DNA of 64,000 nucleotides from Spirochaetales bacterium (GTDB lineage Bacteria > Spirochaetota > Spirochaetia > JABEVK01): assembly GCA_037142615.1 (NCBI GenBank), contig JBAXAI010000007.1, positions 80,150 to 144,149 of the forward strand, read 5' to 3'. The position numbers and the translations under genes are program-made. The stretch's first letter is position 1. The number at the start of each line of letters is the position of its first letter. Below are positions 1 to 64,000 of this stretch, in pieces. A model generated the notes under the pieces. It was not told the origin of the DNA. It saw only the letters and a list, made by a program, of their open reading frames with translations, and searched no databases.

Positions 1-165
1 CAGGTTCAGGCTCTCGGCTTCTGCATCGAAAACCTCGAAGAAGCCGTGGTAGTCAAACGCGAGCTGAGTAAGGCCGAGCTGAAAAAGCACCTGATCCAGG
101 GTGCCAGAATTCCGGGGGCCGAGTTGGTTCCTGGGCAAGACGAACTGACCGTCACCGCCGAGTGA
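1..165 (+). CDS. 3' end of a phage Gam / Siphovirus Gp157-like protein (partial)
   Basis: Frame 1 reads ...EAVVVKRELSKAELKKHLIQGARIPGAELVPGQDELTVTAE*, resembling the C-terminus of Gp157/Gam-like proteins; directly upstream of an SSB-like gene. Confidence 0.5.
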   Translation, partial: QVQALGFCIENLEEAVVVKRELSKAELKKHLIQGARIPGAELVPGQDELTVTAE

Positions 166-178
166 CAAGGAGATTCAA

Positions 179-475
179 GTGTATGACCTAAATAGTGTAC
201 TAGTTGAAGGACGCATCGAAAACATTAAGGCCAAGAAGGACCACACCGGCTTCTGGGTGGAAATCCGCAACCGACGCCCGAAGCAGATGGAAGACGAATC
301 CATGTCGCACCGGTTCCGCATCGAAGTCGGGTCAAACCTTCGCGGCTGCCCGCCGGAACGCTTCCATGTCGGGCGTTCGGTCCGTGTGGTTGGCCACCTG
401 AGACGGGAATCTCGGCTTGGCCCCTTTGTCAAAGCCGAGTGCGTCGAGTTCAAAGGCCCTGAGGTGTTGGTTTGA
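179..475 (+). CDS. Single-stranded DNA-binding (SSB/PriB-like OB-fold) protein
   Basis: LNSVLVEGRI N-terminus, GRSVRVVGHLR and AECVEFK match the SSB OB fold; AGGAG RBS at 168-172; GTG start; no acidic tail. Confidence 0.7.
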   Translation: MYDLNSVLVEGRIENIKAKKDHTGFWVEIRNRRPKQMEDESMSHRFRIEVGSNLRGCPPERFHVGRSVRVVGHLRRESRLGPFVKAECVEFKGPEVLV

Positions 476-591
476 AACCTGAACCGCCCCAGTTGCCCGA
501 TCCCGTCGTCTGGGTGGTGGTCGCAGCCGTCGGCTCGGCCGTTTCCTGGCTGTTGGACAAGTTCTTCGGAGAGGAAGAAGGCAGGAACTAG
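472..591 (+). CDS. Small single-transmembrane protein (39 aa)
   Basis: TTG start overlaps the ssb stop (TTGA); GAGGT RBS at 461-465; translation MKPEPPQLPDPVVWVVVAAVGSAVSWLLDKFFGEEEGRN; ends just before a terminator hairpin. Confidence 0.55.
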   Translation: MKPEPPQLPDPVVWVVVAAVGSAVSWLLDKFFGEEEGRN

Positions 592-595
592 AGAA

Positions 596-619
596 GCCTC
601 CTCGCTTCGGCGAGGAGGC
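596..619. terminator. Hairpin between convergent genes (probable terminator)
   Basis: Perfect 10-bp stem GCCTCCTCGC-TTCG-GCGAGGAGGC followed by CTATTTT. Confidence 0.7.
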
Positions 620-964
620 CTATTTTGCCGACTTCTTGGCGTGGGCTTGCCGGTACTCATCAGTGAACTGACGAACTTTGGCAGCAAGCTGATCGAGAAA
701 GTCCTCGGAAACGGCGGCCGAAACGAGTTCCTCCCGCTGTGAATCGACGAGGGGATCAAGAAACAGTTCGTAGGGACGAATACCAAGTCCAAGCGCCAGA
801 TCGGAGAGCTTCTGTTCCGAAGGGAACTTTTTGCCGGATTCCAGCAGGTTCAAGTAAGGCGTGGAAAGACCAACCTTCGCCGCCAGAGCTTCCTGGGTAA
901 TTCCCAAGGCTCGGCGAAAAGCCTTGATGTTGGCACCCAATAGTCTCGAAAGATCCGTTGCCAT
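620..964 (-). CDS. XRE-family helix-turn-helix transcriptional regulator
   Basis: LGANIKAFRRALGITQEALAAKVGLSTPYLNLLESGKKFPS is a classic HTH_3 domain; AGGAGG RBS before ATG 964. Confidence 0.9.
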   Translation of the reverse strand: MATDLSRLLGANIKAFRRALGITQEALAAKVGLSTPYLNLLESGKKFPSEQKLSDLALGLGIRPYELFLDPLVDSQREELVSAAVSEDFLDQLAAKVRQFTDEYRQAHAKKSAK

Positions 965-1012
965 GGGCGCCTCCTGTGACGCCATGATCCGATGGACAGG
1001 TTATTCGTTCAA

Positions 1013-1045
1013 TTATCCATTGGATAACCTATTTACCATTGGAAA
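1013..1045. promoter_or_regulatory. Two palindromic operator-like boxes between the divergent XRE and lipoprotein genes
   Basis: TTATCCA-T-TGGATAA (1013-1027, perfect) and the related TTTACCATTGGAAA (1032-1045), in an AT-rich divergent intergenic region. Confidence 0.45.
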
Positions 1046-1168
1046 TCTTTCCACTATTCTCTCTTGACCACATTCGTTTCCGCCAGGCGGATGACGAAGG
1101 GTCGCTTCACTTCCAATCCATGTTCGGATTGGTTCAATCAGAGCTTCCACGGGAAGCAAGGAGTATTC

Positions 1169-2236
1169 ATGAAGACTTTCGCCCTCGGGCTTCTCGCAAT
1201 TCTCGCAACCCTGACGCTGAGTGGATGTGGAGGTAAGGCGGTGACCTTTGATGTCGCACCTCTCGACGTTCTGGTCTTTCCCTCTGTTGGAGAAGGCGTT
1301 GTCACTTACAAGGGTACACAGGTCTATCTACCGGCTGTTGAGAACACCTACCTACAGAAGGTGGCGAGTGTCGTGGTCCCGGCCTTCAACGACCGGAGGA
1401 AACTTTCCGTCGACGAAGTCACCAGCCTTGGCAAGGCACTTGAAGAATACCAGGCTGAGGTCACTGCGAACTCGAACAAAATCATCGGCGAACTGGCTGC
1501 GTTCTACGTTGGGTATGCCAACACCGACGCCGCTATCGATGCCCACATGAAGCAGGTGAATTATTTGCAGGCTGGGTTGAACGCGCTCAAATTGACCAAG
1601 ACGCGAAAGGATTTTCAGTCGGACCGAGACTTCAACTTCTACCTCGGGACTCTTTTCACTCCCCAGGACTATGGAAGCGACCATACGGCCAACTATGAGG
1701 CTCGGTATCTCCTCGGGTACGCGAATCAGGTCCTCAAGATGGATATCAAGCATCCCGACATGTCCGAGTGGCCGATCACCTACCTGAAAGGCTTCGAAAT
1801 CCGCAACGACAAACACAAAGACGAGCGGTCTTCAAAACCAGTCCAGACGGTGACTTTGGCGATGCCGACGCCGGTTTGGCAGGCAATTCACGCGGTTGCA
1901 GTCAAGCTAGTCGCCCTCGGTGAGAATGGACTGACAGAAGAAAACTACGCCTCACCGTCCCTGAACCGCGGCGAGATTGTCGATTCCGTTTCAAGACTTG
2001 CTGACGATGCAAGACGAGTCCTCACGGACATGGGGTATACCATGACCGATGGCCAGGCCTACAACGCGGCCGTGAACATTTGGTCCTACCCGGAACTATC
2101 GGATCCGTCGGTCCTCTACATGTATGGCGATTCTGAGCAATTTCTTGCTCAATTCATGCCTGTCGCAAATCAGCCATTCTTCGACGCGACCCAGAATGAC
2201 ATGTGGTATTCCGCCGCCCAGTTTGCAAAGTACTGA
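1169..2236 (+). CDS. Lipoprotein of unknown function (element cargo)
   Basis: AAGGAG RBS; signal MKTFALGLLAILATLTLSG-C with lipobox; followed by an intrinsic terminator. Confidence 0.75.
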   Translation: MKTFALGLLAILATLTLSGCGGKAVTFDVAPLDVLVFPSVGEGVVTYKGTQVYLPAVENTYLQKVASVVVPAFNDRRKLSVDEVTSLGKALEEYQAEVTANSNKIIGELAAFYVGYANTDAAIDAHMKQVNYLQAGLNALKLTKTRKDFQSDRDFNFYLGTLFTPQDYGSDHTANYEARYLLGYANQVLKMDIKHPDMSEWPITYLKGFEIRNDKHKDERSSKPVQTVTLAMPTPVWQAIHAVAVKLVALGENGLTEENYASPSLNRGEIVDSVSRLADDARRVLTDMGYTMTDGQAYNAAVNIWSYPELSDPSVLYMYGDSEQFLAQFMPVANQPFFDATQNDMWYSAAQFAKY

Positions 2237-2268
2237 AGATCACTAGCTGGCAAACTACCGTTCGCGAC

Positions 2269-2295
2269 AGAGCCCCTCACGGGGTTCTTTTTTTT
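2269..2295 (+). terminator. Rho-independent terminator
   Basis: AGAGCCCC-TCAC-GGGGTTCT stem followed by a T run. Confidence 0.8.
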
Positions 2296-2380
2296 CAAGA
2301 GGGGGCGGGTCCAATGCCCGCCCCCTCAAATCCAACCCTAGACCGTCAAATAGCGACCGAAGTGGAAATCCAGTTTCGGC

Positions 2381-2809
2381 TTAGTTCGTGTCGAGCACTT
2401 CAGCACCAAAGGCGGTAAAGATCACGTCCGAGAATATGAAGTCGTCATCAGACAAATCATCCGTCTGTTCAGCCCAGAGCTGTTGGATTGCACTTTGAAG
2501 CAGTCCATACGAATCGATTGGCACACCCAAGTGCGGGCCGCCCGGTTCACGGCTTGCTTCTTTGCGATGCCGTGAGATTGTTCCTTGTAGGTTGAAAATG
2601 TAGATATCGATCAGAAGAAAAATCAGCGCTTCTTGGGATTTGAGTTGCCAGAGTGCTTCAGGGGCGACGCCCATCGCCTTTGGTGGTCCATGCTCGATAA
2701 CGAAGGCGTAGGTGGTCTCAAGCTTCTTTCGAACCTTTGCTACCTGGCCAAGGAAATACTGGTCGCGATGAAAGTCGTGAAAGAGTTCGAACTTTTCCCT
2801 ACTGTCCAT
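2381..2809 (-). CDS. Hypothetical protein (142 aa)
   Basis: GGAGG RBS before ATG 2809 (MDSREKFELF...); overlaps the end of the upstream gene; no recognisable motif. Confidence 0.6.
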   Translation of the reverse strand: MDSREKFELFHDFHRDQYFLGQVAKVRKKLETTYAFVIEHGPPKAMGVAPEALWQLKSQEALIFLLIDIYIFNLQGTISRHRKEASREPGGPHLGVPIDSYGLLQSAIQQLWAEQTDDLSDDDFIFSDVIFTAFGAEVLDTN

Positions 2810-3701
2810 AACGTCCTCCTTCCAAGGCAGTCGATGGCTTACGAACACCGACTGCAGCCAGGTGTGGGACACCAGCGTCACGAAGGATACGAGCGAGCAT
2901 AGGATGCGTGGAGTCGAGCAAGTCATAGTCGACCGCAAAAGTTCCTGGCGGCACTTGCCGTCGAATCGCGGCAGAGATTCGCGAGCGGTTTTTTTGGGTC
3001 CACAGTGTGAACGGGAGAAATAGATCAAGAAGGGAGAACGTCTTGAGGCGAGTTCGGTCAAGGCGGATCTCGAACCGTTGCATCGCACCGGTACCGAGCT
3101 TTTTCCCCCGAGCATACTCGACGAGTATGCTGTCAGTCCGCGACTTCGACTCCCGCCTTTCCCCCCACGATGTCTTGACGATTCGGTACCGTCGGCTCAC
3201 CGGAGGCAAGTATACAGTGCCGTGGCAGTTGTAGGCCAAATCACGATCGAGTACCCGCACCAACTTTCGCTCCGAAGGAGTGTCGAAGGGGATTTCGATT
3301 CGAAAAAGCTTGAAGCTGTTGTTGTCCAGGAAGCTGAGGAAGGCAATTGCAGAAAGCGGATTGGTCCAATCCCAAGCTGGATGGAGCATGAGGACCAGTT
3401 GTTGGGCAACGTGTGTCACGAATAGGCCATCCATCGCCGCCAACGCCCAGGCAATTGCGACCTGCGGCAGGATCGGAAGAAGAGGATGAAAGAACTCAAG
3501 ATGAACCGCAAGCTTTCGGCTCTCGCCCGCTTCGGTGACAGTAAGGAGTGCAGCGCGCTGGTATCGAGCTGCGACGTCTGCATTGAATACCGTGGCCTTG
3601 GTGATGAAGACAAACTGGTCCGGTACTGTGCCGTCCGCAGGTCGACTGGATTGGATGAACCCCTCGGGTGCCAGAAAGGGGGTACTTGGAGTTGTGGACA
3701 T
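2799..3701 (-). CDS. Hypothetical protein, possibly a Rep_trans-like replication initiator
   Basis: Ordered motifs FRIEIPFD, GTVYL, LVEYARGKK, QRFEIRL resemble Rep_trans motifs (RxDxAxD, GxTxY, YxK, RxExxL); translationally coupled to its neighbours. Confidence 0.45.
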   Translation of the reverse strand: MSTTPSTPFLAPEGFIQSSRPADGTVPDQFVFITKATVFNADVAARYQRAALLTVTEAGESRKLAVHLEFFHPLLPILPQVAIAWALAAMDGLFVTHVAQQLVLMLHPAWDWTNPLSAIAFLSFLDNNSFKLFRIEIPFDTPSERKLVRVLDRDLAYNCHGTVYLPPVSRRYRIVKTSWGERRESKSRTDSILVEYARGKKLGTGAMQRFEIRLDRTRLKTFSLLDLFLPFTLWTQKNRSRISAAIRRQVPPGTFAVDYDLLDSTHPMLARILRDAGVPHLAAVGVRKPSTALEGGRYGQ

Positions 3702-4234
3702 TAGGAAGCCCCCCGCGAAGCACCAGATCCTGGGGATTTCTGTGCAAGAAAGGCCGCCCTTGCAGGGGCGGACAGAAGGTTTCTCGAAAAGAGAACCTCA
3801 ATGATTTGATTGAGAAAGTTGGTTTGATCCGAGTCGAGCAGAATGGTATGGTTCCCGGAAGGAACTCCGTTTTGCAGGAAGAAGACCAGCGCCTCGCTGG
3901 CATCGGTCAAAGAGTTCGCGGACTTTCCGAAAGAGGCATCGCGTTTGGCAATGAGAGCGGCTCGGTAGGCTGTGGCCATCGTCGTCTTGCCGGCACGGAG
4001 CATGTCCAGTACTTTGATAGGAGCATGTCGACGAATGGATCGGCAACGCTCGATTGTTCGGGCTGAGCACCCGATTTGCGGCGCAACTGCGGCTGAGGAG
4101 CGTCCGGAGGGCGCCAGGGAAGTGCCTTCGCCAGGCTTTTTGCCAAGCTCGGGGCCGCGCGAATACGTGAAGTCAATGGACTCCACGGCGCGAAAAATGA
4201 GACCGTCGCGTCGCGCTCGGTCTTTTTCGGTCAT
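3701..4234 (-). CDS. HTH DNA-binding protein (similar to ParB/Spo0J C-terminal HTH region)
   Basis: GRSSAAVAPQIGCSARTIERCRSIRRHAP...LRAGKTTMATAY; start overlaps the excisionase stop (TGATG). Confidence 0.55.
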   Translation of the reverse strand: MTEKDRARRDGLIFRAVESIDFTYSRGPELGKKPGEGTSLAPSGRSSAAVAPQIGCSARTIERCRSIRRHAPIKVLDMLRAGKTTMATAYRAALIAKRDASFGKSANSLTDASEALVFFLQNGVPSGNHTILLDSDQTNFLNQIIEVLFSRNLLSAPARAAFLAQKSPGSGASRGAS

Positions 4235-4467
4235 CACAGAATGACCTCGTTCGAAGTAGTTTCGAATGCCGCTGCCGATCGGTTCTGATACACGAATCGC
4301 TTGAGATCCGACAGTCGAAAATAGAGAGTACGCCCCGTGGGCTTGAAGAACGCAATCCGCCCTGTCGAGGTGTAACGGTACAAAGTAGCGGCTGCGACTC
4401 GAAGAAATCTGCAGGCCTCTGGAAAAGTGAGTGGCTTGTCGTCGTCTGACGCACTTGGTTCCAACAT
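4234..4467 (-). CDS. Excisionase-like HTH_17 protein
   Basis: LTFPEACRFLRVAAATLYRYTSTGRIAFFKPTGRTLYFRLSDL; AGGAGG RBS; next to the integrase. Confidence 0.85.
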   Translation of the reverse strand: MLEPSASDDDKPLTFPEACRFLRVAAATLYRYTSTGRIAFFKPTGRTLYFRLSDLKRFVYQNRSAAAFETTSNEVIL

Positions 4468-4539
4468 GGGAAACCTCCTGCAAACGAAGGTACCCTGCTT
4501 CAACGAAAGAGCATATTTGGGTAAAGTTTACCCCCAAAT

Positions 4540-5721
4540 CTATTTGGCTTGCATGGCACCGAGCGCAGCGAACACCTTGTCCTGTGCCGTTCGTACCTCG
4601 ACCAAATGCTCCTCAAGCTGGTGGCTGTAGTTCTGAGTCATGGCTTCCGTCTGGTGGCCCGTCGTGGATCTGAGTGCAACGTCTGAGGCTTTGCCGCGGA
4701 TCATCGTATTGTACCAGTGCCTCCAGGAATGAAAGTCGACGCCGCGGTCGACCCGTTCCTTTTTGCTCATCATCCCGGCCTTTTCCAAAGCCTCCGAGAT
4801 CGACTGGCTGGTGATGTAGAACGGCAGTTCACCAAAGACAAAGTCATCAGGTTTCTTGTCCTTGCAGAGCGTGGCAAGCGCAGTTGCCGTTGCCTTGGGT
4901 AGCGGGATGAATCGAAATCCGCGCTCGCCGGTCTTGGTGTCCTCGGCAAAGCCAACCTTGGCACGCTTGACGCCGCGAATCTCGATGCGGTCGTCGTGGA
5001 CGTATTTCACCTTGAGGCCGAGAAGTTCGCCAGCCCTGGCCCCGGTGGTGGCAGCGGTCAAGTTGAGGGCCCATAGAACCGGAGTCTCGAAATGGGCCGG
5101 GTTGGCCAGAAGTTGAAAGGCCTCTTTGGGCGTCAGCATGCCCCTCGCCGTCTTCTTCAGCTGAACAGCCTGGACCTTTTCGAACGGACTCGAGTCGAGG
5201 TCACCCAGCCGTACTGCTTCAGCATAGACAGCCTTCATGGCCAGAATGATTTGGTTCGTCATCTTCGTCGACAGTGGCTTGGTACCGTCTGAGGGATCAC
5301 CTTTGGACTTGAGGGTGATCAGGGCTTCAATGTCGCGAACAGTGAGCTCGTCCAGGCGCTTCTTGCCGTAGACGGGCCACCAGTGCAGTTCTAGGGTTCT
5401 GTGGTTGGCGTTGCAGTAAGCGGGAGTGAGCCTTTTTCGGAGCAGGGCACTCTGAACCCGTGGGCCATCGAACTTCCAGAACTCGGCACTGTAAGACTCG
5501 ATGGTTGGAACTCGGCTCTTTGTCTCGGGCAGCAATTTGCCCAGTTTGTGAAGTTCCATCAGGTAGGCGGTGGCTTCGGTCTTGGTTGACTTGCCGGTGG
5601 CAATGGTCCGCAATTTGCCTGTCTCGTCCTTAATACGGTACGAGTACATCGTGATCACCTTGCCCGATTCCAAGGTGATTTTCCTCTTGAGCAGCGAATA
5701 GGGAAGTGCTCTTCGACCCAT
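4540..5721 (-). CDS. Tyrosine recombinase / integrase
   Basis: Catalytic R (TGARAGEL), HxxR (FHSWRH), H (GHQT) and Y (TQNY); N-terminal arm-binding region; adjacent to a tRNA. Confidence 0.95.
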   Translation of the reverse strand: MGRRALPYSLLKRKITLESGKVITMYSYRIKDETGKLRTIATGKSTKTEATAYLMELHKLGKLLPETKSRVPTIESYSAEFWKFDGPRVQSALLRKRLTPAYCNANHRTLELHWWPVYGKKRLDELTVRDIEALITLKSKGDPSDGTKPLSTKMTNQIILAMKAVYAEAVRLGDLDSSPFEKVQAVQLKKTARGMLTPKEAFQLLANPAHFETPVLWALNLTAATTGARAGELLGLKVKYVHDDRIEIRGVKRAKVGFAEDTKTGERGFRFIPLPKATATALATLCKDKKPDDFVFGELPFYITSQSISEALEKAGMMSKKERVDRGVDFHSWRHWYNTMIRGKASDVALRSTTGHQTEAMTQNYSHQLEEHLVEVRTAQDKVFAALGAMQAK

Positions 5722-5772
5722 ACCCCAATTCTACTGCGGCTGAATAAAAGTAACAATACAGGTAACAGTGCA

Positions 5773-5803
5773 AAGAAAAGGCCCTGCAAATCCTTGCAGG
5801 GCC
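5773..5803 (-). terminator. Terminator downstream of tRNA-Cys
   Basis: GGCCCTGCAA-(4 nt)-TTGCAGGGCC stem followed by TTTTCTTT on the minus strand. Confidence 0.75.
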
Positions 5804-5815
5804 AAGACTTAAGAA

Positions 5816-5887
5816 AGGCACCGAGCGGATTCGAACCGCTGAATGAAGCTTTTGCAGAGCTCTCCCTTACCACTTGGGTACGGCGCC
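5816..5887 (-). tRNA. tRNA-Cys (GCA)
   Basis: GGCGCCGTACCCAAGTGGTAAGGGA-GAGCT-CTGCAAA-AGCTT...GGTTCGAATCC...GGTGCCT; cloverleaf; CCA not encoded. Confidence 0.95.
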
Positions 5888-5896
5888 ATTGGTCGG

Positions 5897-6036
5897 CACC
5901 CGCTTTTCGGACTACTGCGGCGGTTCCGGCCGGCGCCCCCTCCTTCTTCGGTGCTCACGTACCAGCGTACGCTCCGCTCCTCAGCTCGTCGGGGTCTTGT
6001 CCGGATCCGTCCTCGCGACGTCCCAAAACCGGGTGT
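5897..6036. repeat. Long imperfect palindromic (REP/MITE-like) element in the tRNA-Cys leader
   Basis: Ends CACCCGCTTTTCGGAC / GTCCCAAAACCGGGTG pair; inner arms also pair; central GCTCACGTAC-CAGC-GTACGCTCCGC hairpin. Confidence 0.5.
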
Positions 6037-6125
6037 GGTGTTCAGGCCCTTTCCAAGGCCGTCTCACCAGCGAAAGTGAATATACAAAAAACCTCGGGGG
6101 GTGTCCAGCGGGATTGGGAAAATGC

Positions 6126-6731
6126 CTAGTGGACTTCCTTTTGGGTAGCGATGACAAAGGCGATCAGGTCGTCGAGGGCGAGCCCGGCGGACTCGGCTCC
6201 TTCGGCGATGTCCTGGCGGTCCACCTGGGCGGCAAAGCCGACGTTCTTCAGCTTCTTCTTCACGGAGCTGACCTCCATGCCGTTGTAGCCTTCGGGCCGA
6301 ACAAGGCTGCAAGCATGAACAAAACCGGACAGTTCATCGACGGCAAAGATCATTCGGTCGAGGTTGGTCTTGGCGGCGACGCCAAAATGGCGCGGACCGT
6401 GCGCAGCGATGCCGTGGATCAACTCGGGGTCATAATGCCCTTCTTCCAAGTGCGAGATGACCTTTTGAGGGTGAGTTTCGGGCCACTTGTCACAGTCGGC
6501 ATCGTGCAGCAGGCCCGCCAGGTACCATTTGTCAACTTCGGCAGGTGCCAAGGAGAGTTTGTCGCGGGCCCAAACCTCGAGCAGGGCGGCCACTTGGCGC
6601 ATGTGCAGACGCAAGCGGTCGTTGGCCACCCAATTGCCTAGCAGCGCCAAAGCCTCGGTCCGTGAGGGCAACCGCCCCAGGTCTTCACTCCGGCCAAACT
6701 CATCACGGCCAATCAGCAGGGAATCGTCCAT
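6126..6731 (-). CDS. HD-domain (HDIG-type) hydrolase
   Basis: H...GLLHDAD...H...IAAH...AVDELSG...SVKKKLK..FAAQVDR pattern of the HD hydrolase family. Confidence 0.85.
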   Translation of the reverse strand: MDDSLLIGRDEFGRSEDLGRLPSRTEALALLGNWVANDRLRLHMRQVAALLEVWARDKLSLAPAEVDKWYLAGLLHDADCDKWPETHPQKVISHLEEGHYDPELIHGIAAHGPRHFGVAAKTNLDRMIFAVDELSGFVHACSLVRPEGYNGMEVSSVKKKLKNVGFAAQVDRQDIAEGAESAGLALDDLIAFVIATQKEVH

Positions 6732-6811
6732 CGTTTCCTCCGCTGGCATTATAGCCGACAGCAGGCCGGTGGTTCTTGACCGGTGGGGGAAGCCCGGCTT
6801 AGGGTGGTGCG

Positions 6812-7399
6812 ATGAAAGGTTTCCAACGCCACCTGCTGGGCCTCGGTTTCGGCCTGCTCCTGTTTCCGCTGGGTGCCGAGTCCGTGCCTGTCATCGCCAA
6901 CCTTCCCAACCAAGGCCTCGAGGTCATCCAGCGCTTTGGTGGACCGGCCAAGATGGAAGTCAGCTCGGCCATGGAATCTACCGAGCCGGCGCCGCTGCTG
7001 ATTACCAATCAGGAAGACTTCCTGAACTTTCTCGCCTACCTGCCCACGGCCGACGTCACGCGCCCGACGAATCCTGGCCCCAGCCGTGACCCGCTTTTGG
7101 CAGGGCCGCGCTTCGAATGGAACCGCTACATGCTGCTGGTGGTGTTCGATTCGCAGTCACTCGCCTTCCCCCCCAACATCAACCGGGTCGAAGTGGCCAA
7201 GAGCGGCCTCACCGCCGTTGTGGAATACCCCGATACCTCTAACTTCATCGAGGCCAAGGCGCCCGAGCTCGGTTCCTACGGCGCGGCTTTGGTGACCCGC
7301 AGCAGCCTCGCCCTGCAATGGAGCAACCCGGGCCATCGGACCATCGCCCAGCACAAGGAGTCGATGATGATGTTCCTGCCGGAAAACCAGAAGAAGTGA
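6812..7399 (+). CDS. Secreted hypothetical protein, possibly PrcB_C-like
   Basis: Signal peptide; FEWNRYMLLVVF...INRVEVAKSGLTAVVEY resembles the PrcB C-terminal domain. Confidence 0.55.
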   Translation: MKGFQRHLLGLGFGLLLFPLGAESVPVIANLPNQGLEVIQRFGGPAKMEVSSAMESTEPAPLLITNQEDFLNFLAYLPTADVTRPTNPGPSRDPLLAGPRFEWNRYMLLVVFDSQSLAFPPNINRVEVAKSGLTAVVEYPDTSNFIEAKAPELGSYGAALVTRSSLALQWSNPGHRTIAQHKESMMMFLPENQKK

Positions 7400-8085
7400 G
7401 CCTCGCGTTTCGAGCTGGCGTGCTGGCGTTGGCCCTCGTGCTGCTTGTGGGAGGGCTCACCGGCGAAACGACCTACCTCCCACTCCCCGTGGCTGGAGCC
7501 GATGGCTTGGGCTTTGGTCCGGCGACGACCGCACTGGCAGGGGTGTTGGTGGGTTTCGTGGTTCCCCAGACCGGTCCCCTGACGTCGATGGCAGGGCTGA
7601 CCGCCACCTTGGGAGCCGACGGCAAACTCTCGGCTTCGCAGGCCGAAGCGTGGAAAGGGAGCGTTCCGACCAGGCCCGTCCGGGTAGAAAAAGCCGGTTA
7701 CGCCGTGGCGGGGCTCCGGGTGCTGCTCACGGTGACCGGGAGGACGGTCCGCACCCGGCAGCTGCAGGTGCTGTGGAAGCCATGGACCGACGGTGCCCTG
7801 GCCACGCCAGCCGTCTGGAGCAAGGTTTGGGGCCAAAGTGCTGGTGACAAAGACATCACCAAGATCGTGGATCTGCGGATTGCCGCCGGCGGCTGGGCTT
7901 CGGGCTGGTACGGCACCACCGAGGGCAAAGACCTGGCCCAGTTTTCGCTGGTTCAGCGTCTGGATGTGGCTCCGGTGACCCAGACGCCGCAGACGGTTCC
8001 AGCGTTGTCCCTGGAGGCTCCAGCTTTGGCGAAACCGACGGCTCCCGTGACCCCCGAGGTACCAGCTGTCAATCTCAAACGATAG
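7396..8085 (+). CDS. Exported hypothetical protein
   Basis: GTG start overlapping the upstream stop; N-terminal hydrophobic signal; Pro/Thr/Ala-rich tail. Confidence 0.55.
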   Translation: MSLAFRAGVLALALVLLVGGLTGETTYLPLPVAGADGLGFGPATTALAGVLVGFVVPQTGPLTSMAGLTATLGADGKLSASQAEAWKGSVPTRPVRVEKAGYAVAGLRVLLTVTGRTVRTRQLQVLWKPWTDGALATPAVWSKVWGQSAGDKDITKIVDLRIAAGGWASGWYGTTEGKDLAQFSLVQRLDVAPVTQTPQTVPALSLEAPALAKPTAPVTPEVPAVNLKR

Positions 8086-8130
8086 GCAAACGCGCGCCGT
8101 TTCCGGTAATCTAGCGCTCTAGAGGTGTTT

Positions 8131-9435
8131 ATGCTCGTTCCTGTTTCCCGTTGGCGCGATCTTTCGGCAGCCGACAAGGCCAAACTCCTGCGGCGCTCCG
8201 GTCAGGACATCACGGCGGTGTTGCCCGTGGTGCAGGCGATTTTGGACGACGTGCGCCAGCACGGTGACGCGGCCTTGTGTCGCTACGCGCTGCAGTTCGA
8301 CAAGGCCCACCTCACCCCGGCTTCTTTGCGCGTCTCCGAGGAGGAATGGGAGGCGGCCGAGGACCTTCTCACCGAAGAGGTGAAACAGGCGCTCCGGTTC
8401 TGCGTCGAAAACGTGCGCAAGGTCCACCTGCCGCAAAAGCCCGAAGGGATGACGTGGCAAGAGGTGCGACCGGGCCTGATGGCGGGCGAACGGCCCCTGT
8501 CCATCGAGTCGGTGGGCCTGTACGTGCCCCGTGGCCGGGGAAGCTTCCCATCGATGGTGTACATGCAAGCGGTTCCGGCCCAAATCGCCGGTGTGCCCCG
8601 TATTGTCCTGGTCACCCCACCCCTGGCCGACGGCACCATCGACCCGGCTTGTCTTTACGCAGCAAGACTTTGCGGTGTCCATGAGGTCTACAAGACCGGG
8701 GGATCCCAGGCCATCGCGGCGTTGGCCTACGGCACCGAAGTCATCGCTCCGGTCGTCAAGGTCAACGGGCCCGGCAGCCAGTACATCGCGGCGGCCAAGC
8801 GACTGCTGGCCGGCGTCGTCGATGTCGGGTTGCCCGCGGGGCCTTCCGAATCGATGTTGCTCGCCGATGACAGTGCCAAACCGTGGAAGGTCGCACTCGA
8901 TCTGATGGTCGAGGCCGAGCACGGCAGCGATTCCAGCGTCATCCTGGTGACCACCAGCGAGAACCTGGCCCGTCAGAGCGCCCAGTACATCGGCGCCCTG
9001 GCCGAAAGTCTACCCGAGCCGCGACGGACCTTCCTCAAGGACGTGTTTTCGGGCTACGGCGCCATTCTGGTGTGCGAAACCCTCGAGGAAGGCGCGGCCA
9101 TCGTCAACCAGTTCGCGCCCGAGCACCTGTCGATCCAAACCGAAGAACCGTTTGAAACGCTCGGACTGATCACCAACGCCAGCGAAATCCTGTTGGGCGA
9201 AAACCTGCCGTTCTCGGGGGCCAACTACGCGGCCGGTCCCAACGCCATTCTGCCCACCGGCGGCGCGGCCAAGACCTTCGGCCCGGTCAGCGTGCGCGAT
9301 TTCATCAAGTATAACTCCGTGATTTTCGCCACCGGCCGTGGCTACGACGCGCTCAAAGGTCCTGTGACAACCTTGGCCGACTACGAGGGTTTTCCGGCGC
9401 ACGCCGACGCGTTCCGCAAGCGTGGAGACAACTAG
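8131..9435 (+). CDS. hisD: Histidinol dehydrogenase family protein (divergent ligands)
   Basis: VGLYVPRG, GGSQAIAALAYGT, GPGSQY, PAGPSE, AEH, APEHL, LPTGG motifs. Confidence 0.85.
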   Translation: MLVPVSRWRDLSAADKAKLLRRSGQDITAVLPVVQAILDDVRQHGDAALCRYALQFDKAHLTPASLRVSEEEWEAAEDLLTEEVKQALRFCVENVRKVHLPQKPEGMTWQEVRPGLMAGERPLSIESVGLYVPRGRGSFPSMVYMQAVPAQIAGVPRIVLVTPPLADGTIDPACLYAARLCGVHEVYKTGGSQAIAALAYGTEVIAPVVKVNGPGSQYIAAAKRLLAGVVDVGLPAGPSESMLLADDSAKPWKVALDLMVEAEHGSDSSVILVTTSENLARQSAQYIGALAESLPEPRRTFLKDVFSGYGAILVCETLEEGAAIVNQFAPEHLSIQTEEPFETLGLITNASEILLGENLPFSGANYAAGPNAILPTGGAAKTFGPVSVRDFIKYNSVIFATGRGYDALKGPVTTLADYEGFPAHADAFRKRGDN

Positions 9436-9441
9436 GTCATC

Positions 9442-10791
9442 ATGACCCTCGCTGAATCGTGGCTGTGGCTGGAACACTTCACCAACCTCGAAAAACTGCC
9501 CTCGGCCACCAAGCGAACCTGGCGCTTGGACCGGATGCACGCGCTGTTGTCGGAACGCGGCCATCCTGAGCGGGCGATGATCGGCGTCCATTTGGCAGGT
9601 TCGAAGGGAAAAGGCTCGACGGCGGCCTTCTTGGCCTCGATTTTGACCCAGGGCGGCTGGTCGACAGGGCTGTATGCCTCGCCGCACGTGGCCGACTGGC
9701 GCGAGCGGATCACGCGCAACGGTGAGTTCTTTGCCGAACAAGCCTATACCGACACGGTCGCCCGGCTGCGAACCTACTGGGAAACGATGGCGCCCGAGGT
9801 TCGCTCACGCTTCATCGACGACTGGGGCGGCGAACCGACCACGTTTGAGTGGCTGACCCTGGCAGCGTTCGAACTCTTTCGTCACGAGGGGCTCGACGCG
9901 CAAGTGCTCGAGACCGGCTTGGGGGGTCGCCTCGACGCCACCAACACGCAGGTGCCGCTGGCCAGCGTTCTCACCCTGATCGAGCGCGAACATACCGAGA
10001 TCCTCGGCGACACCCTGCCCCTGATCGCTGCGGAAAAAGCCGGCATTATCAAGCCGGGGGTGCCGGTTTTCACGGCCCCACAGAGCCTCGAGGTTCTGAA
10101 CGTGTTCCGCCAGAAGGCCAAGGAGTCGGGTTCGCGACTCTACAGTTTCGACGAGGAAATCGACGACCTCGATGTCGGCCTGGAACCCACGGGCACGCGC
10201 CTGCTGGTCGAGTTTGCCGACGGGAGCGGAGTGCAGGCCCACCTCCAGGTGCTCGGGCTGGCGCAAGGGACCAACGCTGCCCTCGCCGCCCTCGTCATCA
10301 AAACGCTGGTTGCCGAGGGTTTGCTCCCGCTCAACACCCACCTGACGCTCGAGGAAGTCCTGAAGCGAGGCTTGGAGACCGTGACGCTGACCGGGCGCAT
10401 GCAGGTGTTGCAGCACGACCCGTTGGTGGTGGTCGACGGCGCACACACCGCCCGCTCGGTCCAACTGCTGACCAAATCGTGGAAGCAGTTGTTCGGCGGT
10501 GGTACTTTGGTGTTCGGGGCCTTTGCCGGCAAAGACATAGAAGCCATGGTGGCTTGGCTCGCGCCGGTCTTTTCGCGGGTGGTGGTGACCAAGCCTGGCA
10601 CTTTCCGGCCCAGCGACCCCGAAGCACTGGCGCAGGCGTTCACAAACGCGTCCCAGCGTCCCGAAGTGGTCGAAATCGCCGCCAGTCCCGCCGAGGCGCT
10701 CGCTTGGGCCCTGAATCTGCCCAACCCCGGCCCCGTGCTGGTCTGCGGGTCGTTTTACCTGGTGGGCGAGATTCTTAACTCGCGCAAGTAG
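9442..10791 (+). CDS. folC: Folylpolyglutamate synthase / dihydrofolate synthase
   Basis: HLAGSKGKGST P-loop, SPH..RERI, ETGLGGRLDATN, EKAGIIK, DGAH, GSFYLVGE. Confidence 0.95.
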   Translation: MTLAESWLWLEHFTNLEKLPSATKRTWRLDRMHALLSERGHPERAMIGVHLAGSKGKGSTAAFLASILTQGGWSTGLYASPHVADWRERITRNGEFFAEQAYTDTVARLRTYWETMAPEVRSRFIDDWGGEPTTFEWLTLAAFELFRHEGLDAQVLETGLGGRLDATNTQVPLASVLTLIEREHTEILGDTLPLIAAEKAGIIKPGVPVFTAPQSLEVLNVFRQKAKESGSRLYSFDEEIDDLDVGLEPTGTRLLVEFADGSGVQAHLQVLGLAQGTNAALAALVIKTLVAEGLLPLNTHLTLEEVLKRGLETVTLTGRMQVLQHDPLVVVDGAHTARSVQLLTKSWKQLFGGGTLVFGAFAGKDIEAMVAWLAPVFSRVVVTKPGTFRPSDPEALAQAFTNASQRPEVVEIAASPAEALAWALNLPNPGPVLVCGSFYLVGEILNSRK

Positions 10792-10803
10792 GCCCCCCGA
10801 AGT

Positions 10804-12225
10804 TCAGTTGGCCTTGGTGAACGCCAGCAACTCGGCCTCTTTGGCGCTGTCGATGAGCCCCATTGCCTTCGCCACGGTGAAGAACTCCTCGATCTGGGCA
10901 AACGCATGCAACCGGACGCCCTGAGCGTCCATGTCGCGGCGGCCCTGAACCCCTCGCTCGAGCAGCACCACCAGGTCCTTCACGACCAGGCCCTCGGCCC
11001 GCAGCACGTCGATGGCCTCGAGCTTGCTCTTGCCGGTGGTGATCAGGTCATCGAGCAACAGCGCCTTGTCGCCCTTCTTGAACTCGCCTTCCACGTTGTT
11101 TCCGGTGCCGTGGGGTTTGGGAGGAATCCGCGGGTAAATCAGCGGAGTCCCCGTCTGGAGGCTGGCCGCCGTCGCCAAGGGCAAAGCCGCCAAGGGGATG
11201 CCCGCCACGCAGTGGAAGTCCAAATCGCGCATCAGTTGAGCGTAGGCCTTGCCGACCAGCTTGAGCACCTTGGGGTCGCTGGCCACGCGTCGCAGGTCCA
11301 CGTAGAACGGGCTTTTGAGCCCGCTCTTGAGGATGAACTCGCCGAGTTGGAAGCACTCGGTGCGGATCAGGCCTTCGAGCACTTTGCGCTTGAGCTTGGT
11401 CATGGTGGCAGGATCGCGCAGACGGCGCCCGAGAACCGCAGCCCGTTCCAGATTGATCTGATCGCGCAGTTCGGTGGCCTTTTGCGCCGGGTTCTCAGCC
11501 TGGGCAATTTCGCGCGACACGTTGACGAGCAGGCCCAGCCCGTCCGCACGGATTCCGGCGCTGACAGCACCCTTCACCGTGCCCCCTTGAGCGCCGACGC
11601 CGGGCGCCAGAAACCAGGTCTGTGGTAAGGCCTCGCGCAGCAATTCCAAGGCAGCTTCGTCGTTGCCCGCCACCACCAAGCCGACCCGGCGGTCCCAGCC
11701 GGCCGCGATGCGGGCCGCCTTCCGATACAGCGGATCGCCCTTGTGCGGCAGGTCCTGCAACTCGCCCGCCGACGGATTCGAGGTCCGCGCCAGCACAAAC
11801 ACTCCCTTGCCCTCGTGCTTGAGGAATGGGTCGGCGCTGTCTCGGCCCATCCAGGGGGCAATGGTCACGCAGCCGACCTTGGGATTGCGAAAACTCGCGC
11901 GGGCGTAGGCTTCGGCCGTGGGGCCAATGTCGCCGCGCTTGGCGTCCAGGATGACCGGAGTCCCTTCTGGGATGAGCGCCAAGGTTTCCTCGAGCGCCCA
12001 GAGGCCTTCCGGGCCCCAGGCTTCGTAAAACGCACTGTTAGGTTTGTACGCCGCCGCTACCGCTGTGGTGGCCTCAATCAGCGCGCGGTTGGCCGCCACG
12101 ATGGCCTTGCGGGCCTCCTGCGGGGTCTTGGCTTCGACCCGGGGATCGAGCCCCACGCACAGCAGGCTGCTCTTCTGCAAGCAAGAAGCTTCCAGTTCGG
12201 AAAAGAAATCCGGGGCTGTTTTCAT
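10804..12225 (-). CDS. pyrF: Bifunctional OMP decarboxylase / orotate phosphoribosyltransferase (PyrF-PyrE fusion)
   Basis: N-terminal LCVGLDP, KPNSAFYE, DAKRGDIGPT, PGVGAQGG; C-terminal FILKSGLKSPFYVDLR and LLDDLITTGKS (PRPP motif). Confidence 0.95.
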   Translation of the reverse strand: MKTAPDFFSELEASCLQKSSLLCVGLDPRVEAKTPQEARKAIVAANRALIEATTAVAAAYKPNSAFYEAWGPEGLWALEETLALIPEGTPVILDAKRGDIGPTAEAYARASFRNPKVGCVTIAPWMGRDSADPFLKHEGKGVFVLARTSNPSAGELQDLPHKGDPLYRKAARIAAGWDRRVGLVVAGNDEAALELLREALPQTWFLAPGVGAQGGTVKGAVSAGIRADGLGLLVNVSREIAQAENPAQKATELRDQINLERAAVLGRRLRDPATMTKLKRKVLEGLIRTECFQLGEFILKSGLKSPFYVDLRRVASDPKVLKLVGKAYAQLMRDLDFHCVAGIPLAALPLATAASLQTGTPLIYPRIPPKPHGTGNNVEGEFKKGDKALLLDDLITTGKSKLEAIDVLRAEGLVVKDLVVLLERGVQGRRDMDAQGVRLHAFAQIEEFFTVAKAMGLIDSAKEAELLAFTKAN

Positions 12226-12285
12226 GGCCCTGAGGATAGCGGGGCCGTTGCCGAGGTGTCAAGGTTGCAGAATTGCTCTTGCCAG

Positions 12286-12315
12286 TTGACACTCCCCCGG
12301 CGAGTCTGGTAGTTT
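12286..12315 (+). promoter_or_regulatory. Sigma70 promoter for tRNA-Pro
   Basis: TTGACA (12286-12291), 18-nt spacer, TAGTTT (12310-12315). Confidence 0.6.
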
Positions 12316-12331
12316 CATCCTTCGTGAATAA

Positions 12332-12405
12332 CGGGCTATAGCGCAGGGGTTTAGCGCACTAGTCTGGGGGACTAGGGGTCGGCGGTTCAAATCCGCCTAG
12401 CCCGA
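12332..12405 (+). tRNA. tRNA-Pro (GGG)
   Basis: CGGGCTA acceptor stem, CTAGT-CTGGGGG-ACTAG anticodon arm, GGTTCAAATCC T-loop. Confidence 0.95.
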
Positions 12406-12466
12406 AACAAACACTTCGCGTTTGTTTCCTGGAGGAGCCGCTGTGCGGCCCCTCACCGATTCGGTG

Positions 12467-12497
12467 ACGCCAATCCGCAGGGGTTGGCGTTTTTTTT
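12467..12497 (+). terminator. Intrinsic terminator after tRNA-Pro
   Basis: ACGCCAATCC-GCA-GGGGTTGGCGT stem followed by a T run. Confidence 0.8.
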
Positions 12498-12577
12498 GCA
12501 ACAGTCAATAGCTTACAAAACTACTCCACATTAGCCGGGTGCTGCGTTATACTGCGGGGACACAGGAGGTACGGTCC

Positions 12578-14713
12578 ATGACAACCCGCTTCCGTCTGGC
12601 CTTCTTGGCGTCAGCTTGGGCCATGGCTGTGACCCCGCTGCCGTCCCAGACGTCACCTTGGGCCCTGACGTTCAACGTCGATCCTTACGTTGTGACGCCT
12701 ATCGACAAAGCCAGCGACAACACCACCAGTTTGTTCCCCTACGGCCTCGGGACGAAGGTCTCGGTCGACTACACGCCTGCCCGGCTCCCGCTGGTCTCGC
12801 TGGGCCTCGTGGGCGACTACGCCAAGCTCACCACGCCCGACCCGTCCTTGGCTGTCTACCTCGCGGGCGGCGGACTTCAACTGGGTCTTAACCTCAAGGT
12901 CCTGCCGGCTCTGAGCGTGATCGCGACCGGATCAGGCGGCGTCTTCACGGCTGGAGTGGCTCCGACGGCCTTTTCGGGCCTAGGTGGATGGATCTCGGCC
13001 GGTGCTGGCCTCGGCCTCAACATCGGTGACTTCTTTTCTTTGCACTTCGCTGCCAACTATCAGGATAACTTCGAGTCGCTGTCGAGATCTCTGTACAGCG
13101 GGGCTTCGTACAGCCTTTCGGCCCACTTCATGCCAGCGGGAAATGCTCCGTTCATTCTCGACACCACCGTTCCAGCGGGCTTTGCAGCCATCCAGCGCGA
13201 AAAAAAGGGCGTGAAGCTCGTTGGCCTAAAGACAGACCGCATCTTTCCGGTGTTCAAAAACTACTACGATGCCAGCCCGGTGGCGCAGGTCATTTTGCAC
13301 AACTACGATCCTTCCGACGCCCAGAATGTCAGCGTTTCGGCTTTGGTGAAGGACTACATGAATGGCCCCCGCGACCTTACGGTTCCCGCGACAATTCCTG
13401 CCGGCGGCGATGCGAAAATCGACGTGTACACCCTCTTGAACGACCGAGTTCTGACGATTGCAGAGACGACCAAACTCACGTTGGGGTTCACCGTCAAGTA
13501 CCGGCAGAACGGGCAAGAATACACGGAGTCGTACGATCCCACCATCGAATCGCTCTACCGCAACGCCATCACATGGGACGACGACCAGCACGTAGCGGCC
13601 TTCATCTCGGCGCGCGACCCAGCAGCCTACGGCTTTGTCCGCGCGCTCGTGGCAGCCACGCGCGACCAACGCAACCACGCGCTGAGCACCAACCTCCAAA
13701 CGGCCATGGTGGTCCACGAGGCCCTCAAACAACACGGTTTGATCTACTCCAAGGTTCCCAGTTCGCCGTTCAATACCGGCGACAAAGTCACCGTCGATAC
13801 CGTGCAGTTCCCGCAGGAAACGCTGGTCAGCAAGACCGGAGACTGCAGCGACCTCACGGTGCTCTGGTGCTCTTTACTCGAGTCGGTGGGCATCGAGACG
13901 GCAGCCGTCACCACGCCCGGCCACATCTACATGGCCTTTGCGCTCGAAATCAGCCCCGAACAGGCCGTGGCGCTGTTGGGCAGCCGCGACCAGTTCCTTC
14001 TGCGCGGTGGCAAGGCCTGGGTTCCCGTCGAGACCACGCTGATTTCTGACTCGTTCATGAACGCCTGGAAGGAAGGGGCCCGTGAGTCCGACCCACTGGT
14101 TCAGCCCAGCCTGGGGTTCTACCCGATTCACGACGCGTGGAAGATCTACGCGCCAGTGGTGGTATCCGGTACAGCCGCGCCGCCCGCGATTCCCTCCGAC
14201 GCTAAGCTGACCCAGTCCCTCGCCGCCGAACTCGATAGCCTGTACCGTAGCGAGTTGGAACCGCGCGCTGCCAAACTGAGGGCCGACCTCGCAGCCGGAG
14301 GAGCTAATGCCGCCAAGACGACGAGTTCGCTGGCCCTACTCTACGCCCGCTACGGCGAGTACGAACAGGCGGCCCAACTTCTGACCGAGCTGACAGCCAA
14401 GCAAAGCTACGGACCTGCCTTTGTCAATCTGGGAAATATCTTGTTGCTGCAGAAGAAATACCCCGAGGCTCTGGCTAGGTTCGACTCGTGGTTGACCATC
14501 AACCCCGACGAGGCGCTTGCCGTGGCTGGCGAGGCATTGGCCTACGACGGAATGGGCGACCGAGCCAATTCCCAGGCTGCCTTTACGCGCCTGTCGTCCC
14601 TCGACAAAAGGCTGGCTGCCAAGTACACCTACCTCGGAGCTGCGGCCAGCGACGGTGGCGGGCGGGCCGCCGAGGCGGGCCAACTTGAAAGTGTCGTGGA
14701 GTGGAAGGAATGA
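12578..14713 (+). CDS. Exported protein: beta-barrel-like N-terminus, transglutaminase-like Cys domain and TPR repeats
   Basis: AGGAGG RBS; signal peptide; amphipathic beta strands; QFPQETLVSKTGDCSD...PGHIY...WVPVETT; C-terminal TPRs (AFVNLGNILLLQKKYPEAL). Confidence 0.75.
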   Translation: MTTRFRLAFLASAWAMAVTPLPSQTSPWALTFNVDPYVVTPIDKASDNTTSLFPYGLGTKVSVDYTPARLPLVSLGLVGDYAKLTTPDPSLAVYLAGGGLQLGLNLKVLPALSVIATGSGGVFTAGVAPTAFSGLGGWISAGAGLGLNIGDFFSLHFAANYQDNFESLSRSLYSGASYSLSAHFMPAGNAPFILDTTVPAGFAAIQREKKGVKLVGLKTDRIFPVFKNYYDASPVAQVILHNYDPSDAQNVSVSALVKDYMNGPRDLTVPATIPAGGDAKIDVYTLLNDRVLTIAETTKLTLGFTVKYRQNGQEYTESYDPTIESLYRNAITWDDDQHVAAFISARDPAAYGFVRALVAATRDQRNHALSTNLQTAMVVHEALKQHGLIYSKVPSSPFNTGDKVTVDTVQFPQETLVSKTGDCSDLTVLWCSLLESVGIETAAVTTPGHIYMAFALEISPEQAVALLGSRDQFLLRGGKAWVPVETTLISDSFMNAWKEGARESDPLVQPSLGFYPIHDAWKIYAPVVVSGTAAPPAIPSDAKLTQSLAAELDSLYRSELEPRAAKLRADLAAGGANAAKTTSSLALLYARYGEYEQAAQLLTELTAKQSYGPAFVNLGNILLLQKKYPEALARFDSWLTINPDEALAVAGEALAYDGMGDRANSQAAFTRLSSLDKRLAAKYTYLGAAASDGGGRAAEAGQLESVVEWKE

Positions 14714-14716
14714 ACG

Positions 14717-16702
14717 TCACCAGAAACGGGAAATCGAAAGGTCGTAGTTGACGGAATAACCGGAGCCGGCCAGGATGTACCCGCGCTGTCCGGCGACGAG
14801 GGCTTCGCCGTTGGGTTGCAGGCAGACGGCATTCCACTGATCGAGGGCTCCCGCACCGGCCCGAAGGACGTACCCGGAGACGCCATTGTAACTGTTATCC
14901 AGATTGCCGCTGGGCGTGTAGCGGGTCAGGTTCAGTTGCGTTCCCAAGACAGAAGCGGCCCCGGAGCTCAGGATCCTCGTCGTACCAGCGACGAGGATCT
15001 TTCCTGTCGTAGAGATCGCGACGCTCCGCGGTTCATCCCACTGCACGTTGTTGGTTACGTTGAACCCAGCAGGAAACGGGTTGGCCAGCGGCAGCCTCTG
15101 ACCCGTGTACCCAAAAGCAAAACCGCTGGCGCCAAAGTTCGTGTCGAGAGTGCCCGAAAGGGTCAGGCGACCCACAAGTTGAGGGTGGTCCTTATTCGAG
15201 TCGGCCGTCGGAGTTCCGACAAACACGATCTTTCCATCACTCTGGCCGGCGGCAGCCGTGATGGAAGCTGAGCCGGACTTGACTCCAGCGAAATTCGGCA
15301 GACTGACCGACGCGACTCCCGAGTTGCCGTACGTGGTGTCCAGAGTCCCGTCGGATCGGAATCTCACCGTGTCAACAAACCAGTTAGTTGTGTCGGTCGA
15401 TGTCATGACGGCCGTCAAAGACCCGTCGGCGTTCAAGACAACGGCGACCGGGGTCCCGATAATCGCTGTTTCTGTATACCCAGCAGAGCCAAAACTTGCA
15501 TCCAAGGTGCCATCCGGGGAGTACCTGGCGATGGTCAAGTAAGTGTTGCTGACGCCGGCCACGACAATCCGGGCCGACGAGTCGACGACCAGCGAGGTAG
15601 CCCTGGAAGGGTCGACCGCGCCAAAACTGTCAAACTTGCGTTCGAGTGACATCGCGTCGGCGGCGAAACGGAGCACCGTCCAAACCTGGGTAGTCGAGGT
15701 TTGACTTCCCACGTCGGCTGAGTTCATGGTGCCCTCCCAACCGGCCACCAGGAACTTGTTGTCGGTCTGGACGGCGACGGCGAAGGCATCCGAGGTCAAC
15801 ATGTCGTGTTTACCGCCGGTCAGGTCCTCTTGCGACTCGCGGTAGCGCAGGTAACTGGTGGCCAGACCCCCTCCGGTCGGACTAGACTTGGTGACAATGA
15901 TGCGGGGGTAGAGGCCATTGCTGCTTCGGTCCCAAATCATGTGCCCGGCTGCGACGATGTCTGCCGTGGATTGAACGGCCAAGGCAACCAGGCTGCCAGA
16001 AAGGCCACTCGCGTCGCCCGAGGCACCGTACGACGTGTCCGGCGTCCCCGCTTGGTGGGAGGTGTAGGTTCCCAGGGCAACGCGTGAGGAACGCCAGCCC
16101 GTCTGCGAGGCCACCGCCTGGAAGGTTGTTGTCGAATTGGCAGGCAGAGAGAAGGAGCCGGTGTATAGGTTGCCGAACGTAGGACTTGGAGCCGACAAAC
16201 CATCCGAGGTGTAACGGATGCTGGATCCCGAAGTGCTGACCAACGAAATCAGGGTATCAGAAGAATAGTCTCCCGGAACCGGCCAAAAGATAGGTGTCGA
16301 AAGCAGCAGATAATCAAGGGAATAGGTCGCCGAAAAGACCTGGCTCGACTGGTACCCTGACTTGGTGGCAATAGCCTTCAGCGTCAAGGTTGTTCCATCT
16401 CCGGCCAGCGGCACCGGGTTTGGTGTCGATGGCGACGATTCCGTCGGGAGGCTGCCGTCGGTGGTGTAGTGAACCTGAGCGTCCGGAGTTTTTGTCGCAA
16501 GTGAAATAAGGATGTCTGTGGAGTAAGTCGACGAGGTGGCATCTGCGAGGGTTCCTTCCACGCTCGCGGCCGGAGTTTCGACGGTCTCCAGCTGACTGGC
16601 CTGGTAGTCAGACACCCTCTGTGCAATGGCGCCCTTGAGCACAATCGGATCGCACGAGGTCAGTCCCAAGACAGCCATCAGAATACAAGCAGCCCATCGC
16701 AC
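14717..16702 (-). CDS. Surface lipoprotein with two Fn3-associated/chitobiase-C domains and delta-60 (DUF5122-like) repeats
   Basis: Lipobox LTS-C; HYTTDGSLPT and RYTSDG motifs; repeated DGTLDxSFG / QxDGKIV units. Confidence 0.85.
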   Translation of the reverse strand: MRWAACILMAVLGLTSCDPIVLKGAIAQRVSDYQASQLETVETPAASVEGTLADATSSTYSTDILISLATKTPDAQVHYTTDGSLPTESSPSTPNPVPLAGDGTTLTLKAIATKSGYQSSQVFSATYSLDYLLLSTPIFWPVPGDYSSDTLISLVSTSGSSIRYTSDGLSAPSPTFGNLYTGSFSLPANSTTTFQAVASQTGWRSSRVALGTYTSHQAGTPDTSYGASGDASGLSGSLVALAVQSTADIVAAGHMIWDRSSNGLYPRIIVTKSSPTGGGLATSYLRYRESQEDLTGGKHDMLTSDAFAVAVQTDNKFLVAGWEGTMNSADVGSQTSTTQVWTVLRFAADAMSLERKFDSFGAVDPSRATSLVVDSSARIVVAGVSNTYLTIARYSPDGTLDASFGSAGYTETAIIGTPVAVVLNADGSLTAVMTSTDTTNWFVDTVRFRSDGTLDTTYGNSGVASVSLPNFAGVKSGSASITAAAGQSDGKIVFVGTPTADSNKDHPQLVGRLTLSGTLDTNFGASGFAFGYTGQRLPLANPFPAGFNVTNNVQWDEPRSVAISTTGKILVAGTTRILSSGAASVLGTQLNLTRYTPSGNLDNSYNGVSGYVLRAGAGALDQWNAVCLQPNGEALVAGQRGYILAGSGYSVNYDLSISRFW

Positions 16703-17030
16703 TGTCTGACCTCCCTCGAACTCAAAGCCTACTGAGTTAGTAAGGTACTATTAGCCTTCAAACTTGCCAAGGACTTTTTCGGTCCGTGCGTTGTTGCTTT
16801 GGACTTGACACCCCCGCTCGTTGTGTATAGTTTTTCTCCTTGTCGCTAGGTTGTACCGGCGATGAATAGGCGTTAAGTTCTTTCGGGAACCCGCCGACAA
16901 AATGTCTGTTGCATGGTCATTCCCAACGGGATGAATCACCAATGGGCAGTATGCTGGAGCGTGGCCGGTCTTTGCAGATCGACCCTGCGACTCCTCACAC
17001 GGCAGAGTGCACTCAAAGCACTCAGAGCAC

Positions 17031-18566
17031 TTACGGGGCGTTTTTCGAAACGTTGCCGAGGTGCTCTTTTTTTTTGTCCACCTCGGAAGCCTGACTTTCG
17101 AGCTGGACCAACAACGTGTCGAGGTTTTCCAGTTCGCTTTCGGCGCGGTGCAGCAATTCGGTCAACGTGTAGGTGACAAATCCAGACTCCTGAACTGTCC
17201 GGACCAGCAAAGCCTTGGCGTCGCGCACCTCCAAAAAGTCCGCTTTCAGGTGGTGAACAAACCCTTGGCTGAGGCGCAGTTGGGTGGCGAACTGCTCGCC
17301 GTAGGCCTGAAGGAGTTGCTGGGCCTTTTGAAAAAAGGTCAGGGTGACGCGGCTCGACTGGCCCACGTCAGTCTCGATCTTGCGGGTGAGCGCGCTCATT
17401 TCGGTGGCATTGTCGCGCATGGGGCCGAGGGCTTTGTGGCGCGCCACCTGAACCCGCGAAGCCAGATCGACGTTGCGGAACTTAGCCAGGAGGCCATCGA
17501 AGGCCCGCAGCAACTCCACCAACCCCGCGACACTCTTCTGCAGCGGGACGCGCTTGCGGAAAGACGCCTCTCGTTGGCGGTTCGAGTCGGCCACCGAAGC
17601 GACAAAGTGCGCAAACAAGTCGTCGCAGACAGAAAACCAACGGTCGAGTCCCTCTGGTCCCGAGCCGAGGTGGGTCGAAAGCAGCGCCTGCCGCTGTTCT
17701 TCCAAAGTGTCGACTTGCTCTTGAATCTGGCTTAGCGCGGCGCGGCAACGATCGCGGTCGTGCTCCACCTGGCTCGACACCTCGGCCAAAGCCAGCGCGA
17801 CTTCTTCCAGGGTGGCGACCGAAGGCTGCAACCGTTCCAGAAGTTGACGGATGCTCGCCAGGCTCAGGCTAGGCATCGTCCCCTTCGTCCGGGAACTCTC
17901 GGTCAGGTTCGCCCGTTGGCCCACCAAGCGGAGGCCCTCGACGAGCCGAGCCCCGCTGCCTCGCAAACTCTCAAGGGCTTGCGACACGCTCACCCGGAAG
18001 GCTTGCAGGTCAGCTTGGGTCCGCTGGCCCAGCGACTGTAACTCTTCCCGGTAGCTGGCAAACGCGGTGCCCAGCCGGGTTTCGCCGCCAGCGATCTGGT
18101 CGGTCAAGGCCATCGTATCGTTGGAAAGTCCCTTGAGCTCCGTCGTGATTGTAGAAAAGGCGCGGCCTGACTCGCCGGCTTTGACGGCAATCACCATTGC
18201 GTTCAAACTGATCAGCTCCATCAGGATCGAGTCCTCGCGGATGGCATCGATGGAACTTCCCAACTGGGCCAAGGCCTCAACCTGCTCGCCAAGGTTCGAC
18301 AGCAAAATCTCGCCCTCGGTGTGCGAGGCCGCCATTGTTTCGGTGTGATGCTGGATCAAGCCCACCAGCGAGGCCAACTTCGCGGCCAAGGCGTCGCCTT
18401 CCGGTTGGCCGGGGAAACCGTGCGCCAGCCCACCGGTCTCGAGTTCGTGCGCCAGGGCCCCCATCGTGTGCTCCAAACGGGAATACCCCTGCGACACCGA
18501 GGCGGCAAGACCCTCAAGGATTTCCAGAACGGCTTGGCGAGCGGGGTCAGAACCTGAGGGATCCAT
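17031..18566 (-). CDS. Cytoplasmic methyl-accepting chemotaxis-like protein
   Basis: Signalling hairpin ISLNAMVIAVKAGESGRAFSTIT; coiled-coil composition; no TM segment; start chosen at ATG 18566. Confidence 0.75.
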   Translation of the reverse strand: MDPSGSDPARQAVLEILEGLAASVSQGYSRLEHTMGALAHELETGGLAHGFPGQPEGDALAAKLASLVGLIQHHTETMAASHTEGEILLSNLGEQVEALAQLGSSIDAIREDSILMELISLNAMVIAVKAGESGRAFSTITTELKGLSNDTMALTDQIAGGETRLGTAFASYREELQSLGQRTQADLQAFRVSVSQALESLRGSGARLVEGLRLVGQRANLTESSRTKGTMPSLSLASIRQLLERLQPSVATLEEVALALAEVSSQVEHDRDRCRAALSQIQEQVDTLEEQRQALLSTHLGSGPEGLDRWFSVCDDLFAHFVASVADSNRQREASFRKRVPLQKSVAGLVELLRAFDGLLAKFRNVDLASRVQVARHKALGPMRDNATEMSALTRKIETDVGQSSRVTLTFFQKAQQLLQAYGEQFATQLRLSQGFVHHLKADFLEVRDAKALLVRTVQESGFVTYTLTELLHRAESELENLDTLLVQLESQASEVDKKKEHLGNVSKNAP

Positions 18567-18672
18567 CCCAGCATTATCTCTGTAGTGGTAGGCCGGGTCA
18601 AGTTTTCCACCAAAGAGTTGGCACTTGCGTTGTGCATTGGCTTGCCTTAACATTTTTCTTAAGGGGCATGGC

Positions 18673-20835
18673 ATGAAGCTACCGGAGTTGACAGTTTTGT
18701 TCCAAAAACTCCAATCCATTGCGAACAATTGGCAGTCTGGCGACCTAATGCAGATGGCAGCGCTTCAATCTGCCTTCGCGGAATACGTCGGACACCCTGG
18801 TTTTGCCAAAGTTCCCAAAAAAGAACAGAGGGTCTGGATCGAAGTTCAGGATTCGTTGTGGGACCTGCTCAACGACGAAAAGGAAGTCGCATGGCTCGAG
18901 CTTTTGAGGCAAATGCCTTCCCCGGGCCACCATGAACCCGAGCCTGAGCCCGGGCCTGGACCGTTGACCCCGGCACTGGCACCGGCACCTCCCGCAAGCG
19001 TCGAACCAGTACCGTCGGCCGAGGGCGGCTTGTACCCGGCCGGCTACTTCGACCACATCATCCAGGATCCCAAGATGCTGGGCCAGTTGTGCGACGAGGT
19101 CAAAGAGCACATGGACATCGCCCAGTTCACGCTGGTCGACCTTGAATTTGACTCCACCAACCCCGAGACCATCAACAAGATCTTCCGGGCTTTCCACACC
19201 ATCAAGAGTTCGGCCGCCTTCTTGGGCCTGAAGAACCTCGAGGAATCCGCCCACGCCATCGAAGACGTTATGGTGCTGGTGCGCGACGGCGTCATTCCCA
19301 TCAACAAAGAACTGATCAACCTGATCTTTTACGGTGTAGGGCTGCTCAAAGACCTCGTGGGCATCATCGAAAGCTCGAACTTCCAGCTTCCGGTGATGAT
19401 CGAGAGCTTCCGGCAGATCGACATTTACGCCCCCATCGCGGTTTTCAAAAAAATCCACTCCGACCATGGGGCACGCAAGATCGGCCAACTGCTGCAGGAT
19501 TCCGGCCAGCTCGACAAGGCCATGGTGGCCAAGATCCTCGAGACGCAAAGCCAGACCAACCAGAAGTTCGGCGAAATCGCTGTCGAGCAGAAGTTCATCA
19601 GCGAAGAAGACCTGCGCATGTCGCTCAGGCGTCAAACCGTCGTGGCCCGCCGTTCCAGCTTTGTCAAAGTGAGCAACGAAAGGCTCAACAGCCTCATCGA
19701 CATCGTGGGCGAGCTCGTCGTCAACCAGTCGATGTTGCGGGCGTACCTGCAAAACCCCGACAGCGCGCGCGAGACCGGCGAGCGAACCATCACCCAGCTC
19801 GAGAGCATCACCACCAACATCAAGAATCTGGTGCTTTCCATGGGCATGGTTCCCATCGCCGAAATCTTCAACAAACTCCGGGTGGTGATCCGCAACACTG
19901 CCAACGAAACCGGCAAGAGCGTCACGGTTGACTTTCAGGGCGAAGACACCGAGCTCGACCGCAACGTGATCGAGTCGGTGTACGACCCGCTGGTGCACAT
20001 CGTGCGTAATGCCGTCGACCACGGCCTCGAAAACCCCGCCGAGCGCAAGGCAGCCAACAAGGCCGCCGTGGGCAGCATCGTCGTGGCGGCCGACCACAAG
20101 GGCAACAACATCGAGATTTCGGTCAGCGACAACGGCAAAGGCATCGACCAGCCGCGGGTGCTCGCCAAGGCGCTCGAAAACGGCCTGATCACCGAGGCCC
20201 AAGCGGCGGCCATGACCGAAAAAGAAGTCTTCGGCCTGCTGATGCTTCCCGGCTTCAGCACCAAAGAAGCCGTGACCGAGGTCAGTGGCCGCGGTGTGGG
20301 CATGGACGTCGTCAAGCAGAACGTCGAGCAGATCCACGGCAAGGTCGAAATCCAGTCGGTGTTCGGTCAGGGCTCCAAGTTCATCATCCGCATCCCGCTG
20401 ACGTTGGCCATCATCGACGGCTTTGTCACGGTGATCGACGACATCAAGTACATCTTCCCGTTCAACCTGATCGAAGAAATCATCGTCCCCGAAGCCGAAA
20501 ACCTGACGCGGCTCGACAACGGCCAAATCTTGCTGTTCGAACGCGGCCTCTACACGCCGGTGATTCTGGCGGCCGACATTTTTGGCCACCCGGCAAATGA
20601 CAAGGACCGCCGGTTGGTCATCATCATCAGTTACGAGAGCAACCGCTACGGCATCGCCGTCGACTCCATCCTCGGCAAGCAGGAAATTGTCATCAAGACG
20701 CTCAATGAGGCTCTCGAAAACCTCAAGACCTTTTCGGGCGGCACCATCTTCGGCGACGGCAGCATCGGGTTTGTCGTCGACATTGAAAAGTTCATCCTGG
20801 CGGCCCGGGAAGACAGCAAGGGAGGCATTTCGTGA
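18673..20835 (+). CDS. cheA: Chemotaxis histidine kinase CheA with MshEN-like insert
   Basis: Hpt IFRAFHTIKS, HIVRNAVDHG N-box, DNGKGID, SGRGVGMDVV, C-terminal CheW-like domain. Confidence 0.95.
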   Translation: MKLPELTVLFQKLQSIANNWQSGDLMQMAALQSAFAEYVGHPGFAKVPKKEQRVWIEVQDSLWDLLNDEKEVAWLELLRQMPSPGHHEPEPEPGPGPLTPALAPAPPASVEPVPSAEGGLYPAGYFDHIIQDPKMLGQLCDEVKEHMDIAQFTLVDLEFDSTNPETINKIFRAFHTIKSSAAFLGLKNLEESAHAIEDVMVLVRDGVIPINKELINLIFYGVGLLKDLVGIIESSNFQLPVMIESFRQIDIYAPIAVFKKIHSDHGARKIGQLLQDSGQLDKAMVAKILETQSQTNQKFGEIAVEQKFISEEDLRMSLRRQTVVARRSSFVKVSNERLNSLIDIVGELVVNQSMLRAYLQNPDSARETGERTITQLESITTNIKNLVLSMGMVPIAEIFNKLRVVIRNTANETGKSVTVDFQGEDTELDRNVIESVYDPLVHIVRNAVDHGLENPAERKAANKAAVGSIVVAADHKGNNIEISVSDNGKGIDQPRVLAKALENGLITEAQAAAMTEKEVFGLLMLPGFSTKEAVTEVSGRGVGMDVVKQNVEQIHGKVEIQSVFGQGSKFIIRIPLTLAIIDGFVTVIDDIKYIFPFNLIEEIIVPEAENLTRLDNGQILLFERGLYTPVILAADIFGHPANDKDRRLVIIISYESNRYGIAVDSILGKQEIVIKTLNEALENLKTFSGGTIFGDGSIGFVVDIEKFILAAREDSKGGIS

Positions 20836-21197
20836 AAATCCTGGTCGTGGACGACTCGACCGTCGTCCGTACGGTCGTCAAACAAGCCCTGGTGATGGCC
20901 GGCTACACCGACATAGCCGAGGCGGCCGACGGGGTCGAAGCGCTGCAGGTGGCCAAGGCGGCGACCGGTTCCATCGGGCTTTACGTGCTCGACGTGAACA
21001 TGCCCCAGATGGATGGCATCACGCTGGTGGGTGAACTTCGCAAGTTCGACGCCAAGAACCCTATCGTGATGCTCACCACCGAAACCGACAAGGCCAAGAT
21101 GGCCCGGGCGAAAGAGCTCGGAGCCACCGGCTGGATCGTCAAGCCCTTTGACGCCGAGAAGTTCATCGGTGTCGTCAAACTGTTTGTCAAGAAGTAG
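20832..21197 (+). CDS. cheY: Response regulator CheY
   Basis: [28 protein letters not shown]; single domain within the che operon. Confidence 0.93.
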
Positions 21198-21223
21198 AAG
21201 TTCTCTTTAGTAAGGAGTGCATT

Positions 21224-22879
21224 ATGAAGTTCAGTCTTTCAGCCAAGTTGATTGTTGGGTTTCTGGCCGTCGCGATTCTGACCCTGACGGTCGGTGTCGT
21301 CGGCTTTTTCAGTCTGCAGAGTACCTCGCAGACGATTTCGAGCCTCGGAAAGGAGAGTATTCCTTCCATCGTGGCCATCGAAGAGGTCAAGTCGAGCATG
21401 TTGCAGATCAAAACCATCCTGCGGACACTGACCTCGGCGTACATCAGCGACGAAGACTACAAGCTCCAGATGGACAAGCTGGCCGAGGCTCGCAAAGCCT
21501 ACGCCGAAGATATTGCTGTCTACGACGTGATTGCGCGAACGCCCCAGGAAGACGTGCTTTACAAAGAGCTGATCCGGACCTTGGATATCTCGAAGGCCGA
21601 CAACAACAAATATTTCGACCTTTACGCCAAGTTGAAGGCGGCTAAGACCAAGCCCGAGGACATTTCGCGGCAACTGACCGAACTGGCCAACGGTGGCGAA
21701 ACTTCGGACAGTTTCGATGCGATGATGAAAGCGCTCAACGAGCACATCGCCTTCCTGAATCAGTACTACGGCAAGGACCAAGTAGATGTAGCCATCAACC
21801 TGGCCAACTTCCTGAATATTCTGATGCTCAGCATCTCGGGTGCAGGCGTGCTGATCGCCATGATTCTGGGAATCACCTTGGCCCGCTCGATCTCGCGGCC
21901 CATCACCAAGGTCACCGGCGAACTGCGCGAGGCGTCGAAGGCGCTCGAGTCGGCTTCGCTTCAGGTCAGCTCGTCGAGTCAGGAACTGTCTTCCGGCAGC
22001 AGCGAACTGGCGAGTTCGATCGAGGAGATGACGAGTAGTCTGGAAGAACTGCAGTCGATCATCGAAAGCAACACCAAGAACGTCAACCAGAGCGAACACC
22101 TGATGCAGGAAACTTCGACCGAGAGTCTGAAGGTCACCGAGCGGATGGGTGAGCTGAAAACTCAGTTGGCCGATATCGCCGGCAACTCCAAGAAGATCAG
22201 CAAGATCATCAAGGTCATCGACGACATCGCCTTCCAAACCAACATCCTGGCCCTCAACGCTGCCGTCGAGGCCGCCCGGGCCGGCGACGCGGGCAAGGGC
22301 TTTGCCGTGGTCGCCGACCAGGTGAAGTCGCTAGCCCAAAAGTCGGCCGAAGCCGCCAAGGAAACCGCCGACCTGATCGAAATCGCCATCGACTCCGTGG
22401 CCAAGGGCGAATCGCTGGGCCAGGTGGTGGTCGATGCGCAGGTGATCGCCGTCGACAAGGCAGGCAAAGTGGCTGTGTTGCTCGACGAGGTCAACCGAGC
22501 CAGCAAAGAACAGCTCAAGGGCGCCAACCAGATCAACCAGGCCGTGGGCCAGATCAATTCCATCGTTCAGACCACGGCAGCCAGCAGCGAAGAGAACGCT
22601 GCTGCAGGTGAAGAACTGCTGTCGCAGGCCGAAAGTCTGGCAGGGAACGTCAACCAACTGAACTTCATCATCACCGGCAAGGCGAGCGCCGAGGCTCCTG
22701 TCACCCGCGTGGCAGCCCGTGGCAACCGCACGGCCGCCCGTGGAGCGTCGGCCAACAAGCCGGCACAGGCATCGGCCGGTCAGCTTCCCCAGCCCGGCCA
22801 TCAGGCTCCGCGCCGCGCCGCCACCGAAGTGACCAAGCCCGAAGACGTCATCCCTATGAACGACTTCAAAGACTTTTGA
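21224..22879 (+). CDS. Methyl-accepting chemotaxis protein (4-helix-bundle sensor)
   Basis: Two TMs; [30 protein letters not shown]; C-terminal pentapeptide-like DFKDF. Confidence 0.95.
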
Positions 22880-22889
22880 GGAGGTAACC

Positions 22890-23357
22890 ATGGCCGACAT
22901 CAACAAGTACCTGGTCTTCTCGATCGCTGACGAGCGTTACGGTATCCCGATCACCAAGGTGCGTGAAGTCATCCGGCACGAGCACATTTCGGCGGTCCAC
23001 AACGCCTCGGCTTTTCTCAAGGGAGTGATCAACCTGCGCGGCAAAATCATCCCCATCATCGACATGCGCATGAAGATGGGGATGGAGGAACTGAGCTACA
23101 ACGACCGCACGGTGTTCATCATCGTTGACGTGAACGGTGAGCGCGAGGTGTACAACTTCGGCATCGCGGTCGATTCGGTGCACGACGTTGCCAATATTTC
23201 TGACGACGACATCGAGAAGTTGCCCGATGTCGGCTTCCGGGCGAAAAGCGCGTATCTCCAGGGCATTGCCAAGGTAGCCACCCTGATGGTCATGGTACTG
23301 AACATCGACCGCATCTTGAGCACCGACGAAATCGTTGACCTGACAGGAATTGCCTGA
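22890..23357 (+). CDS. cheW: Chemotaxis coupling protein CheW
   Basis: YGIPITKVREVI, GVINLRGKIIPIID, GIAVDSV. Confidence 0.95.
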   Translation: MADINKYLVFSIADERYGIPITKVREVIRHEHISAVHNASAFLKGVINLRGKIIPIIDMRMKMGMEELSYNDRTVFIIVDVNGEREVYNFGIAVDSVHDVANISDDDIEKLPDVGFRAKSAYLQGIAKVATLMVMVLNIDRILSTDEIVDLTGIA

Positions 23358-23359
23358 CG

Positions 23360-24904
23360 GTGAAGCGCAAGAACCGGCTCGAAACTCTGATCTACCTCGC
23401 TACCCTGCTGGCCCTTGCTACCTTTGAAGCCCTGTTCTTTGTGGTAGTTTCGGCGGACCATTTCTTGTGGGTGGCCCTTTTGTGCCTTGCCATGGACGCC
23501 GTCTTGCTTGCCGTCTTCTTCCAGGCAAGGCGAAGCAATTCGCGGGCCGAGGCCCTCCAGTTCGGCGAGGTCAGCGGCGCCCTGAAGAAGGTCTTGGACC
23601 TGACGAGGACCCAGCACTCGAGCTGGGTCACCATGCTCGACGGTTTGACGACTTTACAGCCGGAAGAACAATTGAACCTCACCTCACTCGGAGAAGTGCT
23701 GGAAGCCGTCGACGACGCCAAGAATCCTCTGGCCCAGACAGCGCAAGGTACGGCGACGATCGAGTCGATGATCGACGCCATCCAGACCTTCATCCTGGTG
23801 GATCAGGGCTTGATGAGCGATCTGGGAAAAGTTCTCAGGTTCTACAGCGAGGCCTACGACAAGTTCCAGCGGGTACGGACCGAGAACGACCTCAATCACT
23901 TCCGTCTCAACGAAACGGTGGATTTTCTCGGCAAGATGGGCACGGCCTCCAGCTCGTACTCCGAAAAGCTTGTTCTCGAGGTGCTTGAGTCTTTCCGCGA
24001 AATTACCCGCTCGACCGAGCAGATCGGCACCGAAGTTGCCGGTACCATGCACCGCTTGATGGACAGCACCAACGAAGAAGGCCTCGACGCGATCAACCAC
24101 CAAAGCGGGACCATCAGCGCCACCATGGACGGGTTCTTCGGCGAGCTCGAGGCTGCCATCTCGTATTCCCGCAAAACGGTTCAGGAAAACCTGGCCCAGA
24201 TCGAGCGGGTCAAGGTGATGGCCGAGGCGATCTCGGAGTTTTCCGAGAGCATCCGCATGATCTCGCTCAACCTGAATATCGAGGCTGCGCGGGTCGGGCA
24301 AAGTGGTTCGTCGGCAGCTGGGCGTGGCTTCAAGGTGCTTGCCACCAAGCTCAGCGAGTTTGCCCTCAAAGCCCAGGAACTCGCCAAACAGCAAACCGAC
24401 ATCATCGCCAGCGCGTCCGAAGTGATCTCGGCCAGTTCGGGCCACGAGACAGAACTCCTCGGTGGTCTGCTGCAGAAGGTTCCTGCGATTCAGGCTCAGT
24501 TGACTCCCTTCCGGGCGATCATCGGTAACGCTTTCGAAAGGTTTGAAGGCGTGGAAAAGGATATGTCCCGGCTGACGGTAGCCATCGATAGCAAACTCAA
24601 GGCGGTCATCGGCCGGCTCCAATTCCAAGACCTGGTGCGTCAGGAACAGGACCACGTGCTGGCGATGTTCTCGCGTGTCCGCGACGAGGCCAGGGGAATC
24701 AGCGACGTGAACAGACCCCTGACCGCCGAGCAGGAAAGTGAGGCCCGGCAAAAGCTTATTTACTTCTTTGAGCGCATGGCATCGACGGAAAACGAATTGG
24801 CGGTCATCCGCGGCTACCGCAAAGCGCACGCACAACAGGAGGGGACCGGTGCAGGCCAAGACAACGATGACGCGGTGTCGGCTGGCTCGGTCAACCTGTT
24901 TTGA
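23360..24904 (+). CDS. Atypical methyl-accepting chemotaxis protein
   Basis: Two N-terminal TMs; ISLNLNIEAARVGQSGSSAAGRGFKVLA hairpin; LQFQDLVRQ near the C-terminus. Confidence 0.8.
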   Translation: MKRKNRLETLIYLATLLALATFEALFFVVVSADHFLWVALLCLAMDAVLLAVFFQARRSNSRAEALQFGEVSGALKKVLDLTRTQHSSWVTMLDGLTTLQPEEQLNLTSLGEVLEAVDDAKNPLAQTAQGTATIESMIDAIQTFILVDQGLMSDLGKVLRFYSEAYDKFQRVRTENDLNHFRLNETVDFLGKMGTASSSYSEKLVLEVLESFREITRSTEQIGTEVAGTMHRLMDSTNEEGLDAINHQSGTISATMDGFFGELEAAISYSRKTVQENLAQIERVKVMAEAISEFSESIRMISLNLNIEAARVGQSGSSAAGRGFKVLATKLSEFALKAQELAKQQTDIIASASEVISASSGHETELLGGLLQKVPAIQAQLTPFRAIIGNAFERFEGVEKDMSRLTVAIDSKLKAVIGRLQFQDLVRQEQDHVLAMFSRVRDEARGISDVNRPLTAEQESEARQKLIYFFERMASTENELAVIRGYRKAHAQQEGTGAGQDNDDAVSAGSVNLF

Positions 24905-25719
24905 GTGACGAGCCCGCCCTATCGGATGCACTTTTTGCCCGACTTTCGGCGCTGCTTTTCCAAAAGACAGGAATTACCCTCAAGGACTACAAAAAATATC
25001 TGGTGGTGAGCCGCTTGGCTCGGTTCGTGGGACCCGACAAGGACTACTCGACCTTTGAGGCCTTGTATCAGGCCCTCACCGTCGATGGCGATGGCGAACT
25101 GACCCAGGGTTTTATCAACGCGCTGACCACCAACTTCAGTTACTTCTTCCGCGACGCCGTCCACTTCACAGTGCTAGAACAGTACCTGCGCGACCGCGCG
25201 CCGAAGCAGGATTACCTGCGACTCTGGAGCGCCGCAAGTTCCACGGGCGAAGAGGCCTACACCATGGCCATTACGCTGGCGCGGTACGCAGGCCCCTTGC
25301 CGAGCGATCGGCGCATTCTGGCGACCGACATTTCAACCAAAGTGCTTGCCGTGGCCGAAAAGGGCGTCTACGGGGCCGAGTCGGCCGAACGCAACCTCGA
25401 CCGACTGACGCGGGCCACCTACTTCGACGCCATCGAGTCAAACAAGATCCGGGTGAAAGACTCCATCAGGCGCATGGTCGACTTTCGCCAGCTGAACTTG
25501 CAGGGCAACTACCCGTTCACCAAGCTGATGGATGTGATCTTTTTGCGAAATGTGATGATCTACTTCGCGCAAGAAGAAAAGGCCCAGATCATCGAACGGA
25601 TGCATGACCACCTGAAGCCCGGCGGACTTCTGTTCATCGGTTTGTCGGAGTCGCTTGCGGGGATTCCCCACCACTTTCGTACTTTCCGCAACTCGACCTT
25701 CCAAAAGGTCAGGCCGTAA
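24901..25719 (+). CDS. cheR: Chemotaxis methyltransferase CheR
   Basis: TTNFSYFFRD, WSAASSTGEEAY, ATDIS, IFLRNVMIYF, IGLSES. Confidence 0.95.
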   Translation: MSDEPALSDALFARLSALLFQKTGITLKDYKKYLVVSRLARFVGPDKDYSTFEALYQALTVDGDGELTQGFINALTTNFSYFFRDAVHFTVLEQYLRDRAPKQDYLRLWSAASSTGEEAYTMAITLARYAGPLPSDRRILATDISTKVLAVAEKGVYGAESAERNLDRLTRATYFDAIESNKIRVKDSIRRMVDFRQLNLQGNYPFTKLMDVIFLRNVMIYFAQEEKAQIIERMHDHLKPGGLLFIGLSESLAGIPHHFRTFRNSTFQKVRP

Positions 25720-26207
25720 TGCATGAAGGCAGCCGGGCCGACTACTTCTTGAACTCTGGCGAACTGCTGTTCAGCTCCGAAGAATGCACGGTCAGGACGA
25801 TTTTGGGTTCGTGTGTCGGGGTGGCTTTGCACGATCCGCACCTACGCGTCGGGGGCCTATGCCACTACCTTCTGCCTACCTCACCCGACGAACCAAGCAG
25901 CACCCGCTACGGCGACGTGGCGCTTCCCTACCTGATCTCGCGTCTGCGTAAAGCAGGTTCCGACCCAAAAAACCTGCGGGCCTGGATCGTGGGGGGTGCC
26001 TTGCTCCTCGACGCCCACGAGATCTTTTTTGTAGGCGACCGCAACGCGGACTATGCCGAAACCTACCTGCGTACCCACAACATTCGGGTCGTCGCCAACG
26101 AAACGAGGGGCTACCTGGGGCGCAAGCTGGTTTTTCACACCTGGAACGGGCACTTGCACGTGGAAACCATTCCCGCGAACTCGACCCGCAACATGCTGAT
26201 CATTTAG
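25719..26207 (+). CDS. cheD: Chemoreceptor glutamine deamidase CheD
   Basis: TILGSCVGV, GGLCHYLLP, VGDRN, GRK motifs. Confidence 0.93.
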   Translation: MHEGSRADYFLNSGELLFSSEECTVRTILGSCVGVALHDPHLRVGGLCHYLLPTSPDEPSSTRYGDVALPYLISRLRKAGSDPKNLRAWIVGGALLLDAHEIFFVGDRNADYAETYLRTHNIRVVANETRGYLGRKLVFHTWNGHLHVETIPANSTRNMLII

Positions 26208-27270
26208 CCGCCAGTTCCACCAGACGCGCCGCGATACGGTCGAGAGGCAGCACGTCCATGGCCGCTCCGAGCTCTACGGCCGCGCGAGGCATGCCCCACA
26301 CGACCGACGAGGCTTCATCTTGCGCGATCGTCTGGGCACCGGCTTTGCGCAACGCCAGCAAACCTTCTGCGCCGTCCTTCCCCATGCCCGTGAGCAGGGC
26401 GGCCACCACGTTGCGCCCAGCTACCTCGGCAGCCGACCAGAACAGGACGTCGGCGGCAGGCCTTTGGAACTGCACACGCTCGGTCGTGGTCAGTTTGGTG
26501 TACAACACGGCCCCCCGGCGCTCGACGGTGAGATGCAGCCCGCCGGGCGCGATGTACACGGTACCATTGGCCAACGGTTCGCCGCTTTCGGCTTCCTTGA
26601 TGTCGAGCGGCGAAAGGCTGTCCAGGCGCTGGGCAAACTGCTTGGTGAAGTTCGGTGGCATGTGCTGAACGATCAGAATAGGCGGCAGGTGGGCCGGCAG
26701 GCGCTGGAACAGGTACTCCAACGCTACGGTTCCGCCGGTCGATGACCCGATGCACAGGATCTTGTCGGTGGTCTTGAAGGTGCGCAGGTGCTGGCCGCTC
26801 TCGAAGCGCGGCGCGGGCTTGTCGGTGTTGAACTTCTGCCGGAAGTCCTGGCGCTTCTGCACGTAGGTGTGCCGCACCTCGTAGGCCTGGCGCACTTTGT
26901 AGGCGATTTCCTGCACGATGTCGCCCACCGAAATGGCCCCTCCAGGCTTGTTCACCACGTCAAAAGCACCGATTTCGAGGGCCTTCATCGCGGCGTGGCG
27001 GTCACTGGTGGTCACCGACGACACGATGATCACAGGAATGGGAAAGAAGGTCATCAGCCGTTCCAAGAAGGTGATGCCATCCATGCGCGGCATTTCGATA
27101 TCGAGGGTGAGCACGTCGGGCTTGAGCGCCAAGATTTTGTCGCGGGCGATGAACGGGTCGGGGGCCACCCCGACCACCTCGATGTCAGAAAACTGCGATA
27201 GCGCTTCGGCAAGCACTTCGCGCACAATGGCCGAATCATCGACGATCAGAACCCGGATCCTGTCTGGCAT
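26200..27270 (-). CDS. cheB: Chemotaxis methylesterase response regulator CheB
   Basis: REC domain (LDIEMPRMDG); IGSSTGG, QHMP, LTGMGKDGA, VWGMP. Confidence 0.95.
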   Translation of the reverse strand: MPDRIRVLIVDDSAIVREVLAEALSQFSDIEVVGVAPDPFIARDKILALKPDVLTLDIEMPRMDGITFLERLMTFFPIPVIIVSSVTTSDRHAAMKALEIGAFDVVNKPGGAISVGDIVQEIAYKVRQAYEVRHTYVQKRQDFRQKFNTDKPAPRFESGQHLRTFKTTDKILCIGSSTGGTVALEYLFQRLPAHLPPILIVQHMPPNFTKQFAQRLDSLSPLDIKEAESGEPLANGTVYIAPGGLHLTVERRGAVLYTKLTTTERVQFQRPAADVLFWSAAEVAGRNVVAALLTGMGKDGAEGLLALRKAGAQTIAQDEASSVVWGMPRAAVELGAAMDVLPLDRIAARLVELAAK

Positions 27271-27381
27271 GCGTTCCACCCTTTTTCAAGCCTAATTCGT
27301 GGTAGCGCAAAACGCAAACGTGAGCCGCAACGTTGCTTCCCGGCGGGTCGGGCAGTATCTTCGTGCACAAGGAATCCAACC

Positions 27382-28350
27382 ATGAAAACCCGCAAACTCG
27401 GTAAGACCAACATCGACATTACTCCCATCGGCCTGGGCTGTTGGCAATTCAGTCAAGGAGCCGGCATGATCGGTGGCGTTTGGGACACTCTGGCTCAGGC
27501 CACGATGACCGACATCGTCAAGACGGCCCTCGACGGGGGCATCAACTGGTTCGACACCGCCGAGATCTACGGCAACGGCAAGTCGGAAGAAGCGTTGGCG
27601 GCGGCCCTCAAGGCGCTTGGCAGCCAGCCCGGTGACGTCGTGGTGGCAACCAAGTGGTGGCCGCTGCTTCGCACGGCCGGCCACCTGGTTTCGTCGGTTC
27701 AAGAGAGGCAGCGAGTGCTGTCGCCCTACCCCATCGACCTGTTGCAAATTCACCAGCCCATGTCGCTTTCGAGCGTGGAAAAGCAAGCCCAGGGCCTTGC
27801 GACGCTCCTCAAAGACAAGCAGGTGAAAAGCGTCGGCGTCAGCAATTTCAACGCGAAGGCGATGCGGACAACCCACCGTATTCTGGCCGAGGAAGGTCTG
27901 GTGCTGGCTTCCAATCAGGTGCACTACAACCTCGCCGCCCGTGAGATCGAACACGATGGCACCCTCGACGCGGCCAAGGAACTCGGCATCACGATCATAG
28001 CCTACTCGCCGCTGGCGCAGGGCCTGCTCACTGGCCGCTTCCACACCGACCCGGCGCAGGCGGCCAAGGTGCACGCGTTCCGCCGCATGCGCAACGGCCT
28101 CGACGCCAAGGGCTTGGCCGCCAGCAAGCCGTTGATCGACGACCTGCTTTCCATCGCGGCCCGGCATCAAGCGGGCGGAACCGCTGCGACCGCAGGACAG
28201 GTGGCTCTCAACTGGCTCGTGACCCACCACGGCGACACAGTGGTTGCCATCCCAGGGGCCAGCAAGCCCAAGCAGGCCTTTGAGGCCGCCCACGCGCTCG
28301 ACTTCACGCTGACCTCCGAAGAGCAGGAGGCGCTGGCTCGTCATGTTTGA
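27382..28350 (+). CDS. Aldo/keto reductase
   Basis: IGLGCWQ, FDTAEIYG, VATK, IDLLQIH, GVSNF, SNQV, AYSPLAQGLL. Confidence 0.95.
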   Translation: MKTRKLGKTNIDITPIGLGCWQFSQGAGMIGGVWDTLAQATMTDIVKTALDGGINWFDTAEIYGNGKSEEALAAALKALGSQPGDVVVATKWWPLLRTAGHLVSSVQERQRVLSPYPIDLLQIHQPMSLSSVEKQAQGLATLLKDKQVKSVGVSNFNAKAMRTTHRILAEEGLVLASNQVHYNLAAREIEHDGTLDAAKELGITIIAYSPLAQGLLTGRFHTDPAQAAKVHAFRRMRNGLDAKGLAASKPLIDDLLSIAARHQAGGTAATAGQVALNWLVTHHGDTVVAIPGASKPKQAFEAAHALDFTLTSEEQEALARHV

Positions 28351-28741
28351 ACTAGGGCTCAAGCGGGACTTTATCGCGCGACATGCGCTGCTGGGGGTCG
28401 ACGGCCCCGAAGGGCAACTCCATAGCCACCATTTTGTGGTGGAGTGGACCCTTTCGGGCCGCGAGCTCAACGAACAGGGCTACCTCGTCGACCTCTTGGA
28501 ACTGGAGGCGGTGCTTGACCGGGTGACCGACGGGTTGCGGGACCGCGTGCTGAACGACGAACCGGAGTTTCTGGGGCTCAACCCCTCGGTGGAACACTTG
28601 GCCCGGATCCTGGCCGCGCGGCTGAGGCCGGTGCTGCTGTCACCGACCAACGCCACGCGGCTCGCCTCGAGCACCATCAAGGTGTGGGAGCACGAGCGCG
28701 CGTGGGCTTCGTGGCAAGAGGCTTTGCCCCCTACTTCTTGA
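28343..28741 (+). CDS. 6-pyruvoyl/6-carboxy-tetrahydropterin synthase family protein (QueD/PTPS fold)
   Basis: FIARH...LHSHHF zinc motif, GYLVD, NPSVEHLA, VWE. Confidence 0.85.
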   Translation: MFELGLKRDFIARHALLGVDGPEGQLHSHHFVVEWTLSGRELNEQGYLVDLLELEAVLDRVTDGLRDRVLNDEPEFLGLNPSVEHLARILAARLRPVLLSPTNATRLASSTIKVWEHERAWASWQEALPPTS

Positions 28742-29207
28742 AGGCTTTCCGGTTGCGCTCGATGAAGTCGCGGTGAAACTTCACGTGGTCGACGTAAATG
28801 TCGAGCCAGGTTTCGAGATTCACTGGTCCTTGGGTCGAGTGCGTGTAAGTGAGCTTAGTCCAGTCGTGGTCGACAATGGACTGCAGGTGCCTCGCAGCGA
28901 TGCGACGAAGCAGCTTCACCAGCGCTACGCTGTCGGCCAAGCTCGTGGCATGGTAGTTCAGTTTCGGGGTCCAGACCTCTTCGTCGTAGCCGACGGCGGA
29001 TCCACCCGGCTCGGCAACGGCCTTGCGGTACCGGTGCACCGCAGCAACGTCACTTTCCATAAAGTGCACGACATGTTCGTGGATAGTCCAGGCATCGACG
29101 GTCGGCCGGAAGGTCAGCAGGGCCGGGGGCATGGCCAAGACGTCGTCGAACGCGTCGGCCCCCTTCAGGTACTCCGCAATACGGGTTTCTTTTTGGGCTG
29201 GGGTCAT
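28731..29207 (-). CDS. DinB family protein
   Basis: WTIHEHVVHF..SD, YDEEVW, HVKFH; GGAGG RBS before ATG 29207. Confidence 0.85.
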   Translation of the reverse strand: MTPAQKETRIAEYLKGADAFDDVLAMPPALLTFRPTVDAWTIHEHVVHFMESDVAAVHRYRKAVAEPGGSAVGYDEEVWTPKLNYHATSLADSVALVKLLRRIAARHLQSIVDHDWTKLTYTHSTQGPVNLETWLDIYVDHVKFHRDFIERNRKAFKK

Positions 29208-29226
29208 GGAATCCTCCACAGCTATG

Positions 29227-30219
29227 CTAGCGGCCCGAGAGCGCCTTGAACAGTCCCGGATTCAGGGCGGCCACTTCAGGGGTTTCGCTGTCCCGGTTCG
29301 CCCCGCCACGCCCGTTACCGACCCGGATCCGGGCCGCCTCTCGGTAGAACTCGGTCCAGCGGTCTCCAGGAGCGAGGCTCTCGGCCACTTCGAGCTGTTG
29401 CAGGGCGGCTTCGCCATCGCCTGACGCCAACAGGTAACCGGCCAGCCGTTGCCGCAACAGGAACGATTGAGGATTCACGACCAGCGCGTGCTCGAGTTCC
29501 GGTATGGCGCGGGCCCAATCTTTCCAGGGCCTTCGACTCCTGTACGGCGAAACCGCCGTCAACCGCGAGTAGAGAAAGATCCCAAACCCGAGGGTCGCGG
29601 CATCAGCCAAAAGGTTGAACTCGAGGCCGACGCCAACGGTCGCGAGAGTATTGAACAGGGCATGCGAAAACACGGCCGGCACCAAGGCCAGCGCGGGAGT
29701 CGACCAACGCAAGACTTTTCCCTTGCCATGATACACTTCGTACCCGTGGTAGCCACCCCACACCGCGCCGTACACCATGTGCCCGGGCAGCGATACAAAC
29801 GCCCGCAGGAGCAGCAGGGGCCAGCCACCACTCAGACCGTACAGGAAGTTCTCGACAAGGGCGAAGCCAAGACCTACCTGAGCCCCCTGGAGGCTCCCGT
29901 CCTGCGGTTCCCGGATGGTTTTTAGCAGGGTCGCCACCAGAGCGAACGTGAGGTACTTGCCCAGTTCTTCCACCGGGGCGTTGACAAGCCAGATGTAGAG
30001 GATTTGCTGCCAGGTTTCACCGCTCGATCGTTGAAACCACAGTGGCGACAACTGGTAAAGCCCCAGCGAGGGCAAAACAGAAAGGGCACCGGCAGCGACG
30101 AAAATCCAGACGAAGGTCTGGCCCCCCTTGTCGCTGCGATGCCGATCGAGCCGCTTCAGGAAGCTCAGAACCAAGCCGCCCGACGCCACGGAAAGTCCCA
30201 AAAGGACGAGCAGTTCCAT
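29227..30219 (-). CDS. PrsW-family intramembrane glutamic protease with C-terminal TPR
   Basis: PVEELGK, GFALVEN, PGH, HALFN motifs; multiple TMs. Confidence 0.88.
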   Translation of the reverse strand: MELLVLLGLSVASGGLVLSFLKRLDRHRSDKGGQTFVWIFVAAGALSVLPSLGLYQLSPLWFQRSSGETWQQILYIWLVNAPVEELGKYLTFALVATLLKTIREPQDGSLQGAQVGLGFALVENFLYGLSGGWPLLLLRAFVSLPGHMVYGAVWGGYHGYEVYHGKGKVLRWSTPALALVPAVFSHALFNTLATVGVGLEFNLLADAATLGFGIFLYSRLTAVSPYRSRRPWKDWARAIPELEHALVVNPQSFLLRQRLAGYLLASGDGEAALQQLEVAESLAPGDRWTEFYREAARIRVGNGRGGANRDSETPEVAALNPGLFKALSGR

Positions 30220-30234
30220 GGCAGGGCGGAGCGT

Positions 30235-30972
30235 TTACTCGGTGCGGGTGGCCTTGGTGGCCGTGATGTAGCTTTCTTCGAGGCCCTTGACCGGCACAAC
30301 CCAGGCGAGGAACTTCTTGGCCTCGTCCTGATTGGCATACGGGCCGACGCGAACCCGTACTACGGTTACGCCGCTAACGGTCACGGTGCTGAGGGTGCCC
30401 TTGAGGCCCTGGTTTTCCAGCGTCTTCGACACGGCTTCGGCCTGGTAGCGGTCTTTAAAGGCACCTACCTGCAACCAATACTCGGTGACCGTCACGGTTT
30501 TGGTCGCCTTGGTAACCTTGGGTGGCGTCTTGGCGGCCGGCGCTTTCACGGCAGGTTTGGTCACGGGCGTCTTGGCCACGGTTTCGGGGAAGGCAACGGT
30601 GCCGCTCGACTGCAGGCTCTCGGCCGGAGACTTGGCTTGCGGCTTTGCGGTCGAGGTGCCCGTTGCCGGGTTTTCCTCGGGCATTGTGACCACGAAGCCG
30701 CCGTTGGGTGTGTCGGTGGTGGGCGAAGTCTTGTCTGTCTCGGTGGTGGCCAGGCCGGTGGTCGGAGAAGCCTGTGGATTGCGCGACCACTCGACCGGAT
30801 CAAAGGCGTCGGGCAACGCTGTGGTCGCCGGGGCGAGAGTGGTTGCCGTGGTTGCGGGGATCTGCTTGGCGGCCCCCTGATCGCGCGAGAAAAAGAAGTA
30901 CGCGACTGCGATGATGAGGGTCAGACTGGCCAAGCCGGCCAACAGGAAAATCATACCTTTCGAATTCTTCAT
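30235..30972 (-). CDS. SPOR domain cell-division protein
   Basis: N-terminal TM, Thr/Pro/Ala linker, YWLQVGAF...VRVRVGPY. Confidence 0.92.
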   Translation of the reverse strand: MKNSKGMIFLLAGLASLTLIIAVAYFFFSRDQGAAKQIPATTATTLAPATTALPDAFDPVEWSRNPQASPTTGLATTETDKTSPTTDTPNGGFVVTMPEENPATGTSTAKPQAKSPAESLQSSGTVAFPETVAKTPVTKPAVKAPAAKTPPKVTKATKTVTVTEYWLQVGAFKDRYQAEAVSKTLENQGLKGTLSTVTVSGVTVVRVRVGPYANQDEAKKFLAWVVPVKGLEESYITATKATRTE

Positions 30973-31571
30973 GGCTTCCTCTCGGGGAAAACCTGTATCA
31001 GGCGGCCCAGGAGTTCGTCCATGGTAGCCAGAGCCTGTTCCGGGCGAGCCGGGTTTTCCACACTATGAATATCGACACCAGCGCCAAAATCCTGAGGGCC
31101 GAGTTTCCGCTGGGCCCAAACCCTTTTCAGAAGAAAACTCCAGGGCCGCCGGTCACGTTGGCGGGCCCGGCGCAGGCGCGTCCACAAGGGAGCCTTCACC
31201 CAGATGACGACGTCGAGCACTGCTTCCAAGCCCGCCTTGGCCAGCAAGGCCGCATGGACCACTGCGGGTTGGCCCCCGAGCCGCTCGAGCCGATCCAGCA
31301 GCGTCGAGGTCACCCAAGGGTGAATAAGGGCTTCCAGAGCTGCCAACGCCTCTGGATGGCCAAACATCTGTCCGCCGAGCTCTTTCCGGTCGGCCGTCCC
31401 AAACCGCGCACGGACCGCCCGGGCAACTTCGGGGGCTTCCAGGGCCTCGTGCCCCAGTTGGTCGGCGTCAAAAACGGCAAAACCGCGCCGAACAAAAGCG
31501 GGCAGCAGGGTGTCTTTTCCCGACGCCACCTTTCCCGCCAGACCTACGACCAGCGAACCCTTGCCGGTCAA
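30969..31571 (-). CDS. coaE: Dephospho-CoA kinase
   Basis: VGLAGKVASGK P-loop, DADQLGH, DRKELG, LEALIHP; follows polA. Confidence 0.92.
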   Translation of the reverse strand: MTGKGSLVVGLAGKVASGKDTLLPAFVRRGFAVFDADQLGHEALEAPEVARAVRARFGTADRKELGGQMFGHPEALAALEALIHPWVTSTLLDRLERLGGQPAVVHAALLAKAGLEAVLDVVIWVKAPLWTRLRRARQRDRRPWSFLLKRVWAQRKLGPQDFGAGVDIHSVENPARPEQALATMDELLGRLIQVFPERKP

Positions 31572-34372
31572 TGCAATTCACCCCAGTTGAGCCCGGATTC
31601 GATGCCGACCCTGAGCGGCACATTGAGGGTCATCACGGCCTCCATTTCGCGTCGCAACAACGCCTGGATGGGCTCGACTTCGTGTTCGGGCACTTCGAGC
31701 AGGAGTTCGTCGTGCACCTGCAGCAACAGCTTGGCTTGGAACCCGCCGGCGGAAAGGGCCTTGTCGACGGCCAGCATGGCCAGCTTGACGAGGTCGGCGG
31801 CGCTGCCCTGGATGGGGGTGTTCATGGCCACCCGCTCGGCAGCCTGCTTCTCGACCCGGTTGCGGCCGTTGATGTTGGGCAAGGCGCGTTTGTGACCGAG
31901 CATCGTGGTCACCTCGCCGGTCTTTTCGGCCAGGGCGATCACTTCCTGAAAGTAGCCGTCGACCCGCGAAAACTCGCGCTTGTAGGCATCAAAAAAGGCC
32001 TGCGCCTCTTTGCGGCTGATCTTGAGCTCGTTGGCGAGGCGGAAGGCCGACATGCCGTACATCAGGCCGAAGTTGATGGCCTTGGCCGCCCGCCGCATGT
32101 CGCTGGTGACCTGTTCCAGCGGCACGCCGAGCATCAGGCTCGCGGTGCGTTTGTGGATGTCGACACCGTCACGGAACGCTCCGACGAGGTTGGCGTCACC
32201 ACAAAGGTGGGCCAGTACCACCAGTTCGATCTGCGAATAGTCGGCCGACACGAAGCGCCACCCCTCGCGGGGCACAAACGCGGTACGGATGCGGCGGCCA
32301 TCGTCCTCGCGGATGGGGATGTTCTGCAGGTTAGGATCCTTGCTGGCCAGCCTTCCCGTCGCCGTGCCTGTCTGCATGTACTGCGTGTGCACTCGCCCGG
32401 TACTGGGGTGGACCAGTTGAGGCAAGGTTTCGACGTAGGTACTCTTAAGTTTGCTAAGGCTCCGCCACGCCAGAATCTTGGCAGGTACCGGGTCCTGCTC
32501 GGCCAACTCCTCGAGAATGTCGCTGTCGGTGGAGTAACCGGTTTTGATCTTGGCTCGGCTAGGTGGCGTGAGCTGGCGGTCGATGAACAGAATCTCTTGC
32601 AGCTGTTTAGGCGAGCCAAGGTTGAACTGCTTGCCACACAACGCGAAGATCTCGGCCTCAATGTCGGCGATGCGCCGCACCAGTTCGACGCCGAAGGTGG
32701 CCAGCTCGTCCCCGCGAAGCACGATTCCCTCGTCTTCCATGCGGGCCAAGAGCAGACTCAGCGGCAACTCCAAGTCGTGGAGCAGCCCGGTCAGCCCGGC
32801 CGCCTCGAGTTTGGGGGCCAGCTTGCGGTAAAGCCTCCACGTCAGGTCGGCATCCTCGGCCCCATATTTCACGGCGCTTTCCAGCGGCACGTCGGCGAAG
32901 GTTTTGCCCTTGCCCACCAGATCACCAAAGGCGATTCCCTTGACGCCCAACCAGCCGACGCCGAGAACTTCCAGCCCAAACTGACCGGCCCCAGCGTCGA
33001 GCAGCCAGGCGGCGAGCATTGTGTCGAAGCCGATGCGCGGAACAGTGACCCCGAGACGGCGAAGAATTTTCCAGTCGAACTTGAAGTTCTGCCCGACAAC
33101 GCAAAACTCCGGATCCTCGAGCAGAGGCTTGAGCCGCTCGAGCACCACTTTCTGGTCCAGCAATTCAGGCCCGCCCAACTCGCCGCTGGTCGCGCAGAGC
33201 AGAGGCAAATAGGCTGCCTTGCCTTCCTCGCAGGCCAGCGAAAGGCCCACCAGCCGGCACCGGAAGGTGTCGAGGCTGTCGGTTTCCAGGTCGACAGCCC
33301 CAGCGCCGACGGCACGCAACCTGGCGATCCACGCGTCGAGGGTTTCGAGCGTGAGGATGGCTTCGTAGTCGCCGACCAACGGTTGGGGGCCAGTTGGTCC
33401 CGGTTCAGCTTCCGGGTCCGAGGCATTGGGCGGGTCAAGGCCGAGTTGCCCGGCCTCGGCCGCTGCTCCAAGCTTGGCCAGGACTCTGGCCTCGGCGGCC
33501 AGAGATTTGCTGTTCTGCTTCAAAAAGAGGTCGGCCGCAGCGTTGCCAGGCTTCCACGTCAAAAGAGTAGTCTCCAGCGAGAACCCCAGTTCCAGGTCTT
33601 CGCGAAGGATGGTGAGGCTCTTGCTGAGTTTGGCGTTGTCTCGGCCTTCTTCCAGATTCTTTTTGACGCCTACCTTGGTGATCTCGGCCAGGCGCTCGTA
33701 GATGCCGTCGAGGCTACCGTAGTCGGCCAGCAACTGGATGGCCGTTTTGTCGCCGATGCCCTTGACGCCGGGAATGTTGTCGGCGGTATCGCCCACCAAG
33801 GCCAGCCAGTCGGCAATTTGCTCGGGGCGAACTCCTTTGCTCTTAAAGACTTCATCCGGTCCCAAGCGGCTCCAGCCCCCCTTGAACCCGCTGCGAAGGA
33901 TGGTGACGCTGCCACCCACCAACTGCATCAGGTCTTTGTCGTTGCTGACGATGACGCACTCCACCCCGCGTTGCTGGCACCAGCGCGAACCGGTAGCGAT
34001 CAGGTCGTCGGCCTCGAAGCCATCCTGTTGCATCACGGGCACACCCAGTGCGGTCAAGGTTTCCTCGATCCAGGGGAGGTTGCTCAACAGGTCGTCGGGA
34101 GCCGCATCGCGGTGGGCCTTGTACTGGTCAAACAAGGCGTCGCGGAAGGTGGGGGTGCGGGAATCGTACATGACGACCAAGTGGGTGGGCTTCTGCTCGC
34201 GCACCAGCTGAAACAGCGTCTTGAAAAAGCCGAAATAGGCGTTGATATTCTTCCCGTCGGCATTCAAAATGGGCCTGTCGACAAACGCGTGGTACGACCG
34301 AAAGATCAAGGCAAACGCGTCGAGAAGCAGCACTTTGGGCTGACGATCATGGGGGGCCGATGAGGAGCTCAT
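31568..34372 (-). CDS. polA: DNA polymerase I
   Basis: 5'-3' exonuclease (GFEADD, ALVGDTADNIPGV), DLET 3'-5' exonuclease, ADYSQIEL, KAINFGLMYG, QVHDEL. Confidence 0.98.
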   Translation of the reverse strand: MSSSSAPHDRQPKVLLLDAFALIFRSYHAFVDRPILNADGKNINAYFGFFKTLFQLVREQKPTHLVVMYDSRTPTFRDALFDQYKAHRDAAPDDLLSNLPWIEETLTALGVPVMQQDGFEADDLIATGSRWCQQRGVECVIVSNDKDLMQLVGGSVTILRSGFKGGWSRLGPDEVFKSKGVRPEQIADWLALVGDTADNIPGVKGIGDKTAIQLLADYGSLDGIYERLAEITKVGVKKNLEEGRDNAKLSKSLTILREDLELGFSLETTLLTWKPGNAAADLFLKQNSKSLAAEARVLAKLGAAAEAGQLGLDPPNASDPEAEPGPTGPQPLVGDYEAILTLETLDAWIARLRAVGAGAVDLETDSLDTFRCRLVGLSLACEEGKAAYLPLLCATSGELGGPELLDQKVVLERLKPLLEDPEFCVVGQNFKFDWKILRRLGVTVPRIGFDTMLAAWLLDAGAGQFGLEVLGVGWLGVKGIAFGDLVGKGKTFADVPLESAVKYGAEDADLTWRLYRKLAPKLEAAGLTGLLHDLELPLSLLLARMEDEGIVLRGDELATFGVELVRRIADIEAEIFALCGKQFNLGSPKQLQEILFIDRQLTPPSRAKIKTGYSTDSDILEELAEQDPVPAKILAWRSLSKLKSTYVETLPQLVHPSTGRVHTQYMQTGTATGRLASKDPNLQNIPIREDDGRRIRTAFVPREGWRFVSADYSQIELVVLAHLCGDANLVGAFRDGVDIHKRTASLMLGVPLEQVTSDMRRAAKAINFGLMYGMSAFRLANELKISRKEAQAFFDAYKREFSRVDGYFQEVIALAEKTGEVTTMLGHKRALPNINGRNRVEKQAAERVAMNTPIQGSAADLVKLAMLAVDKALSAGGFQAKLLLQVHDELLLEVPEHEVEPIQALLRREMEAVMTLNVPLRVGIESGLNWGELH

Positions 34373-34381
34373 CCGCCGAGT

Positions 34382-34846
34382 TTACGTTGTGATGTCGACC
34401 AATGTCGAGACGGAGCGCTGGCCCGTGTACGGGTTGCGCCCGCGTACGTTGGGCCGCAACCGCAGGATCTCGCCCTGCACCTGGGCCATGCGAGCCGACA
34501 ACAGGGTACGGTTCTTCTCGTTCTTTTCGAGCACCTGCGACTTGAGGTTTGCCAGCGTGGCCTTGAGCTCAACAACCTCGACATCATGGTCGAGCGGGTA
34601 CGACTGCTTCCAGACGGCCTCGAGGGGGTCGATCACCTTTTGGAAGGTATGGATCTCGGCGACCAGGTTCTCTTCGAGTTCCACCTGAAGGCGCAGGGTA
34701 TCGACCTTGTCGTTTTCGATGCTCGACTTTTCGGCGTCGAGCACCAGCATGTAATTGCGGAACTTTTCGCGCTGAGCCAAGAGCGTGGTCTTCAGGCGCT
34801 TCAGCAGGGCGACCCGGCGGTCGACCTCTTCTTTGGTCAGAACCAT
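34382..34846 (-). CDS. flgN: Flagellar export chaperone FlgN
   Basis: Helical 154-aa protein, VLEKNEKNRTLL; immediately downstream of fliS. Confidence 0.7.
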   Translation of the reverse strand: MVLTKEEVDRRVALLKRLKTTLLAQREKFRNYMLVLDAEKSSIENDKVDTLRLQVELEENLVAEIHTFQKVIDPLEAVWKQSYPLDHDVEVVELKATLANLKSQVLEKNEKNRTLLSARMAQVQGEILRLRPNVRGRNPYTGQRSVSTLVDITT

Positions 34847-34866
34847 GAGCGATTCCTTTCGCGGGG

Positions 34867-35295
34867 CTAGCCTGCGATGTTCACACCCACCTGGGGGCGG
34901 GGCATTTCGTCGACCCGCGAATTGGCAATCTGAACCCAAGCCGAGCGAAGGTCGGCAACGAAGGCCCTGACCAGTTTCAAAGGCTCGACGTCTTTCTTCA
35001 TGTTGCCCTCACGGATCTTCTCGTTGAAGAACACGTAAAGGCTCATCAGGTTGCGAGCGATCTCGCCTCCGCGGTCAAAATCGAGGCCGGTCATCAGTTC
35101 GGTGATGATGTCCTGGGTTTTGATGAGGGCATTGTGCACTTTGTCCAGTTGCTTCGTCTGAACCGAAAGCAGGCCGATCGCCGAGTCCAACTGCTTCACT
35201 GCTTCGTCATAGAGCATCACGATCAGCTTGCCTTGGGTGGCCGTCCGCACCGACACCTCTCGATAGGCGTTCAACGGGTTTCTCAGAACACTCAT
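34867..35295 (-). CDS. fliS: Flagellin chaperone FliS
   Basis: AYREVSVRTATQGKLIVMLYD, GLDFDRGGEIARNLMSLY, LRSAW. Confidence 0.95.
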   Translation of the reverse strand: MSVLRNPLNAYREVSVRTATQGKLIVMLYDEAVKQLDSAIGLLSVQTKQLDKVHNALIKTQDIITELMTGLDFDRGGEIARNLMSLYVFFNEKIREGNMKKDVEPLKLVRAFVADLRSAWVQIANSRVDEMPRPQVGVNIAG

Positions 35296-35365
35296 GCTTC
35301 CCTCCTGGGGCGACAATTCGATGTCTTCTCTCGTATTTCGGCGGTTTCTTGAAGGGCCTTGAGGC

Positions 35366-37639
35366 TCATTTCCGGGACTTGTCCATAAGTTGCGAAACCG
35401 GCACCACATTGTACCCAGCCTCGACCAAAGCGTTGAGCAAAAGGTCCAGCCGGTTGAAAAAAGACTCCCCCGTTTTACTGTCTTTCATACCCAAGGTCAA
35501 GGGGATAACAGACCCAGGGAGTTTGTCGGCGAGAACCTGTTCGATGAGTTTCGAAACGTCAGCTTCGCGGTAAAAACCAGTGTTCACCACGACATCACGA
35601 CCCACGGTACGGTAGTTGGCCTCGCGGGCGCCGGCCAGCAGAGCCGGGGCTTCCACCCAGCCTGGCGGGTGCCAGAGCAGCGAAAGTTCCTTGCCGGTGA
35701 CGTGGAACCAGTCGTCTTCCTGCCGCGCCAAGCCCTGCTTGACGAACGAACTGTCGATCACGAAGCCCGGCGTCGTCAGGTCAAACGGAATGTGAAACAG
35801 GTTTCCCACCTCGTGCGGACTCTGCGCTATCTCTTGCGAGGCCTGAGGGTTACGCCGCAGGAACTCGCCGTTGACGAAGAAGGTGGTCTTGAAGCCCCAG
35901 TCGCGGAAGGCTCGAAGCACTTGCGGCAGACCCTCGGGGCTGTCGAGGGCATCGATAGTAATGGCCACCTCGAGCGAGCGTTGGCGCGAACCGTGCACGA
36001 ACGGCGCCGAAACGCCATCGCCTTTGGGCAAACTGTCGGCGCCCACAGCAGGGAACCCATCGTAGGGTTTGGCCGGTTGAGGGAACAACGGCGTCGTCGT
36101 GAGCGCCTTGAGGTTGCGCACCAGCACCCAATTGCGGTACGAACCGCTGGACAGCTCATCGGTGTACACCCGGAAGCTGTTGTTGGCGGTCTGAGCGTCG
36201 GCCACTTTGAGTTCAATGCCCGAAAGCTTCCACTGGCCCTTGCCCTGCCAGAGGTACCACGACTTGCCCTGGCGCCCCGCGAGGCCCCCGACGTCGCTGG
36301 TGCCCACCTGGTCGAGCGTGCTCAACAGCAGGGTCTTGACCGTGCCCTCAAGCAGGCTGATCTTCACCGTGGCCAATTTGCTGCAAGCCAGGAGCGTGTT
36401 CTGATCCATCCAGAAGGCCGCGGTGAGGCCTTCGAGGTTGTAAGTTTTCTTTTCGGCGAGTCCAGAGGCTTCCCGCAGCGAAACGCCCTTGGCGGTGCTG
36501 ACCAGAATCCACGATTCGTCGGGCGAAAACGCCAGATCGAGCACCGGAGCCTCGCCCGAGGGGAGCACCTGGGTTCCGGTGGCGGTGAGGCGCAGCACCT
36601 GAGTTTCGTCTTTGCCCCGGGTCAGACTGCTGGTGAGCAAGGTGATCTTTCCGTCTTTGCCCCAGAGCACCTTGCGGATGGTGAGGTTCTGCGGAAGCGG
36701 AAGGTAGGTCAGGGGCGCAAGAGTCTTGGACTGGTAAAAGTCCAAGTATTCCAGCGGATAATAGAACAGAGTGCGGCCGCCGAGGTTGAAAAGAACATTT
36801 TGACCTTCCGGGTCGATCCAAAACGCATCGTTGCTCGGCAAAAAGGGGAAAGGCAACTTACCCTTGATGCCCCAGGTCTGGAATTGCCCCTTGTACAGGC
36901 TCCTCGTGAAGAACTCCTCCGGGAGGATGCGGTACAACACTTCATCGACCACGTAGTACAGTTCGCCGCCCGAACTCCAGGTGACGCTGCTGAGCATGCC
37001 GGGTCCAAGGCGCCGCAGCGACTCTTCGGGCACCCGTTTTTCCTTGGCCTGACGGAGGGAGTAGTAGTAGAGCTCGCCTTTTTTTTCGTAGACGAAAAAT
37101 TGACTGTCGGGCGACCACAGCGCTGGGACCGCGTTCCATGACAAATCCAAGCCGACAGCCGCATCGAGGCTGGTGTCTTTGCCGACGTCAAACAGCACCA
37201 GATCGCCAATCGCCGGCGAAACCCGGTCGAAGGTCAGCGCATACTGGCCGTCGGGAGAAAATTGAATGGGAAGGTCGCGCCCCTCGCCCAGCGGGTTGCG
37301 CTTTTCAAACGAACGGGGAGCGACTGACTTGACCGCCAGCGTGTTGGGGTCCAAACGCCAAACGCCAAAACCGTTCTGAATCTGCAATTGGCCCACCCGG
37401 GGTAGCCACGCGGCGGTTTCGGGGAAAAACGTGAGAGGCTCCAGCGCTGCCGCGGCGGGCGTGCCGGCAGCGAGGTCGGCTTTGTACCAGAGGCCGTAGG
37501 CGTCACCCGACCAGGGCGAGTGATTGGCCTGAAACACCAAGGAAGAAGCCGGGTTCAGATCCAAACCCGAAAACACCACCTCGGCCTCGAGGGAACCAAA
37601 CAGACACAAGGTGGCGAACAGACGGGTCAAACTTTTCAT
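35366..37639 (-). CDS. Exported beta-propeller + polysaccharide deacetylase (NodB-like) protein
   Basis: Signal peptide; WSPDS/FSPD propeller repeats; C-terminal VAITIDA...TTFFVNG...HEVGN...LWHPP. Confidence 0.8.
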   Translation of the reverse strand: MKSLTRLFATLCLFGSLEAEVVFSGLDLNPASSLVFQANHSPWSGDAYGLWYKADLAAGTPAAAALEPLTFFPETAAWLPRVGQLQIQNGFGVWRLDPNTLAVKSVAPRSFEKRNPLGEGRDLPIQFSPDGQYALTFDRVSPAIGDLVLFDVGKDTSLDAAVGLDLSWNAVPALWSPDSQFFVYEKKGELYYYSLRQAKEKRVPEESLRRLGPGMLSSVTWSSGGELYYVVDEVLYRILPEEFFTRSLYKGQFQTWGIKGKLPFPFLPSNDAFWIDPEGQNVLFNLGGRTLFYYPLEYLDFYQSKTLAPLTYLPLPQNLTIRKVLWGKDGKITLLTSSLTRGKDETQVLRLTATGTQVLPSGEAPVLDLAFSPDESWILVSTAKGVSLREASGLAEKKTYNLEGLTAAFWMDQNTLLACSKLATVKISLLEGTVKTLLLSTLDQVGTSDVGGLAGRQGKSWYLWQGKGQWKLSGIELKVADAQTANNSFRVYTDELSSGSYRNWVLVRNLKALTTTPLFPQPAKPYDGFPAVGADSLPKGDGVSAPFVHGSRQRSLEVAITIDALDSPEGLPQVLRAFRDWGFKTTFFVNGEFLRRNPQASQEIAQSPHEVGNLFHIPFDLTTPGFVIDSSFVKQGLARQEDDWFHVTGKELSLLWHPPGWVEAPALLAGAREANYRTVGRDVVVNTGFYREADVSKLIEQVLADKLPGSVIPLTLGMKDSKTGESFFNRLDLLLNALVEAGYNVVPVSQLMDKSRK

Positions 37640-37646
37640 GGTTTCC

Positions 37647-37898
37647 TTATCGGCAGGCGCTCACTTGTTCTTCTCCCAAAAGCAGGCCCAAACCCTCTTC
37701 GAGCAAGACCAAGCGCGACAAAAGGAGTTCGAGCCGGTGGACGCTGTTTCTCTGTTCCATTTCTTCCAGTGGCCTCAGGCACTTGTCCAGCAGCTCGTCG
37801 AGGTCGGGAGTGACATGGAGGCTGGCGCCGCACTGCGGACAGTAGATGTAGTGCGAATGGACGACTTGGGAACACCCCGGGCAAAAGCGGACTTCCAT
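37647..37898 (-). CDS. Zinc-ribbon domain protein
   Basis: CPGC...YCPQCG followed by a coiled coil. Confidence 0.75.
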   Translation of the reverse strand: MEVRFCPGCSQVVHSHYIYCPQCGASLHVTPDLDELLDKCLRPLEEMEQRNSVHRLELLLSRLVLLEEGLGLLLGEEQVSACR

Positions 37899-37929
37899 GC
37901 GCTAAGCTTAACGCTCCCGGGCCACGAAC

Positions 37930-40308
37930 TCAAGAAAGACCGGTAAACATTTGCACAAGCGCGTCTTCCACGGTGGTGGCGAACAGGAACTGGACATCGC
38001 CCAGCACTTCCTCGGGGATCTCCTCGAGGTTACGACGGTTGTCTTCGGGCAAAAAGATGGTCTTGAGCCCGTGGCGGTAGGCCGCGAGCACCTTTTCTTT
38101 CACTCCACCGATGGGCAAAATGCGGCCGGTCAGCGTCACCTCGCCGGTCATGGCCAGCCCGCGATTGAGCGGCAGGTCGCGGAAGGCGCTCAGCAGGCTC
38201 GCCACGACGGTGATTCCCGCGCTCGGGCCATCCTTGGGAATGGCGCCCTCGGGAAAATGAATATGGATGTCCTTGTCTTTGGCGAAATCGGCCTTCAGAC
38301 CCCAGTGTTTGCCGTGGCTTTTAAGAAAACTCAGCGCGATGCGGGCCGATTCCTTCATCACGTCGCCCAGGCTGCCGGTCAAGATCAGTTCACCCTTGCC
38401 AGCAAAAAGCGAAACTTCCACGCTCAGCACTTTGCCGCCCACTTCGGTCCAGGCCAGGCCATTGGCGACACCCGCCCGCGGCTCGGCCAACCTCACATCA
38501 TCGCGCCACAGGGCGAGGCCGAGGTCGGTCTGCACCTGCTCTTTTGAAATTTCAATCGGTTCGGGAGACACCAGGCGGCCCCCTTCGCCCAACTTCCCCT
38601 CTTCGACCAACCGCCGGGCCGTTTTGCGAAGCACCGAAGCGATCTGCCGCTCGAGCGAACGGACTCCGGACTCCATCGTGTAGTTATGGATCAACGTCTG
38701 CAATGCGTCGGGAGCGAAGGTGATGGGAAACTCGCCCAAGCCGTTCTCCTTGAGCTGTTTGGGAACAATGAACCCTTCAGCGATCTTCTGCTTCTCGAGG
38801 TCGGTATAGCCCGGCACCTCGATGACTTCCATGCGGTCCTGCAGGGGTCGCGGAATGGTGTGCAGACTGTTGGCGGTCGTCAAGAACAGCACGTCGGCCA
38901 AGTCGTAGGGCACCTCGAGGTAGTGGTCCACAAAGGTCGCATTTTGTTCCGGGTCAAGGACTTCCAGGAGAGCCGCCGCCGGATCACCGCGAAAATCACT
39001 GGCCATTTTGTCAATCTCGTCGAGCAGGAACACGGGGTTGGACGCGCCGGCCTTTTTCATCGACTGCAGGATTTTGCCAGGAAGCGCGCCAACGTAAGTC
39101 TTGCGGTGGCCACGGATCTCGGCCTCGTCGCGCACCCCTCCCAGGCTGATGCGAACAAAGCTGCGGCCCAACGCGCGGGCCACGGAGCGGCCGAGCGACG
39201 TCTTTCCCGTGCCGGGCGGGCCCACGAGACACAGGATGGGCCCCTTGAGTCGCCCCTGAATCTGCCGCACGGCCAAAAAGTCGAGGATGCGGTCCTTGAC
39301 CTTCTTCATGTCAAAATGGTCTTCGTCGAGAATGGCCTGAGCCGAAGCGATGCCGGTGGTATCGGCCGACTTTTTGCCCCAGGGAAGATCGGTCACCCAC
39401 TCCAGGTAGGTGCGCAAAATCCCGGCTTCGGGAGTGCTCGTCTGCAGTTTGGCCAGCCGGTTGCATTCCTTGAGCGCCTTTTCGCGCACCTCGTCGGAGC
39501 ACTCGAGCGCTTCGATCTTGCGGCGGAGTTCCACCGTGCCCGTCGGGTCGCCGTCGTCGTGGCCGAGTTCCTTGTGAATCTCTTTGAGCTGCTCGTTGAG
39601 GTAGTACTCACGCTGATTGGTCTCAAGCCGCCCTTTCACCTTCTTGTGAATCTCGGACTGGAGACCGGCGAGTTCGTGCTCCACCTGGATGGTCACCGCG
39701 AGGCTTTCGAGCCGCACCAAGGTCCGCTCCTCAAGGAAAAACTCCAGCTTCTTTTCGTCGCTGAGGTTCAGGTGAGGCACGATGAGGTCGACCAGCGTGT
39801 CGGGCCGGTCAGTTTCGAGAATGAGGGCCATCTTTTCTTTGCTGATTTTGCCCTGAAGGTCCTTGAACCCCTTGAGCGTGCCAAGAACCAGCTGCATCAG
39901 CGAGAGGGTTTCGTTGCCCAGATCGATGGGACTCTCCAGCAGGGCAACCTCGGCGCGCACGTAGTCGGGACGGCTGTTGTAGCGCACCAACCGCGCCCGG
40001 TCGCGGCCCTCGACCAGAACCCGCACCGAACCATCGGGCAACTTCAGGGTTTGGAGGATGCCTGCCACCACACCCAGCGAATACAGGTCACCTTGCCCGG
40101 GCTCCTCGGCTTTGGTCTTCTGCGGGACGAGGAAGATCTCTTGACCTTCGGCCAGGGCCACCTCGAGGGCCTTCACGCTGGCACCCTTGGTCGCGAAAAA
40201 AGGGATGACCAGCTGGGGGAATACCAGCACGTCCTTCACCGCCAAAAGAGGAAGATCCTTTTTGAGGGCTTTGGGACGCAACACGGCAGGCAGCAGATCC
40301 TTGAGCAC
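37930..40308 (-). CDS. lon: ATP-dependent protease La
   Basis: GPPGTGKTS, GHRKTYVGA, LLDEIDK, PKDGPSAG, IGGVKEK. Confidence 0.98.
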   Translation of the reverse strand: MLKDLLPAVLRPKALKKDLPLLAVKDVLVFPQLVIPFFATKGASVKALEVALAEGQEIFLVPQKTKAEEPGQGDLYSLGVVAGILQTLKLPDGSVRVLVEGRDRARLVRYNSRPDYVRAEVALLESPIDLGNETLSLMQLVLGTLKGFKDLQGKISKEKMALILETDRPDTLVDLIVPHLNLSDEKKLEFFLEERTLVRLESLAVTIQVEHELAGLQSEIHKKVKGRLETNQREYYLNEQLKEIHKELGHDDGDPTGTVELRRKIEALECSDEVREKALKECNRLAKLQTSTPEAGILRTYLEWVTDLPWGKKSADTTGIASAQAILDEDHFDMKKVKDRILDFLAVRQIQGRLKGPILCLVGPPGTGKTSLGRSVARALGRSFVRISLGGVRDEAEIRGHRKTYVGALPGKILQSMKKAGASNPVFLLDEIDKMASDFRGDPAAALLEVLDPEQNATFVDHYLEVPYDLADVLFLTTANSLHTIPRPLQDRMEVIEVPGYTDLEKQKIAEGFIVPKQLKENGLGEFPITFAPDALQTLIHNYTMESGVRSLERQIASVLRKTARRLVEEGKLGEGGRLVSPEPIEISKEQVQTDLGLALWRDDVRLAEPRAGVANGLAWTEVGGKVLSVEVSLFAGKGELILTGSLGDVMKESARIALSFLKSHGKHWGLKADFAKDKDIHIHFPEGAIPKDGPSAGITVVASLLSAFRDLPLNRGLAMTGEVTLTGRILPIGGVKEKVLAAYRHGLKTIFLPEDNRRNLEEIPEEVLGDVQFLFATTVEDALVQMFTGLS

Positions 40309-40310
40309 GG

Positions 40311-41606
40311 TCAGCCTGCGGCTTTTCCGCTGAAGGTGTGGATCTCCCGGACCCACGGAAGGCTCATTTCGCCGGGGTCCGTTTGGATCACTGGCTTGAC
40401 GCCGTCGGTGAAGACTTCCTTGGTGATGACGACGCGTTTGCGCCCCGTGATCGAAGGAATCTCGTACATCAGTTCGAGCATGGCACCTTCGACGATGGCG
40501 CGCAGGCCACGCGCCCCGGTCTTGCGGGCAATCGCCTGGTCGGCAATTGACAAAATCGCCTCGGTCTCGAACAAAAGGTCGGTGTCATCGAGCTTGAGAG
40601 CCACTTGGTACTGGCGGATGATGGAGTTCTTGGGTTCGGTCGTGATGCGCAGCAGGTCCTCGCGGCTGAGCTCATCGAGGCTCACCATCACGGGCAGGCG
40701 GCCGATGAACTCGGGGATCAGCCCAAACCGGACCAGATCCTCGGGGTGCAGGTGCTTGAACAGCTCGTGGTTGCTCTTGGCGCCCTTGGTCACGACCTCG
40801 GTACCGAAGCCCATCGAGCCCTTGCTGACCCGCCGCTGGATGATCTTGTCGAGCCCCACGAAAGCGCCGCCAACGATGAACAGAATCTTCGTCGTGTCGA
40901 TCTTGAGGTAGTCCTGATTGGGGTGCTTGCGCCCGCCCTGCGGAGGGACGTTGGCCTGCGTGCCTTCGATGATCTTGAGCAGGGCCTGCTGCACGCCCTC
41001 GCCGCTCACGTCGCGCGTGATCGACACGTTCTCGCCCTTTTTGCTGATCTTGTCGATTTCATCGATGTAGACAATGCCGCGCTCAGCCGCCGCGATGTTT
41101 CCACCGGCCGACTGGATGAGCTTGAGCAGGATGTTCTCGACGTCTTCGCCCACATAACCGGCCTCGGTGAGAGTCGTTGCGTCGGCAATGGCAAACGGAA
41201 CCTTCAGCTTCTTGGCCAAAGTACGGGCCAGCAAGGTTTTACCCGTTCCTGTGGGCCCAACCAGCAGAATGTTGGACTTCTCCATTTCGACCTCGCCGTC
41301 TTCAGAAGCACCGGGGTTGGAAATGCGCTTGTAGTGGTTATAGACGGCCACCGAGAGCACCTTCTTGGCCTCGTCCTGGCCGATCACGTACTGATCAAGA
41401 AAGGCTTTGAGTTCCTTGGGGGTGGGAAGGTCGCTGCCGAGCGTGAACTCGGCGGCTTCGTTGGCTTCTTGCTCGATGATACGGGTGCAGGCGGCAATGC
41501 AGTCGGTGCAAATCGCCACACCCTCGCCCGTGATAAGCCGCTGGACCTGATTGGCAGGCCGGTGGCAGAACGAGCAGTGGTCTACGACGTCATTCTTTTT
41601 TGCCAT
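40311..41606 (-). CDS. clpX: Clp protease ATP-binding subunit ClpX
   Basis: CSFC..C..C zinc finger, [27 protein letters not shown]. Confidence 0.98.
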
Positions 41607-42204
41607 TTTTTTCCCGGATGAGCACTTTGTCGATCAGGCCGTACTCGACGGCCTCGGTGGCCGACAGGAAGTGATCGCGTTCCAGGTCGGTAGCGATGGT
41701 CTTGGCGGTCTTGCCGGTATGTTTGGCAAAAATGTCGATGGTCATGTTCTTGAGGCGCACGATCTCGCTGGCCTGGATCTTGATGTCGCGGGCCTGGCCC
41801 TGGGCGCCGCCCCAAGGTTGATGAACCAGAATGCGGCTCGAAGGCAGGGAATACCGTTTGCCTGCAGTCCCACCGGCCAGAAGCAGGGCGCCCATCGAGG
41901 CAGCCTGTCCGACACAGATGGTCTGCACGTCGCAATGGACGTACTGGATGGTGTCGTAGATGGCCAAACCCGCCGTGACGCTGCCGCCGGGCGAGTTGAT
42001 GTACACGGAAATATCTTTCTCGGGATCCTGCGCATCGAGAAACAGCAGCTGAGCGACCACGAGGTCGGCCATCACGTCATGGATCTCACCATCCACAAAA
42101 ACAATCCGGTCTTTCAGCAGCCGAGAGAAGATGTCGTAGGCTCGTTCCCCGGCGCCGGTTTGCTCGACGACCATTGGAACCAGGTTGCTCATATAGGAAT
42201 TCAT
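41590..42204 (-). CDS. clpP: Clp protease proteolytic subunit ClpP
   Basis: DIFSRLL, YINSPGG, GQAASMG, HQP. Confidence 0.98.
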
Positions 42205-42214
42205 GGGGGGAAAG

Positions 42215-43579
42215 TTACTCCTTTTGTCCCATCAAGTCCACATAGGAGACCTTCTTTCCCTTCTTGAGCTTCGACTGCGCCAAGAGGAAGTCGCCGAGCT
42301 TTCGGTCTCGCACGTCGTGCTCCAAGTAGTTCATCAGGCCGTTCTGACTGAAGTAGTCCCGGGCCTCATCGACACTGATTTTGCTGACTTCGGCCTGCTT
42401 GAGAACCTCGGCATCGAGCTCCTCGGCGCTGCAGTCGATCTTTTCGGCCTCAAGGATCTTTTCCATCACCAGACGGCGACGCAAGACGACCACGGACTGG
42501 GGCTTCCACTCGTCCATCATGCGGTGTTTGCCTTCGTGGCCGACCATCTGCTCGAGCTGTTCGGGCCGCAGGCGGCTGTTGGCGGCGAAGGTGCGCCAGG
42601 TCTGCTCCATTTCGGCGGCAATCATCGACTCGGGCAGTTCAAAGCTGGTCTGGGCAGCCACCTTTTCGAGGACAGCGTCAATGTTTTTTTGGCGGAGCGC
42701 TGCCGCGAGGTTTTTGGTCAGTCGGTCGTTGATGCTCTTTTTCAGGTCATCGAGGGTCTTGAACTCCTCGCTGACGTCCTGGGCCAACTCGTCGTTGATC
42801 TCAGGGAGTTTCTTTTCCTTGATGGCGGTGACCTTCACCTTGAGGGTTCGGGAGCTTCCTGCCAGATCTTTGATCTCAAAGTCGGCCGGATAGGTCTTGG
42901 TGACGGTGCGTTCTTCGTCTTTCTTTTGGCCGGTGATCTCTTCGTCAATCTTGTAGAAGTTGTAGCCGCTGCCCACAGTGAACACAAAGTCCTGACGGCG
43001 GGTGCTCTCAATTTCGGCCTTGGCGTCGTCGAGCTCGACGTAGTTCACGGTGACGGTGTCACCCGAGGCGACCTTGACCACGCCCTTGGCGTCGCCGGCC
43101 TTGTCGATGACCATCGAGTTCTGTTCCTGCAAGAGCTCAAGCTCGCGCTTCTCGTCGTCTTTGCCCAGCACGACCTGAGGCTCTTCCACCTCGATTCCCT
43201 TGTAACCCGGCAGAGTGAACTGGGGAAACACGTCGTAGCGCAAAGTAAACGTGAAATCCTTGTCGAGCGTGAGTTCGAGGTTCTTGTCGATGATCTCGGG
43301 CTGGCTGTAGCTCAAAGGCTTTTCTTCAATGGTGTCAAACACATCATGAAGAGCCTTGTCGACAAGCGTCTGCAGGGCCTCGGCCTTGAGGCCTTCGCCG
43401 AACTTCTTCTCGAGCACCGACACAGGTACTTTTCCCCGGCGGAAACCGGGCATCACAGCGTCCTTGACGTACTTGTTGAGCAGACCTTCATACTCCTGGC
43501 GGGAGGCGGTCTGGGCGATGGTCAGTGTCAGCTCGACGGCGGACTTTTCCAGTTTCTTGATCTCTTGCTTGACGATCAT
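42215..43579 (-). CDS. tig: Trigger factor
   Basis: PGFRRGKVP signature; FKBP-like middle domain; upstream of clpP. Confidence 0.95.
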
Positions 43580-43620
43580 GCGGTTCCTCGATTCCTTCGG
43601 ATTCTGCGGTCTAGAAAAAG

Positions 43621-43653
43621 AAAAGGCGATCCAGAACCTCTGGACCGCCTTTT
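43621..43653 (-). terminator. Terminator of the tRNA cluster
   Basis: AAAAGGCG.TCCAGA/TCTGGA.CGCCTTTT stem flanked by A/T runs. Confidence 0.7.
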
Positions 43654-43658
43654 GCAAG

Positions 43659-43730
43659 AGCGAAAGACGGGACTCGAACCCGCGACATCCACCTTGGCAA
43701 GGTGGAGCTCTACCACTGAGCTACTTTCGC
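43659..43730 (-). tRNA. tRNA-Gly (GCC)
   Basis: GCGAAAGTAGCTCAGTGGTAGAGC-T-CCACC-TTGCCAA-GGTGG...GGTTCGAGTCC. Confidence 0.96.
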
Positions 43731-43792
43731 AAAAACGAACTTCGCGGCTACCTTGGTGAGAGGCCACAATTCAAAGAGTGCGCCCCGGACAA

Positions 43793-43874
43793 TGCGAGAG
43801 AAGGGACTCGAACCCTTACACCTTACGGCACTGGAACCTAAATCCAGCGTGTCTACCAATTTCACCACTCTCGC
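43793..43874 (-). tRNA. tRNA-Leu (TAG)
   Basis: GCGAGAGTGGTGAAATTGGTAGACAC..CTGGA-TTTAGGT-TCCAG; long variable arm. Confidence 0.96.
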
Positions 43875-43904
43875 AATTCCTTCCCGAAAGAAGAAAGACG
43901 ATTC

Positions 43905-43977
43905 TGAGCCGGCAAGGATTCGAACCTTGGACCCGCAGATTAAGAGTCTGCTGCTCTACCAGCTGAGCTACCGGCCC
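43905..43977 (-). tRNA. tRNA-Lys (CTT)
   Basis: GCAGA-CTCTTAA-TCTGC anticodon arm; GGTTCGAATCC. Confidence 0.96.
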
Positions 43978-44012
43978 TCTCAAAAACGTCAAAATACCGA
44001 ACAAACCAAAAA

Positions 44013-44086
<74 letters not shown>

Positions 44087-44112
44087 AGCTTTTCCGGCCT
44101 TTCGGCCGGTCG

Positions 44113-44186
44113 GGTGGATGACGGGGCTCGAACCCGCGACAGCCAGAACCACAATCTGGAGCTCTACCAACTGAGCTACAACCACC
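44113..44186 (-). tRNA. tRNA-His (GTG)
   Basis: G-1 and C73; CCAGA-TTGTGGT-TCTGG anticodon arm. Confidence 0.96.
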
Positions 44187-44268
44187 ATGTCAGTCGTCAG
44201 TGGACGTTGCTTAATAAACACTGTTATGCAAAAAGAATCAAGGGGAAGCGGAAAGATTTTTTCGTTTC

Positions 44269-44297
44269 TTGACAACCCTCCCGTGCCGTCCTTAAAT
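44269..44297 (+). promoter_or_regulatory. Sigma70 promoter for the 44318-50383 unit
   Basis: TTGACA, 17-nt spacer, TTAAAT; AGGAG RBS downstream. Confidence 0.6.
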
Positions 44298-44317
44298 GCT
44301 AGCAGGAGTCGACCGCC

Positions 44318-45100
44318 ATGAGTCTCAACAACCGCCTGTACATGATCCTGTTCCCCAACACGGCCCTGGTGGGCTCGCAGTTGCCCCCCGACGATTTTGG
44401 TCGGCACTTCATCTCGGGCTCGAGCAAATACTACAGCGGAAAGTTGATTTTCGCCGAGATCGATGCCGCCTACCGCCACGAATACTTCAACATCGACGAC
44501 GCGCTGAAAGACATGACTCACGCCGACGGGAGACCGAAGTCGACCAAGTACATTTCGACCTACCGTGTGCTCGAGCATATTGAGTTCAGCGCGATCCTGA
44601 GCCTTTACATCACCACACCCGAAGGCTTCACCCTCCCCCTTGTTCAGGGTAGCTATGAGGCCACCCACCAAAGCGGCCTGATCCGGATCTTTGGCGAGAT
44701 CGCGCCGGTGTCAATGATGGTGCTGTCGGACTATAACTTCCGCGACTTCTCGAAGTTCATCACTAACCCCAAGGGCCACGTGGGAGCCCCCAAGATGTTC
44801 TACACGCAGATCGACCTCGACATCGACGAATTCCTGGCCGATTTTGAGGCCAACCCGCTGATGCAACCGCCCATCCCCGATATTCATCCGTCGGTACTGC
44901 GCGAGTCGGTACTCGATCTGCGCAAGTATGTCGACAAACACACCAAGGGCCTTTCGCTGTCGAACCCGCTGGGCAAGATCAGCTTTCGGCACCTTCGGCA
45001 CGGTTTCATGTTCGCCAGCCAGGAAGAAAACAAGTTCTATCCGCTCCCCGCGCCCAAGGATATCGAGAAGCTGCACTTTCGGTTCTGGAAGACCATGTAA
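44318..45100 (+). CDS. Hypothetical cytoplasmic protein
   Basis: Long ORF with host-like codon usage and RBS; only 2 nt before the first cyclase gene; no function recognised. Confidence 0.8.
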   Translation: MSLNNRLYMILFPNTALVGSQLPPDDFGRHFISGSSKYYSGKLIFAEIDAAYRHEYFNIDDALKDMTHADGRPKSTKYISTYRVLEHIEFSAILSLYITTPEGFTLPLVQGSYEATHQSGLIRIFGEIAPVSMMVLSDYNFRDFSKFITNPKGHVGAPKMFYTQIDLDIDEFLADFEANPLMQPPIPDIHPSVLRESVLDLRKYVDKHTKGLSLSNPLGKISFRHLRHGFMFASQEENKFYPLPAPKDIEKLHFRFWKTM

Positions 45101-45102
45101 CT

Positions 45103-47811
45103 ATGCCGGAGCGCCGCGTAACGCGACTGTTATCGGCTGCGCTGGCCTCCGTTGCACTCCTTGCGGGTGTATGGGTGGCCTATCATTCCTCCGATTTGAA
45201 GTCGCCGCCTTGGCGTGACCGGCTGCCGCTTTTCTTTCCGTTCTACACGGCTGTTGACCAGTCGGGACGCGCGTACACGTCGGACTCAGCGACCAGCCGC
45301 CTGGTGGCCCTCGACCGAGACGGAAGCCTGAGGTGGACGCTCGACGGCCGCAAATACTCGGGCGGATTCTACAACGCTGTCGGGCTTGCCATCGACAGCC
45401 ACGACGACCTTTACGTCACCAATTGGTTGCCAATGGTGGCGCAGAATGCCCTGGCCCAGGAACTGCAAATCCAGCGCTACAATTCATTGGGTCAGCTCAT
45501 GGGCACCGTTTATCGCCTGGAAAACACGAGCCACAGCGAAGACTTTCCGGGGTACTTCTCGTTCACCATTCAAAAAGACGTTTTGTACATACTGCATGGG
45601 GACGGAACCCGCTACGACCTGTTTCAGGTTCCCGCAGCAGGGGGAACCCCAACTCTTGTGCGCACGGTCAACGCCCCGACAGACTTTGTGTCAATTGCGA
45701 ATACACCGGACGGAACTCTGGCGGGAGCAGCGCGCAACGGCACCCTGTGGAGGGCGGCGCCGGGTCAAGACTGGAAACTCAGCCCGGTGCCTGGAGTCGC
45801 GAAGCCCTGGGATCTGAAGTTCCACCCTGACGGCAGTCTGCTTGTCTTGGACCTCCTGGGCGGAACGATCAAGAAGTTAGGTCTCGATGGAAGCCTCGAG
45901 ATCGTTCTCGACAGCAAGCAGACGGGGGGAACTTTTTCCGACACATTCTCGCTGGCGCCTAACGGGACGCTCGTCATCGCGGACAAAGAACGGCAGCGCC
46001 TCCTCGTAAGCCCGTTTGCGCGCGAATATCGGGCCTACGAAGGGGCCTCGCTCAACTCGGGCACCGTAGCCGGCCATTGGGTAACCTACGTCAGTCTGGT
46101 CGTCGGCTCGCTTTGCGCGCTTGCGGCGCTCGTGTTGTTTTATCTGTTCGTCGTCAAACGCCGTGTTCCGTTGATGGTGATCCAAGTCGGCCTCTTTGTG
46201 CCCATTATTATCGCCGCCCAGGCCATCACTTTCGGACAAGTCTACGACGGCCTGTATTCCCGCTACAAAGCCGAGGTGCGCAACACGCTGCTCAACGCGG
46301 CCCAACTCGTGGCCCGAACCCTCAGTCCGCAAGACCTGCTCGCGCTCAAGAACCCCGCTGATCTGGACTCAGAGGCCTACCAGCGATTGAAGAAGGCCGT
46401 GCTGTCGCTGCGGACCACCGGGCGCGAAACCGGGGCCTTTTCGTACATCGCCTTGTACCGTAACCTGGGCGGCCACGTGCACATCGTGCTCACGGGTTCG
46501 GGGGTTTACGGCGTCAATTATCCGTACCCGATTTTCCCAGCACAGGCGATGGGCCTGTTCAGCGCACCCGGGGTGCAGACGGCCGACTACTCGGACGACT
46601 ACGGCGAGTATTCTGGGGGTTTTGCGAGCGTCGCCGGGCCCGCGGGTTCCCCGGTAGGCGTCGTCGAGGTGGGTCTGTACGCCGACTTGGTGAAGGAGGT
46701 CGAAAACTCCTATTTCGCCAGCGCCCGGTTGTTCTCGGCGGTCAGCGGTGGCATTTTCGTCGTGATTCTGTTCATCATCACCCTGCTCTTGATCCGTTCG
46801 CTCAATACCCTTCGCCGCATCACCCGCGACATTGCCCTGCGAAACATCGAACTGCCGACGGAACTCAAGAGCCACGACGGGATCGGGCAGTTGGGGGGCG
46901 ACTTTGGCACCATGCCCCGCAAGCTCAAGGGCTACTTCGACGAAATCACGGCGCATGCCGCGACGAGCGCGCGTTTTGTGCCGCGCGACTTCATCAACCT
47001 GCTCGAGGTGGAAGACCTCACCAAGGTGAAGGCGGGCAATCATGCCAACCGCGAAATGACGGTCCTGTTCAGCAGCATCGTCAACTTCCGCAAGATTACG
47101 GGCTCTATGTCGAGCCAGGGCGTCGTGAACTACCTGAACGCCTACCTCGCCAGAGTGGCCCCGCACATCCGCGACAACCGGGGTTTCGTCGACAAGTACT
47201 TCGGTGGCACGTACCTAGCCCTGTTCCCGCGCACGCCTCGCGACGCACTGACCACTTTCAAGCTGGTGAATCGCCATTTGGCCAACCAAAATCGGCAACG
47301 GGTGCGCTCGGGCAGCGGGGGCCTGTTCCTGAGTTTTGGCATCCACAAAGCCCCCCTGATGCTCGGAATCGTCGGCGAGGAGCAGCGCTTGGAGGGCACG
47401 GTAGTCAGCGATGCAGTCAATCTGACCAGGCACCTCAACGACTGGTGCCGCCTGTACCACGTTCCGTGCCTGGCCACCTTTCAGACTTTGGAGCAAGCGG
47501 GCGCTTTCCCTTTCCGCAAGATCGACCATGTGATTGTCAAAGGAAGAAGTGAGCCCCTACTGATCTGCGAGCCCCTCGATGAGCTGGATCCGGAGAAGGC
47601 TGTACTGATGGACTATCTCAAGGCCTACGACGAAGCCTTTTCCGCCTTCGAAAAGGGTGACCTGAAGACGGCCTCTGACGGCTTCGAGTTCCTCAAGGCG
47701 CGGGCCCCGAAGGACACCGTGATTCAGCAGCACGCGGCCCGTTGCCGTCAGATCCTCGAAACCGGTAGGCCCGAGGTGTGGAACCCGGCTGTCCAGTTCC
47801 ACGAGAAGTAA
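45103..47811 (+). CDS. Membrane class III nucleotide cyclase-like protein (NHL-type propeller, sensor, HAMP, cyclase lacking metal-binding Asp residues)
   Basis: NHL-type repeats (GLAIDSHDDLYV); 4 TMs; HAMP; cyclase TVLFSSI / VDKYFGGT / TVVSDAVNL / VKGR; helical C-tail. Confidence 0.88.
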   Translation: MPERRVTRLLSAALASVALLAGVWVAYHSSDLKSPPWRDRLPLFFPFYTAVDQSGRAYTSDSATSRLVALDRDGSLRWTLDGRKYSGGFYNAVGLAIDSHDDLYVTNWLPMVAQNALAQELQIQRYNSLGQLMGTVYRLENTSHSEDFPGYFSFTIQKDVLYILHGDGTRYDLFQVPAAGGTPTLVRTVNAPTDFVSIANTPDGTLAGAARNGTLWRAAPGQDWKLSPVPGVAKPWDLKFHPDGSLLVLDLLGGTIKKLGLDGSLEIVLDSKQTGGTFSDTFSLAPNGTLVIADKERQRLLVSPFAREYRAYEGASLNSGTVAGHWVTYVSLVVGSLCALAALVLFYLFVVKRRVPLMVIQVGLFVPIIIAAQAITFGQVYDGLYSRYKAEVRNTLLNAAQLVARTLSPQDLLALKNPADLDSEAYQRLKKAVLSLRTTGRETGAFSYIALYRNLGGHVHIVLTGSGVYGVNYPYPIFPAQAMGLFSAPGVQTADYSDDYGEYSGGFASVAGPAGSPVGVVEVGLYADLVKEVENSYFASARLFSAVSGGIFVVILFIITLLLIRSLNTLRRITRDIALRNIELPTELKSHDGIGQLGGDFGTMPRKLKGYFDEITAHAATSARFVPRDFINLLEVEDLTKVKAGNHANREMTVLFSSIVNFRKITGSMSSQGVVNYLNAYLARVAPHIRDNRGFVDKYFGGTYLALFPRTPRDALTTFKLVNRHLANQNRQRVRSGSGGLFLSFGIHKAPLMLGIVGEEQRLEGTVVSDAVNLTRHLNDWCRLYHVPCLATFQTLEQAGAFPFRKIDHVIVKGRSEPLLICEPLDELDPEKAVLMDYLKAYDEAFSAFEKGDLKTASDGFEFLKARAPKDTVIQQHAARCRQILETGRPEVWNPAVQFHEK

Positions 47812-47821
47812 GGAGCCCGCG

Positions 47822-50383
47822 ATGATCGAGTTCAAGGCCTTTTTGTTGCGTTTTAGTGATGGCCTGCTGTTCCTGCTTCCTGTGGCGGTCGTGACGGGGG
47901 TACTGGCACTCTTGTTTTCGTCGGGCCCTGTTTCGGAGTTCCTCGGGGGCAGCCTGACGACCCCTCGCAACTTTCAGTTTCCGGTCGCGGTCGATTTTGA
48001 CAAGAACGACAACCTGTATGTCATCGACACCAACTCCCGCCGTATTTTGAGCTTCACCCAGGCGAGCAAGGAGCGCTGGGCGCTCGAAGGTGGCAAGCGC
48101 ACCGGCGGCTTTTTTGAGTCGTACCGTTTGGCGGCCAAGCCAGCGGGCGGAGTTCTGGTGTACAACGCCCTCCTTGACCCCGACGACAGCAGCCTCGAGG
48201 CCGAGGAAATCCTGTCCTTCGGTGACGACGGAACGTTGGAAGGTACCCTGGTTCGCTCGTCCTACCCCAAGGAGCAGCGCGGGATCGACAACGAGCGCAT
48301 CGGGGCGTTCCAGGTGCAGGGCGATTCGTTGTGGTACCTGTTCAAAGACCGAGGGCAACTGGTGCTCCGGGAAAGGCCCCTGGCCATGGGAGGCTCCACC
48401 GAACCTTCCGAGCACAGGGCGGTTTTCAGCGTTGCACTGCCACCGACGCTCGATTATGTCACGGCCGTACCTCACCTGCCCGAAGGTCTGGTCCTCACCG
48501 CGAGCACCGGAGAAGTCTACCTTCTGAACTCCGCAGGGCAGCTAAGTGTCCCGCCTTTTGCGTCCAGCGGCGTTTTGCAGAAGCCGTGGGACATCAAAGC
48601 CGCCCCTGACGGCAGCCTGTACTTCCTCGATGTATTGGGCTGTTCGGTGTGGAAAGCGGCTTCGCTCGAGGCCAGTACCCTGGAGCAGGTGTTCGGTCAG
48701 AACGACGTGCTCAAAACCGGGCGCAGCCGGACTTCCTTCGAAAGCGTCGGCGCAGGCCCGTCGGGAACCGTGGGCCTTGTCGACAAGTTTAACCAGTCGG
48801 TGTTCGTCAGGAAGGCCGATGGGACAACGCAGGTAGTTTCGGGCTGGTCGAAGACCGCTTGGGAGCAGATTTGGGACCTCACCTGGCTGGCCGTCGCCTT
48901 TGTTTTTGTAGTCAGCGGTATCTGGACAGTCGTGGGCCTGCTAAGGCGGTTCCTGGCAACCCGAACCTCGATTATTGTGAAGCAAGTCGCGCTCCTGTTG
49001 CCGCTGGTGATCGCGAGCGCCTACATCGGCACGGTGAGCATATTCCAACTGCTCGACGACCTTTACCAGAAAGAACTCAAGACCAAACTGATGTTTATTG
49101 CCACGGTCGGAGCACGGGCCGTGGACGGAAGTCTCGTCGGTGCGATTAACAAGGCCTCGGACTTTCAGCAAGCGGCCCACGTGCAGTTGCAGCAACAGGT
49201 CAATGCCTTGCTCAATTCCCGGGCCGACCCGTGGAACGAAGCCCTCCATTCGGTGGTGTACAAGTACCTGAACGACGAGTTCTACCTCGTGAAGACCTCG
49301 AGCCTTTATTACGGCGTCATGTACCCCTACGGGGGTGCTTCCCGCGAGCACTTTGCAGCCGCTCGAAGCGGAAAGGTGCAGTTCACCCGCCACGCCGACG
49401 AACACGGCGCCTACCTGAGCGCGCTGGCGCCACTCACAGGTAAGGATGGCCTTATTACTGGTCTGCTGGAGATTTACCACAACGACAACACCAGCCGCGA
49501 AATGGCTTACTCGTACAACGAGAACCTATTCAAGGGCATCGTCTTTTCGGTGCTCATGGTGCTTTTGCTGCTCATTGTCAGCGATGTGCTGATCTTCCTG
49601 GCGCTCGGCTACCTGCAGCAGGCCAGCGAAAAGTTGACCCGGGGCAAGTTGGGCATCACAGTCAGGGTTCGCCACCACCAGTTGAGCGGCGATCCGGCTT
49701 TCGAGGTCAGCACGATGAGCCCACGGCAGATGGAATACTTCGGCCTCCTCAAAGAAGTGCGGGATGCGAACGCCCGCTTCCTGCCCAGCGAGTTGCTTGA
49801 TCTTTTGGGCAAGGAGAGCCTGGCCGACGTCGAGATCGGCGACCAGATCAAGCGGAAGGTCACACTGTTCTTTGCGGATATCCGCAACTTCGCTTCTCTT
49901 TCGGACGGGATGACACCAAAAGAAAACTTTGACTTCATCAACTCCTACCTCAGCGTGATCGGATCCGTAATACGCCGAAATGGGGGCTTTATCGAGCACC
50001 ACCTGGGCGACGCCATCATGGCCCTCTTCCCCGAGAAACCCGAAGACGCGGTCAAGGCGGGCCTCGAAATGCGCGAAGTTCTGGCCGGCTTCAACCGGCA
50101 GCGCCAAGAAACCGGGCAAGTTGCCATCACCTTTGGAGTGGGGCTTCACTGCGAGGAAATCCTCCTGGCCGTTGTGGGTGAAGGCGACCGTCTGGCCGCG
50201 ACGATCATTTCGGACGCCGTTGACCTGGTCAACCGACTCGAGGCTGCCACACAGGGCTACCACGCAGGCTTGGTGATGTCGGAACCGGTATGGCGGGCCC
50301 TGCCGGGCGAACTTCGGGCGCAAAGTCCGGCCGTGGGAACCATCGAGTACAACGAGGAAACGCTGGTGGTGCACGGCCTGTAG
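47822..50383 (+). CDS. Membrane class III nucleotide cyclase-like protein (same architecture; has both Asp, lacks K, N and KG)
   Basis: FPVAVDFDKNDNLYVID NHL repeats; TMs; cyclase FFADIRNF / IEHHLGDAIM / SDAVDLVNRLE; no KG motif. Confidence 0.88.
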   Translation: MIEFKAFLLRFSDGLLFLLPVAVVTGVLALLFSSGPVSEFLGGSLTTPRNFQFPVAVDFDKNDNLYVIDTNSRRILSFTQASKERWALEGGKRTGGFFESYRLAAKPAGGVLVYNALLDPDDSSLEAEEILSFGDDGTLEGTLVRSSYPKEQRGIDNERIGAFQVQGDSLWYLFKDRGQLVLRERPLAMGGSTEPSEHRAVFSVALPPTLDYVTAVPHLPEGLVLTASTGEVYLLNSAGQLSVPPFASSGVLQKPWDIKAAPDGSLYFLDVLGCSVWKAASLEASTLEQVFGQNDVLKTGRSRTSFESVGAGPSGTVGLVDKFNQSVFVRKADGTTQVVSGWSKTAWEQIWDLTWLAVAFVFVVSGIWTVVGLLRRFLATRTSIIVKQVALLLPLVIASAYIGTVSIFQLLDDLYQKELKTKLMFIATVGARAVDGSLVGAINKASDFQQAAHVQLQQQVNALLNSRADPWNEALHSVVYKYLNDEFYLVKTSSLYYGVMYPYGGASREHFAAARSGKVQFTRHADEHGAYLSALAPLTGKDGLITGLLEIYHNDNTSREMAYSYNENLFKGIVFSVLMVLLLLIVSDVLIFLALGYLQQASEKLTRGKLGITVRVRHHQLSGDPAFEVSTMSPRQMEYFGLLKEVRDANARFLPSELLDLLGKESLADVEIGDQIKRKVTLFFADIRNFASLSDGMTPKENFDFINSYLSVIGSVIRRNGGFIEHHLGDAIMALFPEKPEDAVKAGLEMREVLAGFNRQRQETGQVAITFGVGLHCEEILLAVVGEGDRLAATIISDAVDLVNRLEAATQGYHAGLVMSEPVWRALPGELRAQSPAVGTIEYNEETLVVHGL

Positions 50384-50467
50384 TGAGGCCCGTTTGCGGC
50401 GCAGTGGGAACTCCCCCCCCTTCCTTTCCCCCGAGATTACCGCAATACTGAAGGTGGAGTTCTCAAC

Positions 50468-51670
50468 ATGAAACTTGCGCTTTGTTTTATCGCCTTCGCC
50501 GTTGTCTTGGCGTCTTGCGGTCCCTCGACGCCGGTTGCCTCGAGTTCCTCCGCTGGGAATCCCTCCGATGCCGTGGCCTCACCTCGCAACCATCCCGAGG
50601 GCCGCCCATTCCGGGTTGCCGTTGTGCAGAGCGGAGACTATTACTCTTATAACCGCGTGCTCGCCAGCATCCATGGGGGGTTGGCTGATCTGGGTTGGAC
50701 GACAGAGGATTCCTCTCCCCTCGGAGCCAACGGAACCATCCCTCAGATGCTCGCCCGCTGGAAACTGGCGTCCGGGAATGTCGGCTTTGACCCCGCGCTT
50801 TTTGTCGACCTGAAGTTCACGGAGGATTCGACGCTCCCTCCGGCACTGTTGGCGTTGCTCAATGGCTCGAGCGGCGCGGATCTGGTCATTTCACTCGGTA
50901 CCATAGCCGGCAAGTTCTGCGCCCAAGCGGCCAAGGCGGGCGAGCTCAAGGTCCCCGTCTTGATTGAAAGTGTTTCGGACCCCATTGTCTCGGGGATCAT
51001 CACCTCGGTGGAAGACTCGGGTTACGATCTCCTGACGGCTAGCCTTGACCCCGACCAGGACGAACGGCAGGTGAGGTTGTTCCAGCGGGTCATTCAGTTC
51101 AAGCACCTGGGGCTCATTTACACCGACACCGACACAGGCCGAACCTACGCGGCCCTCGCTGTCGTCACCAGGCTGGCCAGCGAACTCGGCTTTGAGATCG
51201 TCGCCGATATGGACGTGCTGGAAGACCCGCCGGACGAGAAAGACATCCCCAAGGCAGAGGCGGCCTTTGTCCAAGCCTTCGAGCGGCTCGCAAAAAAGAA
51301 GGTCGATGCTGTTTATCTCGCTATTCAGGCAGGATTAACTTCCAAGTCGATGCCGGCGATCGCCGCCCTGTCGGAACAGTATAAGATTCCGACCTTTGCC
51401 ATGGAGGGCGTTGACTTTGTCCGCCTGGGTGCGCTGATGGGTGAGTCGGGCGATTTGCTGACCCTGGAAGGCCTCAATAGTGCGCGCAAACTCACCCGCG
51501 TTCTGGCCGGGGCGATACCGCGGTCTTTGCCGCAGGCCAATCCCCACCTGCCGCACGTCATTCTCAACCAGGCGACGGCCAAAGCCATAGGCTTTGCTTT
51601 TCCAGTGGACATGTTGCTGGCCGCAGACGAGGTAATTACCCAAAACCAACCCCGCAGGAAGGCACCCTGA
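50468..51670 (+). CDS. ABC-type substrate-binding lipoprotein (ABC_sub_bind-like)
   Basis: Lipobox LAS-C; ADLVISLGT, VSDPIVSGII, KIPTF, LNQATAKAIG; no permease or ATPase nearby. Confidence 0.85.
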   Translation: MKLALCFIAFAVVLASCGPSTPVASSSSAGNPSDAVASPRNHPEGRPFRVAVVQSGDYYSYNRVLASIHGGLADLGWTTEDSSPLGANGTIPQMLARWKLASGNVGFDPALFVDLKFTEDSTLPPALLALLNGSSGADLVISLGTIAGKFCAQAAKAGELKVPVLIESVSDPIVSGIITSVEDSGYDLLTASLDPDQDERQVRLFQRVIQFKHLGLIYTDTDTGRTYAALAVVTRLASELGFEIVADMDVLEDPPDEKDIPKAEAAFVQAFERLAKKKVDAVYLAIQAGLTSKSMPAIAALSEQYKIPTFAMEGVDFVRLGALMGESGDLLTLEGLNSARKLTRVLAGAIPRSLPQANPHLPHVILNQATAKAIGFAFPVDMLLAADEVITQNQPRRKAP

Positions 51671-51778
51671 ACTCGGCGTGGCCCCTTCCCTGCAGCGACT
51701 TCCACCTTGATTGAAGCTGGTAGTACTATCAGAAACGCCATCGTCGAACTATAATGGTGTCAAATCGGAGGGGCCGTA

Positions 51779-52285
51779 TTGGAAAAGCACAGCAAAGGTT
51801 TGAAGATCGAAGTCGGCCTGAACGCCGGCGATTTCCTCTTGGAGTGGAAGCGCAGCGCCCTTGTCGCCAACTACTTGGCAGACTTCATGGCCTACGAATA
51901 CCCGCACCGTGAGATGGCCGAAAACCTGATTTCAACCGTGCTCAACGAGCTTATCGAGGCTGCCTACCGTCTGGCCGTCGATCGAAGTCCTCTGCAGCTT
52001 TTGCTCCGAACCGAAGACGGGCATCTGATTATCGCCTTGGACCATCAGTGTCAGCCCGGACTGTCGAGCACCTACCGGGAGTTCGTTGGACAGTTGGTTC
52101 AAGGTTCGGACGGTCCCTTGTACTTTCAGTTGCTCGAGGCCGAAACCCGCCCGGAACCGTTGTTCAATCAATTTGGCTTAGCGATGATCGCGCACGATTT
52201 TTCCGGGCAGATTACGGTCGAGGATCTTGGAACCACCCAGCTACGCACCACCATCGATTTGCCCACAAAGGAACTCTCCGCATGA
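51779..52285 (+). CDS. Degenerate SiaB/Slr1658-like GHKL (anti-sigma-type) kinase homologue
   Basis: Paralogous to 55785-56363 (W.R....A.F...ISTVLNELIE...GL..I..DF) but with N-box Asn and Gly-rich lid missing; TTG start after GGAGG. Confidence 0.65.
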   Translation: MEKHSKGLKIEVGLNAGDFLLEWKRSALVANYLADFMAYEYPHREMAENLISTVLNELIEAAYRLAVDRSPLQLLLRTEDGHLIIALDHQCQPGLSSTYREFVGQLVQGSDGPLYFQLLEAETRPEPLFNQFGLAMIAHDFSGQITVEDLGTTQLRTTIDLPTKELSA

Positions 52286-53466
52286 AACTCAAGTCCGGTT
52301 CCTGCACGCTCACCTTTGACCTTCTTGATCAACAGATCGATTTCGAGGGTACGTTCCGGCCCGAATCCGCCGCCGACGCGAAGGACGTTTTCGAATACCT
52401 GACCAAGAAGCATGGGCAAGTCCGCGGCGTGTTCCGCCTCAACTTCCGCCGCCTTCGCTACATCAACGCCGAGGGCGTCTATGCGCTCGCCCGCTTCATC
52501 CGCCACGCGAAGGAAGCAACCGAGGCCCAGCGTAGGTCTGGCTCCATCCAACTCATCGCCTCGGCGGTGTTGGCTTGGACCGAGCACGTCTTGCCCAACC
52601 TGACCAGACTCTGGGACAAAGTTGAGTTTCAGGTGCACGACCGTAACTTCTACGGTAGTCAGGGTCTGATCGAGGACCTGGAGTTCATCCCGTTGCTCCG
52701 TAACCAGACCCGCATCCTGTGGCCCCTCGAAAAAGAGGTCCTCCGCCGTCATGGGCTTGAACGAGGCATGCGGGTTGCCGACGTTTGCTGTGGTTGCGGC
52801 GATGTTCCCTTGCTGGTGGCCCGGGAGTTTCACCCGAGTTTCATTACGGGTATCGACCATTCGGAAGCTGCCATGGTCTACGCTCGCCAACTTCAAGACG
52901 ATTTTGGCGTGTCCAACGCCGAGTTTCAGCGGGGCGACGCGACGGCGCTCATGCTTGCCGACGACAGTTTCGACTTTGTGACTTGCCGACTGAGCCTCCA
53001 AATCTTCTCGAAGCCCGAGCAGATCCTGAGCGAGCTGATCCGAATCACCAAGCCCGGCGGCCGTATTTACACGCTGTGTGAGGACTACGACCTGATCGTC
53101 GGCTACCCTGAAAGGAACTCCATCCGCCACACCTACGAGAAGGCAACCGAGTACGGCGAAGCCCTGGGCATGGACCTGATCAGCGGCAAGAAACTCTACG
53201 GCATGTTGACCCGCGCCCGCCTGGAAGACGTCCGCGCCGAGCACATCATGGTCGACACCGCCAATACCTCCCGCCCCGACTTTGCCAAGGTGATCGAGAG
53301 CTGGCGTCAATTCTCGGCCTTCAGCATTGGCGATCAACTGAAGCTAGGCGACGAGGACCGCGCTCGGCTCCTCGAAGGCTACGACGCACAACTGCGCACG
53401 ATTGCCGATCCCGAGGGCTACACGACTTGGAACATGGTCGCATGCTCGGGCAGGAAACCCCTATGA
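52282..53466 (+). CDS. STAS-like (SiaC/Slr1659-like) domain fused to a class I SAM-dependent methyltransferase
   Basis: N-terminal FEGTFR...LNFRRLRYINAEG...W...LPNLTRLW parallels 56368-56730; C-terminal VADVCCGCG, GIDHS, GDA, SFDFV, KPGG. Confidence 0.85.
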   Translation: MKLKSGSCTLTFDLLDQQIDFEGTFRPESAADAKDVFEYLTKKHGQVRGVFRLNFRRLRYINAEGVYALARFIRHAKEATEAQRRSGSIQLIASAVLAWTEHVLPNLTRLWDKVEFQVHDRNFYGSQGLIEDLEFIPLLRNQTRILWPLEKEVLRRHGLERGMRVADVCCGCGDVPLLVAREFHPSFITGIDHSEAAMVYARQLQDDFGVSNAEFQRGDATALMLADDSFDFVTCRLSLQIFSKPEQILSELIRITKPGGRIYTLCEDYDLIVGYPERNSIRHTYEKATEYGEALGMDLISGKKLYGMLTRARLEDVRAEHIMVDTANTSRPDFAKVIESWRQFSAFSIGDQLKLGDEDRARLLEGYDAQLRTIADPEGYTTWNMVACSGRKPL

Positions 53467-55781
53467 ACAAGTTTTTCAGCCCCATCGCGCGGAGCTTCCG
53501 GCGCAAGCTCATCCTGTTCAATCTGGTGGCTGTCTTCTTCACCGCCATCGCTCTGTTTTCGTACATGATGCTGAACTTCAGCACCATCACGCAGTTCTCG
53601 CTGGCACAAAACAGCCAAAGCATGGAGTCGACTGTCGAAGACTACCTCCAGAAGCTCACCCGCGAGAAGGCGGAATCGACCGGTCTGGCCCTTCAGGCCG
53701 CACAGGACAACTTGACCGTCGTGGGCAAGATGGCCCAAAGCCTGATCGACAACGGCGAGGCTCTGAGGGCCAACCGTGCGCTGCTCGATCTTCCCCTTTT
53801 CGCCACCCCCCTCGAAAGCCGTCACGGTGCCTTGACCAGTCGGGCCACCGACGCTGTCGATACCCTTATTCCGCCGGCGCTGGTCGCCGACCCTGCCGCG
53901 CGTCGAGCCCTCGAAACATCGGCTTTGCTGAATCTGGGACTCAAGCCGGCCTTCGAGGCCAATCGGAACAACGCGTTCCTGTACTTCGTGGGCGTGCCCC
54001 CGGTAACCCGCGCCTACCCGAACATTGACCTTGCCGAAGTGATGGGTGAGGGACTTAACGCCTTGTTCTGGAAGGACTTCTTTGCCGAAAACGTGGCCCA
54101 TTGGACGCGGTGGTATACCGATAAGGCCCTGCAAAAGACGAGCCCCAACCCGGTTACCATGGAGTCACCCTACATCGACGCCGCCGGACAGGGCATGATG
54201 GTCACGATGTTCTATCCCTTGTGGGACGCCAAGAAGAAGGCCTTTGCCGGTGCCGTGGCCGCAGACATCACGCTGTCCAAAATCATCGAGAATACCCTGT
54301 CGATCAAACTGGCCAAGACGGGCTTTGCCTTCCTGATGAATGGTCAGGGCAACATCATCGCCATGCCCGAAAACGGTTACAAGCACTACCAGGTCAATCT
54401 GACCGAAACCAAGCAGGGCTCGTTGTCTTACTACTCGGGGTCCCTGTCCGACTCCAAGTTGGATTCCGTGAAGAAGATGGCTGAAACGCTGCTGATCGGT
54501 CGAACCCAGGAGCAAGGACTGCTCAAGCTCGACTTGGATGGTGATCCGGCAACACCAGACGGCAACATTGTTGTTTGGGCCAACCTTCCTGCCCTGAACG
54601 ACCGGGCTTACGGCCAGGATTCGTGGAAGATTCTGATCAGCGTTCCCGAGACCGAAATCTTTGAAGCGCTCAACGCCACGCATCAGGCCATCAGCCAGGA
54701 AAGCCTGAGCATGTCGTTGATTTCCATCCTGATCCTTGTGGCCTTCCTGATTCTCATCAGCTACGTTTCCTTCAAGGTGGCTGACCGGACGACGCGCGAC
54801 CTTCAACTGCTCGCCGAAGCGGCCAAGCAGGTGAGCGTCAAGAACTATGACATCAGCACCAATCTGACGTCGCTGGACGAGATCGGGCAACTCGGCCGGG
54901 TTTTTGACGGCATGACGCGCGATATCAAGGACTATACCATCCATCTGGAATCCAAGGTGGAAGAGCGTACCGCTGACCTGGTGAAAGCCAACGAGCAGAT
55001 CACCGAGCTTAACGCCCGGCTCAAGGGCGAGAACCTTCGACTGGGTGCCGAACTCGACGTTGCCAGGCGCTTGCAGATGATGGTGCTTCCCGGGGCTGGC
55101 GAGATTTCCTCGATCCCGGGGCTTGATATTGCCTGCTACATGCGGCCGGCCGACGAAGTGGGGGGCGACTACTACGATATCCTGCGCTTCGGTGACACGG
55201 CCTTCATTGGTATCGGCGACGTGACAGGCCACGGACTGTCAGCGGGCGTCATCATGCTGATGGCGCAGACTGCCTTGATGACGCTGTCGCACTCGGGTGA
55301 GACAGATATCTCCCAGATCATGAACGTGCTCAACCGCGTGCTCTACAACAACATCCTGCGAATCCGGGAAGACAAGAACATGACTCTTTCGGTACTTCAG
55401 TACCGAAACGACGTGTTTACTGTTGTTGGTCAGCACGAGTCGGTTCTGGTCTGCCGCGTCGATGGAAGCGTCGAAGAGGTGAATACGATGGATCTGGGCC
55501 TACCGGTAGGCCTGGAAGAAGACATCCGATCGTTTATTGGCACCGAGCAGATCACGCTCCGCAAAGGCGATACCATGGTTCTTTACACCGACGGTGTCAC
55601 CGAAGCTGTGAACCGCTCTGAGGTGCAGTACAGCCTCGAGGGCCTCAAGGTCAGCCTTGCCAGGCACCACAGTTTGCCAGCGGCCGAACAGCTCGACCGG
55701 ATCAACGCCGATTTGGTCGCCTACATCGACGGCTCGAAAATCCACGACGACATTTCGGTCGTGGTGATCAAGAAGGAGTGA
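53463..55781 (+). CDS. Membrane PP2C/SpoIIE-type phosphatase with Cache-like sensor and HAMP
   Basis: 2 TMs; SPYIDAAGQG Cache motif; DEIGQLG HAMP; EVGGDYYD, IGDVTGHG, LYTDGVTEA, DDIS. Confidence 0.93.
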   Translation: MNKFFSPIARSFRRKLILFNLVAVFFTAIALFSYMMLNFSTITQFSLAQNSQSMESTVEDYLQKLTREKAESTGLALQAAQDNLTVVGKMAQSLIDNGEALRANRALLDLPLFATPLESRHGALTSRATDAVDTLIPPALVADPAARRALETSALLNLGLKPAFEANRNNAFLYFVGVPPVTRAYPNIDLAEVMGEGLNALFWKDFFAENVAHWTRWYTDKALQKTSPNPVTMESPYIDAAGQGMMVTMFYPLWDAKKKAFAGAVAADITLSKIIENTLSIKLAKTGFAFLMNGQGNIIAMPENGYKHYQVNLTETKQGSLSYYSGSLSDSKLDSVKKMAETLLIGRTQEQGLLKLDLDGDPATPDGNIVVWANLPALNDRAYGQDSWKILISVPETEIFEALNATHQAISQESLSMSLISILILVAFLILISYVSFKVADRTTRDLQLLAEAAKQVSVKNYDISTNLTSLDEIGQLGRVFDGMTRDIKDYTIHLESKVEERTADLVKANEQITELNARLKGENLRLGAELDVARRLQMMVLPGAGEISSIPGLDIACYMRPADEVGGDYYDILRFGDTAFIGIGDVTGHGLSAGVIMLMAQTALMTLSHSGETDISQIMNVLNRVLYNNILRIREDKNMTLSVLQYRNDVFTVVGQHESVLVCRVDGSVEEVNTMDLGLPVGLEEDIRSFIGTEQITLRKGDTMVLYTDGVTEAVNRSEVQYSLEGLKVSLARHHSLPAAEQLDRINADLVAYIDGSKIHDDISVVVIKKE

Positions 55782-55784
55782 GTC

Positions 55785-56363
55785 TTGACTGAATCTTCCA
55801 AGCAGTACGGCGAGTTCACGGGCTCCGATCAGCTTGCCCTTGGCGTCCACAGAAGCCTGAGGCTGGATGCCTCGGACCTCAAAGCCTTTTGGCGGCGGTG
55901 CAGCATGACCGCTGACTTTTGGTCTCGTTATGGGAGCCTTTCGGTCCCGTCCCGGCCTTCGAGCGGCTGGCTGAACCGGGATGCGGCCTTTCAAGTGATT
56001 GCGTATCTGCTCAACGAACTGTTTGAGAACTGTGCCAAGTTCACCGCCGGCCCGCTGACCGGAGTCTTGTTCGACGTCTGGGAGCTAGAAGACCGAATTG
56101 TGTACCGCGTGAGCAACCACATCCGACCCAATGATGTACAAGCGTTCGTTAACGTGGTAAAAGAAATGTTGGACGGCGACCTTGAAGAGCTCTATTTCAA
56201 AAAACTCGAAGAGAACGCGGAGTCTGGTGAAGGTGGCTCTGGCTTGGGTTATCTCACGCTGATGAAAGACTATGGCGTCCGGTTTGGCTTCGCCTTCGAG
56301 CCGTTGAATGCCGAGAGCGTTCTGGTCCATGTTCAGGCGTTGGTGAGCAAGAAGGAGATTTGA
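55785..56363 (+). CDS. SiaB/Slr1658-like GHKL serine kinase (anti-sigma-factor type)
   Basis: N-box LLNELFENCAKF and G-box GGSGLGYLTLMKDY; between a PP2C phosphatase and a STAS-like gene. Confidence 0.8.
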   Translation: MTESSKQYGEFTGSDQLALGVHRSLRLDASDLKAFWRRCSMTADFWSRYGSLSVPSRPSSGWLNRDAAFQVIAYLLNELFENCAKFTAGPLTGVLFDVWELEDRIVYRVSNHIRPNDVQAFVNVVKEMLDGDLEELYFKKLEENAESGEGGSGLGYLTLMKDYGVRFGFAFEPLNAESVLVHVQALVSKKEI

Positions 56364-56367
56364 GAGC

Positions 56368-56730
56368 ATGTCTACCGAAGTCATTAAGGGCGACGACTAC
56401 AGCGTCGAGTATCATCCTACTACCTCGCAGCTTTTTTTCCGGGGGACAATCCGTCTACAGACCACCGAGGACTATGTTCCCGTGATGGAGCTGATGCAGA
56501 AAGCTCACGCCGGCTGCGCCGAAGGTGGTACCAATCTCATCATGGACTTCAGCCACCTCGAGTTTCTTAACAGCTCGGGCATCAATGCCATCAGCAAGTT
56601 CGTGATCGCGACTCGCAAAGAGGCCAAAATCTGTATTGACGTCCTCGGAAACAAGGATATTTACTGGCAGCAAAAGTCACTGCAGAACCTCCAGAAGCTC
56701 TGGGCCAAAGTCACCATCACCATAAGCTGA
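56368..56730 (+). CDS. STAS-like phosphoacceptor (SiaC/Slr1659-like)
   Basis: MDFSHLEFLNSSGINAISKF matches the STAS/anti-anti-sigma phosphoserine loop; WQQKSLQNLQKL. Confidence 0.85.
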   Translation: MSTEVIKGDDYSVEYHPTTSQLFFRGTIRLQTTEDYVPVMELMQKAHAGCAEGGTNLIMDFSHLEFLNSSGINAISKFVIATRKEAKICIDVLGNKDIYWQQKSLQNLQKLWAKVTITIS

Positions 56731-56740
56731 GGAGGACCCC

Positions 56741-57703
56741 ATCGACAGCAATCCTGACGACCAGAAACGTCTAGAGGACCTTCAAGCCGAACTGTCTGAC
56801 CTTCAGATGCTCTACGAGAACAATCTTGACCACAGCTCCTCGCTCGAAAACGAGCTGATCGACAAGAACCGGGCCATGGAAGAACTCCGAGACAAGATGA
56901 AGAAGTACCTGTCGCCGCAGTTGTACCAGGCTTTGCTGGGAGGCACGACATCGGCCGATACCCACGTGCACTCACGCAAGAAACTGGTCATCTACTTCTC
57001 TGATGTCGTCGGCTTCTCCGACCTAACCGACACGATTGAACCCGAGCTCCTGTCCGATATTCTCAATTCCTACCTGACCCGTATGTCCGAGATCGCACTC
57101 AAGTATGGCGGCACGGTGGATAAGTTCATCGGAGACGCCGTCATGGTGTTTTTTGGTGATCCGGAAGCCACCGACGACACCACGCACGTGCGTCAATGCG
57201 TGGGCATGGCACTCGAAATGCGCGAGCAGCTGTTTGTGCTTCGTGAAGCCTGGAGAACAAAAGGTATTGACCGGACCATTCAAGTTCGGGCGGGCATCAA
57301 CATCGGCTACTGCACGGTGGGCAATTTTGGCAGTGACTACCGCATGGACTACACCATCATCGGGGGCCAGGTAAACACGGCGGCGCGCCTTCAGTCTGCG
57401 GCAAAACCCGACAGCATCTACATTTCGGCTGCCGCATCGTCCCTGGTGGAGGATTTTGCCGAACTTCGGTTCGTCGGTCCGCTCAGTCTCAAAGGCATTC
57501 ACACCCCGGTCGAAGTGTTCGAGGTTCTCCGGCTCAAACAGTCCCACGAAGAGGTGGGTCGGCCTTCACTGGCTCAACTCCACGGGCGGAGGCTTCGCAT
57601 CAGCAGCATCGATCTCGATTTGGCCGACGCGAGCGATGAAGAGATCCACGACCTACAGCGGGCCCTCAGTCAGGTTCTGGTCGGACTCAGCACGCGCAAA
57701 TGA
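56741..57703 (+). CDS. Soluble class III adenylate cyclase with N-terminal coiled coil (start ATC 56741 or ATG 56807)
   Basis: All catalytic residues present: FSDVVGF, DKFIGDA, YTIIGGQVNTAARL, LKG. Confidence 0.9.
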   Translation: MDSNPDDQKRLEDLQAELSDLQMLYENNLDHSSSLENELIDKNRAMEELRDKMKKYLSPQLYQALLGGTTSADTHVHSRKKLVIYFSDVVGFSDLTDTIEPELLSDILNSYLTRMSEIALKYGGTVDKFIGDAVMVFFGDPEATDDTTHVRQCVGMALEMREQLFVLREAWRTKGIDRTIQVRAGINIGYCTVGNFGSDYRMDYTIIGGQVNTAARLQSAAKPDSIYISAAASSLVEDFAELRFVGPLSLKGIHTPVEVFEVLRLKQSHEEVGRPSLAQLHGRRLRISSIDLDLADASDEEIHDLQRALSQVLVGLSTRK

Positions 57704-57740
57704 ACCGGAGTTGCTTTCTTCCGTGAGGCCTTCGGGGGGC

Positions 57741-59066
57741 TCAGGTCCACTGGTAGTATTGGATGCGGAGCGGAAGAACGGAAGAAACCTGAAAGTTGAT
57801 CTTGACGGTGTCATGACTGAGTTGGCCCCGAACGACCAACCGGGCTTCGGCTCCGGAGATCCCTTCGAATCCCGCTGCTGTCAATCGACCGTGGCGACGG
57901 ACTAACTCCGAAGCTTTGGCAGACCTGACTTCGAAAGATTCGTCGGGCAAGACGTTCTCGGCGAACAGTAAATCCGCGGCGCCCGGGGAAAAGTCAGCCA
58001 GCAGGTCGAGCAAGGCGAGTCCGATTCGGCGCAACTCCTCGGGAACCTCGGGTGCAGGCGTCGCAAGCTGGCCATGCGCGTGCAGAAGTTCGAGCGCGGC
58101 CACGGTGGCGTCGCCCATTCGGGCATAGGTGCTGTCGGCCAGGGCAACCACGCCCACGCCGCTACCGGGCACCCAGCGCATGCTGCAACCCCAACCCGGA
58201 AGGCCCCCACTGTGGGCGGTCACCGGTCCGATCGCGTCATGATGCAGCGCGATCAACCCCATGCCGTAGGCGCCCTGAAACACCCATCGTCGGCCGTCCA
58301 GCATAGTGACCGGCTCGGGTGGAAAGGGGGTTGCACCCTGCTGCATTTCGCGCCGTGTCGACCGCCTGTGAGGAAGTCCGTCTTCGCCGGCTCGAGACGG
58401 CCAGGCAGCGGAGAAAAAACCGATCCAGCGAGCGAGATCCTCGACCGTGGAGTGAAGGCCACCCAACGGAGCAAGAGCACTGTTCGAGTAATCTTCGTTC
58501 AACCGCCATGAAGTCGAGTCCATTCCGAGGGGGCCCAGGAACTCTTCGGTAACTTGCCGTTGCAACGAACGGCCACCGACGCGATGAGCGATTCGGCCCA
58601 GCACGGCGTAGGCAAGGTTGGAATACTGGAGGGGTGCGCCGGGAACAGTGGCGAACACGGCGCCCCGACTCAACAGCAGGTCGAGTTCGCCGTTGTCCAA
58701 GCCCATGTGCCGGTCTGCCCACGGGTCGTCGGTAGCAAGTCCTGACGCTTGAGTCAGCAAGTGGCGAATCGTCAGCGGAGGCGAATCATCGGGCCCGGTC
58801 AGCGTCGCCAGCTCCGGCGCGTAGCGCACCAGCGGATCATCGAGACGCAGCTGACCGGAATCACGGAGTCGGAGGACGGCCGAAGCGGTGAAACTCTTGG
58901 TCATCGAAGCAATGCCAAAACGTGTCGTGGCGTCGGCGGCATGGCCACCGCTGGCAACAAGCACACCCTTGTTGACAACGCCCCAAGACAGGTGTGCTGA
59001 ACGATTGAGCACACGATGCGCTTCAAAGAGGCAGTCCAGAACCGGCTGAAGTTCCTCGATTGTCAT
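57741..59066 (-). CDS. Serine hydrolase, beta-lactamase (class C/AmpC-like) family
   Basis: IASMTK (SxxK), LLTQASGL, YSN, HSGG; no signal peptide. Confidence 0.9.
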   Translation of the reverse strand: MTIEELQPVLDCLFEAHRVLNRSAHLSWGVVNKGVLVASGGHAADATTRFGIASMTKSFTASAVLRLRDSGQLRLDDPLVRYAPELATLTGPDDSPPLTIRHLLTQASGLATDDPWADRHMGLDNGELDLLLSRGAVFATVPGAPLQYSNLAYAVLGRIAHRVGGRSLQRQVTEEFLGPLGMDSTSWRLNEDYSNSALAPLGGLHSTVEDLARWIGFFSAAWPSRAGEDGLPHRRSTRREMQQGATPFPPEPVTMLDGRRWVFQGAYGMGLIALHHDAIGPVTAHSGGLPGWGCSMRWVPGSGVGVVALADSTYARMGDATVAALELLHAHGQLATPAPEVPEELRRIGLALLDLLADFSPGAADLLFAENVLPDESFEVRSAKASELVRRHGRLTAAGFEGISGAEARLVVRGQLSHDTVKINFQVSSVLPLRIQYYQWT

Positions 59067-59075
59067 GGTCTGCTC

Positions 59076-62000
59076 CTATTCAAACAGTACAATATGCCAA
59101 GGAAAGTAGGTCAGCCGGGCCAGCGGCTCAAAATCACCGCCGTAACGTGACCCAATGGCCGCCAACAGCGCGCCCTCGGGCTGTCCCATCCTGCGGGCGA
59201 AGCCCAGCGTGATCGCCAAGCCCCGAAGGTCGAGGCTGGCGAGAAAACCTTGCTCGGCGCTCCGATAAAGTGCCAAACCGTCGTTGGGCGACTCTGGAGT
59301 CCGCGAACCCAGCCGCGTCAGAGCCAGTCGCGCTCGAACCGAAGGATCCCCGGATTGTTCCACGTAAAGCTCGGCCCGGCCCAAATGTTCTTCTGCACGC
59401 TCAGCATTGCCCAAGGCGGCCCACGTCGCTGCGAGATTGTTCTCGACCCCGGACCTCTCCCAGCCATCGAAGCACAAGACGGCCGCAGCCTGAAACGACA
59501 TCAACGCACCGGCCGCGTCACCCAAAGCCAGGAGAGCGAGTCCGCGATTGTTGTGAGGCGCACCCAGACGGGTCTTTTCTCCCGCTTCCTCCAAAAGACT
59601 CAGCCCCCGTTGCGCCTCTTCGGCGGCTCTTTCGAACTTTCCGGCGATACTCAGCTCGACAGAAAGGTTGACTCTCGCCGAGCCGGCCATCGCCCTCTCT
59701 CCGAGGTCATCGAACAGACGACAGGCCTCGTCAATGAGAGGAACTGCCTCGTCGCCTTCCCGCATCGAACCTGCATTCTTGAGAAGAAAGGCGAGTTCGC
59801 GGGTCCAGCCGCCAGTGCGGAAGGCCGTCATGGCCAGACCAAAATCCTCGGCAGCCTGGGCGTGTCGCCGCAGATAGTAGGCCGTGTAAGAACGTCGCAT
59901 CCGGCAGCGGGCAGCGCCCTTGAGGTCTCCCGCTGCGACATAGCCCTCCAGAGCTCGGTCAAGGGCCTCGAGCGACGGCTCAACCTGATCGAGGAAGTAC
60001 AGGCAAGTAGCCTGAAGTTCGGCGGAAGCAGGCTGCGGGTCAAGCGCCGCGATCCGACCCGCCAACTCAGCGCGCCGAACCGCGAACATCGCTTCGGCGA
60101 TAGGGAGTACGGCGGCCAACCAAAGGGGCGAACTTTCGAGCAGGGCGCGAATTCGGGTGGTCAGGGACTGATCCGTTCCGGAGGGGCTGCGTGCGAGTGC
60201 GCAAGCGACAGGAACGGCCAGCACTTCGACCCGGAGTTCGAGCGCTTGAAAACGGTTCAGGCCCTTTTGGGTGAGCAGGTCAGCGGCCAGACACCAACCC
60301 ACTGCGTTGAGCCCTTCGGGCAGGGGCTTGGGAACCTCAAGCACGGCAAGTACGGGTTCGGCAGACACCCCCGTGAGGTCACGACGATGGAGAAGATCGA
60401 CCAACAGCGCCTCGAGAATGGCCTGATGGGCGAACTGCACGTAGACTTCTCCCTCCTGTTCGGTGCGAACAAGCAGTCCACGATCCAACAGCGTCTCGAT
60501 CGGGTCGAGGTAGGCACAGAGGGCCGCAGGGTTGCCCCCGTAGCGTGCGTTGAAACGTTCCCGCTCGCGCGAGACCCTTTCGGGCGACAACAGGGCAGAC
60601 CCGGTGGCCAAGCATTCGTCGAGTATCGCCTCGAGGACCGAGGGGTCCCGGAGCGTGGCGACCATGGTTCTGGCAAAGGCCGCGTGCAGGCCGGCCTGAT
60701 CGCGGATCTCGGCGGACCGTGCGGGGTCAAGGCGACAGAACAACTGAAGGTGGAGAGGAACCGCCAACAGTTCCTGGAGGTTCGCCTCGAGCGAGTTCCA
60801 AGGCGGGAGAGTTCCCTCCCAGACCGAAGTCTTGACCGTGCCGTAACGTTCGTAGGCCTCGCGCACCTCATCGGCCGAAAAACTCGGCAGGGGACACGCC
60901 GGTTCGCCTTGCGAAGAGTACCAACAGTCCCTGTGCGCCAGAGCCGGGGTAAGCGCTTCGTGCTGGGCCTCATGATCGAGGAGCGACTTCCAGGCTTCCT
61001 CCCGGTAAGTAACAACCAGTCGCACCCAACCCAGGGGTTTGGCCGCTGCGGCAAAGTCGTCCAGCCATGCAAGCAGAAGGCGGGGAACTTCGCTCTCGTT
61101 GGCCGCATCGACCAAGATAATGAGACGGCTTTCGCTCCCGGGTGTACGACGGCTGTGCAAGACGGTCAGGAGCGCCTGCATGGAACCGACGTCGGGAGCA
61201 AGCCCAAAGGCATCACGGAACACCAAAAAGGGATCCGTAGCGCCGGCTTCGCTTGCTCGGAAGCTGTGCCCGGGCACCAGAAGGACAACATCATCGCCGC
61301 CACGGACCAACAATTCGTCGGAGCAACGGCACAAGAGACTCGACTTGCCGGTGCCGGTGGTTCCGGTCAAGAGAATCGCTGGTTTTTCCCGCTGCTCCAA
61401 GAAGCGCTCGAGCAGTCCATCGGCACCTTTTCGCGGTTGGTAGACTTGGGGAAGGTACTTCGTGCCCGTCATTTCCGACAACCTCGTGCTGGTCCAGAAG
61501 CCTGCGAGCGCTGCCAGGCCGGGAACACCGACCTCTTCCAACTTAAGGCGCAGATCGACGTTTTTCTGTGCCAGAAGAGTTTCGTAGTACGAGAAGTCGC
61601 TCTCAGAATCCTCTCGCGCTGTCACACCCACGTAGGCGATGCGCTTTCGGTTGTAGCCGTCAAAAAGCAACAAGGGCTCCCCTGCCCCGAGGCCCTGAGC
61701 CCCATGACCGACAAACAGCGGGTACAGGGGCCAGTCCCCGACCGAGGTTCGCAGAAAAAGAGCTGACCGGCCTGGGTCGGACGAATAGGGAGCCAGCAGA
61801 GGCGTCGCTGGTACCAAGGTCGGAGTGGTGCCGCGAAGCAAGATGTACTGCGCCGGGTCGGAATCGTCCAAGAAACTGAGGTCACTTTCTTCGGGCGGAT
61901 CCAACCTTTGGAAAAGCGAACATTCACTCAAGAAAGTAGAGCCAGCGAGCAGCGCCCGAAACGCCTCGAGGTAATGGGGGGTCACTTCCTCCAGACTTTC

Positions 62001-62432
62001 GTTGGACAGGGGCACCGAATGACCCCAGAGGCGGTTGCGGACCTCCCTCAGGAACTCCAGAGGGTGTTGGGTCTCCCCGCCAGAGGTTTGACCCGGCCAC
62101 ACCACCGGTACCTTGGGCACCGCCTTCAGGTCTTCCCTAAGGGTGGGAAAACAGGGCGTCAGCCCGCTGGCCGGGAAGTGCTTGACGGCAGTGTTGATCA
62201 CCGTCAACCAGTCGCCAATATGGGGAGTACGGAGCGCCCGAAGCGAGCGTTCCATCGGCGGGATCACCACGTCCTGATGCAGATATTGCGACAGAAGACC
62301 GAGGGACACGACGCGCAGGTACTGGTTGTAGGCAAAAAGCAGATGTTCCAGGCGCCGGAGAGGTCCCTGTGAGGGGTCAAGCGCGATGGCAAGGGGGCAG
62401 GCAATGGGCCAAGGCAATTCATTGGGTTGCAT
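59076..62432 (-). CDS. STAND/NACHT-like NTPase with N-terminal HEPN-like domain and C-terminal TPRs
   Basis: Walker A GTTGTGKS, Walker B LIILVDAANE, LVVTYR, PLHL, FAHQ; TPRs (NNRGLALLALGD, NNLAATWAALGN); N-terminal RNRLWGH. Confidence 0.8.
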   Translation of the reverse strand: MQPNELPWPIACPLAIALDPSQGPLRRLEHLLFAYNQYLRVVSLGLLSQYLHQDVVIPPMERSLRALRTPHIGDWLTVINTAVKHFPASGLTPCFPTLREDLKAVPKVPVVWPGQTSGGETQHPLEFLREVRNRLWGHSVPLSNESLEEVTPHYLEAFRALLAGSTFLSECSLFQRLDPPEESDLSFLDDSDPAQYILLRGTTPTLVPATPLLAPYSSDPGRSALFLRTSVGDWPLYPLFVGHGAQGLGAGEPLLLFDGYNRKRIAYVGVTAREDSESDFSYYETLLAQKNVDLRLKLEEVGVPGLAALAGFWTSTRLSEMTGTKYLPQVYQPRKGADGLLERFLEQREKPAILLTGTTGTGKSSLLCRCSDELLVRGGDDVVLLVPGHSFRASEAGATDPFLVFRDAFGLAPDVGSMQALLTVLHSRRTPGSESRLIILVDAANESEVPRLLLAWLDDFAAAAKPLGWVRLVVTYREEAWKSLLDHEAQHEALTPALAHRDCWYSSQGEPACPLPSFSADEVREAYERYGTVKTSVWEGTLPPWNSLEANLQELLAVPLHLQLFCRLDPARSAEIRDQAGLHAAFARTMVATLRDPSVLEAILDECLATGSALLSPERVSRERERFNARYGGNPAALCAYLDPIETLLDRGLLVRTEQEGEVYVQFAHQAILEALLVDLLHRRDLTGVSAEPVLAVLEVPKPLPEGLNAVGWCLAADLLTQKGLNRFQALELRVEVLAVPVACALARSPSGTDQSLTTRIRALLESSPLWLAAVLPIAEAMFAVRRAELAGRIAALDPQPASAELQATCLYFLDQVEPSLEALDRALEGYVAAGDLKGAARCRMRRSYTAYYLRRHAQAAEDFGLAMTAFRTGGWTRELAFLLKNAGSMREGDEAVPLIDEACRLFDDLGERAMAGSARVNLSVELSIAGKFERAAEEAQRGLSLLEEAGEKTRLGAPHNNRGLALLALGDAAGALMSFQAAAVLCFDGWERSGVENNLAATWAALGNAERAEEHLGRAELYVEQSGDPSVRARLALTRLGSRTPESPNDGLALYRSAEQGFLASLDLRGLAITLGFARRMGQPEGALLAAIGSRYGGDFEPLARLTYFPWHIVLFE

Positions 62433-62575
62433 GGACACCTCCAAGGGAACGGAGTTCGGGCCACCTGACAAGCAAAGGTATACCCCGCGCGAAGGGCTGT
62501 GTCATGGTCGTCCACGCATGACACACACCCGAAAGAATGGACCGTCGGACTACCAGGGTCAAGACGAACCTACCT

Positions 62576-63733
62576 TCAATCTCGGCCGGTCTTGGCGGTG
62601 CCGAGGAGGCGCCGCAACAGCGGTACCTTGAGCTCGACGGCCTTTTCGGGACAGAGCTCCTGACAACAATAGCAACGGATGCACCGGTCGTAGAGGTAGC
62701 TCGGTGGAACCTTGTGGTCGCCTGAGTGCCAGTCCACCGCCTTGGGCGCGACGGGGCAGACTTTGACGCAGGTTCCGCAGCGGGTGCATCTCTCGGCGAC
62801 GATGAAGGGCTTGGGGACCAACGCGTTCTTGGCGGCGCGGAACAGCCCGCCCGTGCGGAAACTCGGCAGCGGTTCGCGCTTGATATCGAAGCTCGGCTGG
62901 GAAAAGGATGCAAACGGGTCACCCAGCAGCTCGATTTCGTCGCGCTCAAGGGTTCCGGCACCGGCCTCGTGAGCGAAGGCTGTGGTGGGCACCAACGCCG
63001 GATCGACATCGAGCAGACGGCACAAGCTGGCGTCGAGGGCCACGGGGTCGGCCGAGAAGGCCAGCAGATTCATCGGCTTGGGGGTACCGCCCCGGGGCCC
63101 GTTGCCCTCCATGGCCAGGATCCCGTCCATTACGTACAAACGGGGCGCCACCCAGCGGTTGAGGTCAACCAGCATGCGGGCAAAGTCGCGGGCGTCGGGC
63201 AATTTGACATGGTATTCCCCCTTGAGCGCCCCCGGCACGCAGCCGAACTGGTTTTTGATCGAGCCCGTGAACTTCAAAAAGCCGTGTGTCTTGAGTTTAG
63301 GGAGCGAAATCACGCCATCGGCCTCGGTCACGCCTTTGGCCACGACGAAACGCTTGTTTTGCAGCCCTTCGGCAAAGTGAACCTCGACCGGGGTGACAAA
63401 GTCGGCCAGTTTGAGGCCCAGTTCGTCGCCAACAGCCAGAAAACCGGTCTTGCGTGCAGCCAGTTCCGGGGCCTGAAAGGCGGGCGAGTCACCATAGGAA
63501 AGCTGAGCACCAGCCTCGAGAAACGCCTGGGCGACGGCGCGGAACACTTCGGGATGCGTGGTAACGGCCTCGTCGGGAGCGGCAGCGGCAAGCCAATTGG
63601 GTTTGAGCAGCAAACGTTCGCCAGGCTTCACGAAGGCCTTGGCGCCCCCCAAAAGCTCCAAGCCCCGGCGGACGGCCCGCGAAACTTCACCGGGCTCGTA
63701 GGATTCGCAGCGGATGAAAACAACTTGGCTCAT
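62576..63733 (-). CDS. DUF362 domain protein with 2x[4Fe-4S] ferredoxin
   Basis: LLKPN, TTHPEV, SLPKLKTH, KNQFG, MEGNGP; CxxCxxCxxxCP twice. Confidence 0.92.
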   Translation of the reverse strand: MSQVVFIRCESYEPGEVSRAVRRGLELLGGAKAFVKPGERLLLKPNWLAAAAPDEAVTTHPEVFRAVAQAFLEAGAQLSYGDSPAFQAPELAARKTGFLAVGDELGLKLADFVTPVEVHFAEGLQNKRFVVAKGVTEADGVISLPKLKTHGFLKFTGSIKNQFGCVPGALKGEYHVKLPDARDFARMLVDLNRWVAPRLYVMDGILAMEGNGPRGGTPKPMNLLAFSADPVALDASLCRLLDVDPALVPTTAFAHEAGAGTLERDEIELLGDPFASFSQPSFDIKREPLPSFRTGGLFRAAKNALVPKPFIVAERCTRCGTCVKVCPVAPKAVDWHSGDHKVPPSYLYDRCIRCYCCQELCPEKAVELKVPLLRRLLGTAKTGRD

Positions 63734-63759
63734 ACCCCATCATAACACGGATGAACCAC

Positions 63760-64000
63760 GGACTTTGGCTTGGCAATGGCCCGATTCGCGAATTGGGCCC
63801 TAAACAGCGTCGAGAGCCCTTTCCACGGCAGAGCCAGGCGACGGCCCTGCGGGCCTTTCGCCTACAGTTTGCGCCGGGCGCAAACTGTCCGTGGGCCAAG
63901 TCTGGACTTTGGCTTGGCAATGGCCCGAGTCGCGAATTGGGCCTCAAACAGCGTCGAGAGCCCTTTCCACGGCAGAGCCAGGCGACGGCCCTGCGGGCCT
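63760..64000. repeat. Tandem 144-bp palindrome-rich repeat (second copy truncated by the window edge)
   Basis: GGACTTTGGCTTGGCAATGGCCCG... starts at 63760 and 63904; 3 mismatches over the 97 shared bases; internal hairpin ACAGTTTGCGCC-G-GGCGCAAACTGT. Confidence 0.9.

What the first reader, a model, noticed from the sequence alone, without database searches (positions are those of the whole stretch)
45103..50383. Two adjacent cyclase paralogues with complementary active-site losses: candidate obligate heterodimeric bacterial adenylate cyclase
Seen: the genes are 10 bp apart and share the architecture TM-NHL propeller-2TM-sensor-TM-HAMP-class III cyclase. Gene A (45103-47811) has lost both metal-binding Asp: FSD becomes FSS (~47071-47076) and GD becomes GG (YFGGT). 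It keeps the adenine-specifying Lys (VDK, 47194), Thr (GTVV), transition-state Asn (47419) and the KG lysine (47539). Gene B (47822-50383) keeps both Asp (49877, 50009) but has K->H (EHH), N->D (AVDL) and no KG motif. The intact cyclase at 56.8 kb is an internal reference with all residues. Established: class III cyclases form active sites across a dimer interface. One half gives the two Asp (C1 of mammalian AC, alpha subunit of soluble GC) and the other gives K, T/D, N and R (C2, beta subunit). Most characterised bacterial enzymes are homodimers carrying both sets. Inference: neither homodimer is active, but an A-B heterodimer would rebuild one ATP-specific site, which could act as an AND gate over two different extracytoplasmic sensors. 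Caveat: gene A's catalytic Arg is not at N+4 (NLTRH), so activity may be weak or depend on the shifted Arg.
Basis: partly seen in the sequence, partly recalled or inferred. Interest (0 to 1): 0.85.

Follow-up and report, generated by a model that had tools for sequence, protein, structure and literature searches.

The report
Split two-gene bacterial adenylate cyclase
Two neighbouring sensor-cyclase genes of an uncultured freshwater spirochaete have each lost the half of the catalytic machinery that the other keeps, so they probably work only as a mixed pair, the design known from animal adenylate and guanylate cyclases.

Summary
Gene A (45103-47811) lacks both metal-binding Asp (S658, G702). 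It keeps Lys698, Thr766, Asn773 and Lys813, with Arg one residue out of register. Gene B (47822-50383) keeps Asp686 and Asp730 but has His726, Asp801 and no terminal Lys.

Comparative evidence supports a C2-like/C1-like heterodimer with one composite ATP site:
- A-type and B-type genes are adjacent, A first, in every locus I could read.
- They form two sister clades that arose from an intact 926-aa receptor cyclase.
- The cleanest pairs are exactly reciprocal and under strong purifying selection (dN/dS 0.02-0.13 in the cyclase domains).
- Each partner preserves the half-domain that lines the shared site and has diverged in the other half.
- A complex prediction passes (0.73; best control 0.02), which shows likeness to solved cyclase dimers only.
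- A second, independently evolved complementary pair (X/Y) lies on another contig of the same genome.

Caveats: the window's pair belongs to the more eroded sub-lineage. Its closest orthologues in a sister genome are dead on both sides. Its Arg is displaced and its HAMP motifs are eroded. Activity is untested. I rate it a new variant of a known kind, of moderately high interest.

The parts
44318..45100 (+). 260-aa ORF of unknown function. It ends 2 bp before gene A and is probably the first gene of the operon.
   Evidence: ORF. No Pfam or NCBIfam hit, and the Atlas search gave nothing usable. It is 78.5% identical to the ORF directly upstream of the A1 gene in G002. No counterpart was found upstream of the Ja pair.
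45103..47811 (+). Gene A, 902 aa. This is the C2-like subunit: it lacks both metal Asp and keeps Lys, Thr, Asn and the terminal Lys.
45190..46077 (+). A, first periplasmic module with NHL repeats (residues about 30-325), between TM1 (45127-45183) and TM2.
   Evidence: Pfam NHL 32.1 bits against a cut-off of 20. TM scan.
46228..46737 (+). A, second periplasmic domain (residues 376-545) with a PAS/PDC (single-Cache-like) fold. It lies between TM3 (ends 46227) and TM4 (46738-46794).
   Evidence: AlphaFold2 model with mean pLDDT 84.1 from a 10-row alignment. The best Foldseek PDB matches are the CitA/DcuS sensor domains, E 1.4e-5, TM (target) 0.75-0.79.
46795..47037 (+). A, HAMP-like linker and the conserved ...SARFVP... 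transducer helix leading into the cyclase domain.
   Evidence: Aligns without gaps to orthologues whose HAMP passes the Pfam cut-off. In A itself the motif is eroded (HDGIGQLGGDFGTMP) and Pfam reports no HAMP at E 0.01.
47038..47592 (+). A, class III cyclase domain. Key residues are S658 (47074), K698 (47194), G702 (47206), T766 (47398), N773 (47419), R776 (47428; H777 sits at N+4) and K813 (47539).
   Evidence: PF00211 28.9 bits. Alignment to 1wc0, E 3.6e-13. Residue table and numbering.
47593..47808 (+). A, C-terminal extension of about 70 aa that B lacks. It aligns with the region that is TPR-positive in protein Y.
   Evidence: Alignments. TPR_2 hit, 32.4 bits, in the equivalent tail of protein Y.
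47812..47821 (+). 10-bp A-B spacer with a GGAG ribosome-binding site.
   Evidence: Sequence read. A contig of run X2 and one of X3 bridge the junction.
47822..50383 (+). Gene B, 853 aa. This is the C1-like subunit: it keeps both metal Asp and lacks the Lys, the Asn and the terminal Lys.
49028..49549 (+). B, second periplasmic (PDC-like) domain, residues 403-576.
   Evidence: Aligned with A's domain in alignment A5, 22% identity. The fold is inferred from the model of A's domain.
49841..50380 (+). B, class III cyclase domain. Key residues are D686 (49877), H726 (49997), D730 (50009), T794 (50201), D801 (50222) and R805 (50234). The last strand reads IEYNEE, with no Lys.
   Evidence: PF00211 31.9 bits. 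Alignment to 2w01, E 6e-17..
50468..51670 (+). Periplasmic solute-binding protein (ABC_sub_bind family) downstream of B. It is a possible ligand-presenting partner of the sensors; this is inference.
   Evidence: PF04392 50.7 bits. Homologues lie near the cyclase genes in G002, the Ja locus and G007, 34-55% identity.
56807..57703 (+). Intact soluble class III cyclase used as the internal reference. It is not part of the pair.
   Evidence: PF00211 87 bits. E 1.7e-61 to 3r5g CyaB. All seven catalytic residues present.

Best explanation
A and B are the two subunits of a heterodimeric membrane class III cyclase.

Origin. An intact, homodimeric receptor cyclase (NHL module / PDC sensor / HAMP / cyclase / TPR-like tail) was duplicated in tandem. 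The two copies then lost complementary halves of the active site.

How it would work. In the head-to-tail cyclase dimer, B gives the two metal-binding Asp (D686, D730). This is the C1 / sGC-alpha role. A gives the adenine-binding Lys698 and Thr766, the ribose and transition-state Asn773 (with Arg776 one residue out of register) and the phosphate-binding Lys813. This is the C2 / sGC-beta role. That rebuilds one ATP-type site. The symmetry-related site (A S658/G702 with B H726/T794/D801/R805) is dead, and might serve as a regulatory pocket. The product would be cAMP. Both genes are co-translated from one operon, and each brings its own divergent periplasmic sensor pair.

What is shown: the residue pattern, the adjacency, the phylogeny, the purifying selection in sister pairs, and the reciprocal conservation of half-domains.

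What is inferred: that the proteins heterodimerise, that the site turns over ATP, and that two signals are integrated.

The window's pair is the more eroded of two sub-lineages, so its activity may be low or lost. The confidence given here (0.6) is for this particular pair; for the A/B family as a whole I hold about 0.75.
For: 1. Residues. Of 11 A-type rows, 11 lack Asp1, 10 keep the Lys, 10 keep the Asn, 9 keep the Thr, 7 keep Arg at N+4 and 8 keep the terminal Lys. Of 12 B-type rows, 9 keep Asp1 and 9 keep Asp2. None of the 12 has the Lys (4 His, 8 Arg), the Asn (9 Asp, 2 Glu, 1 Gln) or the terminal Lys. Several rows are near-duplicates of each other.

2. Adjacency. An A-type gene lies directly upstream of a B-type gene in the window, twice in G002 (A1-B1-A2-B2), in the Ja locus L017 and in metagenome loci L096, L097 and L098. 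These are all seven loci with DNA context. L096 to L098 are 92-99% identical to G002 or Ja.

3. Tree. The A clade (9 rows) and the B clade (10 rows) each have support 100*. They group with the intact 926-aa proteins of G001 and G007 and an intact own-genome cyclase (support 85). The sub-clade structures run in parallel.

4. Selection. dN/dS in the cyclase regions is 0.065 (A2) and 0.023 (B2) for G002 against L097. It is 0.134 (A) and 0.116 (B) for Ja against L098.

5. Half-domain asymmetry. In the half that holds Asp1/Lys/Asp2, A keeps the outgroup residue in 0.47 of row-columns and B in 0.68. In the arm/helix half that holds Thr/Asn/Arg, A keeps 0.70 and B 0.51. Columns lost in every row number 19 and 7 for A against 9 and 12 for B (Fisher p 0.043).

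6. The window's own domains are not drifting freely. A's cyclase domain is 54-56% identical to the clean A2/Ja domains but 50% to its dead A1 orthologues. Its propeller shows the reverse, 61-64% to A1 and 40-48% to A2/Ja.

7. Complex prediction for A 612-835 with B 637-853. The score is 0.73 and the best of 3 controls 0.02. That mark was reached by 58 of 80 solved complexes and 2 of 110 mismatched pairs. The runs agree in at least 89% of contacts, and the partner's pLDDT is at least 84. Class III cyclase dimers are solved structures, so this pass shows likeness, not binding.

8. Independent replicate. A second overlapping pair, X/Y, on contig C4 has the patterns D K D T E L D and H K D T N R K. 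The patterns are identical in G002. Five more distant genomes carry single homologues with all seven residues. X/Y shows the same half-domain asymmetry (p 0.026).

9. Cyclic-nucleotide context. The own genome has 17 cNMP_binding matches over the cut-off. In the Ja locus a 952-aa protein with two cNMP_binding stretches follows the pair.
Against: - No biochemical data exist.
- The closest orthologues of the window's pair are dead on both sides. G002 A1 reads T K E A N - -. G002 B1 reads K H E N E Q with an 11-residue HAMP deletion. P0012 and P0008 are similar. The A1/B1 sub-lineage therefore tolerates loss of catalysis while the proteins stay intact.
- In A the Arg sits at N+3, not N+4.
- A's and B's HAMP motifs are eroded relative to their relatives and fail the Pfam threshold.
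- dN/dS for A1/B1 (0.30 and 0.48) rests on dS of only 0.013-0.019 and says nothing.
- No dN/dS could be computed for the window's own pair. The nearest relative, P0005, has no DNA on hand.
- In the wider receptor family a 31-row clade has 29 members without either Asp and mostly without Arg or the terminal Lys. Non-catalytic cyclase domains are therefore common in this architecture.
- The complex predictor cannot tell an A-B dimer from A-A or B-B. Only one job was allowed.
- The half-domain statistics treat columns as independent and use few lineages.
Confidence: 0.6

Rival explanations
1. In this genome A and B are pseudo-cyclases. They still sense and dimerise but no longer make a cyclic nucleotide. 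They would act as scaffolds, as nucleotide-binding regulators, or through their periplasmic modules.
For: The nearest orthologous pair (G002 A1/B1) and P0012/P0008 have lost residues on both sides yet remain full-length open frames. A has Arg out of register and eroded HAMP motifs. In the wider family 29 of 31 rows of one clade lack both Asp.
Against: Among A1/B1 members, the window's pair is the one that keeps the complementary set: both Asp in B, and Lys, Thr, Asn and the terminal Lys in A. Its cyclase domains stay closer to the clean A2/B2 domains than the dead ones do. G002 carries a second, clean pair that could explain relaxed constraint on its A1/B1. No second pair was found in the window's genome, which is 96.7% complete.
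Confidence: 0.27
2. B is active on its own as a homodimer with unusual substrate residues (His for Lys, Asp for Asn), and A is a non-catalytic regulatory partner or decoy.
For: B keeps both Asp, the Thr and an Arg at +4. From my own recall, some mycobacterial cyclases work with non-canonical substrate-specifying residues. No call checked this.
Against: All 12 B-type rows lack the Asn and the terminal Lys, and 8 of 12 have Arg rather than His at the Lys position. A self-sufficient enzyme would be expected to retain these. B's arm/helix half is its diverged half.
Confidence: 0.06
3. A or B pairs with one of the 20 or so intact cyclases of the genome rather than with each other, giving half-active mixed dimers.
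For: The genome holds 29 PF00211 matches. An intact cyclase on contig C54 is the closest own-genome relative of the A/B clade.
Against: A and B are always adjacent and share linker lengths. Their sub-trees run in parallel. The intact relatives lack the same membrane and sensor architecture, for example 667 aa for the C54 frame.
Confidence: 0.05
4. The complementary pattern is chance or an assembly artefact.
For: None found.
Against: The pattern recurs in several lineages and in a second independent pair. Independent metagenome contigs reproduce the sequence without indels.
Confidence: 0.01

Closest known systems
Mammalian membrane adenylyl cyclase C1/C2 catalytic core (e.g. PDB 1azs, 1cjk)
   Same: One half supplies the two metal Asp. 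The other supplies Lys, the second specificity residue, Asn, Arg and Lys. That gives one active site and one degenerate, regulatory (forskolin) site. B's domain hits the VC1 chains weakly (E 0.0026). The division of labour is described in the passages I read of PMC8815786.
   Different: There the two halves lie in one polypeptide of a eukaryote and are regulated by G proteins. Here they are two separate bacterial genes, each with its own periplasmic sensors. The Thr marks a bacterial or sAC-like subtype; the subtype name is from my recall.
Soluble guanylyl cyclase alpha/beta heterodimer
   Same: Two separately encoded paralogous subunits form an obligate heterodimer with one active site.
   Different: It is eukaryotic, GTP-specific, has H-NOX/PAS sensors and is cytosolic. 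Which subunit supplies which residues is from my recall, not from a call.
Homodimeric bacterial class III cyclases: CyaC of Spirulina (1wc0), Cya2 (2w01), CyaB of P. aeruginosa (3r5g)
   Same: These are the best sequence matches among solved structures: A to 1wc0 at E 3.6e-13, B to 2w01 at E 6e-17. They share the fold and the Lys/Thr signature.
   Different: Each of those chains carries the full residue set and forms two symmetric sites. Reviews state that bacterial class III cyclases homodimerise (passages of PMC9552081 and of PMC4886424).
Chytrid rhodopsin-guanylyl-cyclase / neorhodopsin heterodimers
   Same: Two sensor-cyclase fusion proteins with different sensors are active only together (passages of PMC8815786).
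   Different: They are eukaryotic. According to the passages read, RGC1 and RGC2 keep all catalytic residues, so heterodimerisation there is not forced by complementary loss.
Single-chain tandem-domain cyclases (soluble adenylyl cyclase ADCY10, 4clf) and the 1283-aa two-domain frame on contig C16 of this genome
   Same: A C1-like and a C2-like domain share one site. The C16 frame reads D G D A A L - and G Q D S N R K.
   Different: Both domains are in one chain, with no membrane sensors.

Membership tests
Class III nucleotide cyclase (Pfam PF00211) | Catalytic-domain profile match above the curated cut-off | tested here: met
   A scores 28.9 bits and B 31.9 bits against a cut-off of 21.9. PDB matches E 3.6e-13 and 6e-17.
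Class III nucleotide cyclase (catalytically self-sufficient homodimer) | Two metal-binding Asp in the same chain as the substrate and transition-state residues | tested here: not met
   A has Ser and Gly at the two Asp positions. B has the Asp but His, Asp and no Lys at the Lys, Asn and terminal-Lys positions.
Class III nucleotide cyclase | Transition-state Asn with Arg four residues later | tested here: inconclusive
   A reads N773 L T R776 H777, so Arg is at +3. B reads D801...R805. The clean A2 and Ja proteins read N L T/A S R.
Class III nucleotide cyclase | Cyclase activity (cAMP or cGMP formation) | not testable with these tools
Heterodimeric class III cyclases of C1/C2 (alpha/beta) type | Complementary distribution of catalytic residues between two different domains | tested here: met
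   for the window's pair and for the G002 A2/B2 and Ja pairs. Half-domain asymmetry.
Heterodimeric class III cyclases of C1/C2 (alpha/beta) type | Physical heterodimer with a head-to-tail interface | tested here: inconclusive
   The prediction scores 0.73 against a best control of 0.02. This may reflect likeness to solved dimers. Homodimers were not modelled.
Heterodimeric class III cyclases of C1/C2 (alpha/beta) type | Activity only when both subunits are present | not testable with these tools
   Needs co-expression assays.
Adenylate-specific subtype with Lys/Thr (class IIIb; the name is recalled) | Lys and Thr at the two base-specifying positions of the subunit that binds the base | tested here: met
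   A has K698 and T766, as does the reference cyclase and 1wc0 in the alignment. The rule that Lys/Thr means ATP is established knowledge that I recall; it was not tested.
HAMP-linked receptor cyclases | HAMP domain between the last TM and the cyclase domain | tested here: inconclusive
   No HAMP at E 0.01 in A or B. HAMP scores 33-44 bits against a cut-off of 25 in the Ja and G002 A2/B2 orthologues at the aligned position.
PAS/PDC (Cache-like) extracytoplasmic sensor domains | PDC fold between two TM helices | tested here: met
   Model pLDDT 84.1. Foldseek match to CitA/DcuS sensors, E 1.4e-5. Both are predicted, not solved, and there was no Pfam hit.

The most novel reading that the evidence does not exclude
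This spirochaete genus has at least twice independently re-invented the C1/C2 design of animal cyclases as two-gene obligate heterodimers: the membrane pair A/B and the CheA-linked soluble pair X/Y. In the A/B family the dead second site has not simply decayed but has been rebuilt as an allosteric pocket. The B-specific Lys-to-Arg/His and Asn-to-Asp changes are fixed under purifying selection. This would parallel the forskolin site of membrane cyclases or the bicarbonate site of soluble cyclase. One enzyme would then integrate two different periplasmic sensor sets and a cytoplasmic ligand.
Probability: 0.2. Interest if true: 0.85.

Novelty: new variant of a known kind. Interest (0 to 1): 0.68.

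Why it matters
Reviews describe bacterial class III cyclases as homodimers with two identical sites (passages of PMC9552081, and of PMC4886424). Heterodimers with one active and one regulatory site are treated as a feature of eukaryotes (passages of PMC8815786).

A natural two-gene bacterial heterodimer would give a simple, genetically tractable model of how the C1/C2 and alpha/beta division of labour evolves. This is especially so for one with intact ancestors, clean pairs and decayed pairs all available in sister genomes.

It would also show a way for bacteria to wire two different extracellular sensors into one second-messenger output.

Eight literature searches returned no paper describing such a bacterial pair.

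Tried and rejected
- Sequencing runs: no RNA holder is listed for the stretch, so nothing can be said about expression or co-transcription.
- Contigs of four DNA runs were laid. They only confirm the sequence.
- Scans of genome contigs and metagenome contigs with B found only close relatives of G002 and of the Ja genome. They added no new lineages with context.
- The two word-based protein searches gave 7 B-type and 6 A-type proteins.
- The exhaustive HMMER search added P0016, P0026 (a fragment), P0041 and P0092.
- A class-wide genome search with a member of the Asp-less clade (P0067) found no close relative in 151 genomes. The best match was 33-39% identical. Whether those proteins are also paired stays open.
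- The 260-aa upstream ORF gave nothing in Pfam, NCBIfam or the Atlas.
- A compensated frameshift as the cause of B's odd HAMP motif was checked and rejected.
- dN/dS for G002 A1/B1 against L096 is uninformative, with dS 0.013-0.019.
- The paper PMC2447327 is held only as a 20-kb stub, so its mention of 'heterodimeric' could not be read.
Full report
**What is there**

The window is contig C7:80150-144149 of a 4.27-Mb assembly that is 96.7% complete. Record titles of its nearest relatives name uncultured Spirochaetales/Spirochaetes genomes. The stretch recurs in contigs of freshwater and lake metagenome runs.

Gene A (45103-47811, 902 aa) and gene B (47822-50383, 853 aa) lie 10 bp apart, with a GGAG 7 nt before B's ATG. 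A 260-aa ORF of unknown function ends 2 bp before A. A solute-binding protein of the PF04392 family follows B.

Both proteins have four hydrophobic segments, NHL repeats in the first periplasmic stretch and a class III cyclase domain at the C-terminus. The second periplasmic stretch of A (residues 376-545) folds with pLDDT 84 into a PAS/PDC sensor. Its best PDB matches are the CitA/DcuS sensor domains, E 1.4e-5. HAMP is the exception: it is recognisable in A and B only by alignment to orthologues in which Pfam finds it.

**The residues**

The cyclase at 56807-57703 is a close relative of P. aeruginosa CyaB (3r5g, E 1.7e-61) and carries all seven catalytic residues. Against it and against 1wc0/2w01:

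| Position | Reference | A | B |
|---|---|---|---|
| Metal Asp 1 | D | S658 | D686 |
| Adenine Lys | K | K698 | H726 |
| Metal Asp 2 | D | G702 | D730 |
| Specificity Thr | T | T766 | T794 |
| Asn | N | N773 | D801 |
| Arg at N+4 | R | H777 (Arg at 776) | R805 |
| Terminal Lys | K | K813 | none |

Every coordinate in the finding checks out.

In the same genome 16 of 29 cyclase-domain matches have all seven residues. Five more differ only at the last Lys or by an alignment gap. The pattern is therefore unusual against its own background.

Independent metagenome contigs reproduce both domains and the junction. They show no indel and no variant in a key codon.

**Relatives**

I read A-type and B-type genes in three genomes and three metagenome contigs. 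A sister genome, G002, has four genes in tandem (A1-B1-A2-B2). A third genome, Ja (L017), has one pair. L096, L097 and L098 are 92-99% identical copies of these. In all seven loci the A-type gene is immediately upstream of a B-type gene.

Protein searches added A-type P0012, P0013 and P0014 and B-type P0005, P0007, P0008 and P0009, without genomic context. The exhaustive search shows the A/B clade is small, a handful of 50% clusters. It sits inside a large family of about 900-aa proteins with the same architecture.

In a tree of cyclase domains A (9 rows) and B (10 rows) are each monophyletic (100*). They sit with the intact 926-aa proteins of G001 and G007. A and B therefore arose by duplication of an intact enzyme. 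The A and B sub-trees match:
- A1 {window, G002_1, P0012} corresponds to B1 {window, P0005, G002_2, P0008}.
- A2 {G002_3, P0013, P0014} corresponds to B2 {G002_4, P0007, P0009}.
- The Ja pair stands apart.

**Is the loss reciprocal?**

In the A2, B2 and Ja lineages it is exactly so.
- A-type proteins lack only Asp1 (Ser or Thr). Asp2 is Asp or Glu. They keep Lys, Thr, Asn, Arg at N+4 and the terminal Lys.
- B-type proteins keep both Asp. They have Arg for Lys and Asp for Asn, a variable residue at the Arg position, and no terminal Lys.

Over all rows, 11 of 11 A-type lack Asp1. Of the 12 B-type rows, none has the Lys, the Asn or the terminal Lys.

Selection is strongly purifying on both cyclase domains wherever divergence allows a measurement. 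dN/dS is 0.065 and 0.023 for A2 and B2, and 0.134 and 0.116 for the Ja pair.

The reciprocity extends beyond the seven residues. Relative to the intact outgroups, A has diverged mainly in the half that holds the Asp positions. B has diverged mainly in the arm/helix half that holds Thr/Asn/Arg. In the Asp half A keeps the outgroup residue in 0.47 of row-columns and B in 0.68. In the arm/helix half A keeps 0.70 and B 0.51 (Fisher p 0.043).

In a head-to-tail cyclase dimer (established geometry), A's diverged half and B's diverged half face each other around the dead site. The two conserved halves build the live one.

**The window's own pair**

It belongs to the A1/B1 sub-lineage, which is the eroded one. 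G002's A1/B1, P0012 and P0008 have lost residues on both sides. The dead B1 proteins carry an 11-residue deletion in HAMP.

The window's A and B keep the complementary set, with three blemishes: the displaced Arg, Gly at Asp2 (harmless in a heterodimer) and eroded HAMP motifs. These motifs were not caused by a frameshift.

Their cyclase domains remain closer to the clean A2/B2 domains than to the dead orthologues, although the sensors show the opposite. This fits continued constraint. No second pair was found in this genome. In G002 the clean A2/B2 pair could have released A1/B1 from constraint.

I therefore hold the family-level claim at about 0.75. The claim that this particular pair is catalytically active I hold at about 0.6.

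**Modelling**

A 612-835 with B 637-853 gives a score of 0.73, with the best of three controls at 0.02. That mark was reached by 58 of 80 solved complexes and 2 of 110 mismatched pairs. The runs agree in at least 89% of contacts, and the partner's pLDDT is at least 84. The interface is the canonical one.

Cyclase dimers are well represented among solved structures, so this shows likeness only. Homodimers could not be compared.

**A second, independent case**

On contig C4, genes X (515 aa) and Y (583 aa) overlap by ATGA and follow a CheA-like kinase.
- X reads D K D T E L D. It has both Asp and lacks the Asn, the Arg and the terminal Lys.
- Y reads H K D T N R K. It lacks only Asp1.

G002 has the same pair with the same residues. 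Five more distant genomes have a single homologue with all seven. In the tree X and Y do not group with A or B, so the origin is separate.

X/Y shows the same half-domain asymmetry (p 0.026). As in A/B, the C1-like partner has lost the TPR-like tail that the C2-like partner keeps.

The genome also has a single-chain two-domain cyclase with the same split.

**Context for a cyclic-nucleotide output**

The genome has 17 cNMP-binding-domain matches over the cut-off. A protein with two such domains sits directly after the Ja pair.

**Comparison with what is known**

The design is that of the mammalian C1/C2 core and of soluble guanylyl cyclase. Reviews in the library describe bacterial class III cyclases as homodimers (PMC9552081 and PMC4886424; passages read). 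They place heterodimers in higher eukaryotes (PMC8815786; passages read).

Eight searches returned no paper on a bacterial two-gene complementary pair. The main subscription reviews on cyclases are not in the library and supplements were closed, so I cannot rule out a prior mention.

I rate it a new variant of a known kind.

**Limits**

- Nothing here measures binding or catalysis.
- The lineages are few and related.
- The statistics on alignment columns are rough.
- Non-catalytic cyclase domains are common in the wider receptor family: 29 of 31 rows of one clade lack both Asp.
- That last point keeps the pseudo-enzyme reading alive for the window's pair.

Noticed in passing
L103 (G000:C4:44000-54000) 4368-5915 and 5912-7663, + strand: Second adjacent complementary cyclase pair. 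X (515 aa) reads D K D T E L D. Y (583 aa, with a TPR tail) reads H K D T N R K. The genes overlap by ATGA and lie downstream of a CheA-like kinase (HATPase_c, CheW, Response_reg). G002 has the pair with identical residues. Five more distant genomes have single intact homologues. The origin is independent of A/B in the tree.
   Followed up: yes
G000:C16:48349-49530, - strand (locus L104): A 1283-aa frame holds two cyclase domains in one chain. The N-terminal one reads D G D A A L - (C1-like) and the C-terminal one G Q D S N R K (C2-like). This is a soluble-adenylyl-cyclase-like pseudoheterodimer.
   Followed up: no
Proteins P0053-P0153 (no genomic context): The wider family has the same NHL / PDC / HAMP / cyclase architecture (84 full-length rows). 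A starred 31-row clade in it has 29 members lacking both metal Asp, most also lacking Arg and the terminal Lys. It may be a large group of pseudo-cyclase receptors. A class-wide genome search found no close relative, so pairing could not be checked.
   Followed up: partly
window 44318-45100, + strand: A 260-aa ORF with no family hit ends 2 bp before gene A. It is 78.5% identical to the ORF upstream of G002 A1, so it is better conserved than A or B themselves.
   Followed up: partly
window 50468-51670, + strand; L013 2-994 (-); L017 12651-13955; L015 589-1797: A PF04392 solute-binding protein recurs next to the cyclase genes, both the split and the intact forms. It may present a ligand to the periplasmic sensors.
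   Followed up: partly
L017 8684-11542, + strand: A 952-aa protein with two cNMP-binding domains lies directly after the A/B pair of the Ja genome.
   Followed up: partly
L014 2107-5088 and L015 1898-4930, + strand: In G001 and G007 the intact 926-aa cyclase is preceded by a protein of about 1000 aa. It shares the periplasmic module but ends in an MFS transporter domain (MFS_1, 94 bits) instead of a cyclase.
   Followed up: no
window 51779-57703, + strand: A partner-switching-like cluster lies beside the reference cyclase. It holds an slr1658-superfamily regulator (51779-52285), a dCache-HAMP-SpoIIE phosphatase (53427-55781), a DUF6272-like protein (55785-56363) and a STAS protein (56368-56730). 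The intact cyclase follows.
   Followed up: no
G000:C18:32326-34055, + strand: Two adjacent, nearly identical intact cyclases (428-aa and 513-aa frames; tree branch lengths 0.13 each). This looks like a recent tandem duplication of the kind from which split pairs could arise.
   Followed up: no
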